Part shown: in pieces, positions 1 to 64,000 of the stretch
Layout of the letters: every line of letters starts with the position of its first letter
Numbering within the stretch: position 1 is the first letter of the stretch
Origin: an uncultured Verrucomicrobiota bacterium
GTDB taxonomy: Bacteria; Verrucomicrobiota; Verrucomicrobiia; Palsa-1439
Assembly (NCBI GenBank): GCA_903825435.1
Contig: CAIKAP010000043.1
Location: 282 to 64,281, forward strand
Direction: 5' to 3'
Length of the DNA stretch: 64,000 nucleotides
The notes under the pieces: generated by a model
The model's input: the letters and a program-made list of their open reading frames with translations, nothing else
Database searches by the model: none
Told to the model about the DNA's origin: nothing
Translations under genes and position numbers: made by a program

Positions 1-15
1 ATTCTCAATAAGTCC

Positions 16-300
16 ATGTTGCCCTACCTGCCGCTGGCCAACTACGATGTGGACCGCGAGACAGCCTCGCTGCTGCCGTTGGAATTGTGCTGGCAGTTCT
101 GCCTCATCCCGTTTGACCAGATCAGCCGTTGTCTTCTGGTCGCCACTGCCAACCCGTTCCAAGCCGCAGCTAAACGCACTGTGGAAGCCGCACTGCAGGC
201 CAACCTGTTCTGGTATGTGGCTGCGCCGGGGGACATTGTCACTGCACTGCGACGGGCGCATCGCCTCGAAGCCAGCGCCAAACCCAACACGAACCCATGA
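16..300 (+). CDS. Partial CDS (5' end outside window) ending in a GspE/PilB N-terminal (T2SSE_N-like) domain; stop overlaps pilB start (ATGA)
   Basis: Translation resembles the N-terminal domain of GspE/PilB ATPases (…LIPFDQISRCLLVATANPF…); no start in window; 4-nt overlap with downstream pilB. Confidence 0.45.
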   Translation: MLPYLPLANYDVDRETASLLPLELCWQFCLIPFDQISRCLLVATANPFQAAAKRTVEAALQANLFWYVAAPGDIVTALRRAHRLEASAKPNTNP

Positions 301-2006
301 AATCCTTCAGCGAAAGAATCACCGATGCTTTGATTGCCGACGGGCTACTGACTCAGAAACAGCTTCAGGAAATCGTTGATATCCAAAAGAAGCAAGGTGG
401 ACGGCTGCTGAAACTGCTCCAAGAACGCCAGGTAGTGTCGGAACAGGACATGATGATCGGCCTCGCCCGCTGCCTCAAGACACCGCCAATCACGTTACCG
501 AAGATGCACGTGCCATCGGAAATCGCCGAGTTGATCCCGAAGGAAATGGCGCAGATGTACAAAATGGTGCCGATAGCGCGCGTGGGCAAGAAGTTGTACG
601 TGGCGATGGCCGATCCGCTCAATGTGCTGGCGATGGACGAACTGCGTCGCGACCGTCCCAATATGGAGATCATCCCACTGATCACCACTGAGAAAGCCGT
701 TGGCGACTTCCTTAACGCCTCCTCCTCCCAAGTCAAGGAAGGTATTGACGAGATTCTTAGGGACGTGGACCTCTCTGACATCGAGATCGCCAAGGATAAA
801 CAGGAGGAAATCAACCTCGACAAGCTCGTCGAGAGCAGCGAGGAAGCGCCTGTCATCAAGCTCGTCAACCTTATGCTCGTTCAGGCGATCAAGGACCGGG
901 CCAGCGACATCCACATCGAACCTTTCGAGAAACAACTCCGCCTACGCTATCGCATTGACGGCGTGCTCTACGATTCGACCGCCCCGCCCAAGTCGATCCA
1001 ATCGGCGTTGACCTCGCGCATCAAGATTATGTCCACGCTCGACATCGCCGAGCGCCGCCTGCCGCAGGACGGACGTTTCCGCATCAAGATCGCCGGACGC
1101 GATGTGGACCTGCGTGTGTCGGTGTTGCCGACAATACACGGTGAGAAGATCGTCCTGCGCGTACTCGACAAGGGCACGCTGAACACGAATTTGGAAAATT
1201 TTGGATTGGATCCCGACGATCTCGCTAAGTTCAAGCAAGCCATCGACGCGCCGCACGGAATGATGTTGATGACGGGACCAACCGGTTCAGGCAAGACTTC
1301 GACGCTGTACGCTGTGCTGACCCAGCTCAACACCCCCGATGTGAACATCGTCACCGTCGAAGATCCCGTCGAGTACCAGATGCTCGGCATCAACCAAGTA
1401 CAGGTCAAACCCGATATCGGACTGACCTTCGCCGGCGGCCTGCGTTCCATCCTGCGCCAAGACCCCGACATCGTCATGGTCGGCGAAATCCGCGACTCCG
1501 AGACCGCTGACATCGCAGTCAAGGCGGCGTTGACCGGCCACTTGGTGCTCTCGACCCTGCACACCAATGACGCCCCCGGCGCCGTCGCACGCTTGGTGGA
1601 CATGGGCATTGAGCCGTTCCTAGTCAGTTCCTCCCTGCTCATGGTCTGCGCCCAGCGCCTTCTTCGCAAGATCTGCCCGCACTGCAAAGAAACCATGCAG
1701 GTTCCTCCTGAAGTCATCAAACGGCTTGGCCTGATCCCCGAAGAGGTCGCTACTAGTAGCTTCTACCGCGGACACGGTTGCGGCCGCTGCAAGGAAACTG
1801 GTTTCATGGGACGCATGGCGATCCTCGAAGTGCTGTCCATTAGTGCGGCCCTGCGCGACCAGATCCTGCACAATACCAGCGCCCAAGCCATCCGCGACGT
1901 GGCGTTGAAAGAGGGGATGAAGACGCTCAAAATGGCTGGTCTCAATAAGGCTAAGCTTGGTCTCACATCGTTGGACGAAGTCCTTCGCGTCACCGGTAAC
2001 GTGTAG
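297..2006 (+). CDS. pilB: Type IV pilus assembly ATPase PilB (GspE family)
   Basis: 569 aa with an N-terminal GspE_N domain; Walker A GPTGSGKTST; Asp/His boxes; C-terminal tetracysteine motif CPHC…CGRC; homology runs full length. Confidence 0.9.
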   Translation: MKSFSERITDALIADGLLTQKQLQEIVDIQKKQGGRLLKLLQERQVVSEQDMMIGLARCLKTPPITLPKMHVPSEIAELIPKEMAQMYKMVPIARVGKKLYVAMADPLNVLAMDELRRDRPNMEIIPLITTEKAVGDFLNASSSQVKEGIDEILRDVDLSDIEIAKDKQEEINLDKLVESSEEAPVIKLVNLMLVQAIKDRASDIHIEPFEKQLRLRYRIDGVLYDSTAPPKSIQSALTSRIKIMSTLDIAERRLPQDGRFRIKIAGRDVDLRVSVLPTIHGEKIVLRVLDKGTLNTNLENFGLDPDDLAKFKQAIDAPHGMMLMTGPTGSGKTSTLYAVLTQLNTPDVNIVTVEDPVEYQMLGINQVQVKPDIGLTFAGGLRSILRQDPDIVMVGEIRDSETADIAVKAALTGHLVLSTLHTNDAPGAVARLVDMGIEPFLVSSSLLMVCAQRLLRKICPHCKETMQVPPEVIKRLGLIPEEVATSSFYRGHGCGRCKETGFMGRMAILEVLSISAALRDQILHNTSAQAIRDVALKEGMKTLKMAGLNKAKLGLTSLDEVLRVTGNV

Positions 2007-2101
2007 TAGGTTGCATATTTGAGATTTTTCTCTCATTGGAGCATGCTAACGCATAGAATGAGGTATGTGGCACAGCCGTTGCTAAAACAAAAGCACGACC
2101 A

Positions 2102-3547
2102 ATGAAATTCCCGTTCTTCCAACCTAATCGCCCGTCACCACATGCACACACTCCACCCCGCGCCCCCGCCACCACGCACACATCTACACCATCGCCCGCA
2201 CCCACTCCCCCTCGACGCACAGAACCCGCTACGCCACCTGTCAAACCTCCCACCGGCTCCTTACGCAGCGCACCGCTGGCTGGAGTGGACTTGCCCACGC
2301 ACATCAAGTTCAAACTCCAATCCCTGTTGACCATCCTGCCAGATAACGTGCTGGCCCACCCGCGCGCCGAAATGCCTCAGCACATCAACGTGGACCAGCT
2401 CATCCCACTGCCAACCGATTTGATCATCTCCCAACTGGCAGGCGCCCGTGTTACTGTACCGCTTGTGATCATCCTCGACGCAATTCCGACGGAAGCCCTC
2501 AGTCCATCACGACCCAACCTCGACGATGCGCCAGTAACGTTGCCCCTACACGAGATTGTCGCCCAACTACCTCCCCGTTTCTTCACTACCCGCCTCAGTC
2601 AACGCACCGTCGCGGAAATCGCACCCGACATTCCCAGCCCCTTCCAAGAACGCAAACCCACACCGCCGCTGCCAACTCATATCGAAATTCCGGTGCCGTT
2701 ACCTGCGCACGTTGCGGCCGAGGCGTCGTGCGTCGCCGTCCCTATTCCACCCCCACCAGAACCCGTCATCGAGACAGTGACGGTCAAGCCTATGACGGAA
2801 CCAACACCGGTCACGGCCGCCGCACCGGTCATTCCGCCGCGGGCACCCGAACCAATCGAAGCAATCGCTCCCGTTGCGCCAGAACCGTCACCCGAACTTG
2901 AGCCCGAGTTTGAGAAACCAACGCTCCCAGCAGGGCCTTTGGACGAGAAGATGTTCCTCATCAACTTGAACCGTTGCAGCGTCGAGGACCTGCTTTCCAT
3001 CAAGAACGTCGGCCCGGCGCTGGCCAAGCGCATCATCGCTTGGCGTACGGAACACGGGCGCTTCAACTCCATCGAGGACCTGCGTCAGGTATCCGGCGTC
3101 GGACGCAAGACGTTCCGCGCATTAACCGGCGCAAAAGCCGAGGCGCTCAACCGCCTGCTCGGCGTCGCCGCAGACCGCGAATTGTCGCTGCAAGAAGTCG
3201 TGCGACTGACCAGTAAGCTGCCCGGCCTCCAAGGCTGCATGTTGGCCACCTCCGACGGCCTCTTACTAACCGGCGAAGTGTCACCACATCTCGACAAGGA
3301 AGCCATCAGCGTCTTTGCCCCACAACTGTTCAAGCGCGTCGCCCGCTACACAAAGGAACTCAAGGTCGGACAGGTCAGCCGCTTCACCATCTTCACTGAC
3401 CAGCAACCCGTCAGCATCTTCGGCGCGGAAGACGTCTTCCTCGTCATTTTCCACGACTCCAAACACTTCAGCAAACGACTACTACGCCAATGCGAGCGCA
3501 TCAGCTTTGAAGTCGCACGACTCTGTCGCCAACGCACCACCGTCTAA
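2102..3547 (+). CDS. Three-part protein: Pro-rich low-complexity N-terminus, ComEA-like helix-hairpin-helix region, C-terminal Roadblock/LC7 (MglB-like) domain
   Basis: N-terminal approx 280 aa are P/T/A-rich; the middle (…SVEDLLSIKNVGPALAKRIIAWRTEHGRFNSIEDLRQVSGVGRKTFRAL…) resembles the ComEA HhH; the C-terminal approx 110 aa (LPGLQGCMLATSDGLLLTGE…VIFHD) has Roadblock/LC7 sequence features. Confidence 0.6.
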   Translation: MKFPFFQPNRPSPHAHTPPRAPATTHTSTPSPAPTPPRRTEPATPPVKPPTGSLRSAPLAGVDLPTHIKFKLQSLLTILPDNVLAHPRAEMPQHINVDQLIPLPTDLIISQLAGARVTVPLVIILDAIPTEALSPSRPNLDDAPVTLPLHEIVAQLPPRFFTTRLSQRTVAEIAPDIPSPFQERKPTPPLPTHIEIPVPLPAHVAAEASCVAVPIPPPPEPVIETVTVKPMTEPTPVTAAAPVIPPRAPEPIEAIAPVAPEPSPELEPEFEKPTLPAGPLDEKMFLINLNRCSVEDLLSIKNVGPALAKRIIAWRTEHGRFNSIEDLRQVSGVGRKTFRALTGAKAEALNRLLGVAADRELSLQEVVRLTSKLPGLQGCMLATSDGLLLTGEVSPHLDKEAISVFAPQLFKRVARYTKELKVGQVSRFTIFTDQQPVSIFGAEDVFLVIFHDSKHFSKRLLRQCERISFEVARLCRQRTTV

Positions 3548-3558
3548 GAAGCTCTCGT

Positions 3559-4245
3559 ATGGCCATCATCAACTACGCAAACAAAGAAGTTCAGTTCAAG
3601 ATCGTCTTTTACGGTCCCGCACTCTGCGGAAAGACTACCAACCTCGCCTACATCCACAGCCAGATCACTGAGACCAACAAAGGCGAACTCGTCTCCTTAG
3701 CCACCGCAGCCGACCGCACCCTCTTTTTCGACTTCCTTCCACTCAACGCCATCGTCATCCGCAATTTCAAGACCAAGTTCCAGCTCTACACCGTCCCTGG
3801 TCAGGTCATCTACAACGCCACCCGCCAACTCGTCCTCCGCAGCGTTGACGCCGTCGTCTTCGTCGCCGATTCCCAGTGGGACAAGATGGAGGAAAATATC
3901 GAGAGTTTCCGTAACCTCGACGAGAATCTCGCCCGCCAGGGACTCAGCCTCGACACCATCCCCTACGTCATCCAGCTCAACAAACGCGACATGCCCAACG
4001 TCGCTCCCATCCACTACCTCGACTTCATCCTCAATGACCGCGCCGTCTGCGTCCCCAGCTTCGAAGCCTCCGCCACCACCGGCCAAGGCGTCTTCGACAC
4101 CCTCAACACCGTCTCCCGTATGTTGCTGGTAAAATTCGCCCGCGACGCCGAAGCCGCCGCCTACGTCAAATCGCAGCCCACCCCCGCCGCCAGCCCTATG
4201 GACGGTGTCGCCGCCGGGCTACGTCAACCTCAGGCCGCACGCTAA
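3559..4245 (+). CDS. mglA: Ras-like small GTPase MglA (mutual gliding motility protein A family)
   Basis: Near full-length similarity to Myxococcus MglA: P-loop GPALCGKTT, TDRTLFFDF switch region, YTVPGQ, NKRD; 228 aa. Confidence 0.85.
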   Translation: MAIINYANKEVQFKIVFYGPALCGKTTNLAYIHSQITETNKGELVSLATAADRTLFFDFLPLNAIVIRNFKTKFQLYTVPGQVIYNATRQLVLRSVDAVVFVADSQWDKMEENIESFRNLDENLARQGLSLDTIPYVIQLNKRDMPNVAPIHYLDFILNDRAVCVPSFEASATTGQGVFDTLNTVSRMLLVKFARDAEAAAYVKSQPTPAASPMDGVAAGLRQPQAAR

Positions 4246-4246
4246 C

Positions 4247-4741
4247 ATGCAATCCACCCCCATCGTCACCATTGCCGCTGCTGAGAAATTCCTCAAGACC
4301 TTGGAGGAGTTTCTCAACCACTCCGAGGCATTTTTCGCCCTGATTATTGATCGCGGCGGCACTATCCTCAGCCAGAGTGGCCGCCCGCCCGACGGTACCG
4401 ACATCACCATCCTCGCCGCACTGGCCGCCGGCAGTTTCGCCGCAACACGCGAACTCGCCACCCGCGTCGGCGAATCCGAGTTTAACGCCCTTTACCAGCA
4501 AGGCAGCCACTTCCACATCCTTATGAACGCCGTGGACGACGACACCATGCTCGTCACCATCTTTAGCACTCAGACCACCGTCGGCCTCGTCCGCTTCTAC
4601 TCCGCTCGCACCAGCGAACAAATCGCCATCCAGATGCAGGAACTCCGCGCCGATTGCGTTGACGCACCCCTTGTTTTCACCGAGGCAGACCTAAACACCG
4701 CCTCCCAGATCTTCCGGGATACCACCGACAAAGCTGTGTAG
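4247..4741 (+). CDS. mglB: Roadblock/LC7 domain protein, MglB-like (putative GAP for MglA)
   Basis: ATG 1 nt after mglA stop; similarity to MglB (…LAAGSFAATRELATRVGESEF…VTIFSTQTTVGLVRFY…). Confidence 0.8.
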   Translation: MQSTPIVTIAAAEKFLKTLEEFLNHSEAFFALIIDRGGTILSQSGRPPDGTDITILAALAAGSFAATRELATRVGESEFNALYQQGSHFHILMNAVDDDTMLVTIFSTQTTVGLVRFYSARTSEQIAIQMQELRADCVDAPLVFTEADLNTASQIFRDTTDKAV

Positions 4742-4849
4742 CCGCTGCTTAATGTTCCCGAAGTCTTTGTCGAGGAGAACTATTTGACTCTAAAAATGAA
4801 CGCCGTTCCACGACCGACGAAACCCTGAAAAATCAATTTCTCCAATTAA

Positions 4850-4923
4850 TGGAGCGGGCGATGGGAATCGAACCCACCTCACCAGCTTGGAAGGCTGGCG
4901 CATTACCACTATGCTACGCCCGC
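4850..4923 (-). tRNA. tRNA-Gly (anticodon UCC)
   Basis: Reverse complement folds as a cloverleaf: acceptor GCGGGCG/CGCCCGC; anticodon stem CCAGC/GCTGG with loop CTTCCAA; T-loop GGTTCGATTCC; CCA encoded. Confidence 0.9.
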
Positions 4924-4967
4924 CTCGGCGTACGCGCGCAACAATCTGCCCGAACCCCGCATTGCCG

Positions 4968-6110
4968 TCAAGCGTTCTCCTGCCGCAAATGAATCGTCTG
5001 CGTCGGAAAGGCAAACTCCAATCCGGCAGCATCGAAGCGACGCTTGATCTCGACATTGATCTGTCCTAGCGCGTACAGCGATTCTTTTTCCTCGGTGCTC
5101 CGGCACCAGTACACGATGAAAATGTCCAGCGAACTGGCTGAGTAGTCTCGCCAATATACCCATACATCATGCGTCTGGGGATGCGCGCGAAAAATTTCTT
5201 CCAAGATTTTTACCGCCTCCTGCATTCGTTCCGCCGTCGTGCCATACGTCAATCCAAGCGTCATTGCGCGACGGATTGTCGGCCGCGATGAAATGTTTAC
5301 GATGCCCGCATCCACCACGACCTTGTTGGGGATCGTCACCAAGTGTCCGTTCGGCGTCCGTATGCGCGTGCTGCGCAGGCCGATCTCCTCCACCGCACCT
5401 TCAAACTCCTGAATCTTGACGTTGTCACCGACGCGAAACGGACGATCCACCAGAATTGCCACCGAACCAAAGATGTTCGCCAATGTATTTTGCGCCGCCA
5501 ACGCCACTGCAATGCCGCCCACCCCCAGCCCCGCGATCACACTCGTAATCGGAAACCCAAGATACTGCGCCGCCGAAAGCGCTCCAGTGATGATCACAAA
5601 CACCTTCAACGTCCGGCTCATGATCGGCACCATCATCCCTGCCAACTTCGGATCTCCTGTAAATAACCGGTCCTTCGATGCGTCCAACAACAAGTCCAGA
5701 AGCCGCATCACCACGTAAATCACAGTCGTCGCCATGCCCAGCGCGAACAAAATCGTCAACCCGTTCTCCACCACACGCGGCCAATCGAACACCTGTAGCC
5801 CCACCTTCAACACCAGAAACACCACCACAATCTTGACCGGCCGGTGCAAAATCTCCAGCAACTTGTCATCCAAATTCGTCACCGTCTTTGTCATCAGCCG
5901 CCTCACCCATCGCGTCATGACAAAGTTCACGACTTGCGCCACGACGAACGCCATCACGATCCACAACGCCGTCGCCACATACTGCCACAACGGCCTCCCC
6001 AATACCTTCGCGTGCAATATCCCCACCTGATCTAAGCCAAAACTTGATTCCGACCACACCTGTTGCACCGCCTGCGTGCTTGTCGTTGCTCCAAGTAATA
6101 ATGAGATCAT
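4968..6110 (-). CDS. Small-conductance mechanosensitive channel (MscS family)
   Basis: MscS signature region (…FRVGDNVKIQEFEGAVEEIGLRSTRIRTPNGHLVTIPNKVV…). Start chosen at MISLLLG, which has a GGAGG RBS; the Arg/Cys-rich N-terminal extension in the ORF table is implausible. Confidence 0.8.
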   Translation of the reverse strand: MISLLLGATTSTQAVQQVWSESSFGLDQVGILHAKVLGRPLWQYVATALWIVMAFVVAQVVNFVMTRWVRRLMTKTVTNLDDKLLEILHRPVKIVVVFLVLKVGLQVFDWPRVVENGLTILFALGMATTVIYVVMRLLDLLLDASKDRLFTGDPKLAGMMVPIMSRTLKVFVIITGALSAAQYLGFPITSVIAGLGVGGIAVALAAQNTLANIFGSVAILVDRPFRVGDNVKIQEFEGAVEEIGLRSTRIRTPNGHLVTIPNKVVVDAGIVNISSRPTIRRAMTLGLTYGTTAERMQEAVKILEEIFRAHPQTHDVWVYWRDYSASSLDIFIVYWCRSTEEKESLYALGQINVEIKRRFDAAGLEFAFPTQTIHLRQENA

Positions 6111-6135
6111 ATTTTCCTCCACCAGATCGCGCCAA

Positions 6136-7422
6136 TTATACGGGCGCACCATCCAACTGCAAGCCGCACGGCGCCAACACCGCCTCCGACATCCCGTGCA
6201 ACAGCTTCTTGTCCGACGGGCAAATCGTCGCCAACACCCCGCCGAGTTTCGTCTCCTTCCCATCCACGAAATAATACGGACACAACCGCACCCGCCCTTT
6301 GAACTCCCTCACCTCATTCGCCTCAAAATCAAACCACCGTGCCGGCACCAGTCGCGACTTCCCGAACCGCTGCAAGATGAACGGATTCGACGAGAAACTC
6401 GTCACCGCCCTCTCAATTGCCGCCGCCCACTCGCCCGCCGACAAGTCTTGCCCCACCGACACACTTCGACCTCCCCACGCCTGCTCGTGAAATCCAGACA
6501 TCTTCAACACCAACTCCCGCTGCTTCTGCGAAAACTTAGCCATCTCCCGCCAGTCGTTGATACCGAGTTCTGGAATCACTGCATGCGGAGGCAACGGTGT
6601 TGGGTCCACGATCCACGTCCGCGGAAAAATCCGCCGCAAATGCGCCGTCGTCTCCGCACCCAGATGCTCCCGCCAGAACGCCTCCAGTTGCGGCTGCCAT
6701 AGAAACGCGAACAACAACTTCTCCTCCAGTTGTGGTTTCGGCGGCGGCGTCACATTTCCAGCAATGATCTCCCAACCGTTCGGCACGTTCGCCAAATCGA
6801 ACAACTCGAAAAACCGGTAGAACGTCCCCACGTTTTCCAATGTCGCCACTTCTTCCGGTCGCACCACGCGAAAGCCGACCTGCTGTCCCAGCCACTCCAT
6901 CTCCGGCCGGTACGTCCCCGCCTCCTCGCTCACCACGACAACGCCGCGTTCACCGAGAATCGCCGTGAACCCTTCCATCATCCCATGCGAACCGCCAACG
7001 ATGTCGTCGTCGAGTTCGCCGTACGTCTTGCCGAGCCAGCCGGTCAACCCGATGCCGCCCGGCACGCTGTCGAGTTCCGAGATGAAGAAACCGTCGTCGC
7101 TCAGAATCACATCGGGCCGAATCACGCGCGGCACCGCGCTCTTGAACCGCTCCGACCGCGACAACGCGATCAACTCCGCCGGTTTACCGGCGTCGAGGTA
7201 ATCCGCGATCCACTTCGGTTGTTTCCCCGCGACACTGTGCCGGTAAAGCGTATTGCAGGCACGATAGAACGCGAGCAATTGCGGCCCCAGCGCCTCCAAC
7301 TCCGTGACAAGTGAAGCGGGAAGCGGAAAGGCCGTCGGCGCAATCCGCCACGTCAACCCGGCAAACAGCCCGCCAGACGGAAGCTGGTCGCGCACATAAT
7401 GGGCGCGTTCGGCGGCGTTCAT
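6136..7422 (-). CDS. Conserved hypothetical protein, ATP-grasp-like (glutathionylspermidine-synthase / circularly permuted ATP-grasp-like)
   Basis: 428 aa continuous ORF with good coding character; ends 4 nt inside the proA start; family assignment from overall pattern only. Confidence 0.4.
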   Translation of the reverse strand: MNAAERAHYVRDQLPSGGLFAGLTWRIAPTAFPLPASLVTELEALGPQLLAFYRACNTLYRHSVAGKQPKWIADYLDAGKPAELIALSRSERFKSAVPRVIRPDVILSDDGFFISELDSVPGGIGLTGWLGKTYGELDDDIVGGSHGMMEGFTAILGERGVVVVSEEAGTYRPEMEWLGQQVGFRVVRPEEVATLENVGTFYRFFELFDLANVPNGWEIIAGNVTPPPKPQLEEKLLFAFLWQPQLEAFWREHLGAETTAHLRRIFPRTWIVDPTPLPPHAVIPELGINDWREMAKFSQKQRELVLKMSGFHEQAWGGRSVSVGQDLSAGEWAAAIERAVTSFSSNPFILQRFGKSRLVPARWFDFEANEVREFKGRVRLCPYYFVDGKETKLGGVLATICPSDKKLLHGMSEAVLAPCGLQLDGAPV

Positions 7423-8618
7423 TCGCGTAGTTGCCCCGTGCCGGTGACGACGTATTTGTAGCTGGTCAGGTCTTCGAGGCCCATCGGGCCGCGGGCGTGG
7501 AGTTTGTCCGTCGAGATTCCGATCTCAGCGCCGAAACCATATTGGCCACCGTCGGCCAGCCGCGTGCTGGCGTTCCAGAAGACGCTTGAAGAATCCACTT
7601 CGCGGAGGAAACGCTCCGCCGTCGCTTTATTGTTGGTAACGATGGCGTCGCTGTGGGCGCTGCCGTACTTGGTGATGTGCTCAATCGCCTCCCCTACTCC
7701 ATTGACGACGCGGAGAGCAATGATGAGGTCGAGATACTCCGTCTGCCAGTCGGCATCGCGGCGAATCTCGACCTTGCGCTCAGCCAACGCCTTCTCGATG
7801 CGGGGAAGAAACGTGCCGGCAAGCGGCGCATCAATGAGCAACGTCTCGATGGCGTTGCAGACGCCGGGGCGCTGGCACTTGGCGTTGATGACGATCCGCT
7901 CCGCCATGTCGAGGTCGGCGTCACGATCAACGAAGACGTGACAGATTCCCTTGTAATGTTTGATGACCGGGATGCGCGATTTCTCGACAACGGCTCGGAT
8001 GAGTCCTTCGCCGCCGCGCGGGATACAGAGGTTGATCAATTCATCGAGCTTCAGCAATTCGTCAATCGCCGCCCGGTCAGTCGTCGGCACGACGGTGATG
8101 GCGTTCGCAGGCAAGCCGGGGACGTTCATCGCCTCGGCAAGCGCAAGATTCGAGTGAATCGCCTCGGAACCACCCCTCAGGATGACCGCGTTGCCGGTCT
8201 TGAAACAGAGCACGGCCGCGTCAACGGTCACGTTCGGGCGCGACTCGTAAATGATGAGAATGCTACCGATAGGGACGCGAACTTTCTGGATCCGGATGCC
8301 ATTGGGGCGCGTCGTCTCGCTGATGGTAGTACCGACGGGGTCAGCCAACGCGGCGACTTCGCGAACACTTTTGGCAATGTCGGCGATGCGTTTCTCGTCG
8401 AGCGTCAACCGCTCAAGCATCGCGGAGGACAGCCAGGACTTTTTGCCGGCTTCGAGGTCCTTGGCGTTGGCGGCCTTGATCTTGTCGGCCGCCTTTTCGA
8501 TGCCATCGGACATCGCCAGCAACAGCTTGTTCTTCGTCGCGGCGTCGAGCTTCGCCAACGCGCGCGCAGCCTTCTGGCTGCGCTGTGCTAACGCCGTCAT
8601 CTGTTCTCTCAAATTCAT
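7419..8618 (-). CDS. proA: Gamma-glutamyl phosphate reductase (glutamate-5-semialdehyde dehydrogenase)
   Basis: 399 aa with full-length ProA homology (aldehyde dehydrogenase fold, catalytic Cys region). Confidence 0.9.
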   Translation of the reverse strand: MNLREQMTALAQRSQKAARALAKLDAATKNKLLLAMSDGIEKAADKIKAANAKDLEAGKKSWLSSAMLERLTLDEKRIADIAKSVREVAALADPVGTTISETTRPNGIRIQKVRVPIGSILIIYESRPNVTVDAAVLCFKTGNAVILRGGSEAIHSNLALAEAMNVPGLPANAITVVPTTDRAAIDELLKLDELINLCIPRGGEGLIRAVVEKSRIPVIKHYKGICHVFVDRDADLDMAERIVINAKCQRPGVCNAIETLLIDAPLAGTFLPRIEKALAERKVEIRRDADWQTEYLDLIIALRVVNGVGEAIEHITKYGSAHSDAIVTNNKATAERFLREVDSSSVFWNASTRLADGGQYGFGAEIGISTDKLHARGPMGLEDLTSYKYVVTGTGQLRE

Positions 8619-8665
8619 GTGCGGAATATAGCATCCACTTTCACGCTGTCATCGCAAAATATGCT

Positions 8666-9199
8666 TCAAGCATGAATTTTCACTCGACTTACGAAGTTAC
8701 CCAAGTCTTCCAACGTCTCTTCATCAATTGAGCGAACAAGATGGCGAATATATTCTATTTGCCGCTTCGTGGCAGGCGGTTCATTTGGTTCTCGGTCTGG
8801 AAATGTGATGTTCAAATCAAGTGACTGTTTTTCTACCCAGTCCCGCAGTTCTTCTTCCTCTCGATGATCCATAATTTCCTGAACGCAGCTTGGTTCGGCG
8901 CGGCGGGATGGGCGGTAAGTTGAAATTGAGCTGGAGTTTTGATGTTTTGATTTGTCATAGATGCGACAAACGATGGTCAACACCAACAAGCCAACGAGTG
9001 CCCAGAGCAAGTAGGGTAAAAGCCACAAGAAGAGATCCCAAGACAGTTTTACGGCTGCCACGAGCAACAACAACCCTAATATCAACCCCACGAGAGATGC
9101 CAGAGCCGATACAATGTTGCGTAGGGCACCCCAAAGACAGAGGAAAACAAACACCACAATCACGACTGTTACCATCACAGCCTCATTCTCTGTTACCAA
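8666..9199 (-). CDS. Hypothetical membrane protein (2-3 TM helices, acidic C-terminal tail)
   Basis: Hydrophobic N-terminal half and charged C-terminal half; lies between proA and proB. Confidence 0.4.
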   Translation of the reverse strand: MVTENEAVMVTVVIVVFVFLCLWGALRNIVSALASLVGLILGLLLLVAAVKLSWDLFLWLLPYLLWALVGLLVLTIVCRIYDKSKHQNSSSISTYRPSRRAEPSCVQEIMDHREEEELRDWVEKQSLDLNITFPDREPNEPPATKRQIEYIRHLVRSIDEETLEDLGNFVSRVKIHA

Positions 9200-9365
9200 C
9201 CCTAGCTGTCGAATCTTGCACGGTCAAGCTAATGCCTTCGACGTCAAACCTTCTTCAAGTTGAGGTTTGAGATCGCTTGCGAAACTTCTTTCTTCTTCTA
9301 TTACAGAGCAGGTTGTACGCGAGTGGCATAGATTTAGGCATCAGCTTCAACCGGAAAGGCTGCGT

Positions 9366-10403
9366 TTACAATATCACCAAGTCATCGCGGTGGACAATTA
9401 CGTCGCCATCGCGGGTAAGACCACGGGCAAATTCGACGCCGTCCGGGCCGCAGATGCTGACCACGTCACCCGGCACCACGTTTCCTTCGATACGAACGAC
9501 TCCTTTCGCGAGCAGGCTCTTGCTGCCGTCGCAAAGCGCGTGTTTTGCACCGTCGTCAACGGTAATGGTGCCGGAGGCTTTCTGGAAAAACGCAATCCAA
9601 CGTTTGCGGCTTTCGAGCCGCGTTGATTTCGGCAAGAACAGCGTACCGACATCTTCGGCGGCGAAAATCGCCGCGAGCACGTCAGCGCGTTCGCCATCGG
9701 CGATGACGAGAGGAATACCGGCACGAGTGACGATTTTGGCGGCTTCGATTTTCGATTTCATTCCACCGACGCTGGTGGCGCGGTCGGTACCACCGGCAAG
9801 GGATTCAATTTCGCGGGTGATGTTGGGAACAATCGGAATTCGTTTTTTCTCCCCGTCCCAAAGCCCTTCGACGTGCGACAGGATCACGAGCAGGTCGGCG
9901 TCAACGAGCGTGGCGACGAGCGCGCTGAGCCGGTCGTTGTCGCCGAATTTGATTTCGTCCACGGCGACCGTGTCGTTCTCGTTGATGATGGGAATGACGC
10001 CATCGTCGAGGAGTTGGAGCAATGTCTTGCGGGCATTGAGATGGCGCTGCCGGCTGCGGAGATCGTCGTGGGTCAAGAGGACTTGGGCGACATTGAGGCC
10101 GTGTTTTTCGAAGAGCGCGTCGTAGGCGGCCATGAGTTTGCCTTGGCCGATGGCGGCGCAGGCCTGGAGTTGTTCGAGCTTCTTGGGGCGTTGTTTCAAG
10201 CCGAGGACAGCCATACCGGCAGCGATGGCACCGGAGGAGACGAGGATGACCTGTTTTTTCTGGGCGCGGAGCGTGGCGAGTTGTTGAACAAGTGGTTCAA
10301 TCTTCGCTGTGGAAAGACGGCTGCCGTCGCTCGTCAGGATGCCGGTGCCGACTTTGACGACGAGGCGGTGGACGGCACAGAGGGTTTGTTGTCGCAACTT
10401 CAT
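9366..10403 (-). CDS. proB: Glutamate 5-kinase with C-terminal PUA domain
   Basis: Amino-acid kinase fold (VVKVGTG…, SGAIAAG), PUA-like C-terminus; 345 aa. Confidence 0.9.
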   Translation of the reverse strand: MKLRQQTLCAVHRLVVKVGTGILTSDGSRLSTAKIEPLVQQLATLRAQKKQVILVSSGAIAAGMAVLGLKQRPKKLEQLQACAAIGQGKLMAAYDALFEKHGLNVAQVLLTHDDLRSRQRHLNARKTLLQLLDDGVIPIINENDTVAVDEIKFGDNDRLSALVATLVDADLLVILSHVEGLWDGEKKRIPIVPNITREIESLAGGTDRATSVGGMKSKIEAAKIVTRAGIPLVIADGERADVLAAIFAAEDVGTLFLPKSTRLESRKRWIAFFQKASGTITVDDGAKHALCDGSKSLLAKGVVRIEGNVVPGDVVSICGPDGVEFARGLTRDGDVIVHRDDLVIL

Positions 10404-10445
10404 CGTGGGCTATTTACCAGAAGAGGCGACGGCTGTCGAGTTGGA

Positions 10446-11696
10446 CTACTCAAAACGCAAGGCTTCAATCGGATCAAGCCGGGCAGCTTTGCGCGCCGGG
10501 TAGAACCCGAAGAAGATGCCGATGGCGGCGCTGAAGACGAAGGAAACGACGACAGCGGTCATGGGAACAAGCGTAGGCCAACCGGCAACCTTGGAGAGAA
10601 GCTCGGCGGTACCAAGGCCAAGGCCGATGCCGATAAGCCCACCGAGAGAACTAAGGGTGACAGCCTCAACGAGAAATTGGAGAAGGATGTCGCGGGACCG
10701 GGCGCCGACAGCCATGCGAATACCGATTTCACGAGTGCGTTCAGTGACGCTGACAAGCATGATGTTCATAATACCGATGCCACCTACGATCAACGAGACA
10801 GCAGCGATGGCAGCAAGCAAGAGGCTCATGATTCGCGAAGTGGCAGTCGCCATTTGGGCGATTTCTTCTTGAGTACGAACAGTAAAATCGTCGTCCTTCC
10901 CTTCGGCGATACGGTGGCGCTGGCGTAGAAGATCATTAATCTGTTCGCGGACGGTGTTCAAGTCTTCAAAGGAATCGGTTTGCACGAGCACGGTACGAAG
11001 CATAGTGCCGCCCATAAGGCGTTTCATGGCGCTGGTGTAGGGCATGATGATAACATCGTCCTGGTCGGTCCCCATGATGGAAAGGCCTTTCGGAGCCAGA
11101 ACGCCGAGGATGATGAACGGCACGTTGCTGATGCGAACGATATGACCGACGGGATCTTCCTCGCCAAACAACTGCTCAGCCACAGTTTTGCCGATGACAC
11201 AAACTTTGGTAGCGCCTCGCACGTCTTGATCGGTGAACCCAGCCCCGTTGATAAGTTCCCACTGACGAATTTCGAAGTAAGAGGCGCTGCTGCCAACAAT
11301 ACTGGTAAACCAATTTTGGTTACCGGCGGCTACTTGAAAACTGCGGCGGACTTCAGGGCTGACACCGACGACATCCGAAATTTCAAGACGGATGGCTTCG
11401 ACATCGGGCACACTGAGTGTACCAGCGCTTAACCAACCGGAATTTACGCCGCGGCTGCTGAAATTACCTGAGAAGACAAGGACAACGTTGCGACCTAGGC
11501 TGGCAATCTGAGCTTCGACTTGATTCTTGGCACCTTGGCCAACGCCGACCATGGTGATGACAGCGCCGACGCCGATGATGATACCAAGCGCAGTGAGGAC
11601 AGAACGAAGTTTGTTCCGGCGTAAGGCGCGGAGGGCGACACGGATGATGGAAAGGATGCGCAGGAGCCAGTAGCTGGTTTCGACGAGGAAGTTCAT
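10446..11696 (-). CDS. ABC transporter permease, MacB/FtsX family
   Basis: N-terminal TM helix, large periplasmic domain, C-terminal FtsX-like 3-TM bundle; start set at MNFLVETSY… so that it abuts the ATPase stop. Confidence 0.8.
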   Translation of the reverse strand: MNFLVETSYWLLRILSIIRVALRALRRNKLRSVLTALGIIIGVGAVITMVGVGQGAKNQVEAQIASLGRNVVLVFSGNFSSRGVNSGWLSAGTLSVPDVEAIRLEISDVVGVSPEVRRSFQVAAGNQNWFTSIVGSSASYFEIRQWELINGAGFTDQDVRGATKVCVIGKTVAEQLFGEEDPVGHIVRISNVPFIILGVLAPKGLSIMGTDQDDVIIMPYTSAMKRLMGGTMLRTVLVQTDSFEDLNTVREQINDLLRQRHRIAEGKDDDFTVRTQEEIAQMATATSRIMSLLLAAIAAVSLIVGGIGIMNIMLVSVTERTREIGIRMAVGARSRDILLQFLVEAVTLSSLGGLIGIGLGLGTAELLSKVAGWPTLVPMTAVVVSFVFSAAIGIFFGFYPARKAARLDPIEALRFE

Positions 11697-12454
11697 GGCG
11701 CTAGTTTGACGGTCTGATCGGCCTGTTTTCGGCGGCGCAGTTCGGTCTCGGCGTTGAGGCAATTGGCAACAGGGTCGTCGTGGACAATTTGACCGTCGCG
11801 CATGACGACATTGCGCTTGGTGTAGGCGGCGATGTCGAGTTCGTGGGTGACCATGACGATTGTGATGCCTTGCTCGTTGAGGCGCTGGAGTAGCCCCATG
11901 ACTTCGACGCTGGTGCGGCTGTCGAGATTACCGGTCGGTTCGTCGGCGAGAAGGAGTGAAGGCTTATTAACGAGGGCGCGTGCAATAGCAACGCGTTGTT
12001 GCTGGCCACCGGAGAGTTGGCTGGGGTGATGGCCAGCACGATCGGCAAGTCCGACGGTGTCCAGCGCCTGCAACGCCCGCTCGCGAATCTGCTCCGATGG
12101 AACACGGCGGTGCGTGTAAAGCATTGGCAATTCGACGTTCTCTAACGCGTTAGTGCGGGAGAGGAGGTTGAAGCTTTGAAAGACAAATCCGATCTTCTCA
12201 TTGCGGATGTCAGCAAGTTGGTTCCGGTCAAGCATGGAGACATCAGCGCCATCGAAGAGGTAACGCCCGCCGGTGGCGCGGTCGAGACAGGCAATGATGT
12301 TCATGAGCGTGGACTTACCGGAGCCGCTAGCGCCCATGATGGCAACAAATTCACCCCGCTCAATGTTGAGGCTGACGCCGCAAACTGCGTGCACTTCTAC
12401 TTCGCCGGTATGATAGGTCTTGTGGACGGCGTCTAAATGGATGACCGCACTCAT
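11693..12454 (-). CDS. ABC transporter ATP-binding protein (MacB/LolD-like)
   Basis: Walker A GASGSGKST, signature LSGGQQQRVAIARAL, Walker B LLLADEPT. Confidence 0.9.
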   Translation of the reverse strand: MSAVIHLDAVHKTYHTGEVEVHAVCGVSLNIERGEFVAIMGASGSGKSTLMNIIACLDRATGGRYLFDGADVSMLDRNQLADIRNEKIGFVFQSFNLLSRTNALENVELPMLYTHRRVPSEQIRERALQALDTVGLADRAGHHPSQLSGGQQQRVAIARALVNKPSLLLADEPTGNLDSRTSVEVMGLLQRLNEQGITIVMVTHELDIAAYTKRNVVMRDGQIVHDDPVANCLNAETELRRRKQADQTVKLAP

Positions 12455-12455
12455 G

Positions 12456-13700
12456 CTACCGGAAGCGCATGCCGCCGCTAAGCGGGCTGCTGGTCGGTGA
12501 GGCAGCTTTGTCGGAGGGCTTGATGAAGGTGATGACTTCGTCGCCTTCCTTGAGGCCTTCGATCAGTTGAGTGAAGGCACCGTCGCTGATACCGGTCTTG
12601 ACCTTGACGGGTTTGGGCGTCTGGTCGAGCGTGCCATCGGCTCGGCGGGAGAGAATGTAGATCGTGCGACTGACGGGCTGGTCTTGGCGTTGTGGGCTGC
12701 GGCCGTGTTTTCGGACAGGCTCGCGTGTGTCGGCCTCGACAGTCGTATCCTTCTTGACGTCCTTAGGGAGTTTGACGCGGAAGGCGGCGTTGGCGATGCG
12801 GAGGACGTCCTTGCGTTCGGCGATGATGATGGAGGTGTTGGCGGTCATCCCGGGTTTGAGTTTGAGTTCGTCGTTGTTGACTTTGACGATGGTGTCGTAG
12901 GTGACGACGTTCTGGACGGTGATGGGCGCGTTGCGGACTTGGACGACTTCGCCCCGGAACGTCTGGTACGGGTAGGCGTCCACTGTGAAGCTGACAGGCA
13001 AGCCAACGGCGGCTAGGCCGATGTCGGCCTCGGCGACGTTGGCGTCAATCTGCATGTTTCGTAGGTCGTTGGCGATGACGTATAGCGTTGGTGCACTGAG
13101 GCTTGCGGCGACGGTCTGGCCAACGTCCACCTTGCGATCAATAACGATGCCGTCGATCGGTGAGTAGATAGTGCAACGGTCGAGGTCGGTCTGTGAGCGT
13201 TGAAGGGAGGCGTTCTTGATAGCAACTTGGGCCTCGGCTTGGTGCAACGCAGCGACGACCTGATCGTAGTCGGACTGTGGGATGAGACGACTGTCGAGGA
13301 GTTCTCTGGACCGCCGGGCGTTCACGGTCGCCAGTTCGAGCTGTGCCTTGGCGTTGGCGAGGTCGGCCATACCCTGTTCGACGTTGGCGTGGTAGGTCGC
13401 CGGGTCGATCTGCGCGATGATCTGGCCATTGGTCACAGTGGAATTGAAGTCCACAAACAACTTCTGAATGATGCCTGAAATCTGGCTACCGACTTGAACG
13501 TTGAGCACGGGATTGATCTGGCCCGTGGCGGTGACAACCTGCGTGAGGTCGCCGCGTGTGATGGCAGCGGTCTGGTAGGGTGAGCCGTTTTCCGCGGCGC
13601 GCCGCTGCTGGTACCAATAGTATCCGCCACCAACGACGCCCCCAATCAGGAGGAGCGTCACCAGCCATTTCAACCAACGGAATCGTTTACCGTTTGCCAT
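12456..13700 (-). CDS. Efflux transporter periplasmic adaptor subunit (HlyD/MacA family)
   Basis: Signal-anchor region followed by coiled-coil and beta-barrel regions; first gene of the macAB-like operon. Confidence 0.8.
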   Translation of the reverse strand: MANGKRFRWLKWLVTLLLIGGVVGGGYYWYQQRRAAENGSPYQTAAITRGDLTQVVTATGQINPVLNVQVGSQISGIIQKLFVDFNSTVTNGQIIAQIDPATYHANVEQGMADLANAKAQLELATVNARRSRELLDSRLIPQSDYDQVVAALHQAEAQVAIKNASLQRSQTDLDRCTIYSPIDGIVIDRKVDVGQTVAASLSAPTLYVIANDLRNMQIDANVAEADIGLAAVGLPVSFTVDAYPYQTFRGEVVQVRNAPITVQNVVTYDTIVKVNNDELKLKPGMTANTSIIIAERKDVLRIANAAFRVKLPKDVKKDTTVEADTREPVRKHGRSPQRQDQPVSRTIYILSRRADGTLDQTPKPVKVKTGISDGAFTQLIEGLKEGDEVITFIKPSDKAASPTSSPLSGGMRFR

Positions 13701-13719
13701 TGTCTATTGCCTATCAGAA

Positions 13720-14385
13720 CTATGTTACACCGTCAAACCACCTCGCAAGTTCCTCCACACTCAATTCGTCCAGCCGCCGTACGATGCGGTCGGCTGCGAC
13801 CAGCGTTTCGGACGAATGTGTCGTCGCCACACCGACGACTTTCATACCGGCACGGCGCGCAGCCTCAATGCCCACATGCGCATCTTCAAACACGACGCAG
13901 CGAGATGGCATCGTATTCATTTTTTTTGCAGCGAGCAGGAAAACGTCCGGGGCCGGCTTGCCGTGGATGACGTCTTCACTGGAAACGATGGCAGCAAAAC
14001 ATTTCTCGAAACCGATGAAGCCGAGGGTGCAGGTGATGTTTTCGCGGTGGGTCGATGAGGCGATGACGCACGGTACCGACGCCGCGCGCAACGCTTCCAG
14101 CCACACGCCGATACCGGGGAGCGGGGCGATGCCCTGCTCGCGGATGATCTCGCGGTAAAGCGCCTCTTTGCGCAGTGACATGTTTCGGATTTGTTCCGGA
14201 TTCTCAGTCCAGCCAAACAGGTCGGGAATGATCTGTTCATTCTTCATGCCGAAGCTGCGCTTAAAATGACCCGCCGGCAGCGACCGACGCTCCTCGGCGG
14301 CGAGCCGTTCCCAGCTCGCCTCATGTTGGCGCGAGGAGTCAATGATCACGCCGTCCCAATCGAATATGGCAGCCCACGTTGTCAC
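13720..14385 (-). CDS. HAD-superfamily hydrolase (beta-phosphoglucomutase-like)
   Basis: HAD motif I (IFDWDGVIIDS) and motifs II/III present; probable GTG start with AGGAA RBS; the upstream extension in the ORF table overlaps the divergent gene. Confidence 0.65.
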   Translation of the reverse strand: MTTWAAIFDWDGVIIDSSRQHEASWERLAAEERRSLPAGHFKRSFGMKNEQIIPDLFGWTENPEQIRNMSLRKEALYREIIREQGIAPLPGIGVWLEALRAASVPCVIASSTHRENITCTLGFIGFEKCFAAIVSSEDVIHGKPAPDVFLLAAKKMNTMPSRCVVFEDAHVGIEAARRAGMKVVGVATTHSSETLVAADRIVRRLDELSVEELARWFDGVT

Positions 14386-14473
14386 GGGCGGTATTCCTAC
14401 AACGGTTTGCGCGGCGGCGCAAGTGAATCGGAACTTGGCAGCTTCCGTACTTGGCGCTAGAAAGTTGTGGTTA

Positions 14474-16342
14474 ATGAAGAATTTCTGGAACAGAACGCTG
14501 GTGGCGCTCTGGGCGCTGTGCATCCTAGGCGCGCTTGTGGCGCTCGGTGGTGTCGTGGCTGAGTATGCGTTACCGATGTACCTGTGCGGTGCGGCGTTGG
14601 CGCTGGCGTGGGCGATGAAGCTGCTCTGGACGCGGGAGGCGTCGTGGATATGGACGCCGTTGCACGTGCCGGTACTTGGCTTACTACTGTACACGGTAGC
14701 GCGTTACCTCACCGCACCGCTACGACACGAGGCTCACTGGGAACTGTTGCAGGTCGGGCTATACACGCTGGTGTATTTTGTGGCGGCGTTTACGTTCTAT
14801 CGTTCGCAATATCGGACAGTAATCCTAACCGTGTTGATCGTCGCGGCGGTGCTGGAATCGGTGTACGGCTACTGGCAATACGCGACGGGCACCGACACAG
14901 TGTTCTGGTTCATCCGCCCGGCGCAGTACCACGGACGCGCGAGCGGCAGCTACATCTGTCCAAACCACCTCGCCGGCTGGCTGGAGGTGGTGGCACTGGT
15001 GTTACTCGCACAGGTTGTCCTCAATCTGCGCCCGGTGAAATCATTTGAAGGAAGTTTCATCATCAAGCTGCTGGAGTTCACAGCGCTCGGCGCTGTGGCG
15101 GCGGGCCTGGTGGCGAGCGGTTCACGCGGCGGATGGTTCGCGCTGGCGGTCGGCGCGGTGGCGTTCTGGCTCTGGATGTGGCGAACAGGGCTGTTGCCTG
15201 GGCGTGCGGCTGATGCCGCGCTGGTGTTATTGGTGCTGGCCGGTGTGGCGGCGCTGGCGATCCCAAAGGTGCGTGAAGGTTGCAGCGCGTTGCTATCGGT
15301 CAACCTCGATTATACCTTCGACTACGACGCACTCCGGTTCCGCGACACCAACCTCGAAGGTCGCTCGCAGATGAGCCGGGCCACGTGGCAGATGTTTCTC
15401 GATCATCCGTGGTTCGGCACCGGCCCCGGCTCGTGGCGCTGGTTTCATCCGCAATACCGAATCGAATCGCTGGCAACCGTCAGCCCGCACTACGCCCACA
15501 ACGACCTGTTCCAGTTCGCCGCCGAGTACGGCGCGGTCGGCGTTGCGTTGCTCGCCGCGTTGCTGGGCTGTTTCTTCCGTCAGGCGCTTATACTGACACG
15601 CCGCCAGCACGCCAACGACGAGCGTGCCATCGCACTCGGCAGCGCGCTCGCCGTCTGCGCCCTGCTCGCGCACTCGCTGGTGGACTTCAACATGCACATC
15701 CCCGCCAACGTCCTATTGATCGTCACCCTTGCCGGTTTGACCGCTAGTCTAAGCGACGACGAGGGTCGTTTCCGACGACGTCGCCTGCCGCCCGCCGGCA
15801 AGGCGGCGCTCGCTGTCGTCCTGCTGCTCGTGTCGGCCGCCATCGCGTGGAACGGATTCCACCTCTGCTCAGCCCAACGCCACGTCCTCGCCGGACGCGG
15901 TGCTCAGGCCGCCCGCGAATGGAATGAAGCCGTCCATTGTTATAGGAAAGCAATCGCGGACGCGCCACACTTTGCCGAGGCCTACGCCCGCATCGGCGAA
16001 ACCTATCTACTCCAACACGACCCATCCTCCGCCACCAACGCGCTCGCCGCCTACCGGCGCGCGTTGGAACTGAACCCGCGCGACGCCACCGTCGTGATGT
16101 GCATCGCGTTGACCTACGAAACACTCGGCGACACCAACCAAGCCTTCGCTGCTTTCCAACGCGTCTTCGCGCTCGACCCGTACAACGCCGACTGCTGGAT
16201 CGAGTTCGGGCGCTTCCAGGAACGCCTTGGCAACCTCACCGGAGCCATGATCACTTATGAGAAGGCCGCCCACGCCAATCACCCCGAAGCCAACCTCCTC
16301 CTCCAACAACTCCGCGAACGGATTCAGAATCAAAACCGTTGA
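14474..16342 (+). CDS. O-antigen ligase (Wzy_C) family membrane protein with C-terminal TPR repeats
   Basis: Multi-TM region with an SRGGW motif, then TPR-like repeats (AEAYARIGETYLL…ALELNP…); start chosen at MKNFWNRT…. Confidence 0.65.
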   Translation: MKNFWNRTLVALWALCILGALVALGGVVAEYALPMYLCGAALALAWAMKLLWTREASWIWTPLHVPVLGLLLYTVARYLTAPLRHEAHWELLQVGLYTLVYFVAAFTFYRSQYRTVILTVLIVAAVLESVYGYWQYATGTDTVFWFIRPAQYHGRASGSYICPNHLAGWLEVVALVLLAQVVLNLRPVKSFEGSFIIKLLEFTALGAVAAGLVASGSRGGWFALAVGAVAFWLWMWRTGLLPGRAADAALVLLVLAGVAALAIPKVREGCSALLSVNLDYTFDYDALRFRDTNLEGRSQMSRATWQMFLDHPWFGTGPGSWRWFHPQYRIESLATVSPHYAHNDLFQFAAEYGAVGVALLAALLGCFFRQALILTRRQHANDERAIALGSALAVCALLAHSLVDFNMHIPANVLLIVTLAGLTASLSDDEGRFRRRRLPPAGKAALAVVLLLVSAAIAWNGFHLCSAQRHVLAGRGAQAAREWNEAVHCYRKAIADAPHFAEAYARIGETYLLQHDPSSATNALAAYRRALELNPRDATVVMCIALTYETLGDTNQAFAAFQRVFALDPYNADCWIEFGRFQERLGNLTGAMITYEKAAHANHPEANLLLQQLRERIQNQNR

Positions 16343-16376
16343 CCCCGCACGCCGCCCTGCGGCACTATGAGCGAGT

Positions 16377-17537
16377 ATGTGGCAGTGGACAGAAAACGTT
16401 GAACAGTACGTGCTCGATGTCATCTTCGAGCGGCGCCGCGACCTCGGCGCGCGCCTGACCAGCGCCGCGCTCTCCGGCCTTTCCCGCCTCTACCGCCTCG
16501 GCATCCAAATCCGCCTGTTCCTCTGGAATTACCGTATCTTCCGCGACCACACACTCGGCTGCCGCGTCGTCAGCATCGGCAACCTCACCGTCGGCGGCAC
16601 CGGAAAAACTCCCGTCGTCGAAGTTTTCGCCCGCGCCCTCGCTGCCCGAGGCCGCCACGTTGCTATCCTTTCCCGCGGCTACAAAAGCATCCCGCGCCCC
16701 CTCTGGCAGCGCCTCTACGAAAGATTCTCATTTCAGGAAGACCTCTTCCCGCCAAAGATCGTTTCCGACGGACAATCCCTTCTCCTCGACAGCGACCAAG
16801 CCGGCGATGAACCCTACATGCTCGCCTCCAACCTCAAAAACGTCGTCGTCCTCGTCGACAAAGACCGCGTCAAATCCGGCCGCTACGCCATCCGCCGGTT
16901 CGGCTGCGACACCTTGCTCCTCGATGACGGCTTCCAGTACCTCGCCCTCAAGAACCGCATCGACGTCTGCCTCGTCGACCGCAACAACCCCTTCGGCAAC
17001 CACCACCTCCTCCCCCGCGGCACACTCCGCGAACCCATCACCAACATCGCCCGCGCCCACTACATCTTCATCACTAAATCCACGCCCCACGGCTCCAAAG
17101 TGCTCCGCGCCGCCCTCCATAAATTCAATCCCGACGCCGAAATCATCGAGTGCGCCCACCAGCCACTCTACCTCCAGGACGTTTTCACCGGCGAACAACG
17201 CGACCTCAGCATCCTCAAAGACCTCAACGTCGCCGCCATCTCCGGCATCGCCGTTCCCGAAAGTTTCGAGAACGGCCTCCGCGACCTCGGCGCCAACGTC
17301 ATCTACGCCAAACGCTACGCCGATCACCACCGCTACAACCAACAAGAAATCCTCAACATGATCAACCGCAGCGTTCGCCGCGGTGCCCAGGCTATCCTCA
17401 CCACCGAAAAAGACGCAGTCCGCTTCCCAAAAATAGACCGACGCGATCTCCCCATGTATTTTCTCCGCGTCGAAATCAAAATCATCGAAGGCGCCAAGGA
17501 CTTCCACGATGCCGTCGCCCGCATCTGCCACGAATAA
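16377..17537 (+). CDS. lpxK: Tetraacyldisaccharide 4'-kinase
   Basis: P-loop [12 protein letters not shown] and LpxK-wide homology. Confidence 0.85.
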
Positions 17538-18525
17538 CCGCATCCTCATCCGCGCCACCAACTGGATCGGCGACACCGTCATGATGATGCCCGCCGTCGC
17601 GCGGCTCCGCAAAGCTCATCCCGACGCCCACATCGCCCTCCTCTGCCCCGCCAAACTCCGCGACCTCTGGCTCCACAACCCGCACATTAACGAAATCCTC
17701 ACCGAAATCACCGGCCGCTTCGACACCGCCTACATCTTTCCGAATTCATTCCGCTCCGCCTACGAAGCGTGGCGCGCTCGCATCCCCCGCCGCATCGGAT
17801 ACCGCGGCCACTGGCGCAGCCTCCTGCTCACCGACATCATTCCCGACTACCCCGGCGAGACTTCACACTACGAAACCATCACCGTCGCCGGAAAATACTT
17901 TCGCCGGAAAGTTTTCACCGCCACCCGACACCAAGTCCACCGCCACCTCGCCCTCACCGGAACAAAACCGGAACATATTCCCCCGCGCATCTGGCTCGGC
18001 CCCGAACAAGGCATCTTGACCCGGAAACTCCTCGGCGACGACCGCCGCCCCATCCTCGCCCTCAACCCCGGCGCCGAGTTCGGCTCCGCCAAACGCTGGC
18101 CCGCCGACCGCTTCGCCGAAGTCGCCAAGCAAGTCCACGCCGCCACCGGCTGCCGCGTCGTCTTGCTCGGCGGCCCGCGCGACGCCGCGATTCCGTTGCC
18201 CGACGGCTCGCTCAATCTCATCGGCAAGACGACGCTCCTCGAACTCTGCGTCGTCTTGAAAGCCAGCCGCGTCTTCCTCACCAACGACACCGGTCCCATG
18301 CACCTCGCCGCCGCACTCGACGTTCCCCAAGTCGCCATCTTCGGCTCCACATCCCCTGAACTGACCGGCCCGCTCAGCGACAAGGCCGTCGTCCTCCGCG
18401 AGCCGGTCGAATGCAGCCCTTGCTTCCTCCGCGAATGCCCGATTGATTTCCGCTGCATGACTTCACTCAGCATCGAGAGCGTCACCGACGCCATCTTGAA
18501 ATTACTTTCGCCAGACCACAAGTAG
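17509..18525 (+). CDS. ADP-heptose:LPS heptosyltransferase (glycosyltransferase family 9)
   Basis: GT9 motifs (RILIRATNWIGD, GSA…W, TNDTGPMHLAAAL); 29-nt overlap with lpxK. Confidence 0.8.
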   Translation: MPSPASATNNRILIRATNWIGDTVMMMPAVARLRKAHPDAHIALLCPAKLRDLWLHNPHINEILTEITGRFDTAYIFPNSFRSAYEAWRARIPRRIGYRGHWRSLLLTDIIPDYPGETSHYETITVAGKYFRRKVFTATRHQVHRHLALTGTKPEHIPPRIWLGPEQGILTRKLLGDDRRPILALNPGAEFGSAKRWPADRFAEVAKQVHAATGCRVVLLGGPRDAAIPLPDGSLNLIGKTTLLELCVVLKASRVFLTNDTGPMHLAAALDVPQVAIFGSTSPELTGPLSDKAVVLREPVECSPCFLRECPIDFRCMTSLSIESVTDAILKLLSPDHK

Positions 18526-18552
18526 TGTACCTTTTCACAAAAGGAGCCGCCC

Positions 18553-19575
18553 ATGCCCGACGACAATAAACCAATCCTGCCGCGCGATGAAGACGTGGCG
18601 GCAATCGACAAACTCCGCGACACCTACGCGGGACTTCGTACCGAACTCGGCAAAGTCATCATCGGACAAGACCAAGTCATCGAGGAACTCGTTATCGCCA
18701 TTCTCGGACGCGGTCACGCGCTGTTGATGGGCGTACCGGGACTGGCCAAGACGCTGCTCGTGCGTTCCGTAGCCGAGACGCTGGCGCTGACCTTTAGCCG
18801 CATTCAGTTCACCCCCGACCTGATGCCCGGCGACATCACCGGTACCGAGATCATTCAAGAATCCGCCACACCGGGACGACGGCAGTTCGAGTTTGTGAAG
18901 GGACCGATCTTCGCGAACATCGTGCTCTCCGACGAAATCAACCGCGCCCCGCCCAAGACGCAGGCCGCGCTTCTCGAGGCGATGCAAGAGCATCGCGTCA
19001 CCGCCGCAGGACACACGTATCAGCTCGCGCCGCCATTCTTCGTGCTGGCGACGCAGAATCCGATCGAGCAGGAAGGCACCTATCCGTTGCCCGAGGCACA
19101 ACTGGACCGGTTCATGTTCCTGATCCATGTCGATTATCCGAACACCGACGAAGAGAAACGTATCGCGCGCGAGACGACGGGCAGCGCCGTGGCGTCGTTG
19201 AAGAAACTCATCTCAGGTGACCAGGTGATCGCTATGCAGGAGTTGGTCCGGCGCGTTCCTGTGCCCGACCACGTTTATGATTACGCGGTCAACATCGTCC
19301 GCCGGTCGCGTCCGCCTTTACCGGAGTCGCCCGACTGGATCAAGAACTGGGTGAGCTGGGGTGCCGGACCGCGCGCGGTCCAGTACCTCGTCATCGGTGC
19401 GAAGGCCCGCGCCGCGCTCCTCGGCAGTTACATGGCGCGCCAGGAAGACGTCGAGGCCGTTGCCGCGCCCGTGCTCGGCCACCGCATCCTGACGAACTTC
19501 CACGCCGAGAGCGAAGGCGTCACCAGCCGCGACATCATCAAACGCCTCATGGAGGAAACCGCGCCCGCAGCGTAG
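18553..19575 (+). CDS. MoxR-family AAA+ ATPase
   Basis: Walker A LLMGVPGLAKT, sensor regions; AAGGAG RBS. Confidence 0.9.
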   Translation: MPDDNKPILPRDEDVAAIDKLRDTYAGLRTELGKVIIGQDQVIEELVIAILGRGHALLMGVPGLAKTLLVRSVAETLALTFSRIQFTPDLMPGDITGTEIIQESATPGRRQFEFVKGPIFANIVLSDEINRAPPKTQAALLEAMQEHRVTAAGHTYQLAPPFFVLATQNPIEQEGTYPLPEAQLDRFMFLIHVDYPNTDEEKRIARETTGSAVASLKKLISGDQVIAMQELVRRVPVPDHVYDYAVNIVRRSRPPLPESPDWIKNWVSWGAGPRAVQYLVIGAKARAALLGSYMARQEDVEAVAAPVLGHRILTNFHAESEGVTSRDIIKRLMEETAPAA

Positions 19576-19587
19576 GCCGAGTTTCCG

Positions 19588-20475
19588 ATGAGCCTGCACG
19601 GCACTCAACGCGAATTCCTCGATCCCGGCGTGCTGGCGCGATTGTCGCGCCTCGAACTCCAGTCGCGCTGGCCGATGGAAGGCAACATCGCGGGCCGGCA
19701 CAAAAGCCCGCACCGCGGCGCGTCCGTCGAGTTCTCCGAGTACCGCAAATACGTCCCCGGCGATGACCCGCGCTTTCTCGACTGGCGCGTGTACGCCCGT
19801 CGCGACCGGTTTTACCTCAAGGAATTCGAAGCCGACACCAACCTGCGCTGCTACCTCGTGCTCGACGCCAGCGGCTCGATGGCGTACGCGAACAAGTTCC
19901 TGCTCGCCCGTAAACTCGCTGCCACGCTCGGCTACCTCGCGATGCAACAAGGCGACGCCGTCGGCTTGATGTGTTGCGGTGCAAAACTGACGACTGACAT
20001 TGCCCCGCGTCGCAAACCAGCCCACCTCAAGAACATCTTCGACGCAATGGCCGCCGCGAAACCAGAAGGCGAGACCGGGTTGGTGACGGCGCTCCACACC
20101 GTCGCCGAGAAAATCCGGCGTCGTGCACTTGTCGCGGTGTTCTCCGATCTTTTCCACGATCCAGAAGAGTTACTCCACTGTTTCCGTCATCTCCGGTTTC
20201 GTAAACACGACCTCGCCGTGTTTCACCTGCTCGACAAGACCGAGGTGGACTTCAAGTTAGACCGGCCGATCCGGTTCGTTGACATGGAAGACCAATCCAC
20301 CATCGTGGCTGAGCCGGGCGTGATTTATCCGCGGTACCGCGAGGCGCTTGATGCGTACTTGGAGAAGCTACGGCGCGGTTGTAGCGAGTTCAAGGTGGAT
20401 TACCGGCTCGTGATGGCAAACGAGGATTACGAGAAGGTGCTCGCTGACTTTCTCCTTGCCCGGATGCGGACATGA
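19588..20475 (+). CDS. DUF58 domain protein (MoxR-associated)
   Basis: DUF58 core (…HRGASVEFSEYRKYVPGDDPRFLDWRVYAR…VLDASGSM…). Confidence 0.85.
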   Translation: MSLHGTQREFLDPGVLARLSRLELQSRWPMEGNIAGRHKSPHRGASVEFSEYRKYVPGDDPRFLDWRVYARRDRFYLKEFEADTNLRCYLVLDASGSMAYANKFLLARKLAATLGYLAMQQGDAVGLMCCGAKLTTDIAPRRKPAHLKNIFDAMAAAKPEGETGLVTALHTVAEKIRRRALVAVFSDLFHDPEELLHCFRHLRFRKHDLAVFHLLDKTEVDFKLDRPIRFVDMEDQSTIVAEPGVIYPRYREALDAYLEKLRRGCSEFKVDYRLVMANEDYEKVLADFLLARMRT

Positions 20476-22355
20476 GTTTCCTCCAGCCATTCATCCTCTG
20501 GGCACTGCCGTTGATGGCGATTCCGATCATCGTGCATCTGCTGAACCGGATGCGCTACCGGACGATGCCGTGGGCGGCGATGATGTTCCTGCGGATGGCG
20601 ACTCGGCAGTCAACGCGTCAAGCTCGACTCCGCGAATGGCTGATTCTGGCGTGTCGCGTACTCGCCGTGGCGGCGTTGATCTTCGCCATCGCGCGTCCGC
20701 TCGTCGGTGGCTGGCTCGGTTGGGCGATGGGCGCGGCACCGGATACGATTGTGCTGTTGCTCGACCGCTCGGCAAGCATGGACGTGCAAGACCCGACGAC
20801 GCACGTCAGCAAACGCGTGCTGGCGCTTCGTCGCCTCTCGGAAGCCGGCAAAGAGTACGTTGGCTCGTCGCGCTTCGTCCTCATCGAGAGCGCGCTCCGC
20901 AAACCGCAGGAGGTCGCCAGCCTCGGCGCGCTTGAAACTCTCTCCACCACTGCGCCAACCGACAGCGCCGCCGACATCCCGGCGTTACTCGACGCGGCGC
21001 TCGATTACGTCGTGGCGAACCAATGCGGGCGGACGGAAGTGTGGCTGGCGTCCGACCTCCAGCAATCGAACTGGCAACCGGAGTCGCGCCGGTGGGAAGC
21101 GGTGCGGACCCGGTTCGCATCGTTGCAACAGGACGTACGGGTGCGGCTGCTGGCGTTGACAGAAGTCGTGCCGGATAATGTGGCCGTCGCGGTGCGCGAC
21201 GTGCAGCGGCGGAAAACAGCGCGCGGTTACGAACTGGCAATGACGGTCGAACTCACCCGGAACAATACCGGAACATCAACCTTGCCGCTGGCAGTCGTTC
21301 ACGAGGGGGCGCGTTCGCTGGTGAATGTGCAACTCGAAGGCCAGCGGCAGAGCGTGCAGGTCACTCTCGACCTCGGTCAGCGCCAATCCGAAGGCTGGGG
21401 CTGGATCGAGTTACCCGCCGATGCCAACACGCGCGACAATATCGCCTACTTTAGCTACCCGGAAGATCTTCACTTGAAGACCGTGGTCGTTGCGGAGAAC
21501 GACGTCGCCCGGCGCGTCTTGCGAGTCGCGTCGGCGCCCGCGCCAGCGGCACTCAACGAATCATCGGACACCGTCGTGCCCGGTTCGCCGTTGAAACTCG
21601 ACGACGTGGCGATGTTGGTCTGGCAGGGCGCCGTGACGAACGTTGTGCGCTATTTCGCGGAGAGCGGGGGGACAGTCGTGGTTTTTCCGGGCAGCAAGAG
21701 CGAGGACGGCAAGTTCCGCGTCACGACGTGGCGTCGGACGGACGGGCCGCTGGCGAACGCCAAGGACGGACGAATTCTGTCGCTAGGCGAAGTCGCGGTG
21801 ACGCGACGCGAGGTGTTGAACGCGCCCGGCACGGTACTGGCGTCGTTCGCGGACGGCAAACCGTTTCTCGTGAAGCAGATGGTCGGCAAGGGCGCGATCT
21901 ACTGGTGCGCGACGCTACCGGTGCGCGAGTGGTCGAGTCTCGATGACGGCACGGTGTTGGTGCCGATGTTGCAACGCATTCTTCAGGAAGGCGGTCGCCG
22001 GTTGAGCAAGGCGGATAACTCGGAAGTCGGTGCTGTTGTTGGACAGGCGCCGCGACTGTCGGGCCAAGGTGGACGCGTCGCGACTGACGCCGGTGTGTAC
22101 CAAGTCGGCACGCGCGTGACGGCAGTGAACCGGCCTGTCGCAGAGGATGAACCGGATGTGATTGACGAGACGGCGGTGCGGACGGCTTTTGGTCCGGTTT
22201 CGTTCCGGATGTTCACGGATAAGGGCGGCGGTGCGAACGCGGCGTTGCAATCGGAGATCTGGCGTTGGTTCATGGTGGCGATGCTGATCTTCCTGACGGG
22301 CGAAGCGGTGCTGGCGTTGCCGAAACGCGCAAAGGAGCGATCATGGGCAAGCTGA
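20472..22355 (+). CDS. BatA-like aerotolerance-related membrane protein (N-terminal BatA domain)
   Basis: N-terminal MSFLQPFILWALPLMAIPIIVHLLNR (BatA_N type); 4-nt overlap with the DUF58 gene. Confidence 0.65.
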   Translation: MSFLQPFILWALPLMAIPIIVHLLNRMRYRTMPWAAMMFLRMATRQSTRQARLREWLILACRVLAVAALIFAIARPLVGGWLGWAMGAAPDTIVLLLDRSASMDVQDPTTHVSKRVLALRRLSEAGKEYVGSSRFVLIESALRKPQEVASLGALETLSTTAPTDSAADIPALLDAALDYVVANQCGRTEVWLASDLQQSNWQPESRRWEAVRTRFASLQQDVRVRLLALTEVVPDNVAVAVRDVQRRKTARGYELAMTVELTRNNTGTSTLPLAVVHEGARSLVNVQLEGQRQSVQVTLDLGQRQSEGWGWIELPADANTRDNIAYFSYPEDLHLKTVVVAENDVARRVLRVASAPAPAALNESSDTVVPGSPLKLDDVAMLVWQGAVTNVVRYFAESGGTVVVFPGSKSEDGKFRVTTWRRTDGPLANAKDGRILSLGEVAVTRREVLNAPGTVLASFADGKPFLVKQMVGKGAIYWCATLPVREWSSLDDGTVLVPMLQRILQEGGRRLSKADNSEVGAVVGQAPRLSGQGGRVATDAGVYQVGTRVTAVNRPVAEDEPDVIDETAVRTAFGPVSFRMFTDKGGGANAALQSEIWRWFMVAMLIFLTGEAVLALPKRAKERSWAS

Positions 22356-24526
22356 GCTTCGGCTTCTCATGGCCGTCGGCAATCGTCGGCGTCGCGCTGG
22401 TGGCGGCGGCGGCGTGGCTTTGCGTCCAGCACTGGCGACGGCACGGGGCGCGGCCGATGGTGCTAGGCTTGGAGATTTTCCGGTGGGTGATTGTGTGCTT
22501 GTTGTTCGTGACGCTGCTGCGACCGGAGTGGGTGAACCTTTACAAGCCGACGACACAACCGGAAGTTGTTGTGCTGTGCGACGCGTCGCGGAGCATGACG
22601 ACGCGCGACGTGGTGGACGGCAACAACGTCGTGCCGCGCGCAGACTGGGTGAAACAGCAGCGCGAAGTGGCGCCATGGAAGGCACTGGAGAAACGTTATC
22701 AGGTCCGCGTCGAGGAGTTCTCGCTGACGCCGACGAACGTTTCGCTAGAGGAAGGAACCGACATCAACGCGGCGCTGGACGGTGCGTTGAATCGTTCGAA
22801 GAACCTGCGCGCGGTGGTGTTGTTGAGCGACGGCGACTGGAACCTCGGCAAGTCGCCCGTGGCGGCGGCGACGCGGTTGCAGATGGCGAACGTGCCGGTG
22901 TTCGCGGTGGCGGTGGGGAGCGACCGGTATTTGCCCGACATTGATTTGGTCAGCGTGGCAGCCCCGGCGTATGGATTGCTGGGTGAACAGGTGTTTATTC
23001 CGTTCACGGTGCAGAGCCATTTGCCGCGCGAGGTGAACACGACGGTGTCGTTGATGGACGGCGGCGTGGCGGTGGCGCAGAAGAAGGTGACGATCCCCGC
23101 GAACGCGCAGGTGCAGGAAGCGGTGATGTGGTACCCGCAACGCGAGGGGCAGACGACGTTGACGGTGCGCGTGCCGCCGGAGGCGGAGGAGATCAACCGC
23201 GACAACAACGAGCGACGGTTCCAGATCACGGTGCGGCGGGAGACGCTGCGGGTGCTGGTGGTGGACTCGTTGCCGCGCTGGGAATATCGCTATCTGCGCA
23301 ACGCGCTCTCGCGCGATCCGATGGTGGATTCAAAGTGCGTGCTGCTGCATCCTGACCTGAAGGCAGGCGAGGGAAAGAATTACCTCCCGCAATTCCCAAG
23401 CACGAAGGAGGCGCTGTCGCCCTACGATGTGGTGTTCCTCGGCGATGTTGGTGTTGGCGAGAACGAGTTGTCGGCACACGACGCGGAGATGTTGAAGGGA
23501 CTCGTCGAGCAACAAGGCAGCGGCCTCATCTTCATTCCCGGCCGGCGCGGTCGGCAGTTGTCGTTTGAGGGGACGGCGCTGGAGAGTTTGTATCCGGTCG
23601 TGCTCGACAAGACGCAAGTCGAGGGCGTGACGTTGCCGACACCGTCGCAGTTGCAATTGACGCGGACGGGGCGCGGTCACTGGCTGACGATGCTGGCGAA
23701 CTCGGAGGACGCGAACGCGGCGGTCTGGCAGCAGTTGCCCGGTTTCTGGTGGTGCGCGGGTGTGACGAAAGCGAAGCCCGGCACCGAGGTTCTCGGCGTC
23801 CACGAGACATACCGCAACCAGTGGGGCAAGCTGCCGTTGCTGGTGACCCGCGCGGCAGGCAACGGCAAGGTGCTCTTCCTCGGCACCGATTCGGCGTGGC
23901 GCTGGCGCGCGGGCGTGGAGGATTTGTATCACTACCGGTTCTGGGGACAGGTCGTGCGCTGGATGAGCTACCAACGCCACCGGGCCTACGACCAGGGTTT
24001 CCGACTCGCGTTCGGTCCCGACAGTCCGTCGCAAGGCGAGACGGTGTTCCTGACCGCGACCGTGTTCGACTCCGGCGGGATGCCGCTCAACGACGGACGC
24101 GTGACCGCCGAGATCTCCGCGCCGAACGGACGGAGCGAACGGCTGACGCTGACGGCGGTGCCGGGTGGCTGGGGCGTTTACCAAGCGTCATTTTTGCCGC
24201 AACTTTCCGGAAAATTCCGTGTCAAACTCCAGTGTGACCAGACGGGCCGCTCGATGGAGTCGGAGTTGCTCGTGCGCGGCGTGGTTCGCGAGGAAGCTGG
24301 CAAACCGGCGCAGGTTGAAGTATTGCGCGAGATCGCCGGGATCACGCGTGGCGTTTGCGGTGCGCCGGAGGAACTGGCGAGGTTTGTAGACCAGCTCGCA
24401 GCGTTGCCCGAGGCGGCACCAGTGGAGCGGCGGGTGCGGCTGTGGTCGAACCCGTGGTGGGGCGCGATGTTGCTGGGGATGTTGACGGTCTATTGGATCG
24501 GAAGGAAAGTAGCAGGTCTGATATGA
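22343..24526 (+). CDS. Membrane-anchored VWA domain protein (Bat-operon member)
   Basis: AAAGGAG RBS; N-terminal TM region; VWA-like region (VVLLSDG…); overlaps the upstream gene by 13 nt. Confidence 0.6.
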   Translation: MGKLSFGFSWPSAIVGVALVAAAAWLCVQHWRRHGARPMVLGLEIFRWVIVCLLFVTLLRPEWVNLYKPTTQPEVVVLCDASRSMTTRDVVDGNNVVPRADWVKQQREVAPWKALEKRYQVRVEEFSLTPTNVSLEEGTDINAALDGALNRSKNLRAVVLLSDGDWNLGKSPVAAATRLQMANVPVFAVAVGSDRYLPDIDLVSVAAPAYGLLGEQVFIPFTVQSHLPREVNTTVSLMDGGVAVAQKKVTIPANAQVQEAVMWYPQREGQTTLTVRVPPEAEEINRDNNERRFQITVRRETLRVLVVDSLPRWEYRYLRNALSRDPMVDSKCVLLHPDLKAGEGKNYLPQFPSTKEALSPYDVVFLGDVGVGENELSAHDAEMLKGLVEQQGSGLIFIPGRRGRQLSFEGTALESLYPVVLDKTQVEGVTLPTPSQLQLTRTGRGHWLTMLANSEDANAAVWQQLPGFWWCAGVTKAKPGTEVLGVHETYRNQWGKLPLLVTRAAGNGKVLFLGTDSAWRWRAGVEDLYHYRFWGQVVRWMSYQRHRAYDQGFRLAFGPDSPSQGETVFLTATVFDSGGMPLNDGRVTAEISAPNGRSERLTLTAVPGGWGVYQASFLPQLSGKFRVKLQCDQTGRSMESELLVRGVVREEAGKPAQVEVLREIAGITRGVCGAPEELARFVDQLAALPEAAPVERRVRLWSNPWWGAMLLGMLTVYWIGRKVAGLI

Positions 24527-27500
24527 ACCATATTCCAGACAGTTTGAAGGCGCAGTTGGCAGCGGCGCGGAAACGGCTCTGGCTGATTGAGACGTTGGTC
24601 GCAACGCTCGGCGGCGTGTGCGGATTGGTCGGGACGTATCTGCTGCTGTTTGTGTCGGACCGTTTCTGGGAAACACCGTCGTGGCTGCGGTTCATGTTGA
24701 CGGCGGCGGGCATCATCGGCGCGGGTGTGTGCGCGTTCTGGTGGGTGTCGCACTGGACGCGGCGCGAGGATCCGCGGTCGCTGGCCCGTCTGGTGCAACG
24801 CCGGTTCCCGAAACTCGGCGACCGGTTGCTCGGCATCATCGAGTTGTCGGACACGGAACATCTGCCGCCGAACGCGTCGCAAGGCCTCGTGCGCGCGGCG
24901 ATGGGACAAGTCGCGGCGGAGGCAGCGAAACTGGATTTCACGGAAGCGGTGCCGACGCGCGGGCTGCGTCGCTGGACGCCAGGTGTGCTCGCGGCGGCGG
25001 CGTTGGCGGTCGCGGCGCTCGTGGCGATGCCGTCGGCGGCTCGCAACGCGTGGGCGCGCTGGCTGCGTCCGACGAGTTTTGTCGAGCGGTTCACGTTCAC
25101 GCGGTTGGAGAAGCTGGAGCCGAAAAGGATCGTGCCGTACGGCGAGGAGTTCAACGTGGAGGCGCGGTTACGGGCGGACTCGGAGTGGAAACCGGGGAAC
25201 GCGCGGGCACGCGTCGAGAAGCAAACACCGGTGACGGCGAAGGCGGACGCGGGCCGGTACAAGTTTGCGTTACCGGGGCAGACGAAGTCAGGGACGCTGG
25301 CAGTGGCGGTCGGCGATGCGCGGGAGCGAACGACGGTCGAGCCGGTGTTCCGGCCGGACTTGGCGGCGTTGATGGCGGAGGTCGATTTGCCGGGCTATCT
25401 GAGTTATCCGACGCAAGCGGTGGATGCGCGGAAAGGGTCGGTGGACATGGTCGAGGGGAGCAGCGTGAGTTTCAGCGGGCGCGTGAGCCGCGCGTTGCGC
25501 GAGGTCAAGGTGGTCAACGGCGCAACAGAGACGGCGAGCGTGCGCGGCGATGGTTTCACGACGCCGAAGCTGCCGTTGACGGGCGTGACGAACGTGGTGT
25601 TCGCGTGGCGCGATCAACTTGGTTTGGCAGGACGCCAGCCGTTCACGGTAAAACTGGATTGGCGGGCCGACGCGCCGCCGACAACGGATTTCCAAGGATT
25701 GCAACGCGTGGTCGGCATCCTCGAAGATGAGGTGCTGGAGTTCGAGTTGCAGGCCGATGACGATTTCGGCGTGAAACAGACTGGCGTGGCGTGGGAGTAC
25801 TCCGAACTGGCCGCAGCCGCGGAGGCGTCGAAGCAGGGCAACTATAACGTCGCCAAGGGCGCGCCGCAGATGCGGACGATGCGCAAGCCGACGCGGTTCG
25901 CGCCGCGCGTGCTCGGCATCGGACCGGGACGCGTGTCGTTGCGTGCGACGGCGGTGGATTATTTCCCGGACCGGACACCGGTATCGTCGGCGCCGTATAC
26001 GGTGTTTGTATTGAGCAAGGAGGACCACGCAAAGCTGCTGGAGCAGGCGCTGGAGAAATTGGTCGGCAAGCTGGAGGAGGCGGTCCGCACCGAGGAGGCC
26101 CAGGCGGACATGAGCCAACGGATACGCGATCAGAACAATGAGGAGATGAAGTCGTCGAAGACGACGCAGGAGTTGCGCGAGGAGAAACGGACGGAGCAGG
26201 CGAACCGTGAGGCAGTCGAGCAGTTGACACGCGAGTTGGAGAAGCTGTCGCAGGAAGCGATGCGTAACAGCGCAATCCCAGCACAGCGGTTAAAGGAGTG
26301 GGCGGAGATCATGCAGTTGCTCCAGAAACTTACGCAAGGTGAGATGCAACAGGCGCAACAGGATTTGCAGAGCGCCGAGCAGAGCGAGCAGGCGGAGCAA
26401 CGCCGCGAGGAGACCGGCAAGGCGCAGAGCGAGCAGCAGGCGGCGTTGCGGAAGTTGAAGGAGGCGCTCAAGGAGATGAACAAGTCCGGCGAGCAGCTCG
26501 TCGCCGAGAACTTCATCAACCGCCTGATGGGCTGCGCAAAGAGCGAGAACGAGATCGGCGCGGGCGTCGCCGACGTGTTGCCAAAGACCGTCGGAATGCG
26601 CCGCGAAGATTTACCGGCAGACGTACGCGGAAAAGTCGAGGCGAGAGAGAAACAGCAGCGCGACACGCAGAAACGCCTCAAGGGCATCGCGCAGGACATG
26701 GAGTACTACGTCCGCCGGGTTCCCGAACCGGCGGTGAAGGCGGTACGTGAAGAGATGGAACAGAAGAACGCCGTCGAGCAGTTGGGCGGCGTGGCGGAGT
26801 TGATCCGCGACAACCGGATGGCGCAGGCGCAAGAGGACGCGGGCAAGTGGGAGAAACAGTTTAAGGAGTGGGCGGAGTCGCTCCAGAAGAAGGGCGGAGG
26901 CGGTGGTGGCGGAGGGGGCGGAGGGGGCGAGATGCCGCCGGAGTTGCTGGAGTTGCTGGTGAAACTGATGCGAATTCGACAGCAGGAACAGGAGTTGCGT
27001 GAGCAGACGCGAATCCTCGACGACACGAAGGAAGGCAACAAGCACTACACGGAACGCGCCGAAGATCTGGCACGATGGCAAGCTGATTTGCGGAAGCGAA
27101 TGGAAGCCGCTCCCGAAGAAGTGAAGCTGCCTGATGAGATTATGCAAAAATTGGACAAGCTTTTTGACGCCGTCGTGGCCGCGATGGCCGACGCGCGTCA
27201 GTTGCTCGCCAAGCCCGACACCGGCGGCGAGACGCTCGGCGCGGAGACGGCGGTCATCGAGTTGCTCTCGGCGACTTGTGAGCAGTGCCAGAATTCAAGC
27301 AAAGGCGGCAGCAGTAGCGCGCAGATGCAGGCGTTGATGCGGATGCTCCAGCAGATGGCGCAGCGCATGGGCCAGCCCGGCCAGCGTCCCGGCGGCAACT
27401 GGAGCGGCGGCGGCACCGACAACGCCAGCCCGAACACCACCGGTACCGCCGGTGCAGGTCGCGGCCAGCGCGGCGTCGAGAAAACTGGCGGGCACGACAC

Positions 27501-27573
27501 GTCGGCGTGGCCCACGGAGTTCCGGGATGCGTTGGAAGGCTACTTCAATTCCATCGAAGGAGGTGGCAAGTGA
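24523..27573 (+). CDS. Large membrane protein with extended coiled-coil and poly-Gly tract (Bat-operon member)
   Basis: ATGA overlap with the upstream gene; two N-terminal TM helices; E/Q/K-rich coiled coil from approx 26050 to 27100; G13 tract encoded at approx 26895-26930. Confidence 0.55.
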   Translation: MNHIPDSLKAQLAAARKRLWLIETLVATLGGVCGLVGTYLLLFVSDRFWETPSWLRFMLTAAGIIGAGVCAFWWVSHWTRREDPRSLARLVQRRFPKLGDRLLGIIELSDTEHLPPNASQGLVRAAMGQVAAEAAKLDFTEAVPTRGLRRWTPGVLAAAALAVAALVAMPSAARNAWARWLRPTSFVERFTFTRLEKLEPKRIVPYGEEFNVEARLRADSEWKPGNARARVEKQTPVTAKADAGRYKFALPGQTKSGTLAVAVGDARERTTVEPVFRPDLAALMAEVDLPGYLSYPTQAVDARKGSVDMVEGSSVSFSGRVSRALREVKVVNGATETASVRGDGFTTPKLPLTGVTNVVFAWRDQLGLAGRQPFTVKLDWRADAPPTTDFQGLQRVVGILEDEVLEFELQADDDFGVKQTGVAWEYSELAAAAEASKQGNYNVAKGAPQMRTMRKPTRFAPRVLGIGPGRVSLRATAVDYFPDRTPVSSAPYTVFVLSKEDHAKLLEQALEKLVGKLEEAVRTEEAQADMSQRIRDQNNEEMKSSKTTQELREEKRTEQANREAVEQLTRELEKLSQEAMRNSAIPAQRLKEWAEIMQLLQKLTQGEMQQAQQDLQSAEQSEQAEQRREETGKAQSEQQAALRKLKEALKEMNKSGEQLVAENFINRLMGCAKSENEIGAGVADVLPKTVGMRREDLPADVRGKVEAREKQQRDTQKRLKGIAQDMEYYVRRVPEPAVKAVREEMEQKNAVEQLGGVAELIRDNRMAQAQEDAGKWEKQFKEWAESLQKKGGGGGGGGGGGGEMPPELLELLVKLMRIRQQEQELREQTRILDDTKEGNKHYTERAEDLARWQADLRKRMEAAPEEVKLPDEIMQKLDKLFDAVVAAMADARQLLAKPDTGGETLGAETAVIELLSATCEQCQNSSKGGSSSAQMQALMRMLQQMAQRMGQPGQRPGGNWSGGGTDNASPNTTGTAGAGRGQRGVEKTGGHDTSAWPTEFRDALEGYFNSIEGGGK

Positions 27574-28559
27574 AGCGGATCACGCTGTTGATTGTGTTGC
27601 TGGCGGTGGCGACTGGCTGGAGCCAGGAGTTGTTTGTACAACGCGGCGAGCCGGTTCCGCTGGAAGTGGAAAAGATGTATTTGAAAGGGTTGAAGTTTCT
27701 CTCGACAGAACTATCATCGGGCCGCAGTGGTTCGTCTCGCGGCGGCGAGAGCGGCTCCGGCGTGACCGGGCTGGCGGTATTGGCGATGTTGGCGCACGGT
27801 GATGACCCGAACGTCGGGCCGTACGCTGTTGCCATCCACAAAGGTATCAAGAGCATCCTTGAGGCAGCGGACAAACGGACGGGCTACATCGGTCCCTCGA
27901 TGTATCACCACGGTTTTGCGACACTGGCGCTGGCTGAAGCGTACGGCAGTGTGAAGCAGGCGGGCATCGGCCCGACGTTGCAGAAGGCGGTTGACCTGAT
28001 TGTGGCATCGCAGAAACGCAACAGCTACGGCGCATGGCGCTATTCCGCCGAGAGCAACGATGCCGACACGACGGTGTCCGGCGCACAGATGGTGGCGTTG
28101 TGTGCGGCGCGCAATGCGGGTATCGGCGTGCCCGACGAGGCGATCAAGAAAGGGTTGCAGTTTTACAAGAATTGCCAGGACACCAGCGGCGGCATCGGCT
28201 ACACGAGCGCGGGCGGCCCGAACGTAACGCGCACGGCCATCGGCACGCTGGTGTTCACGTTGGCCGGGCAAAAGGACTCGGCGGCGTACAAGGCGGCGGC
28301 GGGTTACCTCAAGAGCAGCGGCTGGCAGGAAGGTTCACAGATGGCGACGTTCTACATGGAGTACTACGCCTCACAGGCCGCTTTCCACATGGACGAGAAG
28401 ACGTGGGCGGAGTGGAACGCTGAAAACGTCAAACGGCTCTCCATCAGCCAGGCGGCGGATGGAAGTTGGCCCGGCACACAAGGGCCGATTTTCTCCACGA
28501 GCGCAGCGCTGTTGTCGCTGGCGTTGAACTACCGGTTCCTGCCGATCTACGAACGATAA
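27569..28559 (+). CDS. Prenyltransferase/squalene-oxidase-repeat (alpha/alpha-toroid) protein, secreted
   Basis: GTG start overlapping the upstream stop (GTGA) with a GAAGGAGG RBS; signal peptide; repeated …GYIG…/…GGIGYT… terpenoid-cyclase-like repeats. Confidence 0.6.
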
Positions 28560-28562
28560 AGG

Positions 28563-28590
28563 ACAAGAAAAGAACCGTCAGTTCTTTTTG
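28563..28590. terminator. Putative bidirectional rho-independent terminator hairpin
   Basis: AAGAAAAGAACCGTCAGTTCTTTTTGTT between convergent genes. Confidence 0.35.
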
Positions 28591-28961
28591 TTGCTCTTCT
28601 TCGGCTTCGCTTCCTCTGTGCCGCTGCCACCGGAAGTGAGTTCAATCTTGCTGAGGTTGGAGGGGCTTCCTGTGACGCTGGCTTTCATTCCTTTCTCGAT
28701 CTTGTCGATCGTGCCCGATTTGCCGTCAATCAGGATCGTGGTGATCTTCGTGAGCTTGTAAACATCGGGGGAACTCTTGCCGGTTTTGACCGTCACGGTC
28801 ATGGCGGTTGTGTCCACGTCAGTCACTGTCGGCGGCTCAGCCGGTAGTGGCTTGGGGTTATCATGACGATTGTGGTAGGTCGCGCCAAACGCCGTGCCGA
28901 AAACTCCGCCGACACAGAGAACCATTGTCAACGTTGCCAGCTTGAGTGTAAGTTTTTTCAT
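28578..28961 (-). CDS. Small secreted/lipoprotein-like protein (127 aa)
   Basis: Signal peptide MKKLTLKLATLTMVLCVGG; the long upstream extension in the ORF table is low-complexity and implausible. Confidence 0.5.
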   Translation of the reverse strand: MKKLTLKLATLTMVLCVGGVFGTAFGATYHNRHDNPKPLPAEPPTVTDVDTTAMTVTVKTGKSSPDVYKLTKITTILIDGKSGTIDKIEKGMKASVTGSPSNLSKIELTSGGSGTEEAKPKKSNKKN

Positions 28962-29088
28962 ATACCTGCCTTTCGGGTTGCTTATTGTAACACCGCGTCG
29001 ATCATTTGGTTTCACGGTTTTTATTGCGGGTGGCAGGCGGGTTGAGAATTTCTTTCGCCTTCTGGCCGGTTCATGTATTCTCCGCGCC

Positions 29089-29928
29089 ATGCGGATTATC
29101 GAGGTCATCCAGCGTACGGCGCCGTTCTTCGAGAAGCAGGGCGTCGAAAGCCCGCGGCTGACGATCGAGCTGTTGCTAGCGCACTTGCTGAAGAAGCGGC
29201 GACTCGACCTGTATTTGGAATTCGAGCGTGAGCTGGACGCGGTGACGTTGGAAAAGCTGCGCGAGATGGTGCGGCGGCGTGCGAGTGGCGAGCCGTTGCA
29301 ATACATCACAGGTGAAGCGGATTTTTTCGGGATGAAGTTCGCAGTGGACCGACGGGTGTTGATTCCGCGGCCGGAGACAGAGCTTCTCGTTGAAACGGCT
29401 ATGGGCCGTCTGAAGGGAGTTGTCAGAGTTGTTGATCTTTGTACCGGGAGCGGTTGCATTGCGGTGACGTTGGCGAAGAAACTAGAAGGCGAAGTTTATG
29501 CCACCGATGTCAGCGCGGAGGCATTGGCGGTGGCGGAGGAGAACGCAAAACGTCACGAAATCGAAAAAAAGATTCGCTTTCTGCGAGGTGACTTGTTAGA
29601 AATCCTGCCAGACAGCTTGGCGGCGGACGCGATCGTATCCAATCCGCCGTATATCGCCAGTGGGGACTGGGCGAGGCTGCCCAAGGAGGTAAGAGAGTTT
29701 GAGCCAGTGCAAGCATTGGTCGCGGGTGAGGATGGGCTCGACTTCTACCGGCGCATCGTGGGGAATGCGCGCCGTTTCTTGCTTCCAGAAGGCTTTCTTT
29801 GCCTAGAACTTGGCGATGGCCAGCGTCCTGACGTGGAACGTTTGTGCGTCGAAAACAGTTGGACGGTGGAGCAGACTGTGAAGGATTTGCAGGGCAAGGA
29901 GCGCGTGATCGTCGCGCGCCCGAAGTGA
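29089..29928 (+). CDS. prmC: Release-factor glutamine N5-methyltransferase
   Basis: NPPY motif (IVSNPPYI), SAM-binding VVDLCTGSGCIA; start at MRIIEV…. Confidence 0.85.
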   Translation: MRIIEVIQRTAPFFEKQGVESPRLTIELLLAHLLKKRRLDLYLEFERELDAVTLEKLREMVRRRASGEPLQYITGEADFFGMKFAVDRRVLIPRPETELLVETAMGRLKGVVRVVDLCTGSGCIAVTLAKKLEGEVYATDVSAEALAVAEENAKRHEIEKKIRFLRGDLLEILPDSLAADAIVSNPPYIASGDWARLPKEVREFEPVQALVAGEDGLDFYRRIVGNARRFLLPEGFLCLELGDGQRPDVERLCVENSWTVEQTVKDLQGKERVIVARPK

Positions 29929-29956
29929 ACAGATAGCTCAAACCAAGGAGGGAGCT

Positions 29957-31222
29957 ATGGAAAAGTTGATCATCAGTGGGGGATCGCCGCTGAAAGGCAC
30001 AGTCCACATTGGCGGCTCGAAAAACTCTTGTCTACCGATTCTTGCTGCGACGCTGTTGACGCGGGAGAAGTGTGTCATTCGCAATGTTCCCGATCTCGCC
30101 GACGTACGGACGATGTGCGATCTTTTGAAGTGGCTCAGCGCGCGTGTGAAACACGACCGAGCCAACGGCGTCATCGAGGTGCAAGCTGAAAGTCCACTCG
30201 GCGTCGCGCCGTACGAACTCGTGCGCAAGATGCGGGCGTCGGTCTGCCTGCTTGGCCCATTGCTCGCACGACTGCGCAACTGCAAAGTCTCACTCCCTGG
30301 TGGTTGTGTCATCGGCAATCGTCCCATCGACCAGCACGTTAAGGGGCTGAGCCGTCTCGGCGCAGAGATGACGATTGAGAACGGTTATGTCCACGCTCGC
30401 TGCAATGAACTGGTCGGTACCGATGTGTTCATGGGCGGACGGTTCGGCTCCACCGTTACCGGTACGGCTAATATTCTGATGGCGGCTGTGCTTGCGAAAG
30501 GGACGACGGTGATTGATTGTGCTGCATGCGAGCCTGAGATCGCCGATCTGGCGCATTTCCTGATCAAGATGGGCGCAAAGATCACGGGCGCGGGTGGTCC
30601 TACGATTGAGGTGGAAGGCGTTGCGGAACTGCACGGCGCCGATCACGCGGTTATTCCCGACCGAATCGAGGCGGGCACGTTCATGGTAGCCGCCGCCATT
30701 ACCGGTGGCGATGTGGAGATCAAGGGGGCATGCGCAGCACACCTGAGTGCCGTGCGCGACAAGTTGGAGGAAGCGGGCGTTAACGTCACCCGCACCAATG
30801 GCACAATTCGTGTTTCTGGCGGTGCGAGTCACAGGGCGCTGGAAATCACCACAATGCCGTATCCCGGTTTCCCAACGGATATGCAGGCGCAGATGTGTAC
30901 ATTGATGAGTATCACGCCCGGCATCAGCGTCGTCACCGAAAAAATCTATCCGAACCGTTTCATGCATCTCAGCGAGATGGCGCGTCTTGGCGCTGACGTG
31001 GCGTTGGAGAGTAACACCGCCATCATTAAAGGCGTCAACTACCTCAGCGGCGCACCCGTGATGGCGAGTGATCTGCGGGCTAGTGCCGCATTGGTTCTGG
31101 CGGGCTTGGTAGCCGATGGCGAGACAGAAGTCAACCGCATCTACCACGTGGATCGAGGCTACGAGAAACTCGACCAGAAACTTCGCCACCTTGGCGCCCA
31201 TATCGAGCGCGCGGACGAGTAG
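29957..31222 (+). CDS. murA: UDP-N-acetylglucosamine 1-carboxyvinyltransferase
   Basis: Full-length MurA homology including the catalytic Cys region (…NRPIDQH…). Confidence 0.95.
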   Translation: MEKLIISGGSPLKGTVHIGGSKNSCLPILAATLLTREKCVIRNVPDLADVRTMCDLLKWLSARVKHDRANGVIEVQAESPLGVAPYELVRKMRASVCLLGPLLARLRNCKVSLPGGCVIGNRPIDQHVKGLSRLGAEMTIENGYVHARCNELVGTDVFMGGRFGSTVTGTANILMAAVLAKGTTVIDCAACEPEIADLAHFLIKMGAKITGAGGPTIEVEGVAELHGADHAVIPDRIEAGTFMVAAAITGGDVEIKGACAAHLSAVRDKLEEAGVNVTRTNGTIRVSGGASHRALEITTMPYPGFPTDMQAQMCTLMSITPGISVVTEKIYPNRFMHLSEMARLGADVALESNTAIIKGVNYLSGAPVMASDLRASAALVLAGLVADGETEVNRIYHVDRGYEKLDQKLRHLGAHIERADE

Positions 31223-31292
31223 TTTGCGAACAGTTTCAGCTTGAAGCAGGGATGGGGTAGGAGCAAGATAAGCGCAGGAAACGAGGACAGTT

Positions 31293-31667
31293 ATGCCCAG
31301 CCTGATTCTTAAAAAAGCGGATGGTTCCGTGTTGCGACAGTGGGATGTGCCTGGTGGACCCATTTCGATCGGACGTGGCGAGCAAGCCGACATCCAGATT
31401 GACGACACCGAGATGTCGCGTGTGCATTTCGTCATTGCCCCGAGAGGTGGAGGCTTTGTAATCCAGGACCAGAAGAGCACGAATGGCACTTCCGTCAACG
31501 GCCAGCAGGTCACCGAGGCGGCGCTGAAGGCGAATGACAGGATCCGTGCTGGACAGTCGTACTTCTCGTTTGTGGAAGGTCTGGGTACTGTCATTCGCAA
31601 GCTCGAAGTTGAAGATCGCCGGTACAGCACCTACGTGCAGAAGCTCTCCGAAAAGGGTAAACCCTGA
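31293..31667 (+). CDS. FHA domain protein
   Basis: FHA core (ISIGRGEQADIQIDDTEMSRVHFVI…GFVIQDQKSTNGTSVNG). Confidence 0.75.
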   Translation: MPSLILKKADGSVLRQWDVPGGPISIGRGEQADIQIDDTEMSRVHFVIAPRGGGFVIQDQKSTNGTSVNGQQVTEAALKANDRIRAGQSYFSFVEGLGTVIRKLEVEDRRYSTYVQKLSEKGKP

Positions 31668-31724
31668 CCGGGTATTGCCTTGCAGAACCCGTTGGTGGGC
31701 TGATATTGCAGCGGGTACGGAACC

Positions 31725-33056
31725 ATGTTTGAATCCCTTTCACAAAAACTACAATCTGTCCTGAAAAACCTGCGCGGCTACGGCAAGTTGACGGAGAAAA
31801 ACGTTAGCGACGCCCTGCGCGAGGTCCGTCTGGCGTTGTTGGAGGCCGATGTCAATTACAAGGTTGCCAAGGACTTCATAGAGCGTGCCAAACAGAAAGC
31901 GCTCGGACAGGAAGTCCTCACCAGTGTCACGCCCGGCCAGCAGATCGTGAAAATCATCCACGACGAACTGGTGACGTTGATGGGGGGTGCAGGCGAAGAC
32001 CCATTCATGCCGAAGCTGGCAGCTGGACACTGGATGATGGTCGGCCTGCACGGCTGTGGCAAGACTACTACCTGTGGCAAACTCGCTCGTTTGATGGCCA
32101 AGCAGGGCCGCAAACCGATGTTGGTCGCTTGCGACGTCTATCGGCCCGCCGCGATGGACCAGTTGGAGACCCTCGGCAAACAACTCCAGATTCCCGTCTT
32201 CCTCATGCGCGGCGAGAAGGACGTGACGAAGATTTGCCGGCGGGCGCTTTCGGCGGCGCAGGCGCAAGGGTGCGACACGTTGGTGTTCGATACGGCTGGG
32301 CGACTGCACATTGACGAGAAACTGGTCCAGGAACTCGTCCGGATGCGGGATCTATTGAAGCCGCAGGAAATTTTGTTGGTGGCGGACTCGGCGACCGGCC
32401 AGGAAGCTGTCAACATTGCCGAGCATTTCGACAAGGCGCTGAATATTACCGGCGTCGTGCTGACAAAGCTCGACGGCGACGCCCGCGGCGGCGCGGCGCT
32501 CTCGATTCGCGCGGTGACGGGCAAGCCCATCCGGTTTGCCGGCGTTGGCGAGAAACTGGACGACTTGGAAGCGTTCCACGCCGAACGGATGGCGGGACGG
32601 ATTCTTGGCATGGGCGACGTGGTGGGGCTGGTGGAGAAGGCCCAGGAGGCGTTTGACACGACGAAAGCGGAGGAGTTTCAGAAGAAGATCGAGGAGCAAA
32701 ACCTGAATTTGGAGGATTTTCTCTCCCAGCTCCAGCAGTTGAAAAAGATGGGGCCGCTGGAAAATCTGCTTGGCATGTTGCCGGGGATGGGTAATATGCA
32801 AGACGTTGCAGTGGACGACGGCCAACTGAAGCGGGTCGAGGCCATCGTGCAGTCCATGACCCGCCAGGAACGCCGGCAGCCGGAAATCCTGAATGCGAGC
32901 CGCCGGACGCGGATCGCCCGCGGCAGCGGCTCGACCGTGGCCGAGGTGAACGATTTGTTGAAGCAGTTTAACGCAATGAAGAAAATGATGAAAGAAATGG
33001 GCAAGATGCAGAAGGCCATGTCCCGCAAGGGTGGTCTGCCGCGCCTGGCCCGCTAG
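31725..33056 (+). CDS. ffh: Signal recognition particle protein
   Basis: N, G (GLHGCGKTTTCGKLA, DTAGR) and M domains. Confidence 0.95.
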   Translation: MFESLSQKLQSVLKNLRGYGKLTEKNVSDALREVRLALLEADVNYKVAKDFIERAKQKALGQEVLTSVTPGQQIVKIIHDELVTLMGGAGEDPFMPKLAAGHWMMVGLHGCGKTTTCGKLARLMAKQGRKPMLVACDVYRPAAMDQLETLGKQLQIPVFLMRGEKDVTKICRRALSAAQAQGCDTLVFDTAGRLHIDEKLVQELVRMRDLLKPQEILLVADSATGQEAVNIAEHFDKALNITGVVLTKLDGDARGGAALSIRAVTGKPIRFAGVGEKLDDLEAFHAERMAGRILGMGDVVGLVEKAQEAFDTTKAEEFQKKIEEQNLNLEDFLSQLQQLKKMGPLENLLGMLPGMGNMQDVAVDDGQLKRVEAIVQSMTRQERRQPEILNASRRTRIARGSGSTVAEVNDLLKQFNAMKKMMKEMGKMQKAMSRKGGLPRLAR

Positions 33057-33068
33057 TTGGAGGTACCA

Positions 33069-33335
33069 GTGGCAGTTCGAATCAGATTAAAGCGGATCGG
33101 AACAAAAAATGTGCCGAGTTATCGAATCGTGGTGGCCGACGGGCGCAGCCCGCGCGACGGCCGCTTCATCGAGGAGATCGGCACCTACAACCCACAGAAG
33201 GCCGATCCGAATTTCACGGTGAAGGTGGATCGCGCGCAGTATTGGATCACCAAGGGCGCGCAACCGAGCGACACCGTGCGCAGCATGTTGAAGAAGGCAG
33301 CCAAAGCGCAACAGCAGCCAATCAAGACGGCTTGA
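33069..33335 (+). CDS. rpsP: 30S ribosomal protein S16
   Basis: [13 protein letters not shown]… is the canonical S16 N-terminus; GTG start with GGAGG RBS; the ORF table starts it 4 codons earlier at a TTG. Confidence 0.85.
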
Positions 33336-33375
33336 CGTCCGCAGGGCGGACGTGCGCCGTCGGGAGGGAAGCACG

Positions 33376-33660
33376 ATGAAAGCGTTTGTCGAATACGTGG
33401 TCAAGGCATTGGTGGATCACCCCGACCAGGTGGACGTGCGCGAAGTGGACGGAGAACGCGTCGTCGTCTTCGAATTGCGGCTTAACCCTACCGACATTGG
33501 CAAGGTCATCGGCAAGAGCGGGCGCACAATCAGCGCGATCCGCACGCTGTTGATCAGCACCGCCGCCAAGAACGGCAAGCGCGCCATGCTCGAGATTATC
33601 GAGCCGGAAGGCCGGCAGCGCCCGCCCGTCGGGGGTGCCGGTGAAGCCGCCGCTCAATGA
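33376..33660 (+). CDS. KH-domain RNA-binding protein (YlqC/UPF0109 family)
   Basis: [20 protein letters not shown] motif; conserved position after rpsP. Confidence 0.8.
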
Positions 33661-33679
33661 CGCACAGCGGCCGGGACGG

Positions 33680-34348
33680 ATGGAGATTGATGTATTGACG
33701 TTGTTCCCTCGGATATTCGAGGGACCGCTCGAAGAGAGCATACTGAAACGCGCTCAGGAAAGCGGGCGCGCTCAGATTCGGGTGCACAACTTGCGGGATT
33801 ACACCCATGACAAGCATCGAGTCGTGGACGACCGGCCCTACGGGGGCGGTCCCGGCATGTTGATGAAACCGGAACCGATCTTTGAAGCAGTGGAAAAGTT
33901 GCAGCGCCCCGACTCGTGCGTGGTGCTCATGACGCCGCAAGGCACGCCGTTCACACAAGCGTGCGCCCAGGAGTTCGCACAGAAGCCGCACTTGATCATC
34001 ATCTGCGGCCACTACGAAGGCGTGGATGAGCGCGTCCGAGAGGCACTCGTGCACGAAGAGATCAGCATCGGTGATTACGTGCTGACCAACGGCGCGCTCG
34101 CCGCTGCCGTCGTCGTGGACGCCGTCGTGCGGTTGCTGCCCGGTGTGCTTGGACACGAAGACAGCGCCGCGGACGATTCGTTTGCGAGCGGATTGATCGA
34201 AGGGCCGCAGTACACGCGTCCGCCGGAGTTTCGCGGGATGGGCGTGCCGGAAGTGTTGTTGAGCGGCGACCATGGTGCCGTGGCCAAGTGGCGGGCGGAA
34301 CAATCATGGAGCAGGACGAAGCAGCGAAGACCAGATTTGTTGAAATGA
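33680..34348 (+). CDS. trmD: tRNA (guanine37-N1)-methyltransferase
   Basis: SPOUT fold motifs (…[13 protein letters not shown]…GDYVLTNG…). Confidence 0.9.
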
Positions 34349-34365
34349 TGAAGGAGAAGAAGAAG

Positions 34366-34707
34366 ATGAACGTAATTGAAAAGATACAGCAGGAACAACT
34401 CAGGACCGACCTCGTGCCGTTCAAGGTGGGCGACACCATCAAGGTGCACACCCGCATCAAGGAAGGCGACCGGGAACGCATTCAGGCCTTCTCCGGCATC
34501 GTGATCAACCGCCAAGGCAGCGGCATTGCCGCCAGCTTCACCGTGCGCCGCATCAGCTATGGCGAAGGCGTCGAACGTGTTTTCCCTCTTCACTCGCCCT
34601 TCATCCAGAAGATCGAGGTCGAGCGTGCCGGCAAGGTGCGTCGCTCCAAGCTCTACTACCTGCGCGACCGCGTCGGCAAGACCGCGACCAAGGTCGAAGA
34701 CGCCTAA
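34366..34707 (+). CDS. rplS: 50S ribosomal protein L19
   Basis: L19 core (…[16 protein letters not shown]…[10 protein letters not shown]…[18 protein letters not shown]…). Confidence 0.9.
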
Positions 34708-36167
34708 CGCGAGCTGCTCGTGATGGGCTGGAACGTGATCGATCGCAGATTGATCAGATACGTACTACGGCTTACACCAGGGTCAGGTTTCAATGCAATG
34801 GTCACTTGACCGTCTGGCAATCGCATCCGACCGATTATAACCTTCCGAAATGTATACCACCCATCCGTAGCCCTGAGTGTAAACTTTTTACTGTCGTCGC
34901 CGCAGGCTAGCACGACCACAGCACCACCCGACTTCAGATCTAACGCGTAGTCCAGTTCCACATCATACTCCCCTGCCCCGTTGACCGTGGTCGTCCACGA
35001 GGCGGAATCGCCGCGCGTGGACCAGTAGCCGATGTTCGGTATGCCGGTGAAAAACTCGATCTTGATTGACACCCCCTTCAAAATCGCTTCCTCAGGACCC
35101 AGTTTGAAGCCTTTCCGCTGGTCCGCCACCTGCAATATTAACGGCGGTGGCGGCGCGGGAAAAATCTTCGGTTTCTTGTTCTTCTTCCAAAACAAGTACC
35201 CAACCGGCAATAGCGCCGCAAACACCAGTATCACCACAACAATCAATACCGCCTTTTCCTCCGAATGAACTGGCTCGGGTTCCGTTACCTTCTTCGTTTG
35301 CGCAGGTACGCGCGTGACTATCCATGCCCCCGACAACGCGTAACGGACGATCTTGACGTTGGATCGCTTTCCTGACGAGGGTCGCATCTGCGCGGTCTTC
35401 TCGACCTTGATGGCTTGGTCGAAGGTGAGTCGAACGCGGCCCATACCGCGGTTGCGTAAGAACCACGGTGTTCCCAATTCAGAGTGTCGTTTCAGTTCGT
35501 GCAACAACGCGGCGCAATCAAACGACACCTGAAGCAACTCGACCCGGCCCGTGGCATCATCGAAAATGCCGTAACTGGCCTTCTCTGTGCCATCGCGCGG
35601 ATCGCCGACGGAACCGACGTTGATGATGTAGCGCGAACCGGGGGCGATGATTAGATCACGCCGATCATCCTGCGCAATCTGGCCGTCCGGGGCCAACACA
35701 AACATCCCCGCCCGGTGCGTGTGTCCGAGGAACGTGACCGGCTGGTTCGCCGCCTCGAAACAAACCCGCGCATCGTCTGCCTGTTCCACGTACCCGTACG
35801 CGTCCGGCGCAACCGTCTCGGCATGGACGAACATGATCTGGTCGCTCTCAATCTCCAGCGGCCACTCCCGCAACAGCTTCTTCCCCTCCTCGTTCACCTG
35901 CGTCATCGTCCACTCCGCCGCCTTGCGCGCCGCGTCGTTGAAAATGTCGAGGTCGAGCCAGCCGGCGACCGCCGAGTCGTGGTTGCCGAGTACGAGATTG
36001 GAGCAATACTTCCGAAGATCGGCCAACACCTGCGCTGGGTTCGGCCCGTAACCGATCGTGTCGCCGAGGCAGATGACCGCGTTGACCTCCCGTTTCAGGA
36101 AGTCGTCGCGCACCGCGCTCCACGCCTGCCAGTTCGCGTGAATATCAGAAACAATCGCGTATCGCAT
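34704..36167 (-). CDS. Fusion protein: N-terminal calcineurin-like metallophosphoesterase (PPP/ApaH-like), single TM helix, C-terminal extracytoplasmic beta-rich domain
   Basis: MPP motifs [21 protein letters not shown]; TM helix [21 protein letters not shown]; approx 190 aa C-terminal domain of unknown family. Confidence 0.7.
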
Positions 36168-36344
36168 GACTCTGCGCGATTATCCACAGATTCGCTGTCG
36201 GTGCAACCGGAACATTTCCTCCGTCGGCGACGGCAAAGAATTCAAATTTGTGGATCGGGCGGATAGAACCGGGCGATGACCACCGTGACAATCCCGCTGA
36301 AACAGGCGAGGGCGACGGCGAGAACAGGCGTACACCCGTGATAA

Positions 36345-36812
36345 TCAACTATTTTCACGGCATAGAGGTGTCGGCGGTGTTCCTCCCGACAATTGGATCA
36401 GTGTTATCGACCGGCTGTTTGAGTCATACCGGATTTGGTAGGTAGGGTGACTGTTAGGTTCAAAGAATACTTCTGATTCAATGAGTGTTTCCTGAGGGTT
36501 GACATGAACCAGTCGTGCCTTCCCTTTGCCCTCAAGAACTTTCCCATCCGATTCTTGCTTTATTGTTATGGCATCTTTATCGACGACAATCGTGTTGTCG
36601 ATTGCTGGCACATCAATGGTATTGCCGTTAATGCGAATCGCATTCCCATCTTTGTCCCGCATTGAGTAGGATGAAGTTTGTCCTGAAAACGTTCCGATAC
36701 ACATCTCAGGAATTGGTTCTTGTTTGACAGACATATTCTTACCCCCAGTTGGTTGCGATTCTCCACACCCAGAAAGCAACAGCGTGAGGACAAATGTTCC
36801 GACCGAAATCAT
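36345..36812 (-). CDS. Hypothetical lipoprotein
   Basis: Lipobox LLLSGC after a signal peptide; inside the low-GC islet. Confidence 0.5.
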   Translation of the reverse strand: MISVGTFVLTLLLSGCGESQPTGGKNMSVKQEPIPEMCIGTFSGQTSSYSMRDKDGNAIRINGNTIDVPAIDNTIVVDKDAITIKQESDGKVLEGKGKARLVHVNPQETLIESEVFFEPNSHPTYQIRYDSNSRSITLIQLSGGTPPTPLCRENS

Positions 36813-36900
36813 TCCACACCAGTTCAGTTTCAATTGGATGTAGTTGTTTTGTCCCGCGCACATGTTGCTTCCTAGTCGCTTCTACACGGGCGTCACACCT

Positions 36901-37332
36901 TCATTGGATTGATACTGGGTGAACATTAAACTTCCATTCGCTTCCGTCTTTAAAAAGTGTTCCGGCCCAAATTGATTCAGACCTGTACGAAACAGATGGA
37001 GTAAAAAATACGCGGAATGTAATTTTGTCGCCATTTCGACTCCCGAAACTAATGTCAGCTTTGCCTCTACAACCGGCTGAAACAGGTGAACCGCCTGCCA
37101 TTTGTCTTTCAACTTCCCTACAAATTTGATCTCCATATTCACGCGGGTCGCCTTTTTTGCTTTCTGACGACGAGCTTGTAGAATCTGACCCTCCACATCC
37201 GAGTGTGCTGAATAGAAAAAAGACGCCAAGGCAACCCAATACACCAAGCCAATTTCTTACTTTGTTTAGAATAGTCGCAGTCCTATTTGGTTTCGTTGTG
37301 GATGTTGCCGTTGCATTTTGTTCTGTGCTCAT
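36901..37332 (-). CDS. Hypothetical lipoprotein
   Basis: Signal peptide + lipobox STLGCGG; low-GC islet. Confidence 0.5.
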   Translation of the reverse strand: MSTEQNATATSTTKPNRTATILNKVRNWLGVLGCLGVFFLFSTLGCGGSDSTSSSSESKKGDPREYGDQICREVERQMAGGSPVSAGCRGKADISFGSRNGDKITFRVFFTPSVSYRSESIWAGTLFKDGSEWKFNVHPVSIQ

Positions 37333-37390
37333 ATGTTTCTCCGTAGTGTTGGTTGTTTGTTCAGTTGTTCGCGGACTCTTGGTGCTGCTA

Positions 37391-37711
37391 TTATTGTAAC
37401 CGATGGATTAAATCAAGCAGGCCAGCGGAGTCATCCATGGGACGCGCAAACGCCCAGTAAAACATCCAGATAGCGTCACCAAAAGAAACAAAAATTAGTT
37501 TCTTGCCACCAGACTCGCGCTTGGCTATCGCCACCAACCCGACGTAGATGCACGCCAATCCCATAAGAAACTCAAGCATATGGTTTGCCGTCAATATGAA
37601 GATCACCCACGCCAAACCATTGACGCCCCAGCCCACCCATAGCGGGACTGGCGCAGTTATCTTTGTCAACCAACTCGGATTTGCCGTTTGTTGTTCTGTC
37701 TGATTGGTCAT
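37391..37711 (-). CDS. Small hypothetical membrane protein (2-3 TM)
   Basis: Hydrophobic segments; low-GC islet. Confidence 0.4.
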   Translation of the reverse strand: MTNQTEQQTANPSWLTKITAPVPLWVGWGVNGLAWVIFILTANHMLEFLMGLACIYVGLVAIAKRESGGKKLIFVSFGDAIWMFYWAFARPMDDSAGLLDLIHRLQ

Positions 37712-37844
37712 AGTTTCCTTTCGATGCTTTCGTTGTTATGTGTTCTGTTGTTCATCCTACTCGTATGGCTTTTCGGATTCGCCCCGTTTGCTGCAGTTTC
37801 TGGACTCTGCTTCCTGTTAAACTCCGTCTTGGGCACCTTCACGT

Positions 37845-38717
37845 TTATAGTTTTTGGAGCACTTGCGCCGAGATAAGCTGAATGGGTTTCGCCATTTTTC
37901 CGCCCACCCTTTTTCTGACCAATTCCAACGCTCTCGTAAGAAAGTAATTGCTTGGAAGAATAATCACCTGTAGTTCCATTCCCAATTCCGCGCGAAACCA
38001 CCACTCAGGATTTCCAGACTTTGTGTCCTTATGCCAATGAATGGAATCATTTTCGTTTACGGGCAATCTCCATTCGCGCTCTGATAGAAACCGAATGGAA
38101 TTATAGTCAGGAAAATTATCGTTGGGCAGAATGTCGAGTTTGCACGGCGGCGCAAATACCGGCTTGATTTTACCAGTACCGATCTTTGACTTGCCCGTTT
38201 CAAGTCGTGGCAATCTTGTGCATTTGATAAACCGCGCCAACAATTCCAAATGCTGTTTAGCGAGTTCACCTTTCTTATCATATAAACCAGCAGCGTTCTT
38301 TCGCAGGAAGGTAACCGCAGAAACAACCGGATCATTCCTTCCGCCTGTATAAATTAATGGCCTCCCTCCGAGTCTAAAAATGAATCTCTTGGCAAAACCG
38401 AATCCGAGTCTACCGTAAAGGCGCCAGTGTCTTTCGCTTGTCCCCGCAGCCTGCTCGGTAAAAAAGAGACAAGGTTTAGGATCGGTGCTCGGCTCAGCCC
38501 CCCCGACCTTATCGAATTCTGAATACGAGGCGACACGAAGCCCACGCTTGGGATTAAGTGCATCATCCAAGTAATCAAAATAGGTGTCACCCTGTTTTTT
38601 TGTAAGTTTGGGCTCAACACTTAATGGCTTGCGATGAGGCGCAGGTTTGTTCGCATCATCTGGATATTCGATGTCATATCCCACCCACCGAAACAACATG
38701 GAATCATTTATGTTCAT
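37845..38717 (-). CDS. Hypothetical 290 aa protein, no confidently recognised family (possible abortive-infection/defense-type protein)
   Basis: Long uninterrupted ORF in an AT-richer (about 47% GC) segment; first gene of the four-gene islet operon. Confidence 0.5.
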   Translation of the reverse strand: MNINDSMLFRWVGYDIEYPDDANKPAPHRKPLSVEPKLTKKQGDTYFDYLDDALNPKRGLRVASYSEFDKVGGAEPSTDPKPCLFFTEQAAGTSERHWRLYGRLGFGFAKRFIFRLGGRPLIYTGGRNDPVVSAVTFLRKNAAGLYDKKGELAKQHLELLARFIKCTRLPRLETGKSKIGTGKIKPVFAPPCKLDILPNDNFPDYNSIRFLSEREWRLPVNENDSIHWHKDTKSGNPEWWFRAELGMELQVIILPSNYFLTRALELVRKRVGGKMAKPIQLISAQVLQKL

Positions 38718-38821
38718 GTTTTCTGCGTCTTAATTTTTGCCGTGTTCTACATGTTCATGTGGCTGACGGGGTCGCTCCAATCGCTATAGCCGGCTTGCCA
38801 GCCTCTGGCGGGTCGAGCCGC

Positions 38822-39451
38822 CTACGGCGCAACCTTCGTTGCCGGGTCGCTCCACGGGCCTTGACCGGCAGCGCCAATCGCCGCCACCCGGAACCAATAC
38901 TTCTGGCCGGTCGTCAGGCCAGTCACCGATTGTTTGGACTTCGTCGCCACGCCGGCCGATTTCCAGCCGGTCGCGGCGGCGGCATCGGTCGTCTGTTCCA
39001 CCACGTAGCTGCTCGCCCCTTTGACCCGGTTCCATTGGACATCTATCTCGCCGTCCCGGTCGCCCGTCGTCGCGCTGAGGTCGGTCGGAGCCGGTAACTG
39101 GCCAATCGGCGCAGCACCGGAACGCACATCCATCCCGGCACTGCGAATCTTGTTTTCATCGCCGTCGGCGATGGTATCAACGTATGCGCCGAGCTTAGCC
39201 AGCAGGTCATCCAACGCCGCCTCGCTGGCGGCAACGACACTGGTTTGCCCTTCCGCCTGCTGGCGGAGATTGGCCAACGTGTTGTTGTCCGTCTCCAGCT
39301 TGGTGGCCGCGGTGCCCACCGAGCTGAGCGTCGGCGCCGGCGCCACGAACGCCGGGTTCCCCAACATTGCCTTGATATACGCCCGTGTGGAGGCGATCTT
39401 CTGGGCGACGGATTCATCTTTCAGACCGAGTTTGACTTTAGCTTTAGCCAT
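38822..39451 (-). CDS. Fibronectin type III domain protein
   Basis: Start MAKAKVKL with an AAAGGAG RBS; C-terminal FN3-like region (…YVVEQTTDAAAATGWKSAGVATKSKQSVTGLTTGQKYWFRVAAIGAAG…). The same frame stays open upstream through the 21-bp repeats. Confidence 0.6.
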   Translation of the reverse strand: MAKAKVKLGLKDESVAQKIASTRAYIKAMLGNPAFVAPAPTLSSVGTAATKLETDNNTLANLRQQAEGQTSVVAASEAALDDLLAKLGAYVDTIADGDENKIRSAGMDVRSGAAPIGQLPAPTDLSATTGDRDGEIDVQWNRVKGASSYVVEQTTDAAAATGWKSAGVATKSKQSVTGLTTGQKYWFRVAAIGAAGQGPWSDPATKVAP

Positions 39452-39514
39452 GACTGGCTCCTTTCTGGTGTAACTGGTTGATGGTTTGGTTGTTATCTCT
39501 TGCAAAACGGTTCC

Positions 39515-39745
39515 GAAAGCGACTCGGATCGGCGTAAACCGACCTCGGATTATCGTAAACCGAGGGCGGATTGCCGTAAACCGAGGGCGGATTGCCGTCA
39601 TCCGAGCCGGGTTGGCGGTAATCCCGGCAAGGATGGGCGTCAACCGAGGACGGTTCGAGGCAATCCGTGCCGGGATGGTGACCAACCGAGGACGGATTAC
39701 GGTCAACCGAGCCGGGACGGCGGCAATCCCGGCAAGGATGGCAGG
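39515..39745. repeat. Degenerate 21-bp tandem repeat array, approx 10-11 units (consensus approx CGTAAACCGAGGGCGGATTGC)
   Basis: Head-to-tail 21-nt units; several six-frame ORFs read through it as heptad peptide repeats (NRGRIAV / IRPRFTA). Confidence 0.7.
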
Positions 39746-39804
39746 GGGATGAGGAAGATTCGGCTTGAAAAACCGGAAGGTATTCTACCGTGGCACAATC
39801 ATTG

Positions 39805-39860
39805 CGGAACGGCGGAACGGCGGAACGGCGGAACGGCGGAACGGCGGAACGGCGGAACGG
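39805..39860. repeat. Octanucleotide microsatellite (CGGAACGG)x7
   Basis: Seven perfect tandem copies immediately after the 21-bp array. Confidence 0.85.
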
Positions 39861-39962
39861 CGGAACGGCAAACTGCAGATTGCAGACGCGCTTCCATGCC
39901 GATGCTTCTAATGAAAGTTTTGCGCACAGTCAAGCCCGGAAACTTGGATGTCGGATTCCGGT

Positions 39963-40427
39963 TTAGAGCGCCTTAGACCGTGGTTCGTTCCGCCAAGAGA
40001 CGATGATGTAAAGGATGACGCCGACGCAGATGGCGCTGTCGGCGACGTTGAACGCGGGCCAGTGGTTGGCGCCGATGTAGAAGTCGAGGAAGTCCACCAC
40101 GCAATGCAGGCGAAGGCGGTCAATGACGTTGCCGACGATGCCGCCCGCAATCAAGCCGAGCGCCCACCCGGAGGAGGGGCGATGGATGCCGAAGGAATGA
40201 CGGAACAGATAGAGCGCCAGCACCGTCAGCACGGAGATGATGGCCAACACGATGTTGTAGTCGCGGAAAATGCCCCACGCGGCGCCCGTGTTGCACCAGT
40301 GGACCAGTTGAAAGAACCCGTCAATGATCGGGATCGGCTGCGTCGGGCTGATGTACTGCACGACCAACCACTTCGTCAGCTGGTCGAGAACAACAATGAG
40401 GACGGCAATGATCCCGACCCGCCTCAA
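39963..40427 (-). CDS. lspA: Lipoprotein signal peptidase II
   Basis: LspA conserved regions (…NTGAAWG…FNVADSAI…). Confidence 0.9.
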   Translation of the reverse strand: MRRVGIIAVLIVVLDQLTKWLVVQYISPTQPIPIIDGFFQLVHWCNTGAAWGIFRDYNIVLAIISVLTVLALYLFRHSFGIHRPSSGWALGLIAGGIVGNVIDRLRLHCVVDFLDFYIGANHWPAFNVADSAICVGVILYIIVSWRNEPRSKAL

Positions 40428-41044
40428 TCCTTCTCCTCAGCCTCTTCCTTTTCGTCGCCTTCCTCGTCGTCCTTCTCGTTGAAGATGCCGGTCACGGCGG
40501 CAGGCCGACGGTGGTCCTTTTCCTCGGTGGACTGACACTGAATGCACTTCCGCGCGAACGGAACAGCTGCGAGGCGCTCCTTGCGGATAATCTTGTCGCA
40601 CATCTCACAGATGCCGTAGGTGCCGCCTTCGAGGCGTTTGATCGCCTCCTCAATTTCATAGAGTGCGTCCTGCTCGTTAGAAACGAGGCTGAGCGCGAAC
40701 TCGCGGTCGAAATTGTCCGTGCCGGCGTCGGCCATGTGGAGGCTGGAGCTGCTGAGTTCGACGGAGACTTCGCGGTTGGAGCGTTTCAAATTGTCGCTGG
40801 CGAGGAAACTCACACCGTCAATCAAGTGGTCGCGCAGATCCAGCAACAGCTTCTTGTATTTCGCCGCGTCATACTTCGACAACTTCAGCTTCTTCGGAGG
40901 CGCTTCGGGCGCGGGCGCCGTCGCTTTAACAGGCTTGGCAGCCTTCGGGGTCGCTTTCGGAGCAACCTTCGGCGCGGGCTTGGCTTTCGCCTTGGCCACC
41001 GGAGCTTTCTTCTTCACTACTTTGACCTTTTTCAACTTCTTCAT
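40424..41044 (-). CDS. DksA/TraR-family C4 zinc-finger protein with Lys/Ala-rich N-terminus
   Basis: C-terminal CEMC…CIQC zinc finger and DksA-like coiled region; N-terminus KKLKKVKVVKKKAPVAKAKAKPAPK; ATGA overlap with the ileS stop. Confidence 0.7.
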   Translation of the reverse strand: MKKLKKVKVVKKKAPVAKAKAKPAPKVAPKATPKAAKPVKATAPAPEAPPKKLKLSKYDAAKYKKLLLDLRDHLIDGVSFLASDNLKRSNREVSVELSSSSLHMADAGTDNFDREFALSLVSNEQDALYEIEEAIKRLEGGTYGICEMCDKIIRKERLAAVPFARKCIQCQSTEEKDHRRPAAVTGIFNEKDDEEGDEKEEAEEKD

Positions 41045-43794
41045 GATGTAAATCCTTTCACGACTTCCGCGCATCGTCCACACAACTGTGCGTGCGCTGC
41101 TTCCGCTCCCACGTCCATCGTCCAACGCCAGCAGCGGACGCACTTCTGACCGTTCGCTCGGCTGACGATCACCCGTGTTGCATTGCCCGTCGGCGCAGCC
41201 AACTGCACAGCCGACACGATCAACACCGTCTCCAACAACGACCCGAAATCTGCCAACAGCTTCCACGTCTCCTCGCTGTCCGGCGCGATCTCAACCTGCG
41301 CCTCCAGCGACTTGCCAATGACGCCCGACTGACGCGCCTTCTCCAGTTCCAGCGCCACTGCGCTGCGCACTTCCAACACCTTCTGCCAGCGCGTTTCCAG
41401 CGCCGCGTCCCGCACCTTCGCGTCCACTGTCGGAAACGCCGCCAAGTGGACCGACTCTGCGTCCCGTCCTCCAAAAAAGCTCCACACTTCGTCCGCCGTA
41501 AATGGCATCACCGGCGCGATCAACTTCGCCAGCGCACTAACCGTCTGATGCATCACCGTCTGCGCCGAGCGCCGTTCGGGCGAACAGGGCGCAAGTGTGT
41601 ACAGCAGGTCTTTCATCACGTCAACGTAAAAGCTGGACAATTCCACCGCGCAGAAAGCGTTCACCAAATGATAGACCCGGTGAAACTCAAACCGCTCGTA
41701 CGCCTCTGTCAATTCCGCCACCAGCGCCTGCAATCGCGACAACAACCAGCGGTCAATCGCCGTCAACTTATCCGACGGCACAGCATCCTTGGCGAGGTCG
41801 AAATCGTACAGGTTCGCCAACAAGATACGGAATGTGTTCCGTATCTTCCGGTAGGTGTCGCTGACACCATCGAAAATCTCATCCGACAACGGGATGTCGC
41901 CTTGGTAATCCTCCGACGTGATCCAGAGCCGCAACACGTCCGCACCGTACTTGTTAACGTAGTCCTCCGAGTTCGCCGGTCTGCCGGCGGACTTGGATAT
42001 CTTTGCCTTCTTTCCGGTCTCCTCGACGTGGACGACGAGGAACCCGTGCGTCACCACCGTCTTAAACGGAGCCTTGCCTGCCGTCGCCATCGCCGTCAAC
42101 AGCGACGACTGGAACCAACCGCGATGCTGATCGCTGCCTTCAAGATACACATCTGCTGGGTAGGCCAGCTCGGGACGCGTCCGCAACACCGAGCGATGGC
42201 TCACGCCCGACTCGAACCAGACGTCCACGATGTCCGGGCTCTTGTCGAGGTTCGCAGAACCGCACGACGGGCATTTTACGTCACCGAACAACTCCGCGAC
42301 ATTCCGCTCAAACCAGATGTCCACGCCGTCTTTCACCACCTGCTCGCGGAACTTCAAAATCAGATTCTTGTCCAACAGCGGTTTGCCGCAATCCCGGCAC
42401 AACAGGAAAGGCAACGGCACGCCCCACGCCCGTTGGCGCGACACGCACCAGTCCGGTCGCATCCCGATGGTGCCCGCGATCCGGTTCTCGCCCCACGCCG
42501 GCACCCACTGGACCTTCTTCACCTCGTCCAGCGCGCTCTGCCGAAGTCCCTGGTGATCGAGCGCGATGAACCACTGCTCCACCGCGCGGAAAATGATCGG
42601 GTTCTTGCACCGCCAGCAATGCGGATACGAATGTTTGATGTCTGCCGTCGCCGCCAGCGCGCCGATGTTGCGGATATGTTCGACGATCGGCTTGTTGGCC
42701 TTGAACACGTACTGCCCGGCGAAATGTCCTGCTTCCTTCGTGAACACGCCGCCATCGTCCACCGGCGCGAGCGTCGGCAGTCCGTACTTCTGCCCGATCT
42801 CGTAATCTTCCGCGCCGTGGCCGGGCGCCGTGTGAACGAGGCCGGTGCCTTGTTCCAGCGTCACATACGGCGAGATCACGATGGGCGACTCGCGCTCGAC
42901 GAACGGATGCTGCGTTATGATGCCTTCCAGCTTCGCGCCCGGAAGTTTTTCCAATACCTTCAACTCAATGCCGCACGCCTTGCCGACTTGCTCGACGAGG
43001 CCCTCGGCCAGCAACCACGTTTCGCCGTTGGCTTGTGCGCGGACGTAGGTAAGGTCAGATTTCACGGCGATGGCCACGTTGGCGGGCAACGTCCACGGCG
43101 TCGTCGTCCAGATGACGGCAAATTCGTTTGGCTTGCCTTTGAGGGCGAATTTCACAAACACCGAGTGCGAAACGTGGTCGGCGTATTCGACTTCGGCCTC
43201 GGCCAGCGCGGTCCGGCAACTGGCGCACCAGTACACCGGTTTCTTGCCGCGATAGACAAACCCTTTGCCGACCATCTCGGCCAGCGCGCCGATGATCTCG
43301 GCCTCGTACTGCGGCGACATCGTCAGGTACGGATGCTCCCAGTCTCCGAACACGCCGAGCCGCTTGAATTGTTTGCGCTGGATATCAATGTATTTCTCGG
43401 CAAACACCCGGCATCGCTTCCGCATTTCGGACTGGGAAAGTTTCTCACCGGATTTTTCCAGCTCTTTCTTGACCTTGTACTCGATGGGCTGGCCGTGGCA
43501 GTCCCAGCCCGGTACGTACGGCACGCGGTGGCCGCGCATAGTCTTGTACTTGACGATGACGTCCTTGAGGATCTTGTTCAGCGCCGTGCCGATGTGGACG
43601 TCGCCGTTGGCGAACGGCGGCCCGTCGTGGAGCACGAACAGCGGCGCATCCTTGCGCGCTGCCTGGATGCGCTCGTAGATTTTGTCCTGCTCCCAGTGAG
43701 CCAAAAGCTGCGGCTCCCGTTGCGGCAGGTTGGCCTTCATCGGGAAGTCCGTCTTCGGAAGGTTCAGCGTGTCTTTATAGTTGATTTCGCTCAT
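41041..43794 (-). CDS. ileS: Isoleucyl-tRNA synthetase
   Basis: 917 aa with HIGH-like (PFANGDVHIGT) and KMSKS regions; full-length IleS homology. Confidence 0.95.
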   Translation of the reverse strand: MSEINYKDTLNLPKTDFPMKANLPQREPQLLAHWEQDKIYERIQAARKDAPLFVLHDGPPFANGDVHIGTALNKILKDVIVKYKTMRGHRVPYVPGWDCHGQPIEYKVKKELEKSGEKLSQSEMRKRCRVFAEKYIDIQRKQFKRLGVFGDWEHPYLTMSPQYEAEIIGALAEMVGKGFVYRGKKPVYWCASCRTALAEAEVEYADHVSHSVFVKFALKGKPNEFAVIWTTTPWTLPANVAIAVKSDLTYVRAQANGETWLLAEGLVEQVGKACGIELKVLEKLPGAKLEGIITQHPFVERESPIVISPYVTLEQGTGLVHTAPGHGAEDYEIGQKYGLPTLAPVDDGGVFTKEAGHFAGQYVFKANKPIVEHIRNIGALAATADIKHSYPHCWRCKNPIIFRAVEQWFIALDHQGLRQSALDEVKKVQWVPAWGENRIAGTIGMRPDWCVSRQRAWGVPLPFLLCRDCGKPLLDKNLILKFREQVVKDGVDIWFERNVAELFGDVKCPSCGSANLDKSPDIVDVWFESGVSHRSVLRTRPELAYPADVYLEGSDQHRGWFQSSLLTAMATAGKAPFKTVVTHGFLVVHVEETGKKAKISKSAGRPANSEDYVNKYGADVLRLWITSEDYQGDIPLSDEIFDGVSDTYRKIRNTFRILLANLYDFDLAKDAVPSDKLTAIDRWLLSRLQALVAELTEAYERFEFHRVYHLVNAFCAVELSSFYVDVMKDLLYTLAPCSPERRSAQTVMHQTVSALAKLIAPVMPFTADEVWSFFGGRDAESVHLAAFPTVDAKVRDAALETRWQKVLEVRSAVALELEKARQSGVIGKSLEAQVEIAPDSEETWKLLADFGSLLETVLIVSAVQLAAPTGNATRVIVSRANGQKCVRCWRWTMDVGAEAAHAQLCGRCAEVVKGFTS

Positions 43795-43981
43795 GGGAGC
43801 TTCAGAGAGGGCGGAAAACTACCACGCACCCCTATCAGTGTCAACGCACGGAAAGCCTGAAAGGAACGCTGTAAAACCGGGTTTAATCAAAGCCCCAGAA
43901 AACTACATGCTTTGTTAGCACATTACCCGCTTCCCTCAACGGTTTCCAAGCTGGCGGAAGCTCGCGCCGCCATTCCAACGG

Positions 43982-44251
43982 TCATTGGTAAATGTGTTTA
44001 TGGACGCCGTTTTTCTCCGTCGTGTAAACATTCACGCGCGGGTTGCGAAGCAACTCGGCGAACTCATCGCGCGACTTGCCGGGATGACAATCAAGCGCGT
44101 TCTGGCCGATGAGTTTCTCGCCGCCGCGTTTCTCGAACGCACGGATGGCCACGTCGTTCATCGCGAGAATCACGCCGTCCGGATCGCAGACCGACACCAT
44201 CCCCGGAAACAACTGCACCCAAGTGGTCAACGCATCGTGGTTCGTCGTCAT
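43982..44251 (-). CDS. Small PAS-fold-like protein (89 aa)
   Basis: Weak PAS-like pattern; start overlaps the upstream lipoprotein stop. Confidence 0.35.
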   Translation of the reverse strand: MTTNHDALTTWVQLFPGMVSVCDPDGVILAMNDVAIRAFEKRGGEKLIGQNALDCHPGKSRDEFAELLRNPRVNVYTTEKNGVHKHIYQ

Positions 44252-45495
44252 GGCAGGTGTTTTACTCTAAATGACACACCTTTTTTACCGGCCAAATACT
44301 CCAGCGTCCCGTCGGCGCGAAATGTGGGGCCTCCTTTGATGATGCCATCGAATTCGGGGTCCAACTTCTCATCGCGCACAACAAACCACTTTCTCCCTTT
44401 TCTGGCTCCGTATGCGAGATGCTTGTTGTCGATGCTGAAAACAACTGAGTCGTTGAGGATACCGTCAAACTCGGCACCACTCTGTCCATCTAGTAGAATG
44501 CGCCATTTCTCGCCTTGACGTGCGCCATATGCAATGTGTTCGCCGTCGGAGCTGAAGATGGGTTTCGTGATGCTATCAAAAATCGGTCCCAGTTTGTGGT
44601 CTACCGCCACAGACCATTTACCTTCCACTCCCACAGCGTACGCGACACGCTTGCCGTCGGGGCTTAAAGAAAGCGATTCTTGGCCAATCGACTGAAACTC
44701 CGGCCCCGGCTGGCCATTGAGCACCACAAACTGTTTGCCAGCATTCTGGACTCCATAGGCCGCACTCTTCCCGTCGCGACTGATGGCAAAGTTCCCCTGT
44801 AACATGCCGTCAAATCCTGACCCCATCTGCCCGTCCAGCACGACCAGCCATTTTCCACCATTGGAAGCGATGTAGCCGACGTGGTTGCCATCGGCACTGA
44901 AAACGACACTGCCTTCCCCAATGCCATCAAACTCAGGTCCCGCTTTCCCATCCAGCAAGAGACACTTCTTTTCTCCTTTCTTGATTCCATAAGCCACGTG
45001 CTTGCCGTCAGGGCTTAATGCAACTGAAGCGCCCATGAGACCTTCACACGCAGGTCCCGCCCGCCCGTCAACAACGACCATGTACTGAGTCCCTGCTCGA
45101 ACAGCATACGCAATATGTCTTCCGTCAGTACTCAATCGGACCGAGTTAACTCCAACCTCGTCAAACACGGGCCCAGGCCGTCCATCCAGCACCACAAGTT
45201 GCTTGCCATCCTCAATGACACCATAAGCAACATGTTTTCCATCAGCACTGAAAAGGACCGAATCTTTACTGATGACATCGAACCCCGGCCCCGGTTGGCC
45301 ATCAACCACCAGAACTTGTTTCCCATCTCGGACTGTGACGATGGCAAGGCGACAGCCATCCTTACTCGCCGCAATACCGAGTGACGGATTGGTTGGCTCC
45401 AACCGTTCCTCGATAATACCGTCTTTCGGGCGGCCGCAGCCCGCAAACGCAAGCACTACGAGGATCACGGCAATACGAAATACTATGCTACCCAT
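44248..45495 (-). CDS. Lipoprotein with approx 9 tandem PD40/TolB-like beta-propeller repeats
   Basis: Signal peptide + lipobox LAFAGC; repeated approx 43-aa unit VVLDGxxGPxFDxIxxxSxxFSxDGKHxAYxxxxGxKW. Confidence 0.65.
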   Translation of the reverse strand: MGSIVFRIAVILVVLAFAGCGRPKDGIIEERLEPTNPSLGIAASKDGCRLAIVTVRDGKQVLVVDGQPGPGFDVISKDSVLFSADGKHVAYGVIEDGKQLVVLDGRPGPVFDEVGVNSVRLSTDGRHIAYAVRAGTQYMVVVDGRAGPACEGLMGASVALSPDGKHVAYGIKKGEKKCLLLDGKAGPEFDGIGEGSVVFSADGNHVGYIASNGGKWLVVLDGQMGSGFDGMLQGNFAISRDGKSAAYGVQNAGKQFVVLNGQPGPEFQSIGQESLSLSPDGKRVAYAVGVEGKWSVAVDHKLGPIFDSITKPIFSSDGEHIAYGARQGEKWRILLDGQSGAEFDGILNDSVVFSIDNKHLAYGARKGRKWFVVRDEKLDPEFDGIIKGGPTFRADGTLEYLAGKKGVSFRVKHLP

Positions 45496-45507
45496 CGAGC
45501 CGAACCT

Positions 45508-46506
45508 TCACTTAGCCGCGAGCAGGGCAGTGACTTTGCGCATCACGGCGAAGGCGTCAGCGACATACAGCACGTCGGCTTTGCCGCGCGCCCAGCCGCA
45601 GTTAGGATCGAGGCTGATGGCGCGGCGCTCGTTGACGAAACGCCAGCCGACGGTGTGCGGTTCTTCGCCGTGGCAACAGGTCGAGAGACCTTTCGCATGA
45701 CGCGGCGTCGAGCCGGTCTGGCCGATCTGGTTGAGGTGGCTCATAAACGGCAACACGGCCTGGCCTTCGCCGCTGATGTCCACCAACGATTTGCTGCTGC
45801 CGAGCGACGATTTGCTCGCGTTGAGGAAACCGAGAATGATCTCGGCGGCCTCGGGAACGTGCGTCGCGCCGTCGGCTTGTTTCTTTGTCCAGCCGGCACC
45901 GGCGACGAAGAGCAGCTTGGCGTCGGGACGAATCGTTTGCTGTCTGGCTTCGGGTGCCTTGATGCCGGTGACTTGAGTGCGCGAGGACACCGTCACAGCG
46001 ACGGGCGTTGTGGTCGCGGTTCCAGCGGCACATTCCAGCGGCACGGTGCAGCCGGGATCGATTGCGATGAGCCACGGACGTTGTGTGCGCGTCATCTGTG
46101 CTTCCATGCGTTGGCGGTAATACCAGCGCGTGATGCCGGTCGCGGAAATGCCGGTGACGTGGGTGTCGGCGCGTCCGCTGAGACGGGCGGCAACACCGGC
46201 GGCGACGCGTCCCCAACGCGAGGTGTGCGGAACGATGATGATGGTGGCAGCAGCAGCTTTGGCGATGGCCTCGGCAGCGGCGGCATCGGTCGCATAACGC
46301 GGCTGCGAAAATTCCGGGCCGGTAACGGTGAGGAATTTCGCGGCGCCGCAACCGGCGATTTGGTTGGCGGCCTTCTGTGTGTCGGCGCCGATGAGGCCGA
46401 CGATCAATGTTCCGGTAATGTTCCGGCTGGCGGCGATGGCTTCGAGCGCGGGCTTGGCGAGCGAGCCGTCAGCTTCGGTGTGGGCGAGGACGAGAATGGT
46501 TTCCAT
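45508..46506 (-). CDS. etfA: Electron transfer flavoprotein alpha subunit
   Basis: EtfA/FixB homology including the FAD-binding C-terminus; start METILVLAH… with a GGAGA RBS. Confidence 0.85.
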   Translation of the reverse strand: METILVLAHTEADGSLAKPALEAIAASRNITGTLIVGLIGADTQKAANQIAGCGAAKFLTVTGPEFSQPRYATDAAAAEAIAKAAAATIIIVPHTSRWGRVAAGVAARLSGRADTHVTGISATGITRWYYRQRMEAQMTRTQRPWLIAIDPGCTVPLECAAGTATTTPVAVTVSSRTQVTGIKAPEARQQTIRPDAKLLFVAGAGWTKKQADGATHVPEAAEIILGFLNASKSSLGSSKSLVDISGEGQAVLPFMSHLNQIGQTGSTPRHAKGLSTCCHGEEPHTVGWRFVNERRAISLDPNCGWARGKADVLYVADAFAVMRKVTALLAAK

Positions 46507-46520
46507 GTTGGTGTCTCCGG

Positions 46521-47330
46521 TTATTGCTGGATCCATGCGATGATTTCCTTGGCGATGTCGTCGGCGCTCATGTCCTTGACGATCTTGGTCTGGCGCTGTT
46601 GTTTCGGGAGCGCGACGCTGGCGAAGGTGACGCCTTCGGCGGCGATCTTGGCGGGCTTCGCTTTTTGCAATGCCGGCATGATGGTTCGCATGTTGGCCAT
46701 GCCAATCTGCGGGTTGTTCGGCGGCTCGGGCAAGTTGCCCGTGGCCCAGCCGAGGACGGCGGGCGCGCCGGCGCACTTGGAGGCTTGGTGTTTGCCGCCT
46801 TCGACGCGTTCGAGAATCTCAAAGGATCCGTCGGCAGCAACAGTGATTTGGTCAACGCCTTGGAACTGGTCGGTGATGCCGAGTTTCTCGCCGACGAGTT
46901 GCATCGTGGCGCCCGCGCCGCGGGAGGCGGATTCCCAGCCACCGAAGACGAGGAGCTTGCTCATGTCGAGCCCCGGTATTGTCTTGATGGTGTCGGCGAG
47001 TGCGTTGGCGACGTCGGCGGCCTCCGTAAATCCGCTGGCAGGTCCGTCGATCGCGATGAGTTCGAAGCCAGCTTTTTGGGCGACGGTCATCATGACTTGC
47101 TGGAGCTTGGCTTTCGGGGCGAGGCTGACGAAATAGACTTTGCTGCCGGGGTTGTTCTTGGCGAGATAGGCCGCCTCAAACAGCGCGTGCCCGGCCCACG
47201 GGTCAAGGACAGCGGGCAACATTGTCTCATTTTTCAACGCCGGCCCGGCCGTCGTGGTGACCGGCTCCAGCGTTTGTAACGGGTCGGGCACGAGGCTGCC
47301 GCAAACGACAATTTGATAGGTTAAGCTCAT
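46521..47330 (-). CDS. etfB: Electron transfer flavoprotein beta subunit
   Basis: EtfB/FixA homology; start MSLTYQIVVC…. Confidence 0.85.
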   Translation of the reverse strand: MSLTYQIVVCGSLVPDPLQTLEPVTTTAGPALKNETMLPAVLDPWAGHALFEAAYLAKNNPGSKVYFVSLAPKAKLQQVMMTVAQKAGFELIAIDGPASGFTEAADVANALADTIKTIPGLDMSKLLVFGGWESASRGAGATMQLVGEKLGITDQFQGVDQITVAADGSFEILERVEGGKHQASKCAGAPAVLGWATGNLPEPPNNPQIGMANMRTIMPALQKAKPAKIAAEGVTFASVALPKQQRQTKIVKDMSADDIAKEIIAWIQQ

Positions 47331-47349
47331 TGAGTAATCTCCTGTCGAG

Positions 47350-47470
47350 GGTTTCTGTACCGTGTACGGCTGTGCTGTAGCAAGCACAGATTGCGTCGAA
47401 GCGTTTTGATCCTTTGCGCCAAATCACGCGCTTTCCCGCGCGAAAGCGCGCGCGCGAAACGGGTGTTGAC
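47350..47470. promoter_or_regulatory. Divergent intergenic region with two palindromes (candidate operator sites)
   Basis: CTGTGCTGTAGCAAGCACAG (7-bp arms) and GCGCTTTCCCGCGCGAAAGCGC (8-bp arms) lie between etfB and the cytochrome c gene. Confidence 0.3.
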
Positions 47471-47595
47471 GCCTGTCATGGCAGCATTAAACAACTAAGG
47501 CTTGTCCGCTGAGATGGTTAGCCATACAAGCGCACTATTTGGTACAAGCCTTGCACTGTAAGTTAGCGATTAGCTATTCACATAGGAGATATTTT

Positions 47596-48168
47596 ATGAA
47601 GACTATTTGTTCGATGGCTTTGATTCTGGCATTAAGCGTTATGGTTCGTGCTGCGGACCGCGATCCTACCAACTACGCCGGCGTGAAAATGTGTGGCATT
47701 TGCCACAAGAAAGACGACAGCGGCAACCAACTCGCCAAGTGGCAAACCAGCCCCCACGCAAAGGCGTTCGAGCTACTCGGCACGCCAGCGGGGAAGGAAG
47801 CAGGTAAAAAGGTTGGGGTTGATGACCCGCAAAAGAGTGGCAAGTGCCTGAAATGCCACTCGACCGCCTATAGTTTTACCGAGACGTGCGCTGTTGAGAA
47901 GATTAAACCTGAAGACGGCGTCACCTGCGAGTCCTGCCATGGCCCCGGCAAGAACTACATGAAGAAGAGTGTCATGGAGAACCGCGCAGACGCCATCGCA
48001 GACGGTTTGGTTTATCCGGCGACCAAGAGCTGCGAGCTTTGTCACAACGACAAAAGTCCGACGTGGAAAACCGACCGGTTCACCACCGAAGACGGCAAGA
48101 AGGTTGGGTTTGATGTCGAGCAGGCGTATGTGAAAATCAAACACACCGACCAGAAGGTCAAACACTAA
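47596..48168 (+). CDS. Secreted tetraheme c-type cytochrome
   Basis: Signal peptide; four CXXCH motifs (CGICH, CLKCH, CESCH, CELCH); AGGAGA RBS. Confidence 0.8.
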   Translation: MKTICSMALILALSVMVRAADRDPTNYAGVKMCGICHKKDDSGNQLAKWQTSPHAKAFELLGTPAGKEAGKKVGVDDPQKSGKCLKCHSTAYSFTETCAVEKIKPEDGVTCESCHGPGKNYMKKSVMENRADAIADGLVYPATKSCELCHNDKSPTWKTDRFTTEDGKKVGFDVEQAYVKIKHTDQKVKH

Positions 48169-48387
48169 GCCGCAAAACGAAATCCAAAGCCGGTCAAATT
48201 ATATCGGCTGTTGCTCGGAATTCATACCTTTAGTGTCTACCTCAGTATAACGAACATTATCGGCACATGTGGGCTCTCTGATCAAGTTGGAGTAGACTAA
48301 TGACATCTCGAAAGTATCGCTTCTCGCCAATTGACAAAAACAGAAACTGATGGTTCGCTCCGGAAAACTTGGCGCGGAGGTGGGCCA

Positions 48388-50622
48388 TCAAGGTTTAATG
48401 ACTTCGTAGGGAATGGCGGGGAGCGTGGCGATTTGGAAGCGGCGTAGAGCTGCTTTTGGTTTATTGGTTGAGATGTTCGAAGGTGTGGCGAAGATGTTAA
48501 CAATGAGGTTCCCTTTTTGCCCTAACTTGGTTGTGCTGGCGTCGCTATTGAAGATGATCTCGGTGCCTTCGCGCGCGGGACCGCTGCTGAGGATGCTGAT
48601 GCCATCGGGCGGATCGCTAAGCTCAAGCTCGGGTTTACCGAAGTAGGAGACTGGCGGAAGGCTGATGCGCAAGCGGGCGGTGCTGCCGGCGGTGATCTTG
48701 AGTGGCGTGTCGCTGAGAACGCGGACGGTCATGCGTGATCGGCCGGCGATGGTGGCCTTGAGTTCTTTACTGGGAACGAGGTGCCGGTAGGCAAATGCTT
48801 GCATCATGTCCTCGGCGGGGACAGCGTCGCGGACGGTTTCTTTTCCGTTGATGAGGGCGTGGCCTTGAAAGTGGAGGTCGAGCGGTTCTTTGGTAGACGA
48901 TGGAGGTAGGGTGAGTGTAAGGCGGATCTGGTCTTGATTGGCGGGGATGCGGCCGCCGGTAATAGTGAAGCCGGTGGGAGCGCCTTTCAGTGTGATGTCA
49001 ATAGGGCCTGTAAAACCGTCTTTGCGAAGCGCGTAAACGCTGAGTGGAACAGGGGAGCCGCCCCGGGCGTTGATGCTGGAGGGAGCAACGCGGAGATCGA
49101 AGTCGGGCAACGGCTGACTGACGCGGAGGCGATAGGCGTATTCAGGGCCGCCTTTTTGCTGGGCGTCGCCGATGTAAAGGTAGTAAACGCCGGCGGCGGG
49201 AAGATTAGTGCGAATATAGGAGTCTGCGTGGTGAGTGTTGAGGCCAGAGCCCTTGTCTTCATGGTCGTCGTTGAAGGCGATCTGTTTGCCGCGTGCGTCG
49301 GTGAGTTTGAGAACAGAGTCGAGCGGCGAGTCCAGGCGGCGCGCGTATACTTCGGCGACAATCGGCTCGCCGGCGCGACCTTCGAAGCGGAAAACGTCCC
49401 AGTCATCGCGGCGGTCAATGCGTCCGTTGATAATGACAGGAAGCGTGATGGATTGCGCGGTCTCAGGAGTGTCGTTGGGTTCGCGTTCCTGGCATTCGGG
49501 CAGATTATTGACGGAGAAGGGTACGTGGTTGGAGTAGTAGTTGTCTTTGCGGGTGTGAAGTTGATAGATGCCGGGGCGCGTGTTCTTGTTCTGGATAAGA
49601 TGATCGACCGGAAGATTCCAGCCTTTCAACTCAATGGCGGTGTCAGTGCCGGTCTTGCCACCGAGTGGATAAATACTGGTGATGAATGGAAGCTCACCGA
49701 TGGTGATGCGGTAAACGAAATCCTCGCGGCCGCGGTAGAGAGAGTCCTTGACTTCAAGCGTGTATTCGCCGTCGTGTTGTATCTCGTAGTAGAGGACGGG
49801 GTCGGGATGGAAACGAAAATCGTCGTTGTAAACAAGCTCGGTGTGCTTTGAGTCGTAGAGTCCCACGGCTGATTGAAACCAGCCGGGCACTGCGTCGGAC
49901 AGATACGGAATCAATGCGCGCGCACTGCAGGCAATAACGAGCCGCTGCCCCTGCTTGACGTCGAAACGATAGCGATCCACGCGGCCGGGCATGATCTGGC
50001 CGTTGATGACAGCGGGCAACGTGATGTTCATGTCGGGCAGCGGTTCGCTAGCTTGCGGTTCGCGGTTGCGGATCTTTTGGATGTCTTGGAAGCTTTTGAT
50101 CTCCTTCGCGTCCGTTGCCGGTTTGCGGACGAACTCAGGCAGCTGGCTAATGCAGAAAATACGCGGGTTGGAGATCGTGGAGGATGAGGCGAGGCGGAGC
50201 TCGCGTTCGGTTGGTTCGGCGTTGGGAGTGATAGTGACTTGGAGTGTGACGGTTTCGGCAATGGAAGGGTTGGCGTTGCGGTTGAAGGTGACGAGCTTCT
50301 TTGCAATGTCCAAAATTTCCTTCATTGTCTCGGAGTCTTTGGTTTCCTTCCTGCGGAGCAGCTTCAGTCGTTCGCGCAGATCATTGACCTGTTTCATTGT
50401 GAGCGGCTTGTGTACTTCGAGGACCGTAGTTTGGAGGCCGCTGCCGGAGATGAAAGCCGCGTTGATGCTGCTAAGGTACTGCCCGCCGACGGTGACTTGG
50501 AACGTCGAACCGGCGCCGCCGCCAGCGGGATAAATGTAACCGATGTGGGGTGTGGTTTGTTGTTGTGCCGGCGCCCACGGGGCTGCGGTCAACAGCAGTG
50601 CAATCCACCAAAATCTTTTCAT
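48388..50622 (-). CDS. Secreted protein with bacterial pre-peptidase C-terminal (PPC)-like domains
   Basis: Signal peptide; repeated …EPNDTPETAQSITLPVIINGRI…DWDVFRF…-type PPC motifs; downstream of the DUF1501 gene with a 4-nt overlap. Confidence 0.55.
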   Translation of the reverse strand: MKRFWWIALLLTAAPWAPAQQQTTPHIGYIYPAGGGAGSTFQVTVGGQYLSSINAAFISGSGLQTTVLEVHKPLTMKQVNDLRERLKLLRRKETKDSETMKEILDIAKKLVTFNRNANPSIAETVTLQVTITPNAEPTERELRLASSSTISNPRIFCISQLPEFVRKPATDAKEIKSFQDIQKIRNREPQASEPLPDMNITLPAVINGQIMPGRVDRYRFDVKQGQRLVIACSARALIPYLSDAVPGWFQSAVGLYDSKHTELVYNDDFRFHPDPVLYYEIQHDGEYTLEVKDSLYRGREDFVYRITIGELPFITSIYPLGGKTGTDTAIELKGWNLPVDHLIQNKNTRPGIYQLHTRKDNYYSNHVPFSVNNLPECQEREPNDTPETAQSITLPVIINGRIDRRDDWDVFRFEGRAGEPIVAEVYARRLDSPLDSVLKLTDARGKQIAFNDDHEDKGSGLNTHHADSYIRTNLPAAGVYYLYIGDAQQKGGPEYAYRLRVSQPLPDFDLRVAPSSINARGGSPVPLSVYALRKDGFTGPIDITLKGAPTGFTITGGRIPANQDQIRLTLTLPPSSTKEPLDLHFQGHALINGKETVRDAVPAEDMMQAFAYRHLVPSKELKATIAGRSRMTVRVLSDTPLKITAGSTARLRISLPPVSYFGKPELELSDPPDGISILSSGPAREGTEIIFNSDASTTKLGQKGNLIVNIFATPSNISTNKPKAALRRFQIATLPAIPYEVIKP

Positions 50623-51956
50623 GATTTCATTATTTCGTTTAATAGCCCTGCCGAGCCAATGGCGTCTGCGGCGCCGGGTAAAACATGGGCTTCCACGCCG
50701 AGAGGATGAGGTAGTGTCGCGTTTGTGTCAATGCCGAGAAGCGTGTACATACTGCCGATGAGATCCTGCGGATACACCGGGCGGGACTTGACGTTTTCAC
50801 CTTTTGCGTCGGAGGAACCGACGATCTGACCGCCCTTAAATCCGCCACCGCCTACGAGGACGGAGAAGACTTTACCGTGATGACCTCGTCCGCCGTTCCA
50901 CGGTGAGCCCCAATCAATTTTGGGTGTTCGACCGAATTCACCGTAGCAACACACGATTGTACTTTCCAAAAGTCCGTGATCGCTCAGGTCCTGAAGCAAG
51001 GTTGACAATCCTCTATCCAATTCAGGCACCAGGCGTCGCAAAGTCGGGAAATTGTTCTTGTGGCTGTCCCATCCGAAACCGCTGTTGATCGTAATGTACG
51101 GTACGCCTTTCTCGACTAACCGGCGCGCCATCAAGCAGGACTGTCCAAACTTGGTGCGGCCGTAGGCATCGCGTAGAGCGGCCTTTTCCGAGGAAAGATC
51201 AAACGTCTTGGCTCCGTCTCCGAGAATCATGTCGTAGGCGTCATCCTGCGATTTGGTGAGCATCTTCATGGCGGCGTTATCGGGGATGACATGCTCTAGC
51301 GTGTCGAGTTTATGGAGCAAATCGCGTCGGTCTCGTTGTTGCTCATCCGTGATGCCCTGGGCGACAATGCCCTCGACGAGGAACTTAGAGGCCGATGGGT
51401 CGCCGCCGGTGGCGAACGGCTTGTACTTGGCCTGCAGGAAGCCTTGCTCTGGAAAACGCCCTTGTGGCTCGGTCAGTACGATATATGGCGGGATGAGCCC
51501 TGTGTAGCCTGCATCGTAGCCTTTGTACAGCGACACGACGGCCCCCGTGCAAGGATAGACTTCATGTTCCCCGGATTTCCTGCCTGTCTGCATTATGTAG
51601 GCGGCGGTTTCATGTGCGTTATTGCCGTGGGTCATGCTACGGATAATGGAGTACTTGTCAGCCTGCTTGGCTAGTAATGGTAGCAACTCGCAAATGCGGC
51701 TGCCCTTGACGTTGGTTTCAATGGCTTTGAGAGGGCCGGCGTAGTCGTAGCCGGCGTCCGGCTTGGGATCGAAAGTGTCGAGGTGCGACGGGCCACCCCA
51801 GAGCCAGAATTGGATGACGGACTTGGCTTTACCGGTGGTTTTTGATGTTGGGGTCGCGGCCCAAGTGCGAAACGGTAAGCTGTTGGCTAAGTACAGTCCG
51901 GCTGCACCAAGGGCGGTGCGACGGATAGCTTCACGCCGGGAGATTGGCATGTTCAT
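50619..51956 (-). CDS. DUF1501 domain protein (sulfatase-like, Tat signal)
   Basis: Tat motif SRREAIRRTALGAAGL; DUF1501 core (…IQFWLWGGPSHLDTFDPKPDAG…). Confidence 0.85.
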   Translation of the reverse strand: MNMPISRREAIRRTALGAAGLYLANSLPFRTWAATPTSKTTGKAKSVIQFWLWGGPSHLDTFDPKPDAGYDYAGPLKAIETNVKGSRICELLPLLAKQADKYSIIRSMTHGNNAHETAAYIMQTGRKSGEHEVYPCTGAVVSLYKGYDAGYTGLIPPYIVLTEPQGRFPEQGFLQAKYKPFATGGDPSASKFLVEGIVAQGITDEQQRDRRDLLHKLDTLEHVIPDNAAMKMLTKSQDDAYDMILGDGAKTFDLSSEKAALRDAYGRTKFGQSCLMARRLVEKGVPYITINSGFGWDSHKNNFPTLRRLVPELDRGLSTLLQDLSDHGLLESTIVCCYGEFGRTPKIDWGSPWNGGRGHHGKVFSVLVGGGGFKGGQIVGSSDAKGENVKSRPVYPQDLIGSMYTLLGIDTNATLPHPLGVEAHVLPGAADAIGSAGLLNEIMKS

Positions 51957-52130
51957 ATTTTAATGCCCTGTCCTTCAACTTCATCGAGCTCAACGCCGGT
52001 TAAGCGCCAATGCGCGCATCTTCATAGACGGATGGCGGTTCATAAAGGTTACAACACCGCACGCCGCGATAAGTTCTGTAACCTTTTACCGAGGACCTGC
52101 GTCTCATGGAGGTGAAAGGAAATAGGATTG

Positions 52131-52613
52131 ATGACAACCACAAACAAAGTTCTAATTGGAGCGGGGTTGATTATAGCCCTGACAGTAGGCGGGTTCTTTA
52201 CCGTGATGGCGCGCGCCGAGGGCGAAGGCCACAGACATGGCCTATTCACGATGTTGCGGGCGGCGTTTCATCGTGCGGGTGTAACAAAAGAGCAGGGTGA
52301 CCAGATTAAAGCGATCCTCAGCAAGCACCAGACGGAAATCAAACCCTTGATGGATCGAATGGTAGCTGAGCGCCGCGCATTGCGCGACCTGATCCAGACT
52401 GAAAGCGTGGACGAGAAGGCGATCCGCAACGAAGTCAATAAACTCGCCACTATTGGCGCTGATCTCGCCGTCAAACGCGCCTACATCGCACACGAAGTTC
52501 GCGGTGTCCTCACCAGCGACCAGATCGGTAAACTCAAAGAGATGCAGGCTAAACACGACACACACGTGGACGAAATCCGCGACCGGATTGCCGCGCACAT
52601 CAAAGGAGAGTAA
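52131..52613 (+). CDS. Periplasmic Spy/CpxP-family (LTXXQ motif) protein
   Basis: Signal anchor; LTSDQIGKL-type LTXXQ motifs; helical, charged. Confidence 0.6.
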   Translation: MTTTNKVLIGAGLIIALTVGGFFTVMARAEGEGHRHGLFTMLRAAFHRAGVTKEQGDQIKAILSKHQTEIKPLMDRMVAERRALRDLIQTESVDEKAIRNEVNKLATIGADLAVKRAYIAHEVRGVLTSDQIGKLKEMQAKHDTHVDEIRDRIAAHIKGE

Positions 52614-52618
52614 TCCAA

Positions 52619-53071
52619 GTGAAAAAACACCTAGCAAGCTTGATGATCCTGACACTCGCAGTGGCGGCGCGTGGTGCCGAAGTGGACAGCCCGAAGTTCG
52701 AGGCCGTTGAGCAATTCGTTACCGAAAAACTCGATGGCGTCGCTGACCTCTCAAGTGATCAGCGCGACAAAATCCGCACGCTGATCCGCGAGCAGCTTCC
52801 GTCCTTGAAAAAGCTCGTCACGAAGGCTGAAGACGAACAGCGTGCGCTGCTCGAAACAATCGGCAGCCCGACCGTGGACGAGAAATTAATTCGTACCCAG
52901 ACCACCAAGCTCGCTGATGTACTCGTGGACTACACCACACAGCGTGCTAAACTCACAGAGAGCCTCAAGGGCGTATTGACCCCCGAACAACTCGACAAGG
53001 CTCAACAGGACATACCGGCCACCCTCGCAAAGTTCGTGAACGAGATTGCTAAGCTCCTGACCAAGGAGTAG
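52619..53071 (+). CDS. Periplasmic Spy/CpxP-family (LTXXQ motif) protein, paralog
   Basis: GTG start; signal peptide; LTPEQLDKA motif. Confidence 0.6.
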   Translation: MKKHLASLMILTLAVAARGAEVDSPKFEAVEQFVTEKLDGVADLSSDQRDKIRTLIREQLPSLKKLVTKAEDEQRALLETIGSPTVDEKLIRTQTTKLADVLVDYTTQRAKLTESLKGVLTPEQLDKAQQDIPATLAKFVNEIAKLLTKE

Positions 53072-53081
53072 AACCGGCGCG

Positions 53082-53630
53082 ATGAGCGCGCAGACCGGAG
53101 AACTGACCGATGAACGCCTCATTCAGTCCACCCTCACGGGCGACGATGAGGCGTTTGCCGCATTGGTCGTGCGCTACAAACGGCGCATCCTTGGCATTGC
53201 CGCACGGTTCACGCGCTCCGAGGCCGAGTTGGACGATCTGTGTCAGGAGATTTTCATTAAGGTATACCGGCACCTCGCCAAGTTTCGCGGCGAAGCACCG
53301 TTCGAACACTGGCTCTCCCGCATCGGCATACGTGCCTGCTACGATCACCTGCGCAAGACTCGCCACGATCGCAACGAAATGGCGTTGGACGACGTCGAAC
53401 TGGCCTGTGCCGATGATGTTTCTCCAAAACGCGCCCGCGAGGTGCTGGATTTCGCACTGGCGAAACTCTCCGCGGAGGAGCGTCTCGTGATCACGTTGCT
53501 TGAACTGGAGGAACGCACCGTGGAGGAGATCGCCGAATTAACCGGCTGGAGCCAATCGAATGTAAAAATTCGGGCCTATCGCGCCCGTCGGGCGCTAAGA
53601 ACTATTTTGGAGACTCACCATGAACGATGA
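53082..53630 (+). CDS. ECF-subfamily RNA polymerase sigma-70 factor
   Basis: Sigma70 regions 2 and 4 (…FIKVYRHLAKFRG…, …TVEEIAELTGWSQSNVKIRAYRAR…). Confidence 0.9.
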   Translation: MSAQTGELTDERLIQSTLTGDDEAFAALVVRYKRRILGIAARFTRSEAELDDLCQEIFIKVYRHLAKFRGEAPFEHWLSRIGIRACYDHLRKTRHDRNEMALDDVELACADDVSPKRAREVLDFALAKLSAEERLVITLLELEERTVEEIAELTGWSQSNVKIRAYRARRALRTILETHHER

Positions 53631-53916
53631 CCAACTCAACAACCTGTTCGCTGCCGCCCGCAAGGCGCAGCCCGATACCAAACGCACCCAGTTCGCATTC
53701 GAGACGCGTCTATTGGCGCGCCTCCGCGCTGAACGCGATCCGGGTATCGCGTGGTGGTTTTGGACTCGACGGCTCGCGCCGCTATTCGCCGCGATCGTGC
53801 TGGGGCTCGGCGCGTGGAACTTTGTAGCGCTCAACGAGGCGAGTACCGATTGGCAATCGGTCATCGCCGGAAACCACGATGACAACGAGACGGTCGCGTT
53901 GTTCGATGGACAATGA
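53620..53916 (+). CDS. Putative anti-sigma factor (single TM)
   Basis: 11-nt overlap with the sigma factor gene; short N-terminal cytoplasmic region, one TM helix (LAPLFAAIVLGLGAWNFV). Confidence 0.55.
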   Translation: MNDDQLNNLFAAARKAQPDTKRTQFAFETRLLARLRAERDPGIAWWFWTRRLAPLFAAIVLGLGAWNFVALNEASTDWQSVIAGNHDDNETVALFDGQ

Positions 53917-53917
53917 C

Positions 53918-54280
53918 ATGAAAAAGTGGAAAATTATCCTCGGCATCACCGCAGTGTTCCTGCTCGGCATGGTTGCGGGCGGGCTGCTGACCATCCGCCT
54001 CGAACGTCGCTTCGCCTTGCACGGCCCGGACGCTTGGGCGCGGTTGGTCATCCGTCGTCTGAACTGGGAGCTGCGGCTCGACCCGTCGCAGCGCGAGCAG
54101 TTGCGCGACATCGTCACCACGGCGCAGCAGGAAATGAAACTCGTCCACGAACAGAACCAGCCGCAGATTCGCACGGTGTTGGAGCGCGCCAAAGACCAAA
54201 CCCGCGCGATGTTGCGGCCCGATCAGCAGGCAAAATTCGACAAGCTGATCGCTGACAGGCATCAGAAGTGGACGCCGTGA
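53918..54280 (+). CDS. Small signal-anchored periplasmic protein, Spy-like helical repeat (LRPDQQAKF)
   Basis: Starts 2 nt after the anti-sigma stop; N-terminal TM/signal; LXXXQ-like motifs. Confidence 0.5.
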   Translation: MKKWKIILGITAVFLLGMVAGGLLTIRLERRFALHGPDAWARLVIRRLNWELRLDPSQREQLRDIVTTAQQEMKLVHEQNQPQIRTVLERAKDQTRAMLRPDQQAKFDKLIADRHQKWTP

Positions 54281-55026
54281 TTGCCTTGCTCACCGTAGCC
54301 ATGCTGTCTGTGACAAACCTCACGTGGCACGATGCCACGCGTGACCGGGATATTCCGGTGAAGATTTACGCTCCCACTGGCGCGACGAATGCGCCATTGA
54401 TTGTGTTCTCGCACGGGCTGGGCGGAACGCGCGAAGGCTACGCCTACCTTAGCCAACACTGGGCCAGCAACGGCTATATCAGCGTTCATGTCCAGCATCT
54501 CGGCAGTGATGATGTGACGTGGCGCGGCAAGTCCGACAGACTCGGTTCGATGCGCCAAGCCGTCACCGCCGAAAACGCTCGCAATCGGCCGATCGACATC
54601 AGTTTTACCATCACGCAGATGCTTGGTGACCCGCGCGTCAACACCAACGTCATCGGCGTTGCTGGTCATTCGTTTGGCGCGCAGACAACGTTACTCATCA
54701 TTGGCGAGACCGTCCTTGGTAAAAGTTACCGTGACCAGCGAGTTTCGGCGGCCATCTCAATGTCATCCGGTAGCATGACACCGTCATCGTTTCGAGCTGT
54801 TACGACCCCATGTCTACATCTCACTGGCACGAAAGACCAAGGTATTGTCATAACCGACATCAAGTCAGTGGACCGCCGGTTTGCCTTCGACAACATCAGT
54901 GCTCCCGGCCGATGCCTCATCACCCTGAACAATGCCACGCACATGACCTTCGCCGGCGCAGGCACAACGACACACTTGGATTTGATTCGCGAAACTCACC
55001 ACCAAGTTTTGGAATGCCTACCTTAA
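54268..55026 (+). CDS. Alpha/beta hydrolase (dienelactone hydrolase / PAF-acetylhydrolase-like), C-terminus probably frameshifted
   Basis: GHSFG nucleophile elbow, HGLGG oxyanion region. The typical C-terminal tail (…FWNAYLKHDAAAQAWLSDGG…) continues in the +1 frame up to approx 55137. Confidence 0.7.
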   Translation: MDAVIALLTVAMLSVTNLTWHDATRDRDIPVKIYAPTGATNAPLIVFSHGLGGTREGYAYLSQHWASNGYISVHVQHLGSDDVTWRGKSDRLGSMRQAVTAENARNRPIDISFTITQMLGDPRVNTNVIGVAGHSFGAQTTLLIIGETVLGKSYRDQRVSAAISMSSGSMTPSSFRAVTTPCLHLTGTKDQGIVITDIKSVDRRFAFDNISAPGRCLITLNNATHMTFAGAGTTTHLDLIRETHHQVLECLP

Positions 55027-55094
55027 ACACGATGCAGCGGCGCAGGCGTGGCTATCGGATGGCGGTTTAGAGAAACTTGTCGCAACTAACGGTG

Positions 55095-57396
55095 TTATAG
55101 AAAGCAAGAAACCGACCCAAAAGGAAAAACAGTCATGAGAAACATCAACCGCGCCCTACTGACCGCAGCCATGGTGTGCTGCGCCATGACCTTGAAGCCT
55201 GTCGTCCGTGCCGAAGGCGACGCCAGCACCAAGTCTGCAACGGATGCCACCAAGCCCGCCGGCGGCGGGGAACGGGGCGAACGTTTCCGTGAGCGGATGA
55301 AAGAACTGTCTGAGAAGCTTGGCTTGACTGAGGAACAGAAAGAAAAGCTCAAGCCAATCTTCCACGCGGAAATGGAAAAGTTGAAGGAGTTGCGCGCCGA
55401 CACCAAGTCGCCGCGCGGTCCCAACACAACCACGTGCACCACTTCGTAAGGGAGATCGGCAAGCGGTTGCAACGCGGCCACCAGCGATTCAGGACTGTTG
55501 ACGGTTTTCCCGCGCAACAACTTCGTCGGCGTCACACCATCGAGCTTGTCAATCGCCTCCTGCCGCGTCTCCGGATTCGCCCGCCATACCGCCACGTCCG
55601 GATTCACCGCCTTCCCGTTCGCCGGATCCGTGTTCGCTACTGCGGCATTGGCTTCGCGTTCGGATCGTCCACCCAACGCTCCTCCTGCACCGCGTACTTG
55701 AACCCCTTTCCCGCCTGCAACGGTTTCACCTTCGGCGACGGAACCAGTTTTTCCAGCGGCGCGCCCTTCGGCAAGCCGCCCATCGGTTGTATCGGTTTCG
55801 AGTCCATGATTCTCCTTTACCACATCGCCCGGAACTTCTCCCTTGAAAACATCGGCTTTCGTGAGTATGGTTTTGCCATAGCCTGATTGGGAGTAAACTG
55901 TGGGCAATTGGAGCCCACGAGTCAGAAACCAATCACGGCTCTTATCTTTATCCCAATACCGCAATCGCCCTTCTTCCATCCATCGTCCAAATGCAGCGTT
56001 GTCGTCTTTTCCGTAGGCACTGGCGACACGGTTGATCTCGTAAGCACCAGCGCGTTGATCCAGATGCACCGCCGCCACCAACGTCTTGCCGTTGTACTCC
56101 AGTTGCGTCATCACCACCAACGCATTGCCCCCGCGACTCGAACCAAACACCATCAACGGATCAGCGAGTGCGGTCGGAAGTTGCTTCAGCATTCCCACTG
56201 GCACCCCATGCTTTAGGGCATTCACGTCTTTGCGGATTGTCCCCGCCGCCATCGTCATCGCCAACGGACGCGCTCCTAATGCCTGTAACACGGCAGGAGT
56301 CTCGCCAATCGGCACCTGCACCTTCTCATCCAATGATTCAAGCGCCCGATCCACCAACGGCGAGAATTCCTGTTCTTCCTGTTTCGCCCGCGTCAGTTCA
56401 TTTGCCAGCGACTTCACGCCATACCCCGGCCCCGTTTCCCGCAACGTCCCGCTCTCCTCCGGTGGTAATTCACCACCGGCCTCCGTCAGGTCGCGCACCG
56501 CCTTGTACCGCTCCAGCAACTTCGTCAACGCTGCCGCGCCTGCCTCCCGATCCGTCGACACAAAATACCGCTGCTTGAAATTGATGTTCTCACCAAACAG
56601 CCCGAACTTCTCCATCTGTTTTTCACTGGGAGGTTCATACCCGTAATCCAACTCGACGCGCTGCTCGCCGTGGACTCGGCTTTGCGTCAGCTTCCAGCCG
56701 TTGTCCAACTCGATCTCCGATCCGCCCCCCTGCACCATGTCGAATATCTCGCCCGGCGTCGCATCCTTCAGCGGCGTACCGATCCCTAGCCGTTGCTTCA
56801 ACGCCGTCACCGCGTCCGGGTTCACCAGCAACCCGACCAGGTTGCGCCCATCATTCGTTTTCACGCGGACAATCTTGTTGCCTACGTCGCCCGTGTGAAA
56901 CACCTTGTCGTAAATCGGGAACACCGCGCCCGTCAGCATCGCCGCCGTCTGCGTCCTGTAATCCGGCAACGCCGCCAGTTCCTTCTCCCACAACTTTTGC
57001 GCTACTGTCCCACGGATCGGTTCGTTGTGATGGTACTCTTCGGCGCCGTACTCAAACCTATTCACCACGTGCGACTTCGCCGCTGGTGACGTGAGAACGT
57101 ACTGCGTCTTGCCATCCGAGTTCACCCGTTCCCGCGCCAGGTACACGCGACCACTCTGTTTGTTCCGAGCGAATGTCACCTTCGACGGCTCCCGCTTGTT
57201 CGCCGCCTGCGCCGATCTCCACGTCCCCCGTGATCCGCACCAGCATGTCCACCGGGTACACGTCCGTCTTCAACCGCTTCCGCGCATCCGTAACAGCCTT
57301 GCACTTGTCCGACAGCGCCTTCGATAACGCCAACACCTCCGCGTCTTCGAGTCCTTCACATACCGCCCTCGCGTTCTCCTTGGATTTCTTGCCCAT
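55095..57396 (-). pseudogene. Phage-associated large protein (approx 700 aa), apparently frameshifted near its 5' end; the ORF's last approx 110 codons (55095-55428) are read-through, not real coding sequence
   Basis: The 694-aa ORF (55095..57179) plus a 112-aa ORF (57058..57396) in another frame that starts 55 bp after the TerL-C stop; the C-terminal approx 110 aa are low-complexity and overlap the Spy-like gene. Confidence 0.45.
55135..55449 (+). CDS. Spy/CpxP-like LTXXQ periplasmic protein, probably 3'-truncated at a mobile-element junction
   Basis: Signal peptide; LTEEQKEKL motif; ends in a non-homologous tail (…RGPNTTTCTTS) that overlaps a phage-derived ORF on the opposite strand. Confidence 0.45.
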   Translation: MRNINRALLTAAMVCCAMTLKPVVRAEGDASTKSATDATKPAGGGERGERFRERMKELSEKLGLTEEQKEKLKPIFHAEMEKLKELRADTKSPRGPNTTTCTTS

Positions 57397-57450
57397 ATAC
57401 CCGTTCCCTTAGCAAGTTGGATTCCGACTTATTTAGAAATCTCCAATCCC

Positions 57451-58455
57451 TCATCCTTCCCCCGGCCGCGCCAGCCCCGTCCATCCGCTTTGCAAAGGCT
57501 TCCTCCGTCCTGCCTCCACCAATCCCAGATCCAACCGATTCATCTCCACACGCTGGACCCGTTTCCCATCCTGCACGACGAACTTCAACCGGAAGATGTT
57601 CGCCAGCGCGTACCGGAACGCATCGCAGATATGCTCGTAAAACCCATCCTTCAGCGGGAACCCGTCCTTGTCGCGCACCAAGCCGTTTCTCAACCCGTCC
57701 ACCAGGTGCTTGCAGTCCACCGGGTCAATCTCCAGCCAGCCCGCCTTAATCACCCACTGCACGATCTGAATCCCTTCGTCCACCGACATATCCCGCCACC
57801 GCGCATAAACGCCCCTCGTTTGCAGAACCTCGATGGAAGTGTCCGGTGAGCGGTCATCGTGCTGGTTTCCCGCCGGGTCGCAATAGTCCTCAATTCGCGC
57901 CCCTGGACATACGTTCGTCGCAAACGGTAGGACGTGTTTGTCAGCAAACTCGTCCACCAACAGTTCCCGCGCTATCACTTCCTTTAACGCATACACTCGA
58001 AACGTGCCGTCCTCCCTCGATTCAACCTGTAGGTGAATCGCCGCAGGCATCCTCCAACCAAAATCCCAACCGCGAAACAACGTCAACCACGGCCGATACA
58101 CCTGGGGACGCACCGTCACGCTGCCGAAATCGCAATAGACCGGCTTCCCTGGTGTGACGGTGAAGTCAATCCCGTACTCCTGCCGCCGAGAATAGATCGG
58201 CATGTCCTTCGATATATCGCCCACATACGCCCTCCCCTTCTCCGTCAGTGGAGACTTGTCTTTGTCCGCAGTGTGATGCAGCCTCACGTGCACGAACCCA
58301 TTGCGTTCCCACCGATTGATCCCGTACGCCACATGTTCGGCGCCGAGCTTCGCGCCATTCTCACGCTGCCACCAATGCGAATCCAGCAAGTCCGCCGACG
58401 TCGCCGGATCAACCACCGCATCCTTCACCGCCACGAGTTTTTTTCGCATACTCAC
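57451..58455 (-). CDS. Phage terminase large subunit, C-terminal nuclease half
   Basis: TerL nuclease-domain pattern (…CDPAGNQHDDRS…; acidic catalytic residues); ATGA overlap with the N-terminal half. Confidence 0.7.
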   Translation of the reverse strand: MSMRKKLVAVKDAVVDPATSADLLDSHWWQRENGAKLGAEHVAYGINRWERNGFVHVRLHHTADKDKSPLTEKGRAYVGDISKDMPIYSRRQEYGIDFTVTPGKPVYCDFGSVTVRPQVYRPWLTLFRGWDFGWRMPAAIHLQVESREDGTFRVYALKEVIARELLVDEFADKHVLPFATNVCPGARIEDYCDPAGNQHDDRSPDTSIEVLQTRGVYARWRDMSVDEGIQIVQWVIKAGWLEIDPVDCKHLVDGLRNGLVRDKDGFPLKDGFYEHICDAFRYALANIFRLKFVVQDGKRVQRVEMNRLDLGLVEAGRRKPLQSGWTGLARPGEG

Positions 58456-59174
58456 CCCGTCACGTCGTCATAGCCGAGTTGGCAGAATAGGTTGTTCGCG
58501 CCCTTTGCCGAACTCATCATCGTTAACTTGCCGTTCCCCGCCAGAGCCGGACGGACCGCCGTCCACACCTTCTCCTGATTCTCCGTGCTCCCCGCCTCGT
58601 CCCACAAATAGAACGCGAACTTCCACTGCCTCGCCTGTTCCGATCCCTCCGGTACTCCCACAATGAACGAGTCCGGATTCTTGCCGTGTTTGATCGTGAT
58701 GATCCCGTCACTCCGATTGTGATACGCTTCAGGCCGCGCAAACCGAGATGGAATCCTCCGCCACATAAACAGGAACCGGCTGTCCAAAAAGATATTCGCA
58801 TCGAGCAGCTTCTTGCTTTGGTAGCCGATGTAAATGCCGGGAATCGTGAGCGCCGCATGCAGATGCACACCCGCCGCCCACCACGTCGCGATCATATCCC
58901 GCGACTTTTCGACGCGGAGACGGTTTGTTCCTTGCCACTGGCGCGTCAGGTACTCCAAATACTCCGCGTCGGGAAACGGCTGTACCGGCTCGATGTGTTT
59001 GAAATGTGCGAACTCGTCGTTCGTGAACGTGGCCGTTGTTAGATACTCCCACGGATCAGACGGCAACGGCTCCTGCCCTGCCGTCACGAACTTCGACAAC
59101 TCAGCCAACGCTTGGCGCCGAAAGCTCTCCGACAATCGCGTCGAACAGGATGGACTTGCACTTAGAACAGGCAC
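58452..59174 (-). CDS. Phage terminase large subunit, N-terminal ATPase half
   Basis: Deviant Walker A of TerL (…LRVEKSRDMIAT…), Walker B/coupling FYLWDEAGS; stops where the nuclease ORF starts. Confidence 0.65.
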   Translation of the reverse strand: MPVLSASPSCSTRLSESFRRQALAELSKFVTAGQEPLPSDPWEYLTTATFTNDEFAHFKHIEPVQPFPDAEYLEYLTRQWQGTNRLRVEKSRDMIATWWAAGVHLHAALTIPGIYIGYQSKKLLDANIFLDSRFLFMWRRIPSRFARPEAYHNRSDGIITIKHGKNPDSFIVGVPEGSEQARQWKFAFYLWDEAGSTENQEKVWTAVRPALAGNGKLTMMSSAKGANNLFCQLGYDDVTG

Positions 59175-59703
59175 ATCTTTGGATCACAAGCGCGATGCGT
59201 TCCGACCACGCCTTCGCCGCCACCTCGATCTCCACTCGATCCTTCAACTTGCCCGTCAGTTTGTAGAAGAGTTCCACCGCCCGCAACTGCGTGTCGTTGT
59301 CCGTGTGGTCGCCCAGGGACAGCGCCTGATAATACTTCGTCACCTTCGCGTCGATCAGGTCGGAGTGTTTCGCCACCACCCGCTCATCCGTCAGCCCCTT
59401 CTCCGTCAACAGGTCCTCAATCCGCCGCTGCACCTTCGGATTATCGAACGTCCGCTTCTGTTGCTTCTCCGCCGTCGACCGTTTGTACCCGCCCTTGCGC
59501 ATCGCCTCCGCCTTGTTCCCCTTCGCGTCGCCAACGAACGCCACCGCCGTCCGCTCCTGCTTCAATGGCAACTGTGCACGCGCCTTCACAACTCCGCACC
59601 GCGCCGGTTTCCGCCGCGCCGCCCGCTTCTTGCCAACTTGACCGATTTGCCGTTTTGCCGATTTGCCTATTTGTGTTCGTCCCATGCCCATCCTGTATAG
59701 CAA
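59101..59703 (-). CDS. Phage terminase small subunit
   Basis: TerS pattern (…GYKRSTAEKQQKRTFDNPKVQRRIEDL…ERVVAKHSDLIDAKV…); lies upstream of TerL. Confidence 0.65.
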   Translation of the reverse strand: MLYRMGMGRTQIGKSAKRQIGQVGKKRAARRKPARCGVVKARAQLPLKQERTAVAFVGDAKGNKAEAMRKGGYKRSTAEKQQKRTFDNPKVQRRIEDLLTEKGLTDERVVAKHSDLIDAKVTKYYQALSLGDHTDNDTQLRAVELFYKLTGKLKDRVEIEVAAKAWSERIALVIQRCACSKCKSILFDAIVGELSAPSVG

Positions 59704-60014
59704 CTACCACTCCGACCTCGCACGGAACACTCCGCGGGAACGTTTCGCGACACTCACTTGACAACACCAATTTCCCCGAGCGCACGTGTATCTCCCTCCC
59801 ATCAACCGCCGGCCCCACCACACCAGAGATGAGCTAAGCTGACCTTGTGGCCTCTCACCACCTACTTTCACCTACAATTTTATTACCACTATACCAAAAC
59901 TATACCGTGTACCCAACCCAACAGACCGATTTCCGCCGACCTGTGCAGACTCGTTTAGAACCATCAGGCTCCGCCATTCTCCCTCGTAAAAACACCCATC
60001 TTGCGTGATGCAAA

Positions 60015-60155
60015 ATGGTAACGAAAAAAGGCTGGTACGCCAAAGGCGGACACGTTAGAACCATTGACGGCATTATAGACTGGTTGCACGAGTTTTGGAA
60101 GCTCCGAGAAGTGTTCGCTGCGGACCCGGTGATGGCGAAGTTGCTGGCCGCATAA
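60015..60155 (+). CDS. Small ORF (46 aa) encoded inside copy 1 of a 141-bp direct repeat
   Basis: MVTKKGWYAKGGHVRTIDGIIDWLHEFWKLREVFAADPVMAKLLAA; a near-identical 40-aa coding segment recurs at 62579-62701 without its own ATG. Confidence 0.3.
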   Translation: MVTKKGWYAKGGHVRTIDGIIDWLHEFWKLREVFAADPVMAKLLAA

Positions 60156-60173
60156 CGGCGTCATCCGACGATG
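60033..60173. repeat. 141-bp imperfect direct repeat, copy 1 (approx 88-90% identical to 62579-62719)
   Basis: tggtacgccaaaggcggacacgttagaacca…ccgacgatg is shared by both copies. Confidence 0.8.
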
Positions 60174-60225
60174 ATGAAAGGCTGACCGATTGCATTGCGC
60201 TGAGCAAGTATCGTGCACTCCAGCG

Positions 60226-60927
60226 CTAGATTCCGATGCCTTTGCTGCGGTTTTGTGTATGCGCTTTCCGAATGGACGCGAAAGGGCTGATGGCCGATGC
60301 AATTCTTGGAATCATTTTGACCGATTCGACCTTGGCACTTTCCTTGGTCAAGTATTCACGAACGCCAGTTGGCATGGTGGCAAGAGTCGGCTCGCCGTAG
60401 TAGGCCAGCGCTTTGAGTGAGAGGACGGGGTTGAACTCAGGATACAGTGCTTTGGTTGCTCCCAGGGCATCGGGCAAGGTGATCCCGGCTTTCAGGAGCG
60501 TGTAAATGTCGGAGTAATCTTTTGGTTCGGCGCGGACCAAAATCACTTTCATCTTCTGGGCCGCCAGATCAAGAAGCGACGCGATGCAAACGTGATTGTC
60601 CTCGCAGCGGTCAGGTCGGCCAACGCGGCCAATGGTCAGGCCACCGAAGAATGAGACTTTGATCGCTCCGCCCCGATCGACGGTGAACGTGGCGGTGTTG
60701 GGCTCGGATTGGATTAGCTCTGCGCCGTCGAGGAATGCCAAGCTCCGGCCCAAAACGTCCGCCGAAACAGGACGGTTCGTGAAGAAATCGAAATCCACCG
60801 ATTGTCTCCCGCCCAAACGCAGGGCAACGGCGGTTCCCCCATACAAAACGAAATGATCAGGGATTTGAGAAAGTTCCGGCCACAAGCGTCGCTGCTCTGC
60901 CGGGAGAGTGTCAAGACGCGGCCTCAT
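60226..60927 (-). CDS. Nucleotidyltransferase AbiEii/AbiGii-family toxin (type IV TA / abortive infection)
   Basis: AbiEii pattern (…FVLYGGTAVALRLGGRQSVDFDFF…, …DYSDIYTLL…); start at MRPRLDTL…. Confidence 0.7.
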   Translation of the reverse strand: MRPRLDTLPAEQRRLWPELSQIPDHFVLYGGTAVALRLGGRQSVDFDFFTNRPVSADVLGRSLAFLDGAELIQSEPNTATFTVDRGGAIKVSFFGGLTIGRVGRPDRCEDNHVCIASLLDLAAQKMKVILVRAEPKDYSDIYTLLKAGITLPDALGATKALYPEFNPVLSLKALAYYGEPTLATMPTGVREYLTKESAKVESVKMIPRIASAISPFASIRKAHTQNRSKGIGI

Positions 60928-61259
60928 GTGGGGATAGCGCGCTGGGGTGGCGGGGGAACAGGGAGAAGATGCAACCGGTGGTGCCAGTAATGCCACGAAC
61001 GGTTGTCAAAAAGACCGGGCGGGGCGGATCGCAACGCTTCACGGAATACAGATTTACCATGATGATCGAGGACAAAACAGATGTCCGCCCACGTTCCGAA
61101 CACCATGACCCGGCAGAGAAAAATCGGGGTGTTATCAAGCGTTGTGTCAGCGGATTGCCACCAGCACACCCGCCGCGCGATGGAGGTCAGCCGTTCAGAA
61201 CCCTTTTCTGTTGTCAGCGTGTTCTTCACAACTTTTTGGATCCAACAGAAGTATAACAA
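60924..61259 (-). CDS. Putative cognate antitoxin of the AbiEii-like gene (unrecognised family)
   Basis: The ORF stop overlaps the AbiEii start as ATGA; start site uncertain; weak coding signal. Confidence 0.25.
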   Translation of the reverse strand: MLYFCWIQKVVKNTLTTEKGSERLTSIARRVCWWQSADTTLDNTPIFLCRVMVFGTWADICFVLDHHGKSVFREALRSAPPGLFDNRSWHYWHHRLHLLPVPPPPQRAIPT

Positions 61260-61401
61260 ACCGGGCGTGAATGTCGAGCTTGGCTCTGTGCAACAGATGC
61301 GGTGCGATGAATGGGCAGCGCATCGGCATTCGGGACAAGAAGGTTTCCGCGATCAAATTGCCGACGCTTGACACCCGGTAGCGTTATGCTACCTTTTTGG
61401 C

Positions 61402-61785
61402 ATGAGCCAACCTGTAAAACTTTCCGATGCACTGGTCTTGGACGCCCGACTGGCCGGAGAAACGGTCGAACGCTCCATCGCGGGACAAGTGGAATTCTGG
61501 GCAAAAATCGGCAAGGCCATTGAGCCGTTACTTCAGGGCACGCAGGTGCTCGCCTTGTGTCGGAATGCCGCCACGCGCCCGCTGTCCGACTGCCTGAAAT
61601 CCGTGGATTCGCCCGCCGGGCGCCACCGCGTGACAGAGTTTCTCCAAGAGCAGCCCTGGCCACACTACGAACCGCACCCGCATCAAGCTGGCGTGCTCGT
61701 CCGCACTGAAGCCGACGGGAAACGCACGGTCGGGCGATTCGTCAACCGCCAGTTCCAGCCGGTCAAGTTGAAAGCCACGAAGTGA
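61402..61785 (+). CDS. Putative antitoxin partner of the zeta-type toxin
   Basis: 127-aa ORF whose stop overlaps the zeta toxin start (ATGA). Confidence 0.4.
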   Translation: MSQPVKLSDALVLDARLAGETVERSIAGQVEFWAKIGKAIEPLLQGTQVLALCRNAATRPLSDCLKSVDSPAGRHRVTEFLQEQPWPHYEPHPHQAGVLVRTEADGKRTVGRFVNRQFQPVKLKATK

Positions 61786-62393
61786 TGAGCTCCGACATGC
61801 GTCGCGAGTCCAAGGCGGACCTGCTGCTCGACCGCCGTCCGGTCCTTGTCGCGCTCGCGGGGCCGAATGGCGCGGGTAAAACCACTTTTTACCACGCCCA
61901 TCTCCAGCCCGCCGGGCTGCGGTTCATCAACGCCGACGTACTGGCGCGGGAACTGAACCTCGATCCCTACGCGGCTGCTCACGTGGCCGAGGCGCTCCGG
62001 CGTCAACTGGTGGAACAGCGCGAGAGTTTCGTGTTTGAAACCGTGTTCTCCGATCCGGTTGGCGACAAGCTGACTTTCCTGAAAGAAGCGGCAGCAAAAG
62101 GCTACACCGTTGTTCTGTGCTTCATTGGACTCTCCGGGCCGGCAGTCTCGGAAGCGCGTGTCGCCATGCGCGTCTCGCAAGGCGGACATGATGTGCCGGC
62201 CGAAAAGCTGGTCGCACGGTTCCCCCGCACATTGGCGAACCTCAAGACCGCCATTCGCGAACTGCCGCACGTGTGGATTTTCGACAACGACGATCTGCGC
62301 ACCCCGTTCCGTCAGGTTGCTGTTTTCGAGAACGGCCAGCAGGTGATCCTGAATAAGCCGGCGCCCGAGTGGCTGCGGCCGTTGTTGGCTTAG
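61782..62393 (+). CDS. Zeta-toxin family P-loop kinase (short AAA_33/zeta type)
   Basis: Walker A LAGPNGAGKTT; zeta/AAA_33-like length (203 aa) and motif order. Confidence 0.75.
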   Translation: MMSSDMRRESKADLLLDRRPVLVALAGPNGAGKTTFYHAHLQPAGLRFINADVLARELNLDPYAAAHVAEALRRQLVEQRESFVFETVFSDPVGDKLTFLKEAAAKGYTVVLCFIGLSGPAVSEARVAMRVSQGGHDVPAEKLVARFPRTLANLKTAIRELPHVWIFDNDDLRTPFRQVAVFENGQQVILNKPAPEWLRPLLA

Positions 62394-62578
62394 AATTGCG
62401 TTCCTCACCTGCCGTCGCGAGGTCGTTTTCGCGGTGCAAGTCAGCGAGCCGGCCGAGACGCCACCCAAGACCACCAAGTAGTGGTGAAGAAGGCGAGAGT
62501 GAATGTTGCCAAGGCGCACTCGCAAATCGATCACCGGATCTTGGTGGATGCGATGAAGACAGTCGTGTTCGACAGCAG

Positions 62579-62719
62579 TGGTACGCCAAAGGCGGACACG
62601 TTAGAACCATCGACGGCATTATCGACTGGCTACGCGAGTTTTGGAAGCTCCAAGAAGTGTTCGCGGTGGACCCGGTGACGGCAAAATTGCTGGCCGCATG
62701 ACGGCATCATCCGACGATG
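62579..62719. repeat. 141-bp imperfect direct repeat, copy 2
   Basis: Same unit as 60033-60173; the two copies bracket the AbiEii/zeta cassette. Confidence 0.8.
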
Positions 62720-62804
62720 TTTGCCGAGGCGATTGACGCTGGCACAGTCGCGTTCGGCGGCGGCTCTGTGGCGGGGCTTCTTTAGAAAGAAAAACTTGGC
62801 CTGC

Positions 62805-63203
62805 TCAAGCCAAGAGCGGCTTGAAACCGGCCTGTTCAAAATGCCGGTCAGCAGTGAGAGCTTCGTGAATGTCTGCGTCCTTCATCGCCACGAAAGAGGT
62901 GCAATCGGTGAGCGACCAGTTTTTGTCCGCCCGACTGGCGAACAGGTCCAAGCCGCGCTGCAACAGACGTGAATCGAGTGGCACGATGGTTGACCGCTGA
63001 CTGGCGCGAATTCCGGCGACCATGGCCAAATAATCGGCGTGATCTTCCGCGCGACCGCACGCGTTGCCCAATTCGAGGATGATGAACTCGGTGGTGAGGA
63101 TGGAACGGCTGGTCTTGGATGCCGCCAGTGCCCGGTCGTGCAATGGATCGCGCGCGTCCAGAAGCGCCAGATAAAACGACGTGTCGGCAAACGCGACGCT
63201 CAT
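62805..63203 (-). CDS. vapC: PIN-domain ribonuclease toxin VapC
   Basis: PIN acidic residues (…FADTSFYLALLD…, …TTEFIILE…, …DCTSF…). Confidence 0.85.
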   Translation of the reverse strand: MSVAFADTSFYLALLDARDPLHDRALAASKTSRSILTTEFIILELGNACGRAEDHADYLAMVAGIRASQRSTIVPLDSRLLQRGLDLFASRADKNWSLTDCTSFVAMKDADIHEALTADRHFEQAGFKPLLA

Positions 63204-63493
63204 GTCCGCTTGGGAACGCCGTACAAGTAGTGGTCCAGATTGCCAGCGTAGCCCTTCGGCCAGTGGGGACGCGGCTTGGCGACTTTGAGGACCGCCGCGA
63301 CAAACGGATCATCCTCCGGTCGCAACCCCTCCGGGACGACTTCCACCGCAGTCCCGTCCGCCAACTTGGCATCGGCGGGGAGGACCACCACGCCATTCTT
63401 GACTGTTCCTTTGTAGGTCACGCCCAACTTGTAGCGCGAATCGACTCCAGAAGCAAGCCGGCAGAAAACCTGTCGCCGTCGCGTCTCACCCAA
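63200..63493 (-). CDS. vapB: VapB-type antitoxin (AbrB/SpoVT-like swapped-hairpin); start uncertain
   Basis: 4-nt overlap with the vapC start; N-terminal …GTVKNGVVVLPADAKLADGTAVEV… resembles the AbrB/MazE fold; the ORF table start is a TTG next to the tRNA. Confidence 0.5.
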   Translation of the reverse strand: MGETRRRQVFCRLASGVDSRYKLGVTYKGTVKNGVVVLPADAKLADGTAVEVVPEGLRPEDDPFVAAVLKVAKPRPHWPKGYAGNLDHYLYGVPKRT

Positions 63494-63495
63494 AT

Positions 63496-63571
63496 TGGTA
63501 CCCCCAAGGGGAATCGAACCCCTGTTCTCAGATTGAGAATCTGATGTCCTAGGCCACTAGACGATGAGGGC
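63496..63571 (-). tRNA. tRNA-Glu (anticodon CUC)
   Basis: Reverse complement GCCCTCA TC GTCT AGTGGCCTA GGAC A TCAGA TTCTCAA TCTGA GAAC AGGGG TTCGATT CCCCT TGGGGGT A CCA; arm layout closely parallels E. coli tRNA-Glu. Confidence 0.9.
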
Positions 63572-63647
63572 GCTCAAGCACTTGCGAAAACCGGGGGACT
63601 CTCCGGGGGACTTGACACAGAAGCGTATATCATTATCTTCAGATGCC

Positions 63648-64000
63648 ATGAGCAATCTCAAGAAGGTCTCGACTAATTTGTACCGGGATGTCCGCACGGG
63701 GATATATTACTGCATCATCCGCAGGGGTGGTGCAAGAATAAAAGAGAGCCTCAACACCCGTGAACGGACTCTTGCATCGGCCCGTCTCCATGATCGGCTT
63801 TCCGAACTGCCCGACCGCACTGCCATCGCCTCCGCCGATGCCACGTGGGATGCCGTTAAAAGACTGTATATTGACGTTCTTGCAAAACTCGCTTTTGCGG
63901 GCTTTTTCGGCGATGGATTTGAACGGGATGCAAGGGGAAGCGTCTCAGAGTTATGCATGAACTGACCGCGATCTTCCACCATCTTCAACGCCATCTTTTC
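63648..64000 (+). CDS. int: Tyrosine-type phage integrase, N-terminal part (continues beyond window end)
   Basis: Integrase N-terminal arm/SAM-like pattern (…LYRDVRTGIYYCIIRRGGARIKESLNTRERTLASARLHDRLSEL…); adjacent to the tRNA. Confidence 0.65.

Follow-up and report, generated by a model that had tools for sequence, protein, structure and literature searches.

A pilB-linked MglA/MglB gene cassette with a multidomain Roadblock protein in Verrucomicrobiota

A cassette of five genes, encoding an MshEN-domain protein, a predicted type IV pilus extension ATPase (PilB), a multidomain Roadblock protein (here called X-Roadblock), a small GTPase (MglA) and its putative regulator MglB, was found at the start of the 64 kb stretch of Verrucomicrobiota DNA analysed here (the window). 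In related genomes the first gene encodes a TPR+MshEN protein, and it is likely, with a probability of roughly 0.6, that the five-gene [TPR+MshEN]-[PilB]-[X-Roadblock]-[MglA]-[MglB] operon is a lineage trait of Verrucomicrobiota and that, in it, the MglA switch is coupled to PilB via accessory proteins. The operon structure and gene association suggest control of PilB by this module, the proposed link between MglA and PilB being one of guilt by association.

All five open reading frames are on the forward strand between window positions 1 and 4741 (Table 1), and the pilB-Roadblock-mglA-mglB arrangement in a single orientation that had been reported in a first-pass annotation was recovered, with gaps of 95 nt between pilB and the X-Roadblock gene, 11 nt between the latter and mglA, and 1 nt between mglA and mglB read in the sequence. 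The stop codon of the MshEN gene overlaps the pilB ATG by 4 nt (ATGA, 297-300), and the same overlap was seen in the related loci L003, L009 and L045. The short gaps and overlapping stop and start codons indicate co-transcription and translational coupling, and the cassette genes are translationally or closely coupled. A convergent tRNA-Gly gene and MscS are found on the downstream side. No gene for the remaining parts of the T4aP machinery (pilC, pilM-Q, pilT and the pilins) was found within the 64-kb window.

Table 1. Positions of the cassette genes and of the X-Roadblock domains in the window
Feature	Position	Strand	Evidence
MshEN-domain gene, 3' part	1..300	+	PF05157
pilB, type IVa pilus extension ATPase (predicted), 569 aa	297..2006	+	PF00437 T2SSE
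X-Roadblock protein, 481 aa	2102..3547	+	Pfam, AlphaFold, homologue alignment
N-domain of X-Roadblock, aa 61-165	2282..2596	+	without structural or Pfam relative
ComEA-type HhH (HHH_3) of X-Roadblock, aa 287-342	2960..3127	+	PF12836
C-terminal Roadblock/LC7 of X-Roadblock, aa 364-479	3191..3538	+	Robl_LC7, Foldseek
mglA, Ras-like small GTPase, 228 aa	3559..4245	+	MglA structure matches
mglB, Roadblock-fold protein (predicted GAP), 164 aa	4247..4741	+	Robl_LC7, MglB structure matches

The product of the fourth gene, which had been called a clear MglA orthologue, matched MglA structures from Myxococcus xanthus (5ymx and 6h17; E 8e-68) and Thermus (3t12; E 1.3e-67). It shares 56% amino acid (aa) sequence identity with M. 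xanthus MglA and has a C-terminal extension of ~30 aa relative to it. The P-loop GPALCGKTT, the intrinsic Arg finger (R53), Thr78 in TVPGQ (in place of Ras Asp57), Gln82 and the guanine-specificity motif NKRD are all present (M. xanthus numbering), and K25, T26, R53, T54, T78, G81, Q82 and N141-K-x-D144 are retained in 81 of 81 MglA sequences compared. At position 21, where M. xanthus MglA has Gly, Ala was found in the cassette protein and in 80 of the 81 PVC sequences. The orthology proposed for this protein is upheld by these features, which identify it as a bona fide MglA with a catalytic machinery predicted to be intact.

The usual gene order for this pair is mglBA. Here, the last gene is co-oriented with mglA and directly downstream of it, the 1-nt junction noted earlier being confirmed on reading. 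Its product contains a Robl_LC7 domain (PF03259; E 7.5e-10) and matched MglB structures 1j3w, 6izw, 6h5b and 3t1r (E 1e-13 to 2e-12); the sole NCBIfam match was to NF052242, the GTPase-activating protein MglB, at 69.3 bits (cut-off 200; E 3.8e-19). The gene is accordingly annotated as encoding an MglB orthologue, the predicted GAP of MglA.

The neighbourhood of mglA was compared across 80 related genomic loci, all from PVC bacteria, of which 50 included enough upstream sequence to be informative. The order MshEN-PilB-X-Roadblock-MglA-MglB on one strand was found in 40 of these 50, so that the conservation in relatives that had been put forward as a check on the arrangement was observed, and this recurrence indicates that the arrangement is not due to chance. 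PilB identity across the loci ranges from 54 to 89%, with values of 54-60% in Chthoniobacterales, where the order is intact; given this range, an adjacency limited to a shallow clade is unlikely. Linkage of an MglA/MglB module to pilB is thus a trait of the Verrucomicrobiota lineage, as the first-pass annotation had proposed. A Roadblock protein is encoded directly upstream of mglA in 71 of 74 loci and MglB directly downstream in 66 of 79, and X-Roadblock is the most constant mglA neighbour in PVC bacteria. The flanking genes vary, even the most frequent flanking family being found at 26 of the 80 loci at most; in locus L083, for example, the flanks include AdoHcyase, pyrF and a GHMP kinase gene.

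However, the idea that the module is dedicated to PilB does not hold strictly. In a Chthoniobacterales-related lineage (loci L065-L075 and L080), the locus retains X-Roadblock and MglA but has none of pilB, mglB and the TPR-MshEN gene, and the downstream genes ExbB-ExbD-TonB-like-GuaB-like-FabF are those of the Chthoniobacterales cassette loci; in Kiritimatiellia and Lentisphaerae the X-Roadblock, MglA and MglB trio is present with no pilB at the locus. The retention of X-Roadblock and MglA in a sub-lineage without pilB or mglB indicates that this pair is the core of the module, and the pilB-less loci together indicate that MglA need not act on PilB only. The adjacency to pilB could then be inherited synteny, with MglA/MglB and X-Roadblock forming a general PVC polarity module that happens to lie next to pilB in one large clade. 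Rather than the PilB motor in particular, the module would serve several polar processes, such as division, Tad pili or a motor of the ExbBD/TolQR type. In addition to the pilB-less loci, this is consistent with the role of M. xanthus MglA in both pili and gliding (PMC2910265, PMC11135422) and with the wide variation in Group 1 MglA neighbourhoods described by Wuichet and Sogaard-Andersen (PMC4316618). Such a reading is nevertheless somewhat unlikely, as the order has been held over the whole range of PilB divergence while the flanks have turned over, the genes are separated by short gaps or joined by overlapping stop and start codons, and a protein with a PilB-N-terminal-like domain belongs to the cassette in 43 of 43 cases.

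The third gene had been described as encoding an MglB-like Roadblock protein. Its true start was taken to be the ATG at 2102, because the resulting N-terminus, M(K/R)(L/F)PFF, is shared among most homologues. Automatic gene callers placed the start at GTG 2285. The protein consists of a conserved aromatic/basic peptide (MKFPFF), proline-rich linkers predicted to be disordered, a folded N-domain (four short units of strand and helix) that has no known relative in the PDB or Pfam, a ComEA-like helix-hairpin-helix (HhH) domain and a Roadblock/LC7 domain, which makes up only the last ~120 of 481 residues. The protein has 149 homologues, and all those that carry a name from their source are labelled as Verrucomicrobiae/Verrucomicrobiia MAGs. 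Residues 107-125 are hydrophobic (Kyte-Doolittle 1.99) and could in principle be a membrane segment, although the AlphaFold model folds them into the N-domain.

Profile searches had been suggested for the proteins of this region; these recovered the MshEN domain and the Roadblock domain, the latter only weakly in X-Roadblock (Robl_LC7; E 1e-3), but not the likeness of X-Roadblock to MglB. In the AlphaFold model, pLDDT exceeded 90 over residues 290-478, and in Foldseek the C-terminal domain matched, with a probability of 1.0 and a target-normalised TM-score (TMt) of 0.75-0.82, structures of MglB, p14/LAMTOR2 and Asgard Roadblock proteins, confirming the Roadblock fold in the predicted structure. 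By sequence, the X-Roadblock family profile matched Asgard Roadblock, dynein LC7 and LAMTOR2, with no match to MglB or MglC among PDB chains at E <= 1 (an MglC chain may not be part of that set), and no similarity between the Roadblock domain and the MglB of the window was detected using BLASTP (E 0.92). The description as MglB-like was therefore abandoned. Both profile and fold place the C-terminal domain closest to eukaryotic and Asgard Roadblock/LC7 proteins and Ragulator (LAMTOR2/p14), whose role towards Rag/Arf-like GTPases is that of a dimeric platform or a GEF scaffold. X-Roadblock differs from these in that the domain is fused to long proline-rich linkers, a novel domain and an HhH of the ComEA type, and in that its gene neighbours that of a bacterial MglA.

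The HhH domain of X-Roadblock matched HHH_3, a DNA-binding module shared with ComEA, with an E value of 2.3e-17, and its best sequence matches were the ComEA structures 8dfk and 8dss (E 6e-12). The comEA HhH model TIGR00426 gave 49.2 bits (cut-off 53.1). X-Roadblock was rejected as a ComEA orthologue, as it is a protein of 481 aa that does not have the signal/anchor architecture of ComEA, its HhH is internal and followed by a Roadblock domain of cytoplasmic type, and the full-length model TIGR01259 gave only 58.6 bits (cut-off 152). ComEA acts in the periplasm, whereas the HhH of X-Roadblock lies between proline-rich linkers and the Roadblock domain in a protein that begins with MKFPFF and has no N-terminal signal peptide. 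It is therefore very unlikely that the cassette is a DNA-uptake module in which PilB drives a competence pilus, the HhH protein binds incoming DNA and MglA/MglB tune transformation, even though the HhH match and the title of Salzer et al. were counted in favour of this; no further competence genes were found within the 64-kb window, and the HhH domain is missing from the X-Roadblock of Chthoniobacterales though the cassette there is intact. This absence also indicates that the HhH is not essential to the core mechanism.

The ATPase encoded by the second gene includes T2SSE (E 1e-140) and MshEN domains, with a degenerate MshEN-type c-di-GMP motif in the N-terminus. The closest solved structures were full-length PilB from M. 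xanthus (3jc8; residues 5-564 aligned with 2-559, 556 bits) and Geobacter (562 bits), and on this basis the protein is assigned as a type IVa PilB orthologue. It is extremely unlikely to be a type II secretion GspE, which would place secretion under the control of the GTPase module, since, although it scored above the cut-off for the NCBIfam GspE model TIGR02533 (636.4 bits; cut-off 630.25) and just under that for the PilB model TIGR02538 (666.3 bits; cut-off 675.65), the PilB model gave the higher score and aligned end to end (residues 8-566 with 2-562 of 564) while the GspE model covered residues 80-566 only, as did GspE structures at 441 bits, and the ~80 N-terminal residues with their MshEN-type motif are typical of PilB/MshE.

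The first-pass annotation included an extra GspE_N-type protein overlapping the start of pilB. The overlap and the domain (MshEN, a GspE/PilB N-terminal-like domain; E 4.7e-13) were both found, but the gene is not simply an additional one of this type. In relatives it encodes a TPR+MshEN protein of ~300-336 aa, the TPR-like N-terminal part being present at all 43 related loci that carry the gene, with Pfam TPR_14 and TPR_19 matches (TPR_14 E 7e-5 in L009, weak in L039). On the contig of the genome studied here, the complete gene encodes only 132 aa, with in-frame stops upstream (the open reading frame seen on L001), and the TPR-like part is missing throughout the window. The gene is a 5'-truncated remnant of a TPR+MshEN gene.

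In M. xanthus and Bdellovibrio, MglA-GTP acts on T4P through TPR proteins, SgmX (PMC7668184, PMC11580455) and Bd2492 (PMC3983030), respectively. Recruitment of PilB by SgmX is described as proceeding 'by an unknown mechanism', a direct interaction of SgmX with PilB or PilM having gone undetected (PMC11580455). The cassette resembles the M. xanthus system in that a Roadblock-fold MglB is encoded beside mglA, a TPR protein features alongside PilB in one functional theme, and there is an additional Roadblock protein, MglC in M. xanthus and X-Roadblock here. However, X-Roadblock is large and multidomain with no detectable sequence similarity to MglB, the genes run X-Roadblock-mglA-mglB where M. 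xanthus has mglB-mglA, pilB is part of the operon, the short TPR protein of the relatives has a PilB-N-like MshEN domain fused to it, and no homologue of RomR, RomX, RomY, SgmX or FrzS is encoded in the cassette. The Thermus thermophilus MglA-MglB pair is nearly as similar to that of the cassette (E 1.3e-67 and 1e-13). A review that cites Salzer et al. 2015 (PMC12024867) reports that deletion of mglA/mglB there affects localisation of pili at one pole and not their formation. No literature report was found of linkage of Thermus mglA/mglB to PilF or to X-Roadblock or TPR-MshEN partners. In Bdellovibrio bacteriovorus, where MglA forms a hub with Bd2492 and RomR, its action on T4P and on the invasive pole passes through the TPR-domain partner, and MglA can work without MglB, as may the MglA of L065-L075, but Bd2492 is encoded with tamAB and not with pilB, and there is no Roadblock partner.

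For coupling of the MglA switch to PilB via accessory proteins, MglA would switch between a GTP-bound and a GDP-bound state, MglB serving as GAP as it does in Myxococcus and Thermus, and MglA-GTP would set the place and time of PilB docking on the pilus machine. The coupling would be achieved by the two co-encoded accessory proteins and not by the Myxococcus-specific SgmX/FrzS/SopA network. X-Roadblock may be a tethered platform, in which the N-terminal peptide binds the membrane or a component of the machine (a guess from its composition), the proline-rich linkers are spacers, and the LC7-type domain, either dimerised or in a pair with MglB, binds MglA and serves it as scaffold, co-regulator or GEF-like partner. 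The TPR half of the TPR+MshEN protein could read MglA-GTP in the manner of SgmX and Bd2492, with the PilB-N-terminal-like MshEN half engaging PilB or its docking site.

A more far-reaching proposal, which is doubtful, is that the cassette is a minimal, self-contained pathway from GTPase to pilus motor. Here, the TPR protein would gate PilB docking directly with an MshEN half that mimics the PilB N-terminus, X-Roadblock would represent a new class of MglA regulator (a GEF-like or co-GAP, Ragulator-like platform tethered by its N-terminal peptide) and, in one clade, the cytoplasmic HhH would use the nucleoid as a polarity cue. If correct, this would provide the physical connection from MglA to PilB that is missing in Myxococcus, and would add a third, PVC-wide component to the MglA/MglB switch.

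Among bacterial small-GTPase polarity switches, MglA/MglB is the best understood, yet the step from MglA-GTP to PilB recruitment is unresolved in Myxococcus. A phylum-wide operon of pilB, mglA, mglB and two partners narrows the candidate connectors to a few that can be tested, namely a TPR protein joined to a domain like the PilB N-terminus and a multidomain Roadblock protein, and may serve as a compact model for the coupling of a Ras-like GTPase to a pilus motor; its value is as a lead for experiments. A 2014 survey listed Verrucomicrobiota for Group 5 MglA only (PMC4316618), and the range of Group-1-type MglA now extends to this phylum. The X-Roadblock family also brings a domain that has no solved structural relative.

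As the TPR half is gone from the locus, and with it the repeats found in MglA effectors of the SgmX/Bd2492 type, the TPR branch of the proposed mechanism may be impaired or split in the genome studied here. In the comparison with the longer gene of L003, homology continued upstream past the ATG and then broke into unrelated AT-rich DNA. This AT-rich DNA, in place of the TPR half, lies at a recurrent contig break.

The mglA gene lies in a cluster of five plus-strand ORFs within window positions 1–4741, preceded by an MshEN-domain gene, pilB and a gene for a Roadblock-domain protein and followed by mglB. A pilB-Roadblock-mglA-mglB operon had been proposed in the first-pass annotation, and the co-orientation and tight spacing of the ORFs and the preservation of their order in relatives support it. 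As the next features downstream are a convergent tRNA-Gly gene and a minus-strand MscS channel gene, the operon was taken to end at mglB. A promoter and terminator scan of positions 1–5300 was uninformative, with counts not above shuffled expectation. GC skew of the plus strand was strongly negative (-0.2 to -0.39) across positions 1500–7000, and as this interval spans the switch from the plus-strand cassette to the minus-strand MscS gene and 428-aa ORF, the skew is not simply a coding-strand effect. The 428-aa ORF, located between the MscS gene and proA with its stop overlapping the proA start, matched no Pfam family, and gave only a sub-threshold H-NS C-terminal match (E 0.007).

Features of the cassette and of other parts of the window, with coordinates
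Feature	Position	Strand	Description
First gene, MshEN	from before window start to 300	+	PF05157, E 4.7e-13
pilB	297-2006	+	T2SSE-family ATPase, 569 aa; T2SSE E 1e-140
X-Roadblock gene	2102-3547	+	481 aa; HHH_3 and weak Robl_LC7
mglA	3559-4245	+	E 8e-68 to M. xanthus and Thermus MglA structures
mglB	4247-4741	+	Robl_LC7 E 7.5e-10; MglB structures E ~1e-13
tRNA-Gly	4850-4923	minus	convergent with cassette
MscS channel gene	beyond cassette 3' end	minus	
428-aa ORF	6136-7422	minus	
Wzy_C/TPR protein gene	14342-16342		622-666 aa
Phage-like block	~55100-59550		
AbiEii, ParD-like and Zeta-toxin genes	60200-62500		
tRNA-Glu	63496-63571		near contig end

Conservation of the cassette was examined using the MglA protein as query against one genome per GTDB species, and the 80 closest MglA loci were returned. 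The named records were from Verrucomicrobiota (Verrucomicrobiia, Chthoniobacterales), with one each from Kiritimatiellia, Lentisphaerae and a 'PVC group bacterium'; three further records were labelled only 'bacterium' or 'uncultured bacterium'. When neighbours were counted by tBLASTn with the window's proteins, the MshEN gene and PilB were found upstream on the same strand in 40 of the 50 loci with at least 6.5 kb of upstream sequence, and a partial PilB was cut off at the contig edge in four more. A Roadblock protein ended just before mglA in 71/74 loci, and MglB followed just after mglA in 66/79, in each case counting loci with enough sequence, and the neighbourhood is thus kept in relatives as well. 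Across these loci, identity ranged from 89% to 54% for PilB and from 87% to 62% for MglA, and both the 4-nt overlap of the first gene with pilB and a gap of ~11–40 nt before mglA were seen again in other loci. All-against-all ORF clustering found no other gene family in more than 26 loci, and in the related locus L083 the cassette is flanked by AdoHcyase, pyrF and GHMP kinase genes on one side and by unrelated genes on the other. The pattern of conservation is read here as that of a conserved operon, not residual synteny.

The identification of the mglA product as an MglA orthologue holds, as in addition to its structure matches the protein shares 56% identity with M. xanthus MglA and includes the P-loop, the intrinsic arginine finger R53, T78 and Q82 in TVPGQ, and NKRD. 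The mglB gene, likewise correctly named at first pass, starts 1 nt past the mglA stop, as read directly at the junction, and its product matches MglB structures. MglA position 21 is Gly21 in M. xanthus, the counterpart of Ras G12, whereas it is Ala in 80/81 PVC sequences (window codon 3619–3621; loci L003–L082). A C-terminal extension of 10–35 aa was present on MglA in 81/81 PVC sequences. MglB is the GAP of MglA, and in one related locus (L076:10620–11480) MglB is fused with two CDGSH iron-sulfur zinc-finger motifs (PF09360, E 1e-16), through which the GAP might receive a redox signal.

Both MglB and PilB scored below the NCBIfam equivalog cut-offs. For PilB, the NCBIfam PilB model aligned end to end but fell just under its cut-off (666.3 bits against 675.65), and the GspE model passed (636.4 against 630.25) over residues 80–566 only. 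The top solved-structure matches were to full-length PilB from Geobacter (562 bits) and M. xanthus (556 bits), with GspE at 441 bits, and residues 5–564 of the window protein align with 2–559 of M. xanthus PilB. Identity as GspE was therefore rejected, and the full-length collinearity and higher PilB scores led us to treat the protein as a type IVa PilB orthologue. The PilB N-terminus includes a degenerate MshEN-type c-di-GMP motif, RLGxxLLxxGLLxxxxLxxxLxxQ, at aa 7–30 (window 315–386), which scored 29.4 against a cut-off of 38 with the NCBIfam model for this motif. Position 3 of the motif was Ala or Thr, not Gly, in all 29 cassette PilBs matching a relaxed motif, and Gly was found there in 0/45 cassette PilBs examined.

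The upstream partial ORF had been described as of GspE_N type and overlapping the pilB start, and Pfam confirms an MshEN domain, with the TGA of the first gene and the next ATG overlapping as ATGA. The gene is complete on the source contig (64,290 bp) and in assemblies L001 and L002, where its product is 132 aa with one MshEN domain. A TPR+MshEN architecture was found in 43/43 related loci carrying the gene, the products being ~300–336 aa with MshEN as the C-terminal part and a TPR-like N-terminal half (Pfam TPR_14/TPR_19 in locus L009, weaker in L039). The TPR part was not found anywhere in the 64-kb window, and this genome's copy of the first gene is either defective or split. Similarity to the closest relative, L003, extends ~50 nt 5' of the first-gene ATG, beyond which there is unrelated AT-rich sequence with in-frame stops (contig upstream, L001:1–100 and L002:1–85) that has no second copy within the window. 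As the contig ends 80–183 nt upstream of the first gene in 5/5 independent assemblies, an inserted repeat or mobile element is suggested; most simply, a repeated element would interrupt the gene, or have shortened it, in members of this population. The predicted 132-aa protein would then be a remnant and might not be produced at all.

The third gene had been taken to encode an MglB-like Roadblock protein. The Roadblock fold stands but likeness to MglB in sequence does not, and the family is named X-Roadblock here. Pfam gave a weak Robl_LC7 match (aa 364–449, E 1e-3), and in an AlphaFold model built with 108 homologues, in which pLDDT exceeded 90 over aa 61–165 and 290–478 and Pro-rich stretches (~30% Pro) were disordered, Foldseek identified the C-terminal domain as a Roadblock fold (probability 1.0; TMt ~0.8 to Asgard Roadblock, p14/LAMTOR2 and MglB). 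A domain profile made from 25 diverse family members matched Asgard Roadblock, dynein LC7 and LAMTOR2 but not MglB at E <= 1, and BLASTP against the window's own MglB gave E 0.92, hence an MglB paralogue or MglC has no sequence support. The protein also includes an HHH_3/ComEA-type helix-hairpin-helix (HhH; aa 287–342, E 2e-17). ComEA was rejected as the HhH is internal, there is no export signal, the full-length comEA model failed and Chthoniobacterales homologues have no detectable HhH.

An exhaustive search of 1.84 billion proteins recovered the N-domain, which is present in 1–5 copies per protein, from just 54 representative clusters, all of the X-Roadblock family except one cluster (P0129) that is a repetitive false positive; a word-indexed homologue search with this domain gave no matches. 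Public and automatic gene calls start the gene at GTG 2285 (420 aa). As the N-terminus MKFPFF fits a motif common to most homologues, e.g. MRLPFFRSSK, with variants in distant members (MAFSFSNLFKSK, MFNWIKNLTK, MPFLHWFKKK, and MFSKLFGG in Lentisphaerae), ATG 2102 (481 aa) is the real start. The segment LIISQLAGARVTVPLVIIL (aa 107–125, window 2420–2476) has a mean Kyte-Doolittle value of 1.99, within the membrane-segment range, and is placed by AlphaFold inside the soluble N-domain at pLDDT >90.

In Chthoniobacterales, the X-Roadblock protein is 600–1240 aa and retains the N-terminal motif and C-terminal Roadblock; the N-domain is detectable there in less than half of the loci. Genes for ExbB, ExbD, TonB-like, GuaB-like and FabF proteins often come next after mglB in this group. 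Twelve loci of a related lineage (L065–L075 and L080) share this downstream synteny and the upstream 253-aa gene of Chthoniobacterales cassette loci but are without the TPR-MshEN gene, pilB and mglB, and have NtrC-type and RpoN genes upstream. The ExbB (PF01618), ExbD (PF02472) and TonB-like genes were directly 3' of mglA or mglB in 24 loci, and loci with this set also include L037, L043, L047, L060, L064 and L077. This adjacency may tie MglA to a motor of the TolQR/ExbBD type, in a way that recalls AglRQS, or it may be synteny alone. In 18 of the related loci (e.g. L083:15109–17465), TadE, TadE and Tad/VWA (TadG-like) pseudopilin genes occupy the opposite strand, 2.5–4 kb past mglB; these genes are absent from the window. 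In Kiritimatiellia and Lentisphaerae, mglA-mglB and a gene for an X-(HhH)-Roadblock protein are divergently transcribed, with no pilB at the locus. Judged from these gene neighbourhoods, X-Roadblock and MglA are the invariant pair across PVC bacteria, and it was concluded that a large Verrucomicrobial clade either added pilB and the TPR-MshEN gene to this pair or kept them beside it.

In Myxococcus, MglA-GTP stimulates type IV pili (T4P) via the TPR protein SgmX (PMC7668184, PMC7519303, PMC11580455), and in Bdellovibrio it acts on T4P via the TPR protein Bd2492 (PMC3983030). A passage in a review indicates that piliation is retained in Thermus mglA/mglB mutants but that the position of the pili at one cell pole is affected (PMC12024867). 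The identities of the genes, the integrity of the MglA catalytic residues, the compact operon and its conserved gene order are established, and the cassette probably links PilB engagement to the MglA switch (probability about 0.6). The individual roles are proposed with much lower confidence: the first protein would read MglA-GTP through its TPR half and contact PilB or the PilB docking site through its PilB N-terminal-like MshEN half, and X-Roadblock would regulate MglA or serve as a tethered platform for it. More speculatively, in one clade the HhH domain could also bind DNA or the nucleoid. The cassette is a lead, of moderate interest, on how MglA connects to PilB (PMC11580455).

MglA, MglB, PilB and the idea of pilus control by MglA are already known. 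Four features appear to be undescribed before: the placing of pilB in one operon with mglA/mglB, the constant presence of an X-Roadblock family gene beside mglA in PVC bacteria, the TPR+MshEN protein, and a Group-1-type MglA in Verrucomicrobiota; a full-text literature search found no paper uniting the four. No prior description was found in the literature of MglA with Verrucomicrobia and T4P, or of Roadblock with HhH and MglA. A 2014 survey by Wuichet and Sogaard-Andersen listed Verrucomicrobiota for Group 5 only (PMC4316618), and its supplement gave no occurrences of pilus or secretion neighbours of mglA.

Elsewhere in the window, a phage-like block with a weak Terminase_2 match and a 657-aa MuF_C protein is followed by AbiEii, ParD-like and Zeta-toxin genes, and this region is probably a prophage remnant or island. 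A short ORF past the tRNA-Glu gene, at 63.6 kb, resembled an integrase N-terminus by eye, and was set aside as it had no Pfam support. A gene adjoining those for LpxK and a GT9 heptosyltransferase encodes a protein with a Wzy_C (O-antigen ligase/PglL-type) domain and TPR repeats, a candidate O-antigen ligase or O-glycosyltransferase of proteins (pilin).

What the first reader, a model, noticed from the sequence alone, without database searches (positions are those of the whole stretch)
2102..3547. Unusual fusion of a proline-rich region, a ComEA-like HhH domain and a Roadblock/LC7 domain
The N-terminal approx 280 aa are extremely Pro/Thr/Ala-rich and repetitive. The middle carries a ComEA-type helix-hairpin-helix (DNA-binding in competence proteins). 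The C-terminal approx 110 aa look like a Roadblock (MglB/MglC-like) domain. A Pro-rich linker is also a feature of the Myxococcus polarity factor RomR. The protein could be a composite scaffold tying the MglA switch to DNA or to the pilus machinery. I do not recognise this architecture as a described family.
Basis: partly seen in the sequence, partly recalled or inferred. Interest (0 to 1): 0.65.

Follow-up and report, generated by a model that had tools for sequence, protein, structure and literature searches.

The report
New MglA/MglB-linked scaffold protein
The gene is real and encodes a conserved, uncharacterised multi-domain protein (an undescribed folded domain, a ComEA-type DNA-binding domain and a divergent Roadblock domain) that always sits between a pilus-motor ATPase gene and the MglA/MglB polarity-switch genes, so it is probably a missing adaptor linking that switch to type IV pili in Verrucomicrobia.

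Summary
ORF 2102-3547 (+, 481 aa) is real. The ComEA-type HhH domain (aa 285-353; Pfam HHH_3 E 2e-17; ComEA 8dfk E 1e-13) and the Roadblock domain (aa 360-481; AF2 pLDDT >90; Foldseek TM about 0.8 to Roadblock, MglB and LAMTOR; Pfam Robl_LC7 in 20 of 20 relatives) are confirmed.

The "Pro-rich, repetitive" N-terminal half is only partly right. Two disordered Pro-rich spacers flank a confidently folded, conserved domain of about 110 aa (aa 61-171, four strand-helix units), followed by a short Φ-P-x-Φ-F motif. This domain has no Pfam, PDB-sequence or Foldseek-PDB match.

The ATG at 2102 is the true start, because the MKFPFF peptide is conserved. In 35 Verrucomicrobiota species the gene lies in an invariant cassette: TPR-MshEN protein, PilB-like ATPase, this gene, MglA, MglB.

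The new domain occurs in about 1,400 protein clusters. It is usually fused to this Roadblock type, with or without HhH, and lay next to MglA-like/Roadblock genes in four of five distant loci and next to PilB/PilC in the fifth.

Best reading: an adaptor that docks onto MglB/MglA through its Roadblock domain (MglC/RomR-like logic) and links the switch to the pilus motor, with DNA binding as an add-on. The architecture and context are shown; the mechanism is inferred. I found no paper describing it.

The parts
16..300 (+). C-terminal MshEN domain of the first cassette gene, a TPR-MshEN protein of about 300 aa whose 5' part is cut off by the window start.
   Evidence: Pfam MshEN E 4.9e-13. The full-length orthologue in L001 has TPR plus MshEN. 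The gene is present upstream of PilB in every related locus with enough flank.
297..2006 (+). PilB/GspE-family pilus or secretion ATPase (569 aa) with an N-terminal MshEN domain.
   Evidence: Pfam T2SSE E 1e-140 and MshEN E 2.7e-12. TIGR02538 PilB scores 666 bits (cutoff 675.65) and TIGR02533 GspE scores 636 bits (cutoff 630.25). Identity across related loci is 60-89%, mostly 74-89%.
2102..3547 (+). The finding: a 481-aa multi-domain protein (coordinates include the stop codon).
2102..2122 (+). Conserved N-terminal peptide MKFPFFQ (family motif M[KR][FLW]PFF[KR]). It marks the true start codon.
   Evidence: The motif is at residue 1 in 73 of 120 relatives.
2123..2281 (+). Disordered Pro/Thr/Ala-rich basic spacer 1 (aa 8-60). 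It occupies the position where longer relatives carry a first copy of the N-module.
   Evidence: pLDDT 42-54. P 30%, pI 12. Alignment.
2282..2614 (+). Novel folded 'N-module' (aa 61-171). It has four strand-helix units with the motif ΦxΦPΦxxΦΦxxΦP, followed by a helix.
   Evidence: pLDDT 93-98 in the whole-protein model and 90-97 over most of the isolated-module model. No Pfam hit, no PDB sequence hit and no Foldseek hit in PDB or BFVD. 1,397 representative proteins carry it.
2630..2653 (+). Short linear motif IPSPFQER (family pattern [ILFM]-P-x-[PLVF]-F-x-[ED]-[KRDE]). It follows every copy of the N-module. P180, F181 and E183 are invariant.
2654..2953 (+). Disordered acidic Pro/Glu/Val/Ala-rich spacer 2 (aa 185-284). 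Its length varies widely between relatives.
   Evidence: pLDDT 47-61. Composition (P 28%, E 13%, pI 4.4) was computed on aa 172-284. Relatives range from about 440 to 840 aa.
2954..3160 (+). ComEA-type double helix-hairpin-helix domain (aa 285-353). It is basic (pI 10.8) and both hairpins are intact.
   Evidence: Pfam HHH_3 E 2.3e-17. ComEA 8dfk E 1.1e-13; KIF22, EEPD1 and Tex HhH domains are also hit. pLDDT 86-96.
3179..3544 (+). Divergent Roadblock/LC7 domain (aa 360-481) with a long, nearly invariant basic C-terminal helix (aa 458-480).
   Evidence: Nearly invariant residues are listed.
3559..4245 (+). MglA orthologue (228 aa). It starts 11 nt after the stop codon of the finding.
   Evidence: phmmer to M. 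xanthus MglA, E 8e-68 over aa 1-194. The P-loop, the DRTLFFDF arginine region and TVPGQ are conserved. Gap computed.
4247..4741 (+). Cognate MglB (Roadblock GAP, 164 aa counted from ATG 4247, 1 nt after the mglA stop).
   Evidence: NCBIfam MglB NF052242 E 4.9e-19, 69 bits, below its 200-bit cutoff. T. thermophilus MglB 1j3w E 1e-13 and M. xanthus MglB E 2e-13.

Best explanation
The ORF encodes a cytoplasmic, largely extended adaptor protein that belongs to an MglA/MglB small-GTPase polarity module and is genetically wired to a PilB-type type IV pilus ATPase.

Anatomy (shown):
- a conserved N-terminal peptide;
- a Pro-rich spacer;
- one copy of a previously undescribed ~110-aa domain built from four strand-helix units, followed by a Φ-P-x-Φ-F linear motif;
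- an acidic Pro/Glu-rich spacer;
- a ComEA-type HhH domain;
- a divergent Roadblock domain with a conserved basic C-terminal helix.

Mechanism (inferred):
- The Roadblock domain dimerises and docks onto the MglB dimer and/or MglA. This is layered Roadblock-on-Roadblock or Roadblock-GTPase contact, as MglC does with MglB in Myxococcus and Ragulator does with Rag.
- The N-module and its linear motif bind the pilus motor side: PilB, the co-encoded TPR-MshEN protein, or PilM.
- Pilus extension is thereby switched on where MglA-GTP is, or MglB GAP activity is positioned.
- The flexible spacers give reach.
- The basic HhH domain adds non-specific dsDNA (nucleoid) binding as a lineage-specific positional cue or tether.

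The window's version is a reduced form. It has one N-module instead of two and lacks the second 'IFAEK' motif.
For: Real gene and true start: the N-terminal motif is conserved.

Domains: HhH, Roadblock and the novel folded N-module.

Operon:
- The intergenic gaps are 95 nt, 11 nt and 1 nt, all genes on the same strand.
- The order TPR-MshEN / PilB / this gene / MglA / MglB is kept in all of the 40 related loci (L001-L040; 35 from the species scan) that have enough flank, while the outer flanks differ.
- MglA is a true orthologue (E 8e-68) and MglB a true MglB.

Domain-fusion and neighbourhood evidence beyond this clade:
- The N-module profile finds 1,397 representative proteins.
- Of 128 non-close representatives, 34 are N-module(s)-HhH-Roadblock, 39 are N-module(s)-Roadblock, and 33 are membrane-anchored N-module proteins.
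- Distant members sit next to an MglA-like GTPase plus MglB, together with PATAN regulators (L041, L044, L045, L046). One sits next to TPR-MshEN, PilB, PilC and PilS (L042).
- PilM/PilN genes are nearby in L045 and L046.
- The distant N-module-HhH-Roadblock protein P0167 aligns end to end with this Roadblock domain (hhalign 83%, E 8.5e-6).

Precedent for a second Roadblock dimer that binds MglB under MglA-GTP control, joined to a Pro-rich protein (RomR): PMC10329633, read.

The HhH domain is basic, pI 10.8, and its nearest solved relatives are nucleic-acid-binding HhH domains.
Against: - No interaction was tested or modelled; no multimer prediction was available.
- The Roadblock domain has no detectable sequence similarity to the cognate MglB. 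By sequence it is nearer to Asgard Roadblock proteins, so which partner it binds is open.
- The N-module has no known relative, so its binding partner is a guess from neighbourhood only.
- The Verrucomicrobial cassette lacks PilC and PilM/N/O/P/Q nearby; the next 30 kb of the window is housekeeping. The ATPase scores between the PilB and GspE thresholds, so 'pilus' is likely but not certain.
- About half of the wider family lacks HhH, so DNA binding cannot be central.
- All members come from uncultured genomes, so there is no phenotype.
Confidence: 0.5

Rival explanations
1. Direct MglA regulator or effector. The Roadblock domain binds MglA itself, as a second GAP or co-GAP, a GEF-like factor, or a GTP-state-specific effector, rather than stacking on MglB. 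The rest of the protein only localises that activity.
For: Roadblock dimers are classical platforms for small GTPases: MglB, Ragulator and Asgard Roadblock proteins all appear among the fold hits. The alpha2 helix (SVFAPQLF...RY) and the C-terminal helix are nearly invariant, as expected for a conserved binding face. The gene is 11 nt upstream of mglA. In distant lineages the order N-module-Roadblock / MglA / MglB is kept.
Against: A bona fide MglB is already encoded in the cassette. The alpha2 helix sequence differs from the small-residue-rich alpha2 of MglB (visible in the alignments). There is no sequence similarity to MglB. In Myxococcus the extra Roadblock protein MglC does not bind MglA (PMC10329633).
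Confidence: 0.25
2. Pilus-motor accessory protein that acts on PilB independently of MglA/MglB. The operon link would reflect co-expression only, and the HhH domain would serve as a protein-protein module.
For: The cassette starts with TPR-MshEN and PilB. A membrane-anchored N-module protein sits in a PilB/PilC/PilS locus with no MglA in the 19 kb seen (L042).
Against: The Roadblock fusion, and the MglA/MglB neighbourhood in four independent distant loci that lack an adjacent PilB, tie the family to the GTPase module more consistently than to PilB.
Confidence: 0.1
3. ComEA-like competence protein that receives transforming DNA. This is the name several databases give to relatives.
For: A strong ComEA-type HhH match. 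JGI names relatives 'competence protein ComEA'. Type IV pilus ATPases drive DNA uptake in many bacteria (established knowledge).
Against: TIGR01259 comEA scores 58.6 bits against a cutoff of 152 and matches the HhH part only. There is no signal peptide or membrane anchor; the only hydrophobic stretch lies inside the folded N-module. Fusion to a cytoplasmic Roadblock domain and the MglA/MglB context point to the cytoplasm. HhH is absent from about half of the wider family. No comEC or other competence gene is nearby.
Confidence: 0.05
4. Annotation artefact. The real protein would start well inside the ORF (for example at GTG V62, as one public gene call has it), and the Pro-rich N-terminus would not be translated.
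For: P0001, a 100%-identical public gene call, is 420 aa and starts at V62. There is no obvious Shine-Dalgarno sequence before ATG 2102.
Against: MKFPFF at the first ATG matches the N-terminus conserved in 73 of 120 relatives. Longer relatives carry a whole extra domain in this region.
Confidence: 0.02

Closest known systems
MglC of Myxococcus xanthus (Roadblock adaptor in the RomR/MglC/MglB complex)
   Same: A second, non-MglB Roadblock-domain protein that belongs to an MglA/MglB module. It is expected to dimerise and to act as an adaptor rather than a GAP. It is linked, here covalently, to a Pro-rich extended region, as RomR is linked to MglC (PMC10329633; fold).
   Different: MglC is a stand-alone Roadblock-domain protein. 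This protein is 481-840 aa and carries a novel N-module, linear motifs and a ComEA-type HhH. No sequence similarity to MglC or MglB was detected, and MglC's FDI and KRR surface motifs were not assessed. It is encoded inside the mglAB operon next to pilB.
MglB (Roadblock GAP of MglA)
   Same: Roadblock fold with a C-terminal helix, TM 0.72-0.81 to M. xanthus MglB 6hjm. Encoded next to mglA.
   Different: No sequence relationship to the cognate MglB (hhalign probability 0.06%) and no NCBIfam MglB hit. The alpha2 helix sequence is different. A genuine MglB is present two genes downstream.
ComEA (competence DNA receptor)
   Same: The same double-HhH (HHH_3) DNA-binding domain; 8dfk E 1e-13.
   Different: ComEA is a small, membrane-anchored periplasmic or extracellular protein. 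Here the domain is internal, in a protein with no signal or anchor sequence, fused to a cytoplasmic Roadblock domain. It scores far below the full-length comEA model cutoff.
RomR (Myxococcus and Bdellovibrio polarity factor)
   Same: A long Pro-rich intrinsically disordered spacer in a protein of the MglA module. Acidic stretches are present.
   Different: No receiver domain (no Response_reg hit) and no Glu-rich C-terminal oligomerisation helix. It has folded N-module, HhH and Roadblock domains instead.
SgmX and PATAN-domain regulators (links between polarity or taxis signals and PilB)
   Same: The inferred job is the same: connect a polarity or signalling module to the pilus extension ATPase (PMC7519303 and PMC7668184 for SgmX; bioRxiv 10.1101/2021.06.11.447907 for PATAN-PilB1; these were listed but only titles and abstracts were seen). 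PATAN genes neighbour distant family members.
   Different: No TPR or PATAN domain in this protein. The link to PilB rests on gene neighbourhood only.

Membership tests
Roadblock/LC7 superfamily (Pfam PF03259) | Sequence match to the family model at or above the gathering score. | tested here: inconclusive
   The window protein scores 19.2 bits (whole protein) and 22.9 bits (domain alone) against a cutoff of 23. However, 20 of 20 relatives match at E <= 0.01, best 3.8e-8. A family profile hits PDB Roadblock 7f8f at E 4.7e-6.
Roadblock/LC7 superfamily (Pfam PF03259) | Alpha-beta-beta-alpha-beta-beta-beta sandwich fold. | tested here: met
   AF2 secondary-structure order is H363-371, E376-383, E388-392, H399-419, E427-431, E436-442, E445-451, H458-480, at pLDDT 90-97. 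Foldseek gives TMt 0.72-0.82 to Roadblock, MglB and LAMTOR structures, E down to 1.5e-8.
Roadblock/LC7 superfamily (Pfam PF03259) | Forms homo- or heterodimers through the edge strand and alpha2. | not testable with these tools
   No multimer prediction was available.
MglB (GAP of MglA; NCBIfam NF052242) | Sequence membership in the MglB family. | tested here: not met
   No MglB model hit for the target in NCBIfam at E <= 1. hhalign of the family profile against the cognate MglB gives probability 0.06%. PDB profile hits are Asgard Roadblock proteins, not MglB.
MglB (GAP of MglA; NCBIfam NF052242) | Stimulates GTP hydrolysis by MglA. | not testable with these tools
   Biochemical assay needed.
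MglC-type Roadblock adaptor | Roadblock protein of an MglA/MglB module that binds the MglB dimer but not MglA (PMC10329633). | not testable with these tools
   Only the context is met: it is encoded between pilB and mglAB. Binding is unknown. The FDI and KRR surface motifs of MglC were not compared because no MglC sequence was in hand.
ComEA (TIGR01259 / TIGR00426) | Double HhH (HHH_3) DNA-binding domain. | tested here: met
   HHH_3 E 2.3e-17. TIGR00426 scores 49.2 bits against a cutoff of 53.1. 8dfk E 1.1e-13.
ComEA (TIGR01259 / TIGR00426) | Full-length match to the comEA model. | tested here: not met
   TIGR01259 scores 58.6 bits against a cutoff of 152.35, and only profile positions 58-114 are matched.
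ComEA (TIGR01259 / TIGR00426) | N-terminal signal or membrane anchor giving periplasmic or extracellular exposure. | tested here: not met
   The N-terminus MKFPFFQPNRPSPH is not hydrophobic. The only 19-aa window with Kyte-Doolittle above 1.8 (aa 107-125, which contains Arg) lies inside the folded N-module. This was a crude hydropathy test; no dedicated predictor was run.
ComEA (TIGR01259 / TIGR00426) | Association with competence genes (comEC and others). | tested here: not met
   The neighbours are PilB, MglA and MglB, followed by housekeeping genes.
RomR | N-terminal response-regulator receiver domain. | tested here: not met
   No Response_reg hit at E <= 1.
RomR | Pro-rich intrinsically disordered linker. 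| tested here: met
   aa 1-60 are P 30% and aa 172-284 are P 28%, with block-mean pLDDT about 42-61.
N-module/Roadblock family defined here (no public name) | One or more copies of the ~110-aa four strand-helix module, each followed by a Φ-P-x-Φ-F motif. | tested here: met
   Window aa 61-171 plus IPSPFQER. Modules A and B of relatives align end to end. The profile finds 1,397 representative proteins.
N-module/Roadblock family defined here (no public name) | C-terminal Roadblock domain of the SVFAPQLF / RRCERIS type, and a neighbouring MglA-like GTPase plus MglB. | tested here: met
   and context.

The most novel reading that the evidence does not exclude
N-module/Roadblock proteins are a widespread, so far unrecognised third core component of bacterial MglA/MglB modules. 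They would act as a tethered Roadblock platform. Its new domain and linear motifs would couple the GTPase switch to the type IV pilus motor (PilB, TPR-MshEN protein, PilM). In the HhH-bearing branch it would also bind the nucleoid, so that the chromosome itself serves as a spatial reference for where MglA/MglB can act. This would be a mechanism of polarity control different from the RomR/RomX/MglC wiring of Myxococcus.
Probability: 0.3. Interest if true: 0.8.

Novelty: new variant of a known kind. Interest (0 to 1): 0.6.

Why it matters
MglA/MglB is the paradigm for small-GTPase polarity in bacteria, but nearly everything known about how it is localised and how it reaches the pilus motor comes from Myxococcus (RomR, RomX, RomY, MglC, SgmX). 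How the many MglA/MglB modules in other phyla are wired is an open question.

This locus offers a concrete, conserved candidate:
- It is physically fused to a Roadblock domain.
- In Verrucomicrobiota it is encoded between pilB and mglA.
- It carries a new folded domain, found in about 1,400 protein clusters, that no database describes.

It also gives directly testable hypotheses: Roadblock-on-Roadblock docking, N-module binding to the pilus motor, and DNA binding by a cytoplasmic ComEA-type domain. Finally, it corrects a recurrent misannotation, since relatives are named 'competence protein ComEA'.

Tried and rejected
- The word-indexed search with the N-module profile returned only 10 fragments. 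The exhaustive representative search was needed.
- A Pfam scan of the whole alignment A1 exceeded the size limit and was replaced by the C-terminal alignment A4.
- hhalign of the Roadblock profile against the C-terminal region of a membrane-anchored N-module protein (P0143) found nothing. My by-eye impression that those proteins end in tandem Roadblock domains is therefore unsupported.
- Membrane-targeting idea for the N-terminal peptide:
  - In the wider family, 48 of 170 N-termini exceed the 95th percentile of helical hydrophobic moment.
  - Many read like amphipathic peptides, for example MFGAIKKLFKR.
  - The window's MKFPFFQPNRP scores 0.19, below the background mean of 0.27, and contains prolines.
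  - I therefore do not claim membrane targeting for this protein.
- 'Repetitive' DNA: TRF found only a 20-nt weak repeat.
- The promoter and terminator scan was at background level and was not used.
- Literature searches for MglA/MglB + Verrucomicrobia, Roadblock + HhH + MglA, Roadblock + ComEA + pili, and PATAN + MglA + Roadblock found no description of this protein.
- Taxonomy of the wider family could not be resolved. Only two named hits were found, one Verrucomicrobiales and one Pseudomonadales MAG, and the cluster look-up gave no names.
Full report
**1. The observation**

ORF 2102..3547 (+) exists and encodes 481 aa. It lies on the same strand as four other genes:
- a truncated MshEN-domain gene (16..300);
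- a PilB/GspE-family ATPase (297..2006; T2SSE E 1e-140; TIGR02538 666 bits, TIGR02533 636 bits);
- a small Ras-like GTPase (3559..4245);
- a Roadblock protein (4247..4741).

The intergenic gaps are 95, 11 and 1 nt.

The HhH claim is confirmed. Pfam HHH_3 gives E 2.3e-17 at aa 287-342. The ComEA HhH-repeat models give E 4e-13 to 6e-16. The ComEA structure 8dfk gives E 1.1e-13, followed by the HhH domains of EEPD1, KIF22 and Tex.

The Roadblock claim is weak on the single sequence: 19.2 bits, or 22.9 for the isolated domain, against a cutoff of 23. It becomes solid with more evidence:
- 20 of 20 relatives match Robl_LC7, best E 3.8e-8.
- The family profile hits PDB Roadblock proteins, 7f8f at E 4.7e-6.
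- The AlphaFold2 model of aa 360-481 has the canonical alpha-beta-beta-alpha-beta-beta-beta(-alpha) order at pLDDT 90-97.
- That model superposes on Asgard Roadblock, M. xanthus and T. thermophilus MglB, and LAMTOR, with TM 0.72-0.82 and E down to 1.5e-8.

**2.

Only aa 1-60 (P 30%, pI 12) and aa 172-284 (P 28%, E 13%, pI 4.4) are Pro-rich and predicted disordered. There are no tandem repeats in the DNA.

Between these spacers, aa 61-171 fold with pLDDT 93-98 into four strand-helix units followed by a longer helix:
- HIKFKLQSLLTILP
- LIPLPTDLIISQL
- VTVPLVIILDAIP
- VTLPLHEIVAQLP

About 10 residues later comes the motif IPSPFQER, in which P180, F181 and E183 are invariant across 83 aligned relatives.

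Most relatives are 600-840 aa and carry two copies of this module. Each copy is followed by the same kind of motif (LPxLFDD after copy A, IPxPFxEK after copy B), and a further 'IFAEK' motif comes later. The two copies align end to end. The window protein and its closest relatives (P0004, P0007, P0072) have lost copy A and the IFAEK motif.

The module has no known relative in the libraries I could search:
- no Pfam hit at E <= 1 (also none in seven distant multi-copy proteins at E <= 0.1);
- no PDB sequence hit (best E 0.85);
- no Foldseek hit in PDB or BFVD.

**3. The true start**

One public gene call for the identical sequence starts at GTG V62 (P0001). However, the first six residues, MKFPFF, match an N-terminal peptide, M[KR][FLW]PFF[KR], present at residue 1 of 73 of 120 relatives.

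**4. Conservation and context**

The protein search found 149 clusters at 90% identity. All named hits were Verrucomicrobia MAGs, and most carry precomputed HHH_3 and Robl_LC7 hits.

A scan of one genome per GTDB species found 35 loci. All are Verrucomicrobiota MAGs except one 3-kb contig binned as Terracidiphilus.

In every locus with enough flank, the order TPR-MshEN protein / PilB-like ATPase / this gene / MglA / MglB is kept. Identities to the window genes are:

| Gene | Identity |
|---|---|
| PilB | 60-89% (mostly 74-89%) |
| MglA | 72-87% |
| MglB | 47-78% |
| This protein | 38-84% |

. The genes outside the cassette differ between genomes. The first gene is TPR plus MshEN.

MglA is a genuine orthologue. 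It gives E 8e-68 to M. xanthus MglA, with the P-loop, the DRTLFFDF arginine region and TVPGQ conserved. MglB is a genuine MglB (E 1e-13 to 1j3w).

The rest of the window up to 33 kb is housekeeping, with no further pilus genes. It includes an MscS-like channel, a proline-biosynthesis-like pair (amino-acid kinase + PUA, and aldehyde dehydrogenase), a MacB-type ABC exporter, LPS genes, a MoxR/BatA cluster and Ffh.

**5. The wider family**

An exhaustive profile search with the N-module against 1.84 billion representative proteins gave 1,397 hits at E <= 1e-3 and 541 at E <= 1e-10. Hits carry 1-7 copies, in proteins up to 2,283 aa.

I classified the 128 listed non-close representatives with three local HMMs:

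| Architecture | Count |
|---|---|
| N-module(s)-HhH-Roadblock | 34 |
| N-module(s)-Roadblock, no HhH | 39 |
| 1-4 predicted TM helices, then N-modules, then an unassigned C-terminal region | 33 |
| Fragments or other | 22 |

The conserved core is therefore N-module plus this particular Roadblock type, and HhH is optional.

The neighbourhoods of distant members point the same way:

| Locus | Member architecture | Neighbours |
|---|---|---|
| L041 | N-modules-HhH-Roadblock | divergent MglA-like GTPase and MglB; PATAN protein; FHA proteins |
| L044, L045 | N-modules-Roadblock | PATAN response regulator upstream; MglA-like GTPase and MglB downstream; PilM nearby in L045 |
| L046 | membrane-anchored | three Roadblock proteins, two small GTPases, two PATAN proteins, PilM/PilN |
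| L042 | membrane-anchored | TPR-MshEN protein, PilB, PilC, PilS |

The Roadblock domain of the distant protein P0167 aligns over its full length with the window family's profile (hhalign 83%, E 8.5e-6). The C-terminal region of the membrane-anchored type shows no such similarity.

**6. How it most likely works**

Shown: the domain anatomy, the operon, and the phylogenetically repeated fusion and neighbourhood with Roadblock, MglA and MglB, and in some lineages with PilB, TPR-MshEN or PilM.

Inferred: the protein is an adaptor of the MglA/MglB module.

The closest functional precedent is Myxococcus MglC. MglC is a second Roadblock dimer that is sandwiched between MglB dimers and the Pro-rich protein RomR, and MglA-GTP breaks its contact with MglB. 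The authors relate this to Rag/Ragulator Roadblock layering (PMC10329633).

Here a divergent Roadblock domain is covalently joined to Pro-rich spacers, and it has nearly invariant alpha2 (SVFAPQLF..RY) and C-terminal (SK.LLRRCERIS.EIARLCRQR) helices. It has no sequence similarity to the cognate MglB, so it is not a recent MglB duplicate.

I consider docking onto MglB and/or MglA the most likely role of this domain. Whether it binds MglB (MglC-like) or MglA directly (the rival explanation) cannot be decided here.

The N-module and its Φ-P-x-Φ-F motifs are the best candidates for contacting the pilus motor side. This rests on neighbourhood evidence only.

The HhH domain is basic (pI 10.8) and is of the type whose solved relatives include nucleic-acid-binding proteins (ComEA, Tex). 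The protein has no signal peptide or anchor, so this would mean nucleoid binding in the cytoplasm. Because HhH is missing in about half of the family, I treat it as a lineage-specific addition, such as a positional cue or tether, and not as the core function.

**7. Comparison with known families**

- It has the Roadblock fold. The fold test is met; the sequence threshold is borderline for this sequence but met by the family.
- It is not an MglB (tested, not met).
- It is not a ComEA. Only the HhH domain matches, while the full-length model, the anchor and the context tests all fail. The database name 'competence protein ComEA' given to relatives is therefore misleading.
- It is not RomR (no receiver domain).
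- It works most like MglC plus a RomR-like spacer, but membership in the MglC family was not testable.

I found no paper describing the architecture or the N-module. The 2014 census of prokaryotic Ras-like GTPases notes only that Group 5 MglA members occur in Verrucomicrobia and that PATAN genes neighbour some MglA genes (PMC4316618).

**8. Verdict**

This is a real, conserved, uncharacterised protein. The description of the N-terminal half needs correction, and the more interesting discovery is the undescribed N-module and the size of its family.

Novelty: a new variant of a known kind of system, namely a new type of component of MglA/MglB polarity modules.

Confidence is high for the anatomy and context and moderate to low for the mechanism.

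Noticed in passing
window 16..300 (+); full-length orthologue at L001:7064-8014: The first gene of the cassette is a TPR + MshEN protein of about 300 aa. In effect it is a PilB N-terminal domain on a TPR scaffold with no ATPase. A longer TPR-MshEN protein also precedes PilB/PilC in the unrelated locus L042. It could be a decoy or a c-di-GMP-sensing partner of PilB.
   Followed up: partly
window 297..2006 (+): The ATPase scores between the curated thresholds. It is just below PilB (666 vs 675.65 bits) and just above GspE (636 vs 630.25). Its N-terminus gives a sub-threshold match to the MshE-type c-di-GMP-binding motif model (NF053729, 29.4 vs 38 bits, aa 7-53). No PilC, PilM or PilQ genes are nearby.
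   Followed up: partly
window 3559..4245 (+), aa 195-228: The MglA orthologue carries a 34-aa Pro/Ala/Gln-rich C-terminal extension that is absent from M. xanthus and T. thermophilus MglA. Relatives in the cassette are also 226-228 aa.
   Followed up: no
window 4205..4741 (+): The longest ORF for MglB starts at GTG 4205 and overlaps mglA by 41 nt. ATG 4247, 1 nt after the mglA stop, gives 164 aa and fits the 155-160-aa orthologues better.
   Followed up: partly
P0131-P0308 (wider family), N-termini: Many soluble N-module/Roadblock proteins outside the Verrucomicrobial clade begin with a short basic-hydrophobic peptide (MFGAIKKLFKR, MAFSFSNLFRSK, MGFFSKLFGGK). 48 of 170 N-termini exceed the 95th percentile of helical hydrophobic moment. 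A third branch has 2-4 real TM helices instead. The family may be generally membrane-tethered, but the window's MKFPFF peptide is not amphipathic.
   Followed up: partly
L046:1-12918 (distant metagenome contig): A dense cluster: a TPR protein, a 1,465-aa membrane-anchored protein with 7 N-modules, three Roadblock proteins (one of them membrane-bound), two small GTPases, two PATAN proteins, then PilM/PilN. It looks like an expanded version of the same system.
   Followed up: partly
P0164 / P0260 (2,283 aa): This protein has 5-7 N-module matches by the two searches. Its N-terminus looks by eye like a response-regulator receiver domain, but it was not scanned against Pfam. If so, the module can also be placed under two-component control.
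   Followed up: no
window 6136..7422 (-): A 428-aa ORF with no Pfam hit at E <= 1e-5. It lies between an MscS-like channel gene and an aldehyde-dehydrogenase-family (ProA-like) gene, with an amino-acid kinase + PUA (ProB-like) gene further on.
   Followed up: no
window 18553..28559 (+): MoxR-type AAA (AAA_3), DUF58 and BatA-N genes are followed by three large ORFs (753, 1,072 and 350 aa) with no Pfam hits. This is a Bat/aerotolerance-like operon with uncharacterised large components.
   Followed up: no
window 2001..7000: There is a strongly negative GC skew on the + strand (-0.16 to -0.39 per 500 nt) across the cassette and beyond. It continues over genes on the opposite strand (4968-7422), so coding-strand Pro codons alone do not explain it.
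   Followed up: no

Follow-up and report, generated by a model that had tools for sequence, protein, structure and literature searches.

A low-GC islet in a freshwater PVC-group bacterium joins a divergent, stand-alone AbiGi-family protein to separately travelling envelope genes

Introduction

Do the four genes of a short, low-GC islet in a freshwater PVC-group bacterium form one functional system, or are they a patchwork of genes that travel separately? The question is posed by a 64-kb stretch of DNA (the window, meaning the whole stretch that was analysed), and it turns largely on one islet protein of 290 amino acids, related to AbiGi of the lactococcal abortive-infection system AbiG. Phage resistance by AbiG and its triggering by a tail protein are known only from experiments in Lactococcus, and a 2026 review, in which lactococcal AbiGi had no structural match, gives the mechanism as unknown (PMC13064643). 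Elsewhere AbiGi has been placed among the known ADP-ribosyltransferase (ART) families (PMC12522546), and it is grouped in the literature with DarT, DUF2971 and Tox-ART-HYD1. Because neither lactococcal AbiGi nor AbiGii is toxic in E. coli, effector activity of AbiGi alone is only putative.

Results

The GC content over positions 36345-38760 was 0.460, as against a mean of 0.591 (s.d. 0.026, minimum 0.540) for the remaining 2416-nt segments of the window, giving z = -5.0; no other trough of such depth occurs in the 64 kb. Its edges are sharp, with the steepest drop and rise at 36341 and 38739, and the GC3 values of the four islet ORFs (0.46, 0.57, 0.33 and 0.46) contrast with 0.72-0.86 in seven flanking genes. 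The ORFs all lie on the minus strand and encode 290, 106, 143 and 172 aa. The intergenic gaps are 133, 58 and 37 nt, the first of them (between the 290-aa and 106-aa genes) being occupied by a structured RNA motif, and no minus-strand terminator was predicted within 36000-39900; the four genes may be co-transcribed.

In full the islet extends over 36242-38794 (~2.5 kb), between a metallophosphoesterase gene and a resident fn3-family gene that anchors it upstream (38822-39451, minus strand; 209 aa, native GC, Pfam fn3 E 6e-8). Each border carries a minus-strand pseudogene stub. The upstream one (38747-38794) is a 16-codon, C-terminal remnant of a second fn3-family gene encoding AGYSDWSDPVSHMNM*, lying in frame just past the resident fn3 gene's stop codon, and a 26-nt repeat (D5) is common to this stub and the end of the fn3 gene; the start of the 290-aa gene lies 104 nt past the same stop. 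The downstream stub (36242-36343) comprises the 33 C-terminal codons of a gene for a 112-aa membrane protein, TM112, and encodes ...ACFSGIVTVVIARFYPPDPQI*. Low GC, the GC3 contrast and the stubs at both borders argue for foreign origin and show the trough to be a ~2.5-kb mosaic of horizontally acquired DNA. An earlier sequence-only reading had reported the GC drop at about 36345-38760, the four minus-strand ORFs and the lack of an adjacent integrase or tRNA, and had suggested horizontal acquisition, and on all four points it was right: no integrase was found among the islet's neighbours, and the tRNAs of the window are confined to coordinates 4.9 kb and 63.5 kb. A search for flanking direct repeats gave no convincing pair. 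Across 13 contigs of one population all four genes are kept together with 100% conservation, and the islet is fixed in that population. MADS-like PADLOC matches are also present in the 64-kb window.

Searches of all four islet proteins with Pfam, PADLOC, NCBIfam and PHROGs gave nothing usable. The 290-aa cytoplasmic protein (37845-38717, minus strand) had no Pfam, PADLOC or NCBIfam match even at E ≤ 10, so that its family membership is transitive and profile-based. It has 31 homologues at 42-62% identity; 29 of the 31 subfamily sequences match Pfam AbiGi, three above the curated cutoff, and full-length homologues at 42-48% identity score 25-26 bits against a Pfam cutoff of 22.4. In the wider superfamily AbiGi was matched by 58 of 61 members, and the superfamily profile aligned with an NCBI-annotated AbiGi protein at 98.6% probability (hhalign, E 5.9e-16, 207 columns). 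Run against PDB sequences, the family profile picked up nothing but noise (NDM beta-lactamases and GroEL at E > 0.2). Judged by homologues and profiles, the protein is a divergent, stand-alone member of the AbiGi family (PF10899).

Conservation within the subfamily is high: 46 columns are invariant across its 31 sequences. All residues invariant in the 61 superfamily sequences (W11, G102, G107, Y123, E215, W216, R217 and P255) are kept in the 290-aa protein, and H97, Y101, E88 and E213 are also present; position 10 is His in 44/61 and Arg in 14/61, the window protein having R10. The ORF is intact and identical in 13/13 contigs. In each of nine loci compared, the AbiGi-like gene had a lower GC than the DNA on either side.

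Lactococcal AbiGi (PF10899), encoded on pCI750, belongs to the same protein superfamily by profile evidence and has in common with the 290-aa protein the motifs [H/R]-W on strand 1, C/S-F-T-E, H...YG.(L/F)GFG..K, P-h-x-Y, E-x-E-W-R and h-x-P-D. The window protein differs in having Arg rather than the usual His at motif I and a 45-residue Lys-rich segment (167-212), and in being too divergent for a direct Pfam match; its gene is chromosomal, in a freshwater PVC bacterium, and has no AbiGii partner, whereas lactococcal AbiG is plasmid-borne with a bicistronic abiGi/abiGii operon. AbiGii was absent from the islet and from the 67 ORFs of the whole window, and likewise from the genes tightly coupled to three distant homologues. 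The possibility of a hidden AbiGii among such coupled upstream genes was rejected, their products being unrelated: a Zn-ribbon protein, a SHOCT protein and uncharacterized proteins. Similar in organization are the AbiGi genes of IncF plasmids in E. coli and Salmonella (e.g., WP_001272932.1 on pSD_88), which like the window gene are solo, encode ~270-290 aa and lack AbiGii. They occupy an accessory or defence-type neighbourhood adjoining the anti-phage nuclease Avs4. The IncF protein aligns with the window superfamily profile at an hhalign probability of 98.6%, but with only ~17% identity to the 290-aa protein; it has His at motif I, and its gene lies in the plasmid leading region with no fn3/TM112 frame and no envelope-protein neighbours.

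In the AbiGi relatives of the DUF2971 group, large helical inserts have been described between strands 1-2 and 4-5 (PMC12522546), and the AF2 model of the 290-aa protein (pLDDT 91) shows the same layout. The Lys-rich segment had a mean pLDDT below 50 in the first AF2 model and 71-77 in the second. Foldseek searches with the two models recurrently placed DarT, Tpt1 and AvrPphF among the top matches, none of them significant, and neither DarT nor DUF2971 gave a significant sequence or structural match. R10, T87/E88, H97, Y101, Y123 and E213-R-E215 are put forward as active-site candidates; in a register assigned by eye, R10 falls on predicted strand 7-12 and E213-R-E215 starts strand 214-219, and motif II may be F85-F86-T87 (superfamily consensus C-F-T) or Y101. 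The protein is predicted to have an ADP-ribosyltransferase-like fold. DarTG systems include a gene for a macrodomain (DarG-like) antidote; none accompanies the 290-aa gene.

Comparison of the border stubs with other genomes suggests how the islet was assembled. At the nucleotide level the fn3 stub matches the 3' terminus of an intact fn3 gene in another genome, L044 (7895-7953), with 85% identity, L116 with 97% and L075 with 85%; the L044 fn3 protein ends in GYSDWSDPVSHMSL*, and the resident fn3 protein is its full-length homologue (28% identity, E 2e-18). The TM112 stub was found with residues 87-110 of L044 TM112 (tblastn, E 5e-6) and is 94%, 82% and 80% identical in nucleotides to L075, L044 and L016, respectively. 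Since both stub genes are intact elsewhere, at the two ends of a related array in L044, the most likely source of the islet, on these sequence comparisons, is recombination from a related fn3 ... TM112 array and not integrase insertion. The intact order in L044-L047 is fn3, a p106 homologue (p106 being the 106-aa islet protein), more small proteins and TM112, and relative to L044 the AbiGi-like gene with its RNA leader is a ~1-kb insertion in the fn3-p106 spacer. In L075 the cargo is wholly different, a two-component system. TM112 genes or stubs are confined to few lineages.

No empty-site allele was found among the homologue loci and population contigs, and no donor array with the exact islet cargo among the loci compared, so the direction and order of events can only be inferred. 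A search with the flanking phosphoesterase returned only distant Lentisphaerae/Verrucomicrobiota MAGs (35-51% identity, no synteny), and when the 290-aa and fn3 proteins were looked up by exact match, only islet-bearing contigs came back. Nothing pointed to a phage or plasmid vector: IMG/VR held no relatives of the AbiGi-like family, fn3, p106 or p172 (the 172-aa islet protein), and tblastn of the 290-aa protein against annotated phages and plasmids gave no match. The position downstream of fn3 was rejected as a general hotspot for AbiGi-like genes, none being present in 89 fn3-family loci. The terminus of the fn3-family genes is conserved (...GYSDWSDPVSHMxx*). Tandem and simple repeats lie upstream of fn3 genes, and upstream of the fn3 gene there is a variable 21-nt repeat array and a perfect octanucleotide microsatellite, a (GCGGAACG)n tract.

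These observations bear on an alternative in which fn3, p106, the lipoproteins and TM112 form an envelope or surface module, possibly phase-variable by way of the upstream repeats, and a single gene, the AbiGi-like one, has been inserted as a selfish or neutral element without a role in the host, perhaps as a decaying orphan of a two-gene AbiG system. The intact module in L044-L047, the ~1-kb insertion relative to L044 and the repeats upstream of fn3 are as this would predict, and the AbiGi-like gene is deletable, as locus L051 shows. However, the 290-aa ORF is intact, identical in every contig and complete in its superfamily-invariant residues, its subfamily is well conserved, and many IncF plasmids maintain solo AbiGi-family genes; moreover, the fn3/TM112 frame is limited to few lineages and in L075 holds a two-component system. 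We consider this alternative unlikely.

The RNA motif in the 133-nt gap was identified by cmscan as a DUF805 RNA (RF03081; 37750-37815, minus strand), full-length (model positions 1-68 of 68); its 68.5 bits (E 1.1e-11) exceed the gathering score of 51.1. Thermodynamic folding gave no information on the 60-nt spacer element (z about 0), the identity of which came from the covariance model. The motif, which reportedly stems from work by Weinberg and colleagues in 2017, ends 38 nt upstream of the p106 gene on the coding strand. Full length, a score above gathering and a 5' leader position make the window copy like the known motif; it differs in that it travels with islet cargo and that the downstream gene is not a recognisable DUF805 gene, p106 having no Pfam match to DUF805 (PF05656) at E ≤ 0.1. 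The window copy shares 89% identity with that of an unrelated islet (L048, 8510-8579; 70.1 bits), where a soluble 77-aa protein is encoded downstream. The RNA is a candidate cis-regulatory leader of p106.

The small membrane protein p106 (37391-37711, minus strand; AAGGA ribosome-binding site) has two to three hydrophobic segments. Its homologues are 66-78% identical, and in L044-L047 they directly follow the fn3 gene with no AbiGi-like gene between. The next gene, p143 (36901-37332, minus strand), encodes a putative lipoprotein with the lipobox ...FSTLGC at Cys46; its ORF is often skipped or called in another frame by metagenome gene callers, and beyond its own population no compared locus held a homologue. 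Its lipobox and a GGAG ribosome-binding site make its coding status probable. The lipoprotein p172 (36345-36863, minus strand; probable start M18 = 36812) has the lipobox ...LLLSGC at Cys33. Both lipoboxes fit the PS51257-type pattern and are preceded by a hydrophobic segment. Homologues of p172 (42-89% identity, LSGC or LCGC kept) occur in unrelated low-GC islets of L048-L050 and in L051, where the AbiGi-like gene upstream is reduced to 28 nt of its 5' end.

None of p106, p143 and p172 is present in the nine other AbiGi-like loci, the neighbours of which all differ. Because AbiGi-like loci lack the three small proteins, and p106 and p172 have homologues in places where AbiGi is missing, the genes are independent, and the cargo comprises at least three independent units: the solo AbiGi-family protein, the membrane protein behind the DUF805 RNA, and the two lipoproteins. 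A reading of the islet as one functional cassette and operon, with the 290-aa protein as a toxin or abortive-infection effector and the membrane protein and lipoproteins as immunity, sensor or membrane-effector partners, could draw on the shared strand, low GC and short gaps, the minus strand free of predicted terminators, the joint conservation in 13 contigs and the link of the AbiGi family to defence. Yet that co-occurrence does not reach beyond the population, p106 and p172 homologues are found apart from AbiGi, L051 keeps p172 beside a mere remnant of the AbiGi-like gene, PADLOC detects no system, and a separate regulatory RNA leader stands ahead of p106. A single cassette therefore seems quite improbable to us.

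Discussion

The islet is a patchwork of separately travelling genes, an ordinary, if cleanly dissectable, accessory islet and not a new four-gene system. The account that we favour, to which as a whole we give a probability of roughly two in three, is of a mosaic formed by recombination that carries a stand-alone, NAD+-using AbiGi-family defence effector together with passenger envelope proteins. A related fn3 ... TM112 array would have recombined in, leaving the 16-codon fn3 and 33-codon TM112 stubs. The 290-aa gene would probably be transcribed by read-through from the fn3 promoter, and its product would be an NAD+-using, ADP-ribosyltransferase-like enzyme, with the Arg on strand 1 and the ExE starting a late strand, that works by itself as an effector in phage defence or conflict and on infection modifies a nucleic-acid or protein target. 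Its function in phage defence is putative. The envelope proteins would be unrelated passengers and not immunity partners.

It is very improbable that the 290-aa protein is instead an antitoxin or regulator, neutralizing a toxin encoded elsewhere, or an anti-defence factor: Pfam and NCBI name the family 'antitoxin', the solo IncF gene lies beside psiB in the plasmid leading region, a known place for anti-defence genes, and lactococcal AbiGi shows no toxicity in E. coli, but the label has no experimental basis and neither AbiG protein is toxic, the invariant catalytic-type residues (ExE, Tyr, His/Arg) and the ART classification point to an enzyme, and the 64 kb contain no AbiGii or other toxin candidate.

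The favoured account, of a recombined mosaic with a solo effector, can be extended to an integrase-free cassette-exchange hotspot. The fn3 and TM112 gene ends may be recombination anchors common to freshwater PVC bacteria, at which cargo is swapped and gene-end stubs are left; such cargo may include a solo AbiGi-type ADP-ribosyltransferase, genes led by DUF805 RNA, lipoproteins and, once, a two-component system. The 21-nt array and the octanucleotide microsatellite might gate expression of the whole region, and the solo AbiGi-like enzyme may be a self-sufficient, single-gene defence effector. That hotspot exchange, repeat-gated expression and a self-sufficient effector all hold together we regard as doubtful.

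Some claims of the sequence-only reading need revision. Its 290-aa protein without a recognisable family is, by transitive and profile evidence, an AbiGi-family member, and its single four-gene operon, or toxin-immunity cassette, finds no support: the genes do not co-occur in the nine other AbiGi-like loci, and the DUF805 RNA separates the first gene from the rest. Its suggestion of a defence or abortive-infection cassette lay in the right area, since AbiGi, the family of the large protein, is one of abortive infection, although PADLOC recognizes no system in the four genes. The 106-aa multi-TM protein stands, as do the lipoboxes of the two lipoproteins, of which p143, an ORFan, is only probably coding. 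The islet is not an ordinary core locus, nor is the 290-aa protein of a housekeeping family, the two outcomes which that reading had named as contrary to it.

What was a four-gene operon of unknown function thereby becomes a specific object, a catalytically intact-looking, stand-alone AbiGi-family protein. The islet also illustrates how small islets may enter genomes without integrases, with gene-end stubs revealing the donor architecture, and it ties the orphan DUF805 RNA motif to mobile cargo. Current views are not overturned, and the result is a useful annotation rather than a new kind of system. The founding system, lactococcal AbiG, still has no established mechanism, and this PVC subfamily, which is rare and well conserved and bears Arg where His is usual at motif I, offers a clean candidate for deciding if AbiGi proteins act as ADP-ribosyltransferases and do so in the absence of AbiGii.

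A sharply bounded low-GC islet

The islet (36345-38760) has a GC content of 0.460, against a mean of 0.591 (sd 0.026, minimum 0.540) in all other 2416-nt windows of the 64 kb (z = -5.0), and is the sole GC trough of that stretch. The steepest drop in the GC profile lies at 36341 and the steepest rise at 38739. GC at the third codon position is 0.46, 0.57, 0.33 and 0.46 in the islet ORFs and 0.72-0.86 in the flanking ffh, trmD, rplS, phosphoesterase, fn3, lspA and ileS genes; the GC drop claimed in the sequence-only reading is thus real and sharp. Both flanks consist of housekeeping genes: ffh, rpsP, a KH-domain gene, trmD and rplS to one side, lspA, a dksA/traR-type gene and ileS to the other.

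The four minus-strand ORFs, with a multi-TM protein and two lipoproteins, are present as that reading described them. The 290-aa ORF has no Shine-Dalgarno-like sequence and starts 32 nt past the stop codon of a stub. Each of the others has such a sequence: p106, with two to three hydrophobic segments, and p143 and p172, whose lipobox patterns end at C46 and C33, respectively. Gene callers were inconsistent on p143, for which a homologue search found none outside its own population. There is indeed no adjacent tRNA, the window's only tRNAs being at 4.9 and 63.5 kb. A 922-aa open frame antisense to ileS (41092-43860, plus strand) is no gene but the kind of artefact that high-GC DNA typically yields; ORF length in this DNA is no evidence of coding.

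A divergent AbiGi-like protein

The 290-aa protein, previously thought to lack a recognisable family, had no direct match in Pfam or PADLOC, and its membership emerges via homologues and profile alignment. Its 31 homologue clusters (42-62% identity) show strong conserved motifs; 29 match the Pfam abortive-infection family AbiGi (PF10899), three passing Pfam's curated cutoff, and 28 match AbiGi in PADLOC. An exhaustive profile search found 374 superfamily representatives among 1.84 billion (E <= 1e-3), about four of them covering the protein's own subfamily, so that the superfamily is small. AbiGi was matched by 58 of 61 full-length members (best E 1.9e-12), and the superfamily profile aligned over 207 columns with the NCBI-annotated AbiGi-family protein of Salmonella plasmid pSD_88 (98.6% probability, E 5.9e-16). 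These alignments identify the 290-aa protein as a divergent member of the AbiGi (ADP-ribosyltransferase-like) family, one that is new and stands alone.

Probable independent passengers rather than a four-gene system

The four genes had been read as one operon resembling toxin-immunity or abortive-infection/defence cassettes. A four-gene system is not supported: at nine loci with AbiGi-like homologues the neighbours are entirely different (among them DUF2130/SHOCT/DUF2283; Ig/LamG; Kelch; BACON/LamG; FGE-sulfatase; Hist_deacetyl, of the histone-deacetylase family, plus Zn-ribbon), p106, p143 and p172 occur at none of the nine, and homologues of p106 (66-78% identity) and p172 (42-89%) exist at other loci. 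In loci L044-L047 a p106 homologue lies directly 3' of an fn3 gene without an intervening AbiGi-like gene; in L048-L050 a p172 homologue occupies another low-GC islet flanked by UvrA-like genes. A further p172 homologue (contig L051, 84% nucleotide identity) is adjoined by DEAD-box helicase and recA genes, a different context. Upstream of it, a stretch of just 28 nt matches the start of the 290-aa gene exactly; this remnant looks like a deletion derivative. No protein resembling AbiGii, the partner in the lactococcal two-gene AbiG system, was found in the islet, in genes tightly coupled to three distant homologues, or in the 67 window ORFs. Solo AbiGi-family genes are already on record: the one annotated on IncF plasmids adjoins the Avs4 anti-phage nuclease.

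The supposed operon also appears to be divided by a regulatory RNA. Within the 133 nt that separate the 290-aa gene from the 106-aa gene, the Rfam DUF805 RNA model (RF03081) matches over its full length on the coding strand (68.5 bits, gathering score 51.1, E 1.1e-11); the match ends 38 nt before the p106 start. p106 is not recognisable as a DUF805 protein in Pfam. A second copy, 89% identical, lies downstream of the p172 homologue in L048 and L050, 11 nt before a soluble 77-aa gene. The remaining islet genes are probably passengers independent of the 290-aa gene, and a known RNA motif precedes one of them.

Borders and origin

Each border is a gene-end stub. Directly past the stop of the resident fn3 gene (38822-39451), the upstream border encodes, in frame, AGYSDWSDPVSHMNM and a stop, where the intact fn3 protein of L044 ends in GYSDWSDPVSHMSL; this stub has 85% nucleotide identity to L044 and 97% to contig L116. 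Directly past the p172 stop, the downstream border encodes a stub ending in ACFSGIVTVVIARFYPPDPQI, which matches the C-terminus of TM112, the 112-aa membrane protein closing the L044 array (tblastn E 5e-6), with 94% nucleotide identity to L075. Elsewhere the two landmarks bracket other cargo: p107, three small proteins and a Band7/GYF protein in L044, and a native-GC histidine-kinase/response-regulator operon in L075. In L016 an fn3-domain gene precedes the closest AbiGi-like homologue (62% identity), after which come a Kelch protein and a TM112-like stub. Compared with L044, the window's AbiGi-like gene and RNA leader form an insertion of ~1 kb in the fn3-p106 spacer (38735 to 37752).

The GC shift and border stubs bear out horizontal acquisition. 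The observation behind the sequence-only reading stands, and its interpretation was right in part only. Acquisition would have been by recombination with fn3...TM112 arrays rather than by site-specific integration. That the fn3 and TM112 gene ends anchor an integrase-free cassette-exchange hotspot seems improbable. The fn3/TM112 frame is lineage-restricted: in the wider fn3 family, all 89 loci lack an AbiGi-like gene, and among the loci compared TM112, whole or as a stub, is confined to the window, L044, L075, L016 and L051.

The islet is 100% identical across 13 metagenome contigs from several samples and present in every contig carrying the neighbouring fn3 gene; it is fixed in this population. 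No empty-site allele was found among population contigs or flank-gene relatives. Relatives of the flanking 487-aa metallophosphoesterase are confined to Lentisphaerae, Verrucomicrobiota and Kiritimatiellia MAGs, at 35-51% identity and without synteny, so the host is a PVC-group bacterium without a close sequenced sister. This protein (34704-36167) has a calcineurin-like phosphoesterase domain at its N-terminus, a transmembrane segment in the middle and a faint CBM35 match in its C-terminal domain; population contig L001 encodes a 475-aa variant (97% identity).

Repeats and other loci

The resident fn3 gene encodes a member of a widespread family of ~205-245-aa proteins with a helical N-terminal part and fn3. 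It ends in …WSDPATKVAP; the window stub and the L044 fn3 gene represent a variant ending in GYSDWSDPVSHM, two residues and a stop. This motif has 97 exact matches in JGI metagenomes, with the stop exactly two codons past it in 89/89 fetched loci (L052-L140), whose neighbours are almost all unique. The lspA-fn3 spacer holds a ~12-unit 21-nt tandem array (39505-39756, consensus CGGATTGCCGTAAACCGAGGG) and a perfect (GCGGAACG)x8.2 microsatellite (39804-39869). It measures 504, 512 or 612 nt among population contigs, so repeat copy number varies. An analogous 21-nt array with (AGAC)x9.2 precedes the L044 fn3 gene, and 7-aa-periodic repeats precede those of L112, L114 and L139. Such arrays may be phase-variable or regulatory.

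Contigs L116 (3178-3311) and L051 (1-130), from one JGI sample, share a terminal segment of ~130 nt, oppositely oriented in the two. It contains a hairpin (GCCGAAGG...CCTTCGGC) and is fused to an fn3 gene end in one contig and to the AbiGi remnant and p172 in the other, which suggests a repeat or inversion at the islet edge. In L008 (4095-11191), a 199-kb contig carrying the homologue P0015, a DUF2130/SHOCT/AbiGi-like/DUF2283-DUF4258 block has a 139-aa fragment of aspS on one side and the complete 588-aa gene on the other; it is another islet with a duplicated gene piece at its border.

Among the 67 window ORFs, PADLOC's models of the MADS defence system gave matches to mad3 (1e-31), mad2 (2.7e-25) and mad8 (two ORFs, 2.3e-10), none within 14.3-28.5 kb or 48.4-50.6 kb; weaker matches were to AriA and NsnB. 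These matches may reflect an actual defence locus or a generic resemblance to ATPases and methylases.

Predicted activity

A 2025 survey places AbiGi among known ADP-ribosyltransferase families, near DarT, DUF2971 and Tox-ART-HYD1, with the tripartite signature [R/H]x[D/T] - [S/Y][T/x][S/x] - [Q/E]x[Q/E/D] (PMC12522546). Y123, E215, W216 and R217 do not vary across the 61-sequence alignment, position 213 is always E or D, and H97 and Y101 occur in 59 and 57 sequences; at position 10, in strand 1, 44 sequences have H and 14 have R. The window protein carries R10 and retains the other conserved core positions (213, 215-217, 97, 101, 123) in full. An AF2 model from a deeper alignment (pLDDT 91, pTM 0.86) has long helical inserts between strands 1-2 and 4-5, a layout that agrees with the survey's description of the related DUF2971 (PMC12522546). 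Neither AbiGi nor AbiGii proved toxic in E. coli (PMC3985639), so the 'antitoxin' label of AbiGi has no experimental basis. The region is a horizontally acquired mosaic with the 290-aa gene as its main gene, and we infer that the product of this gene would serve in defence and act by ADP-ribosylation.
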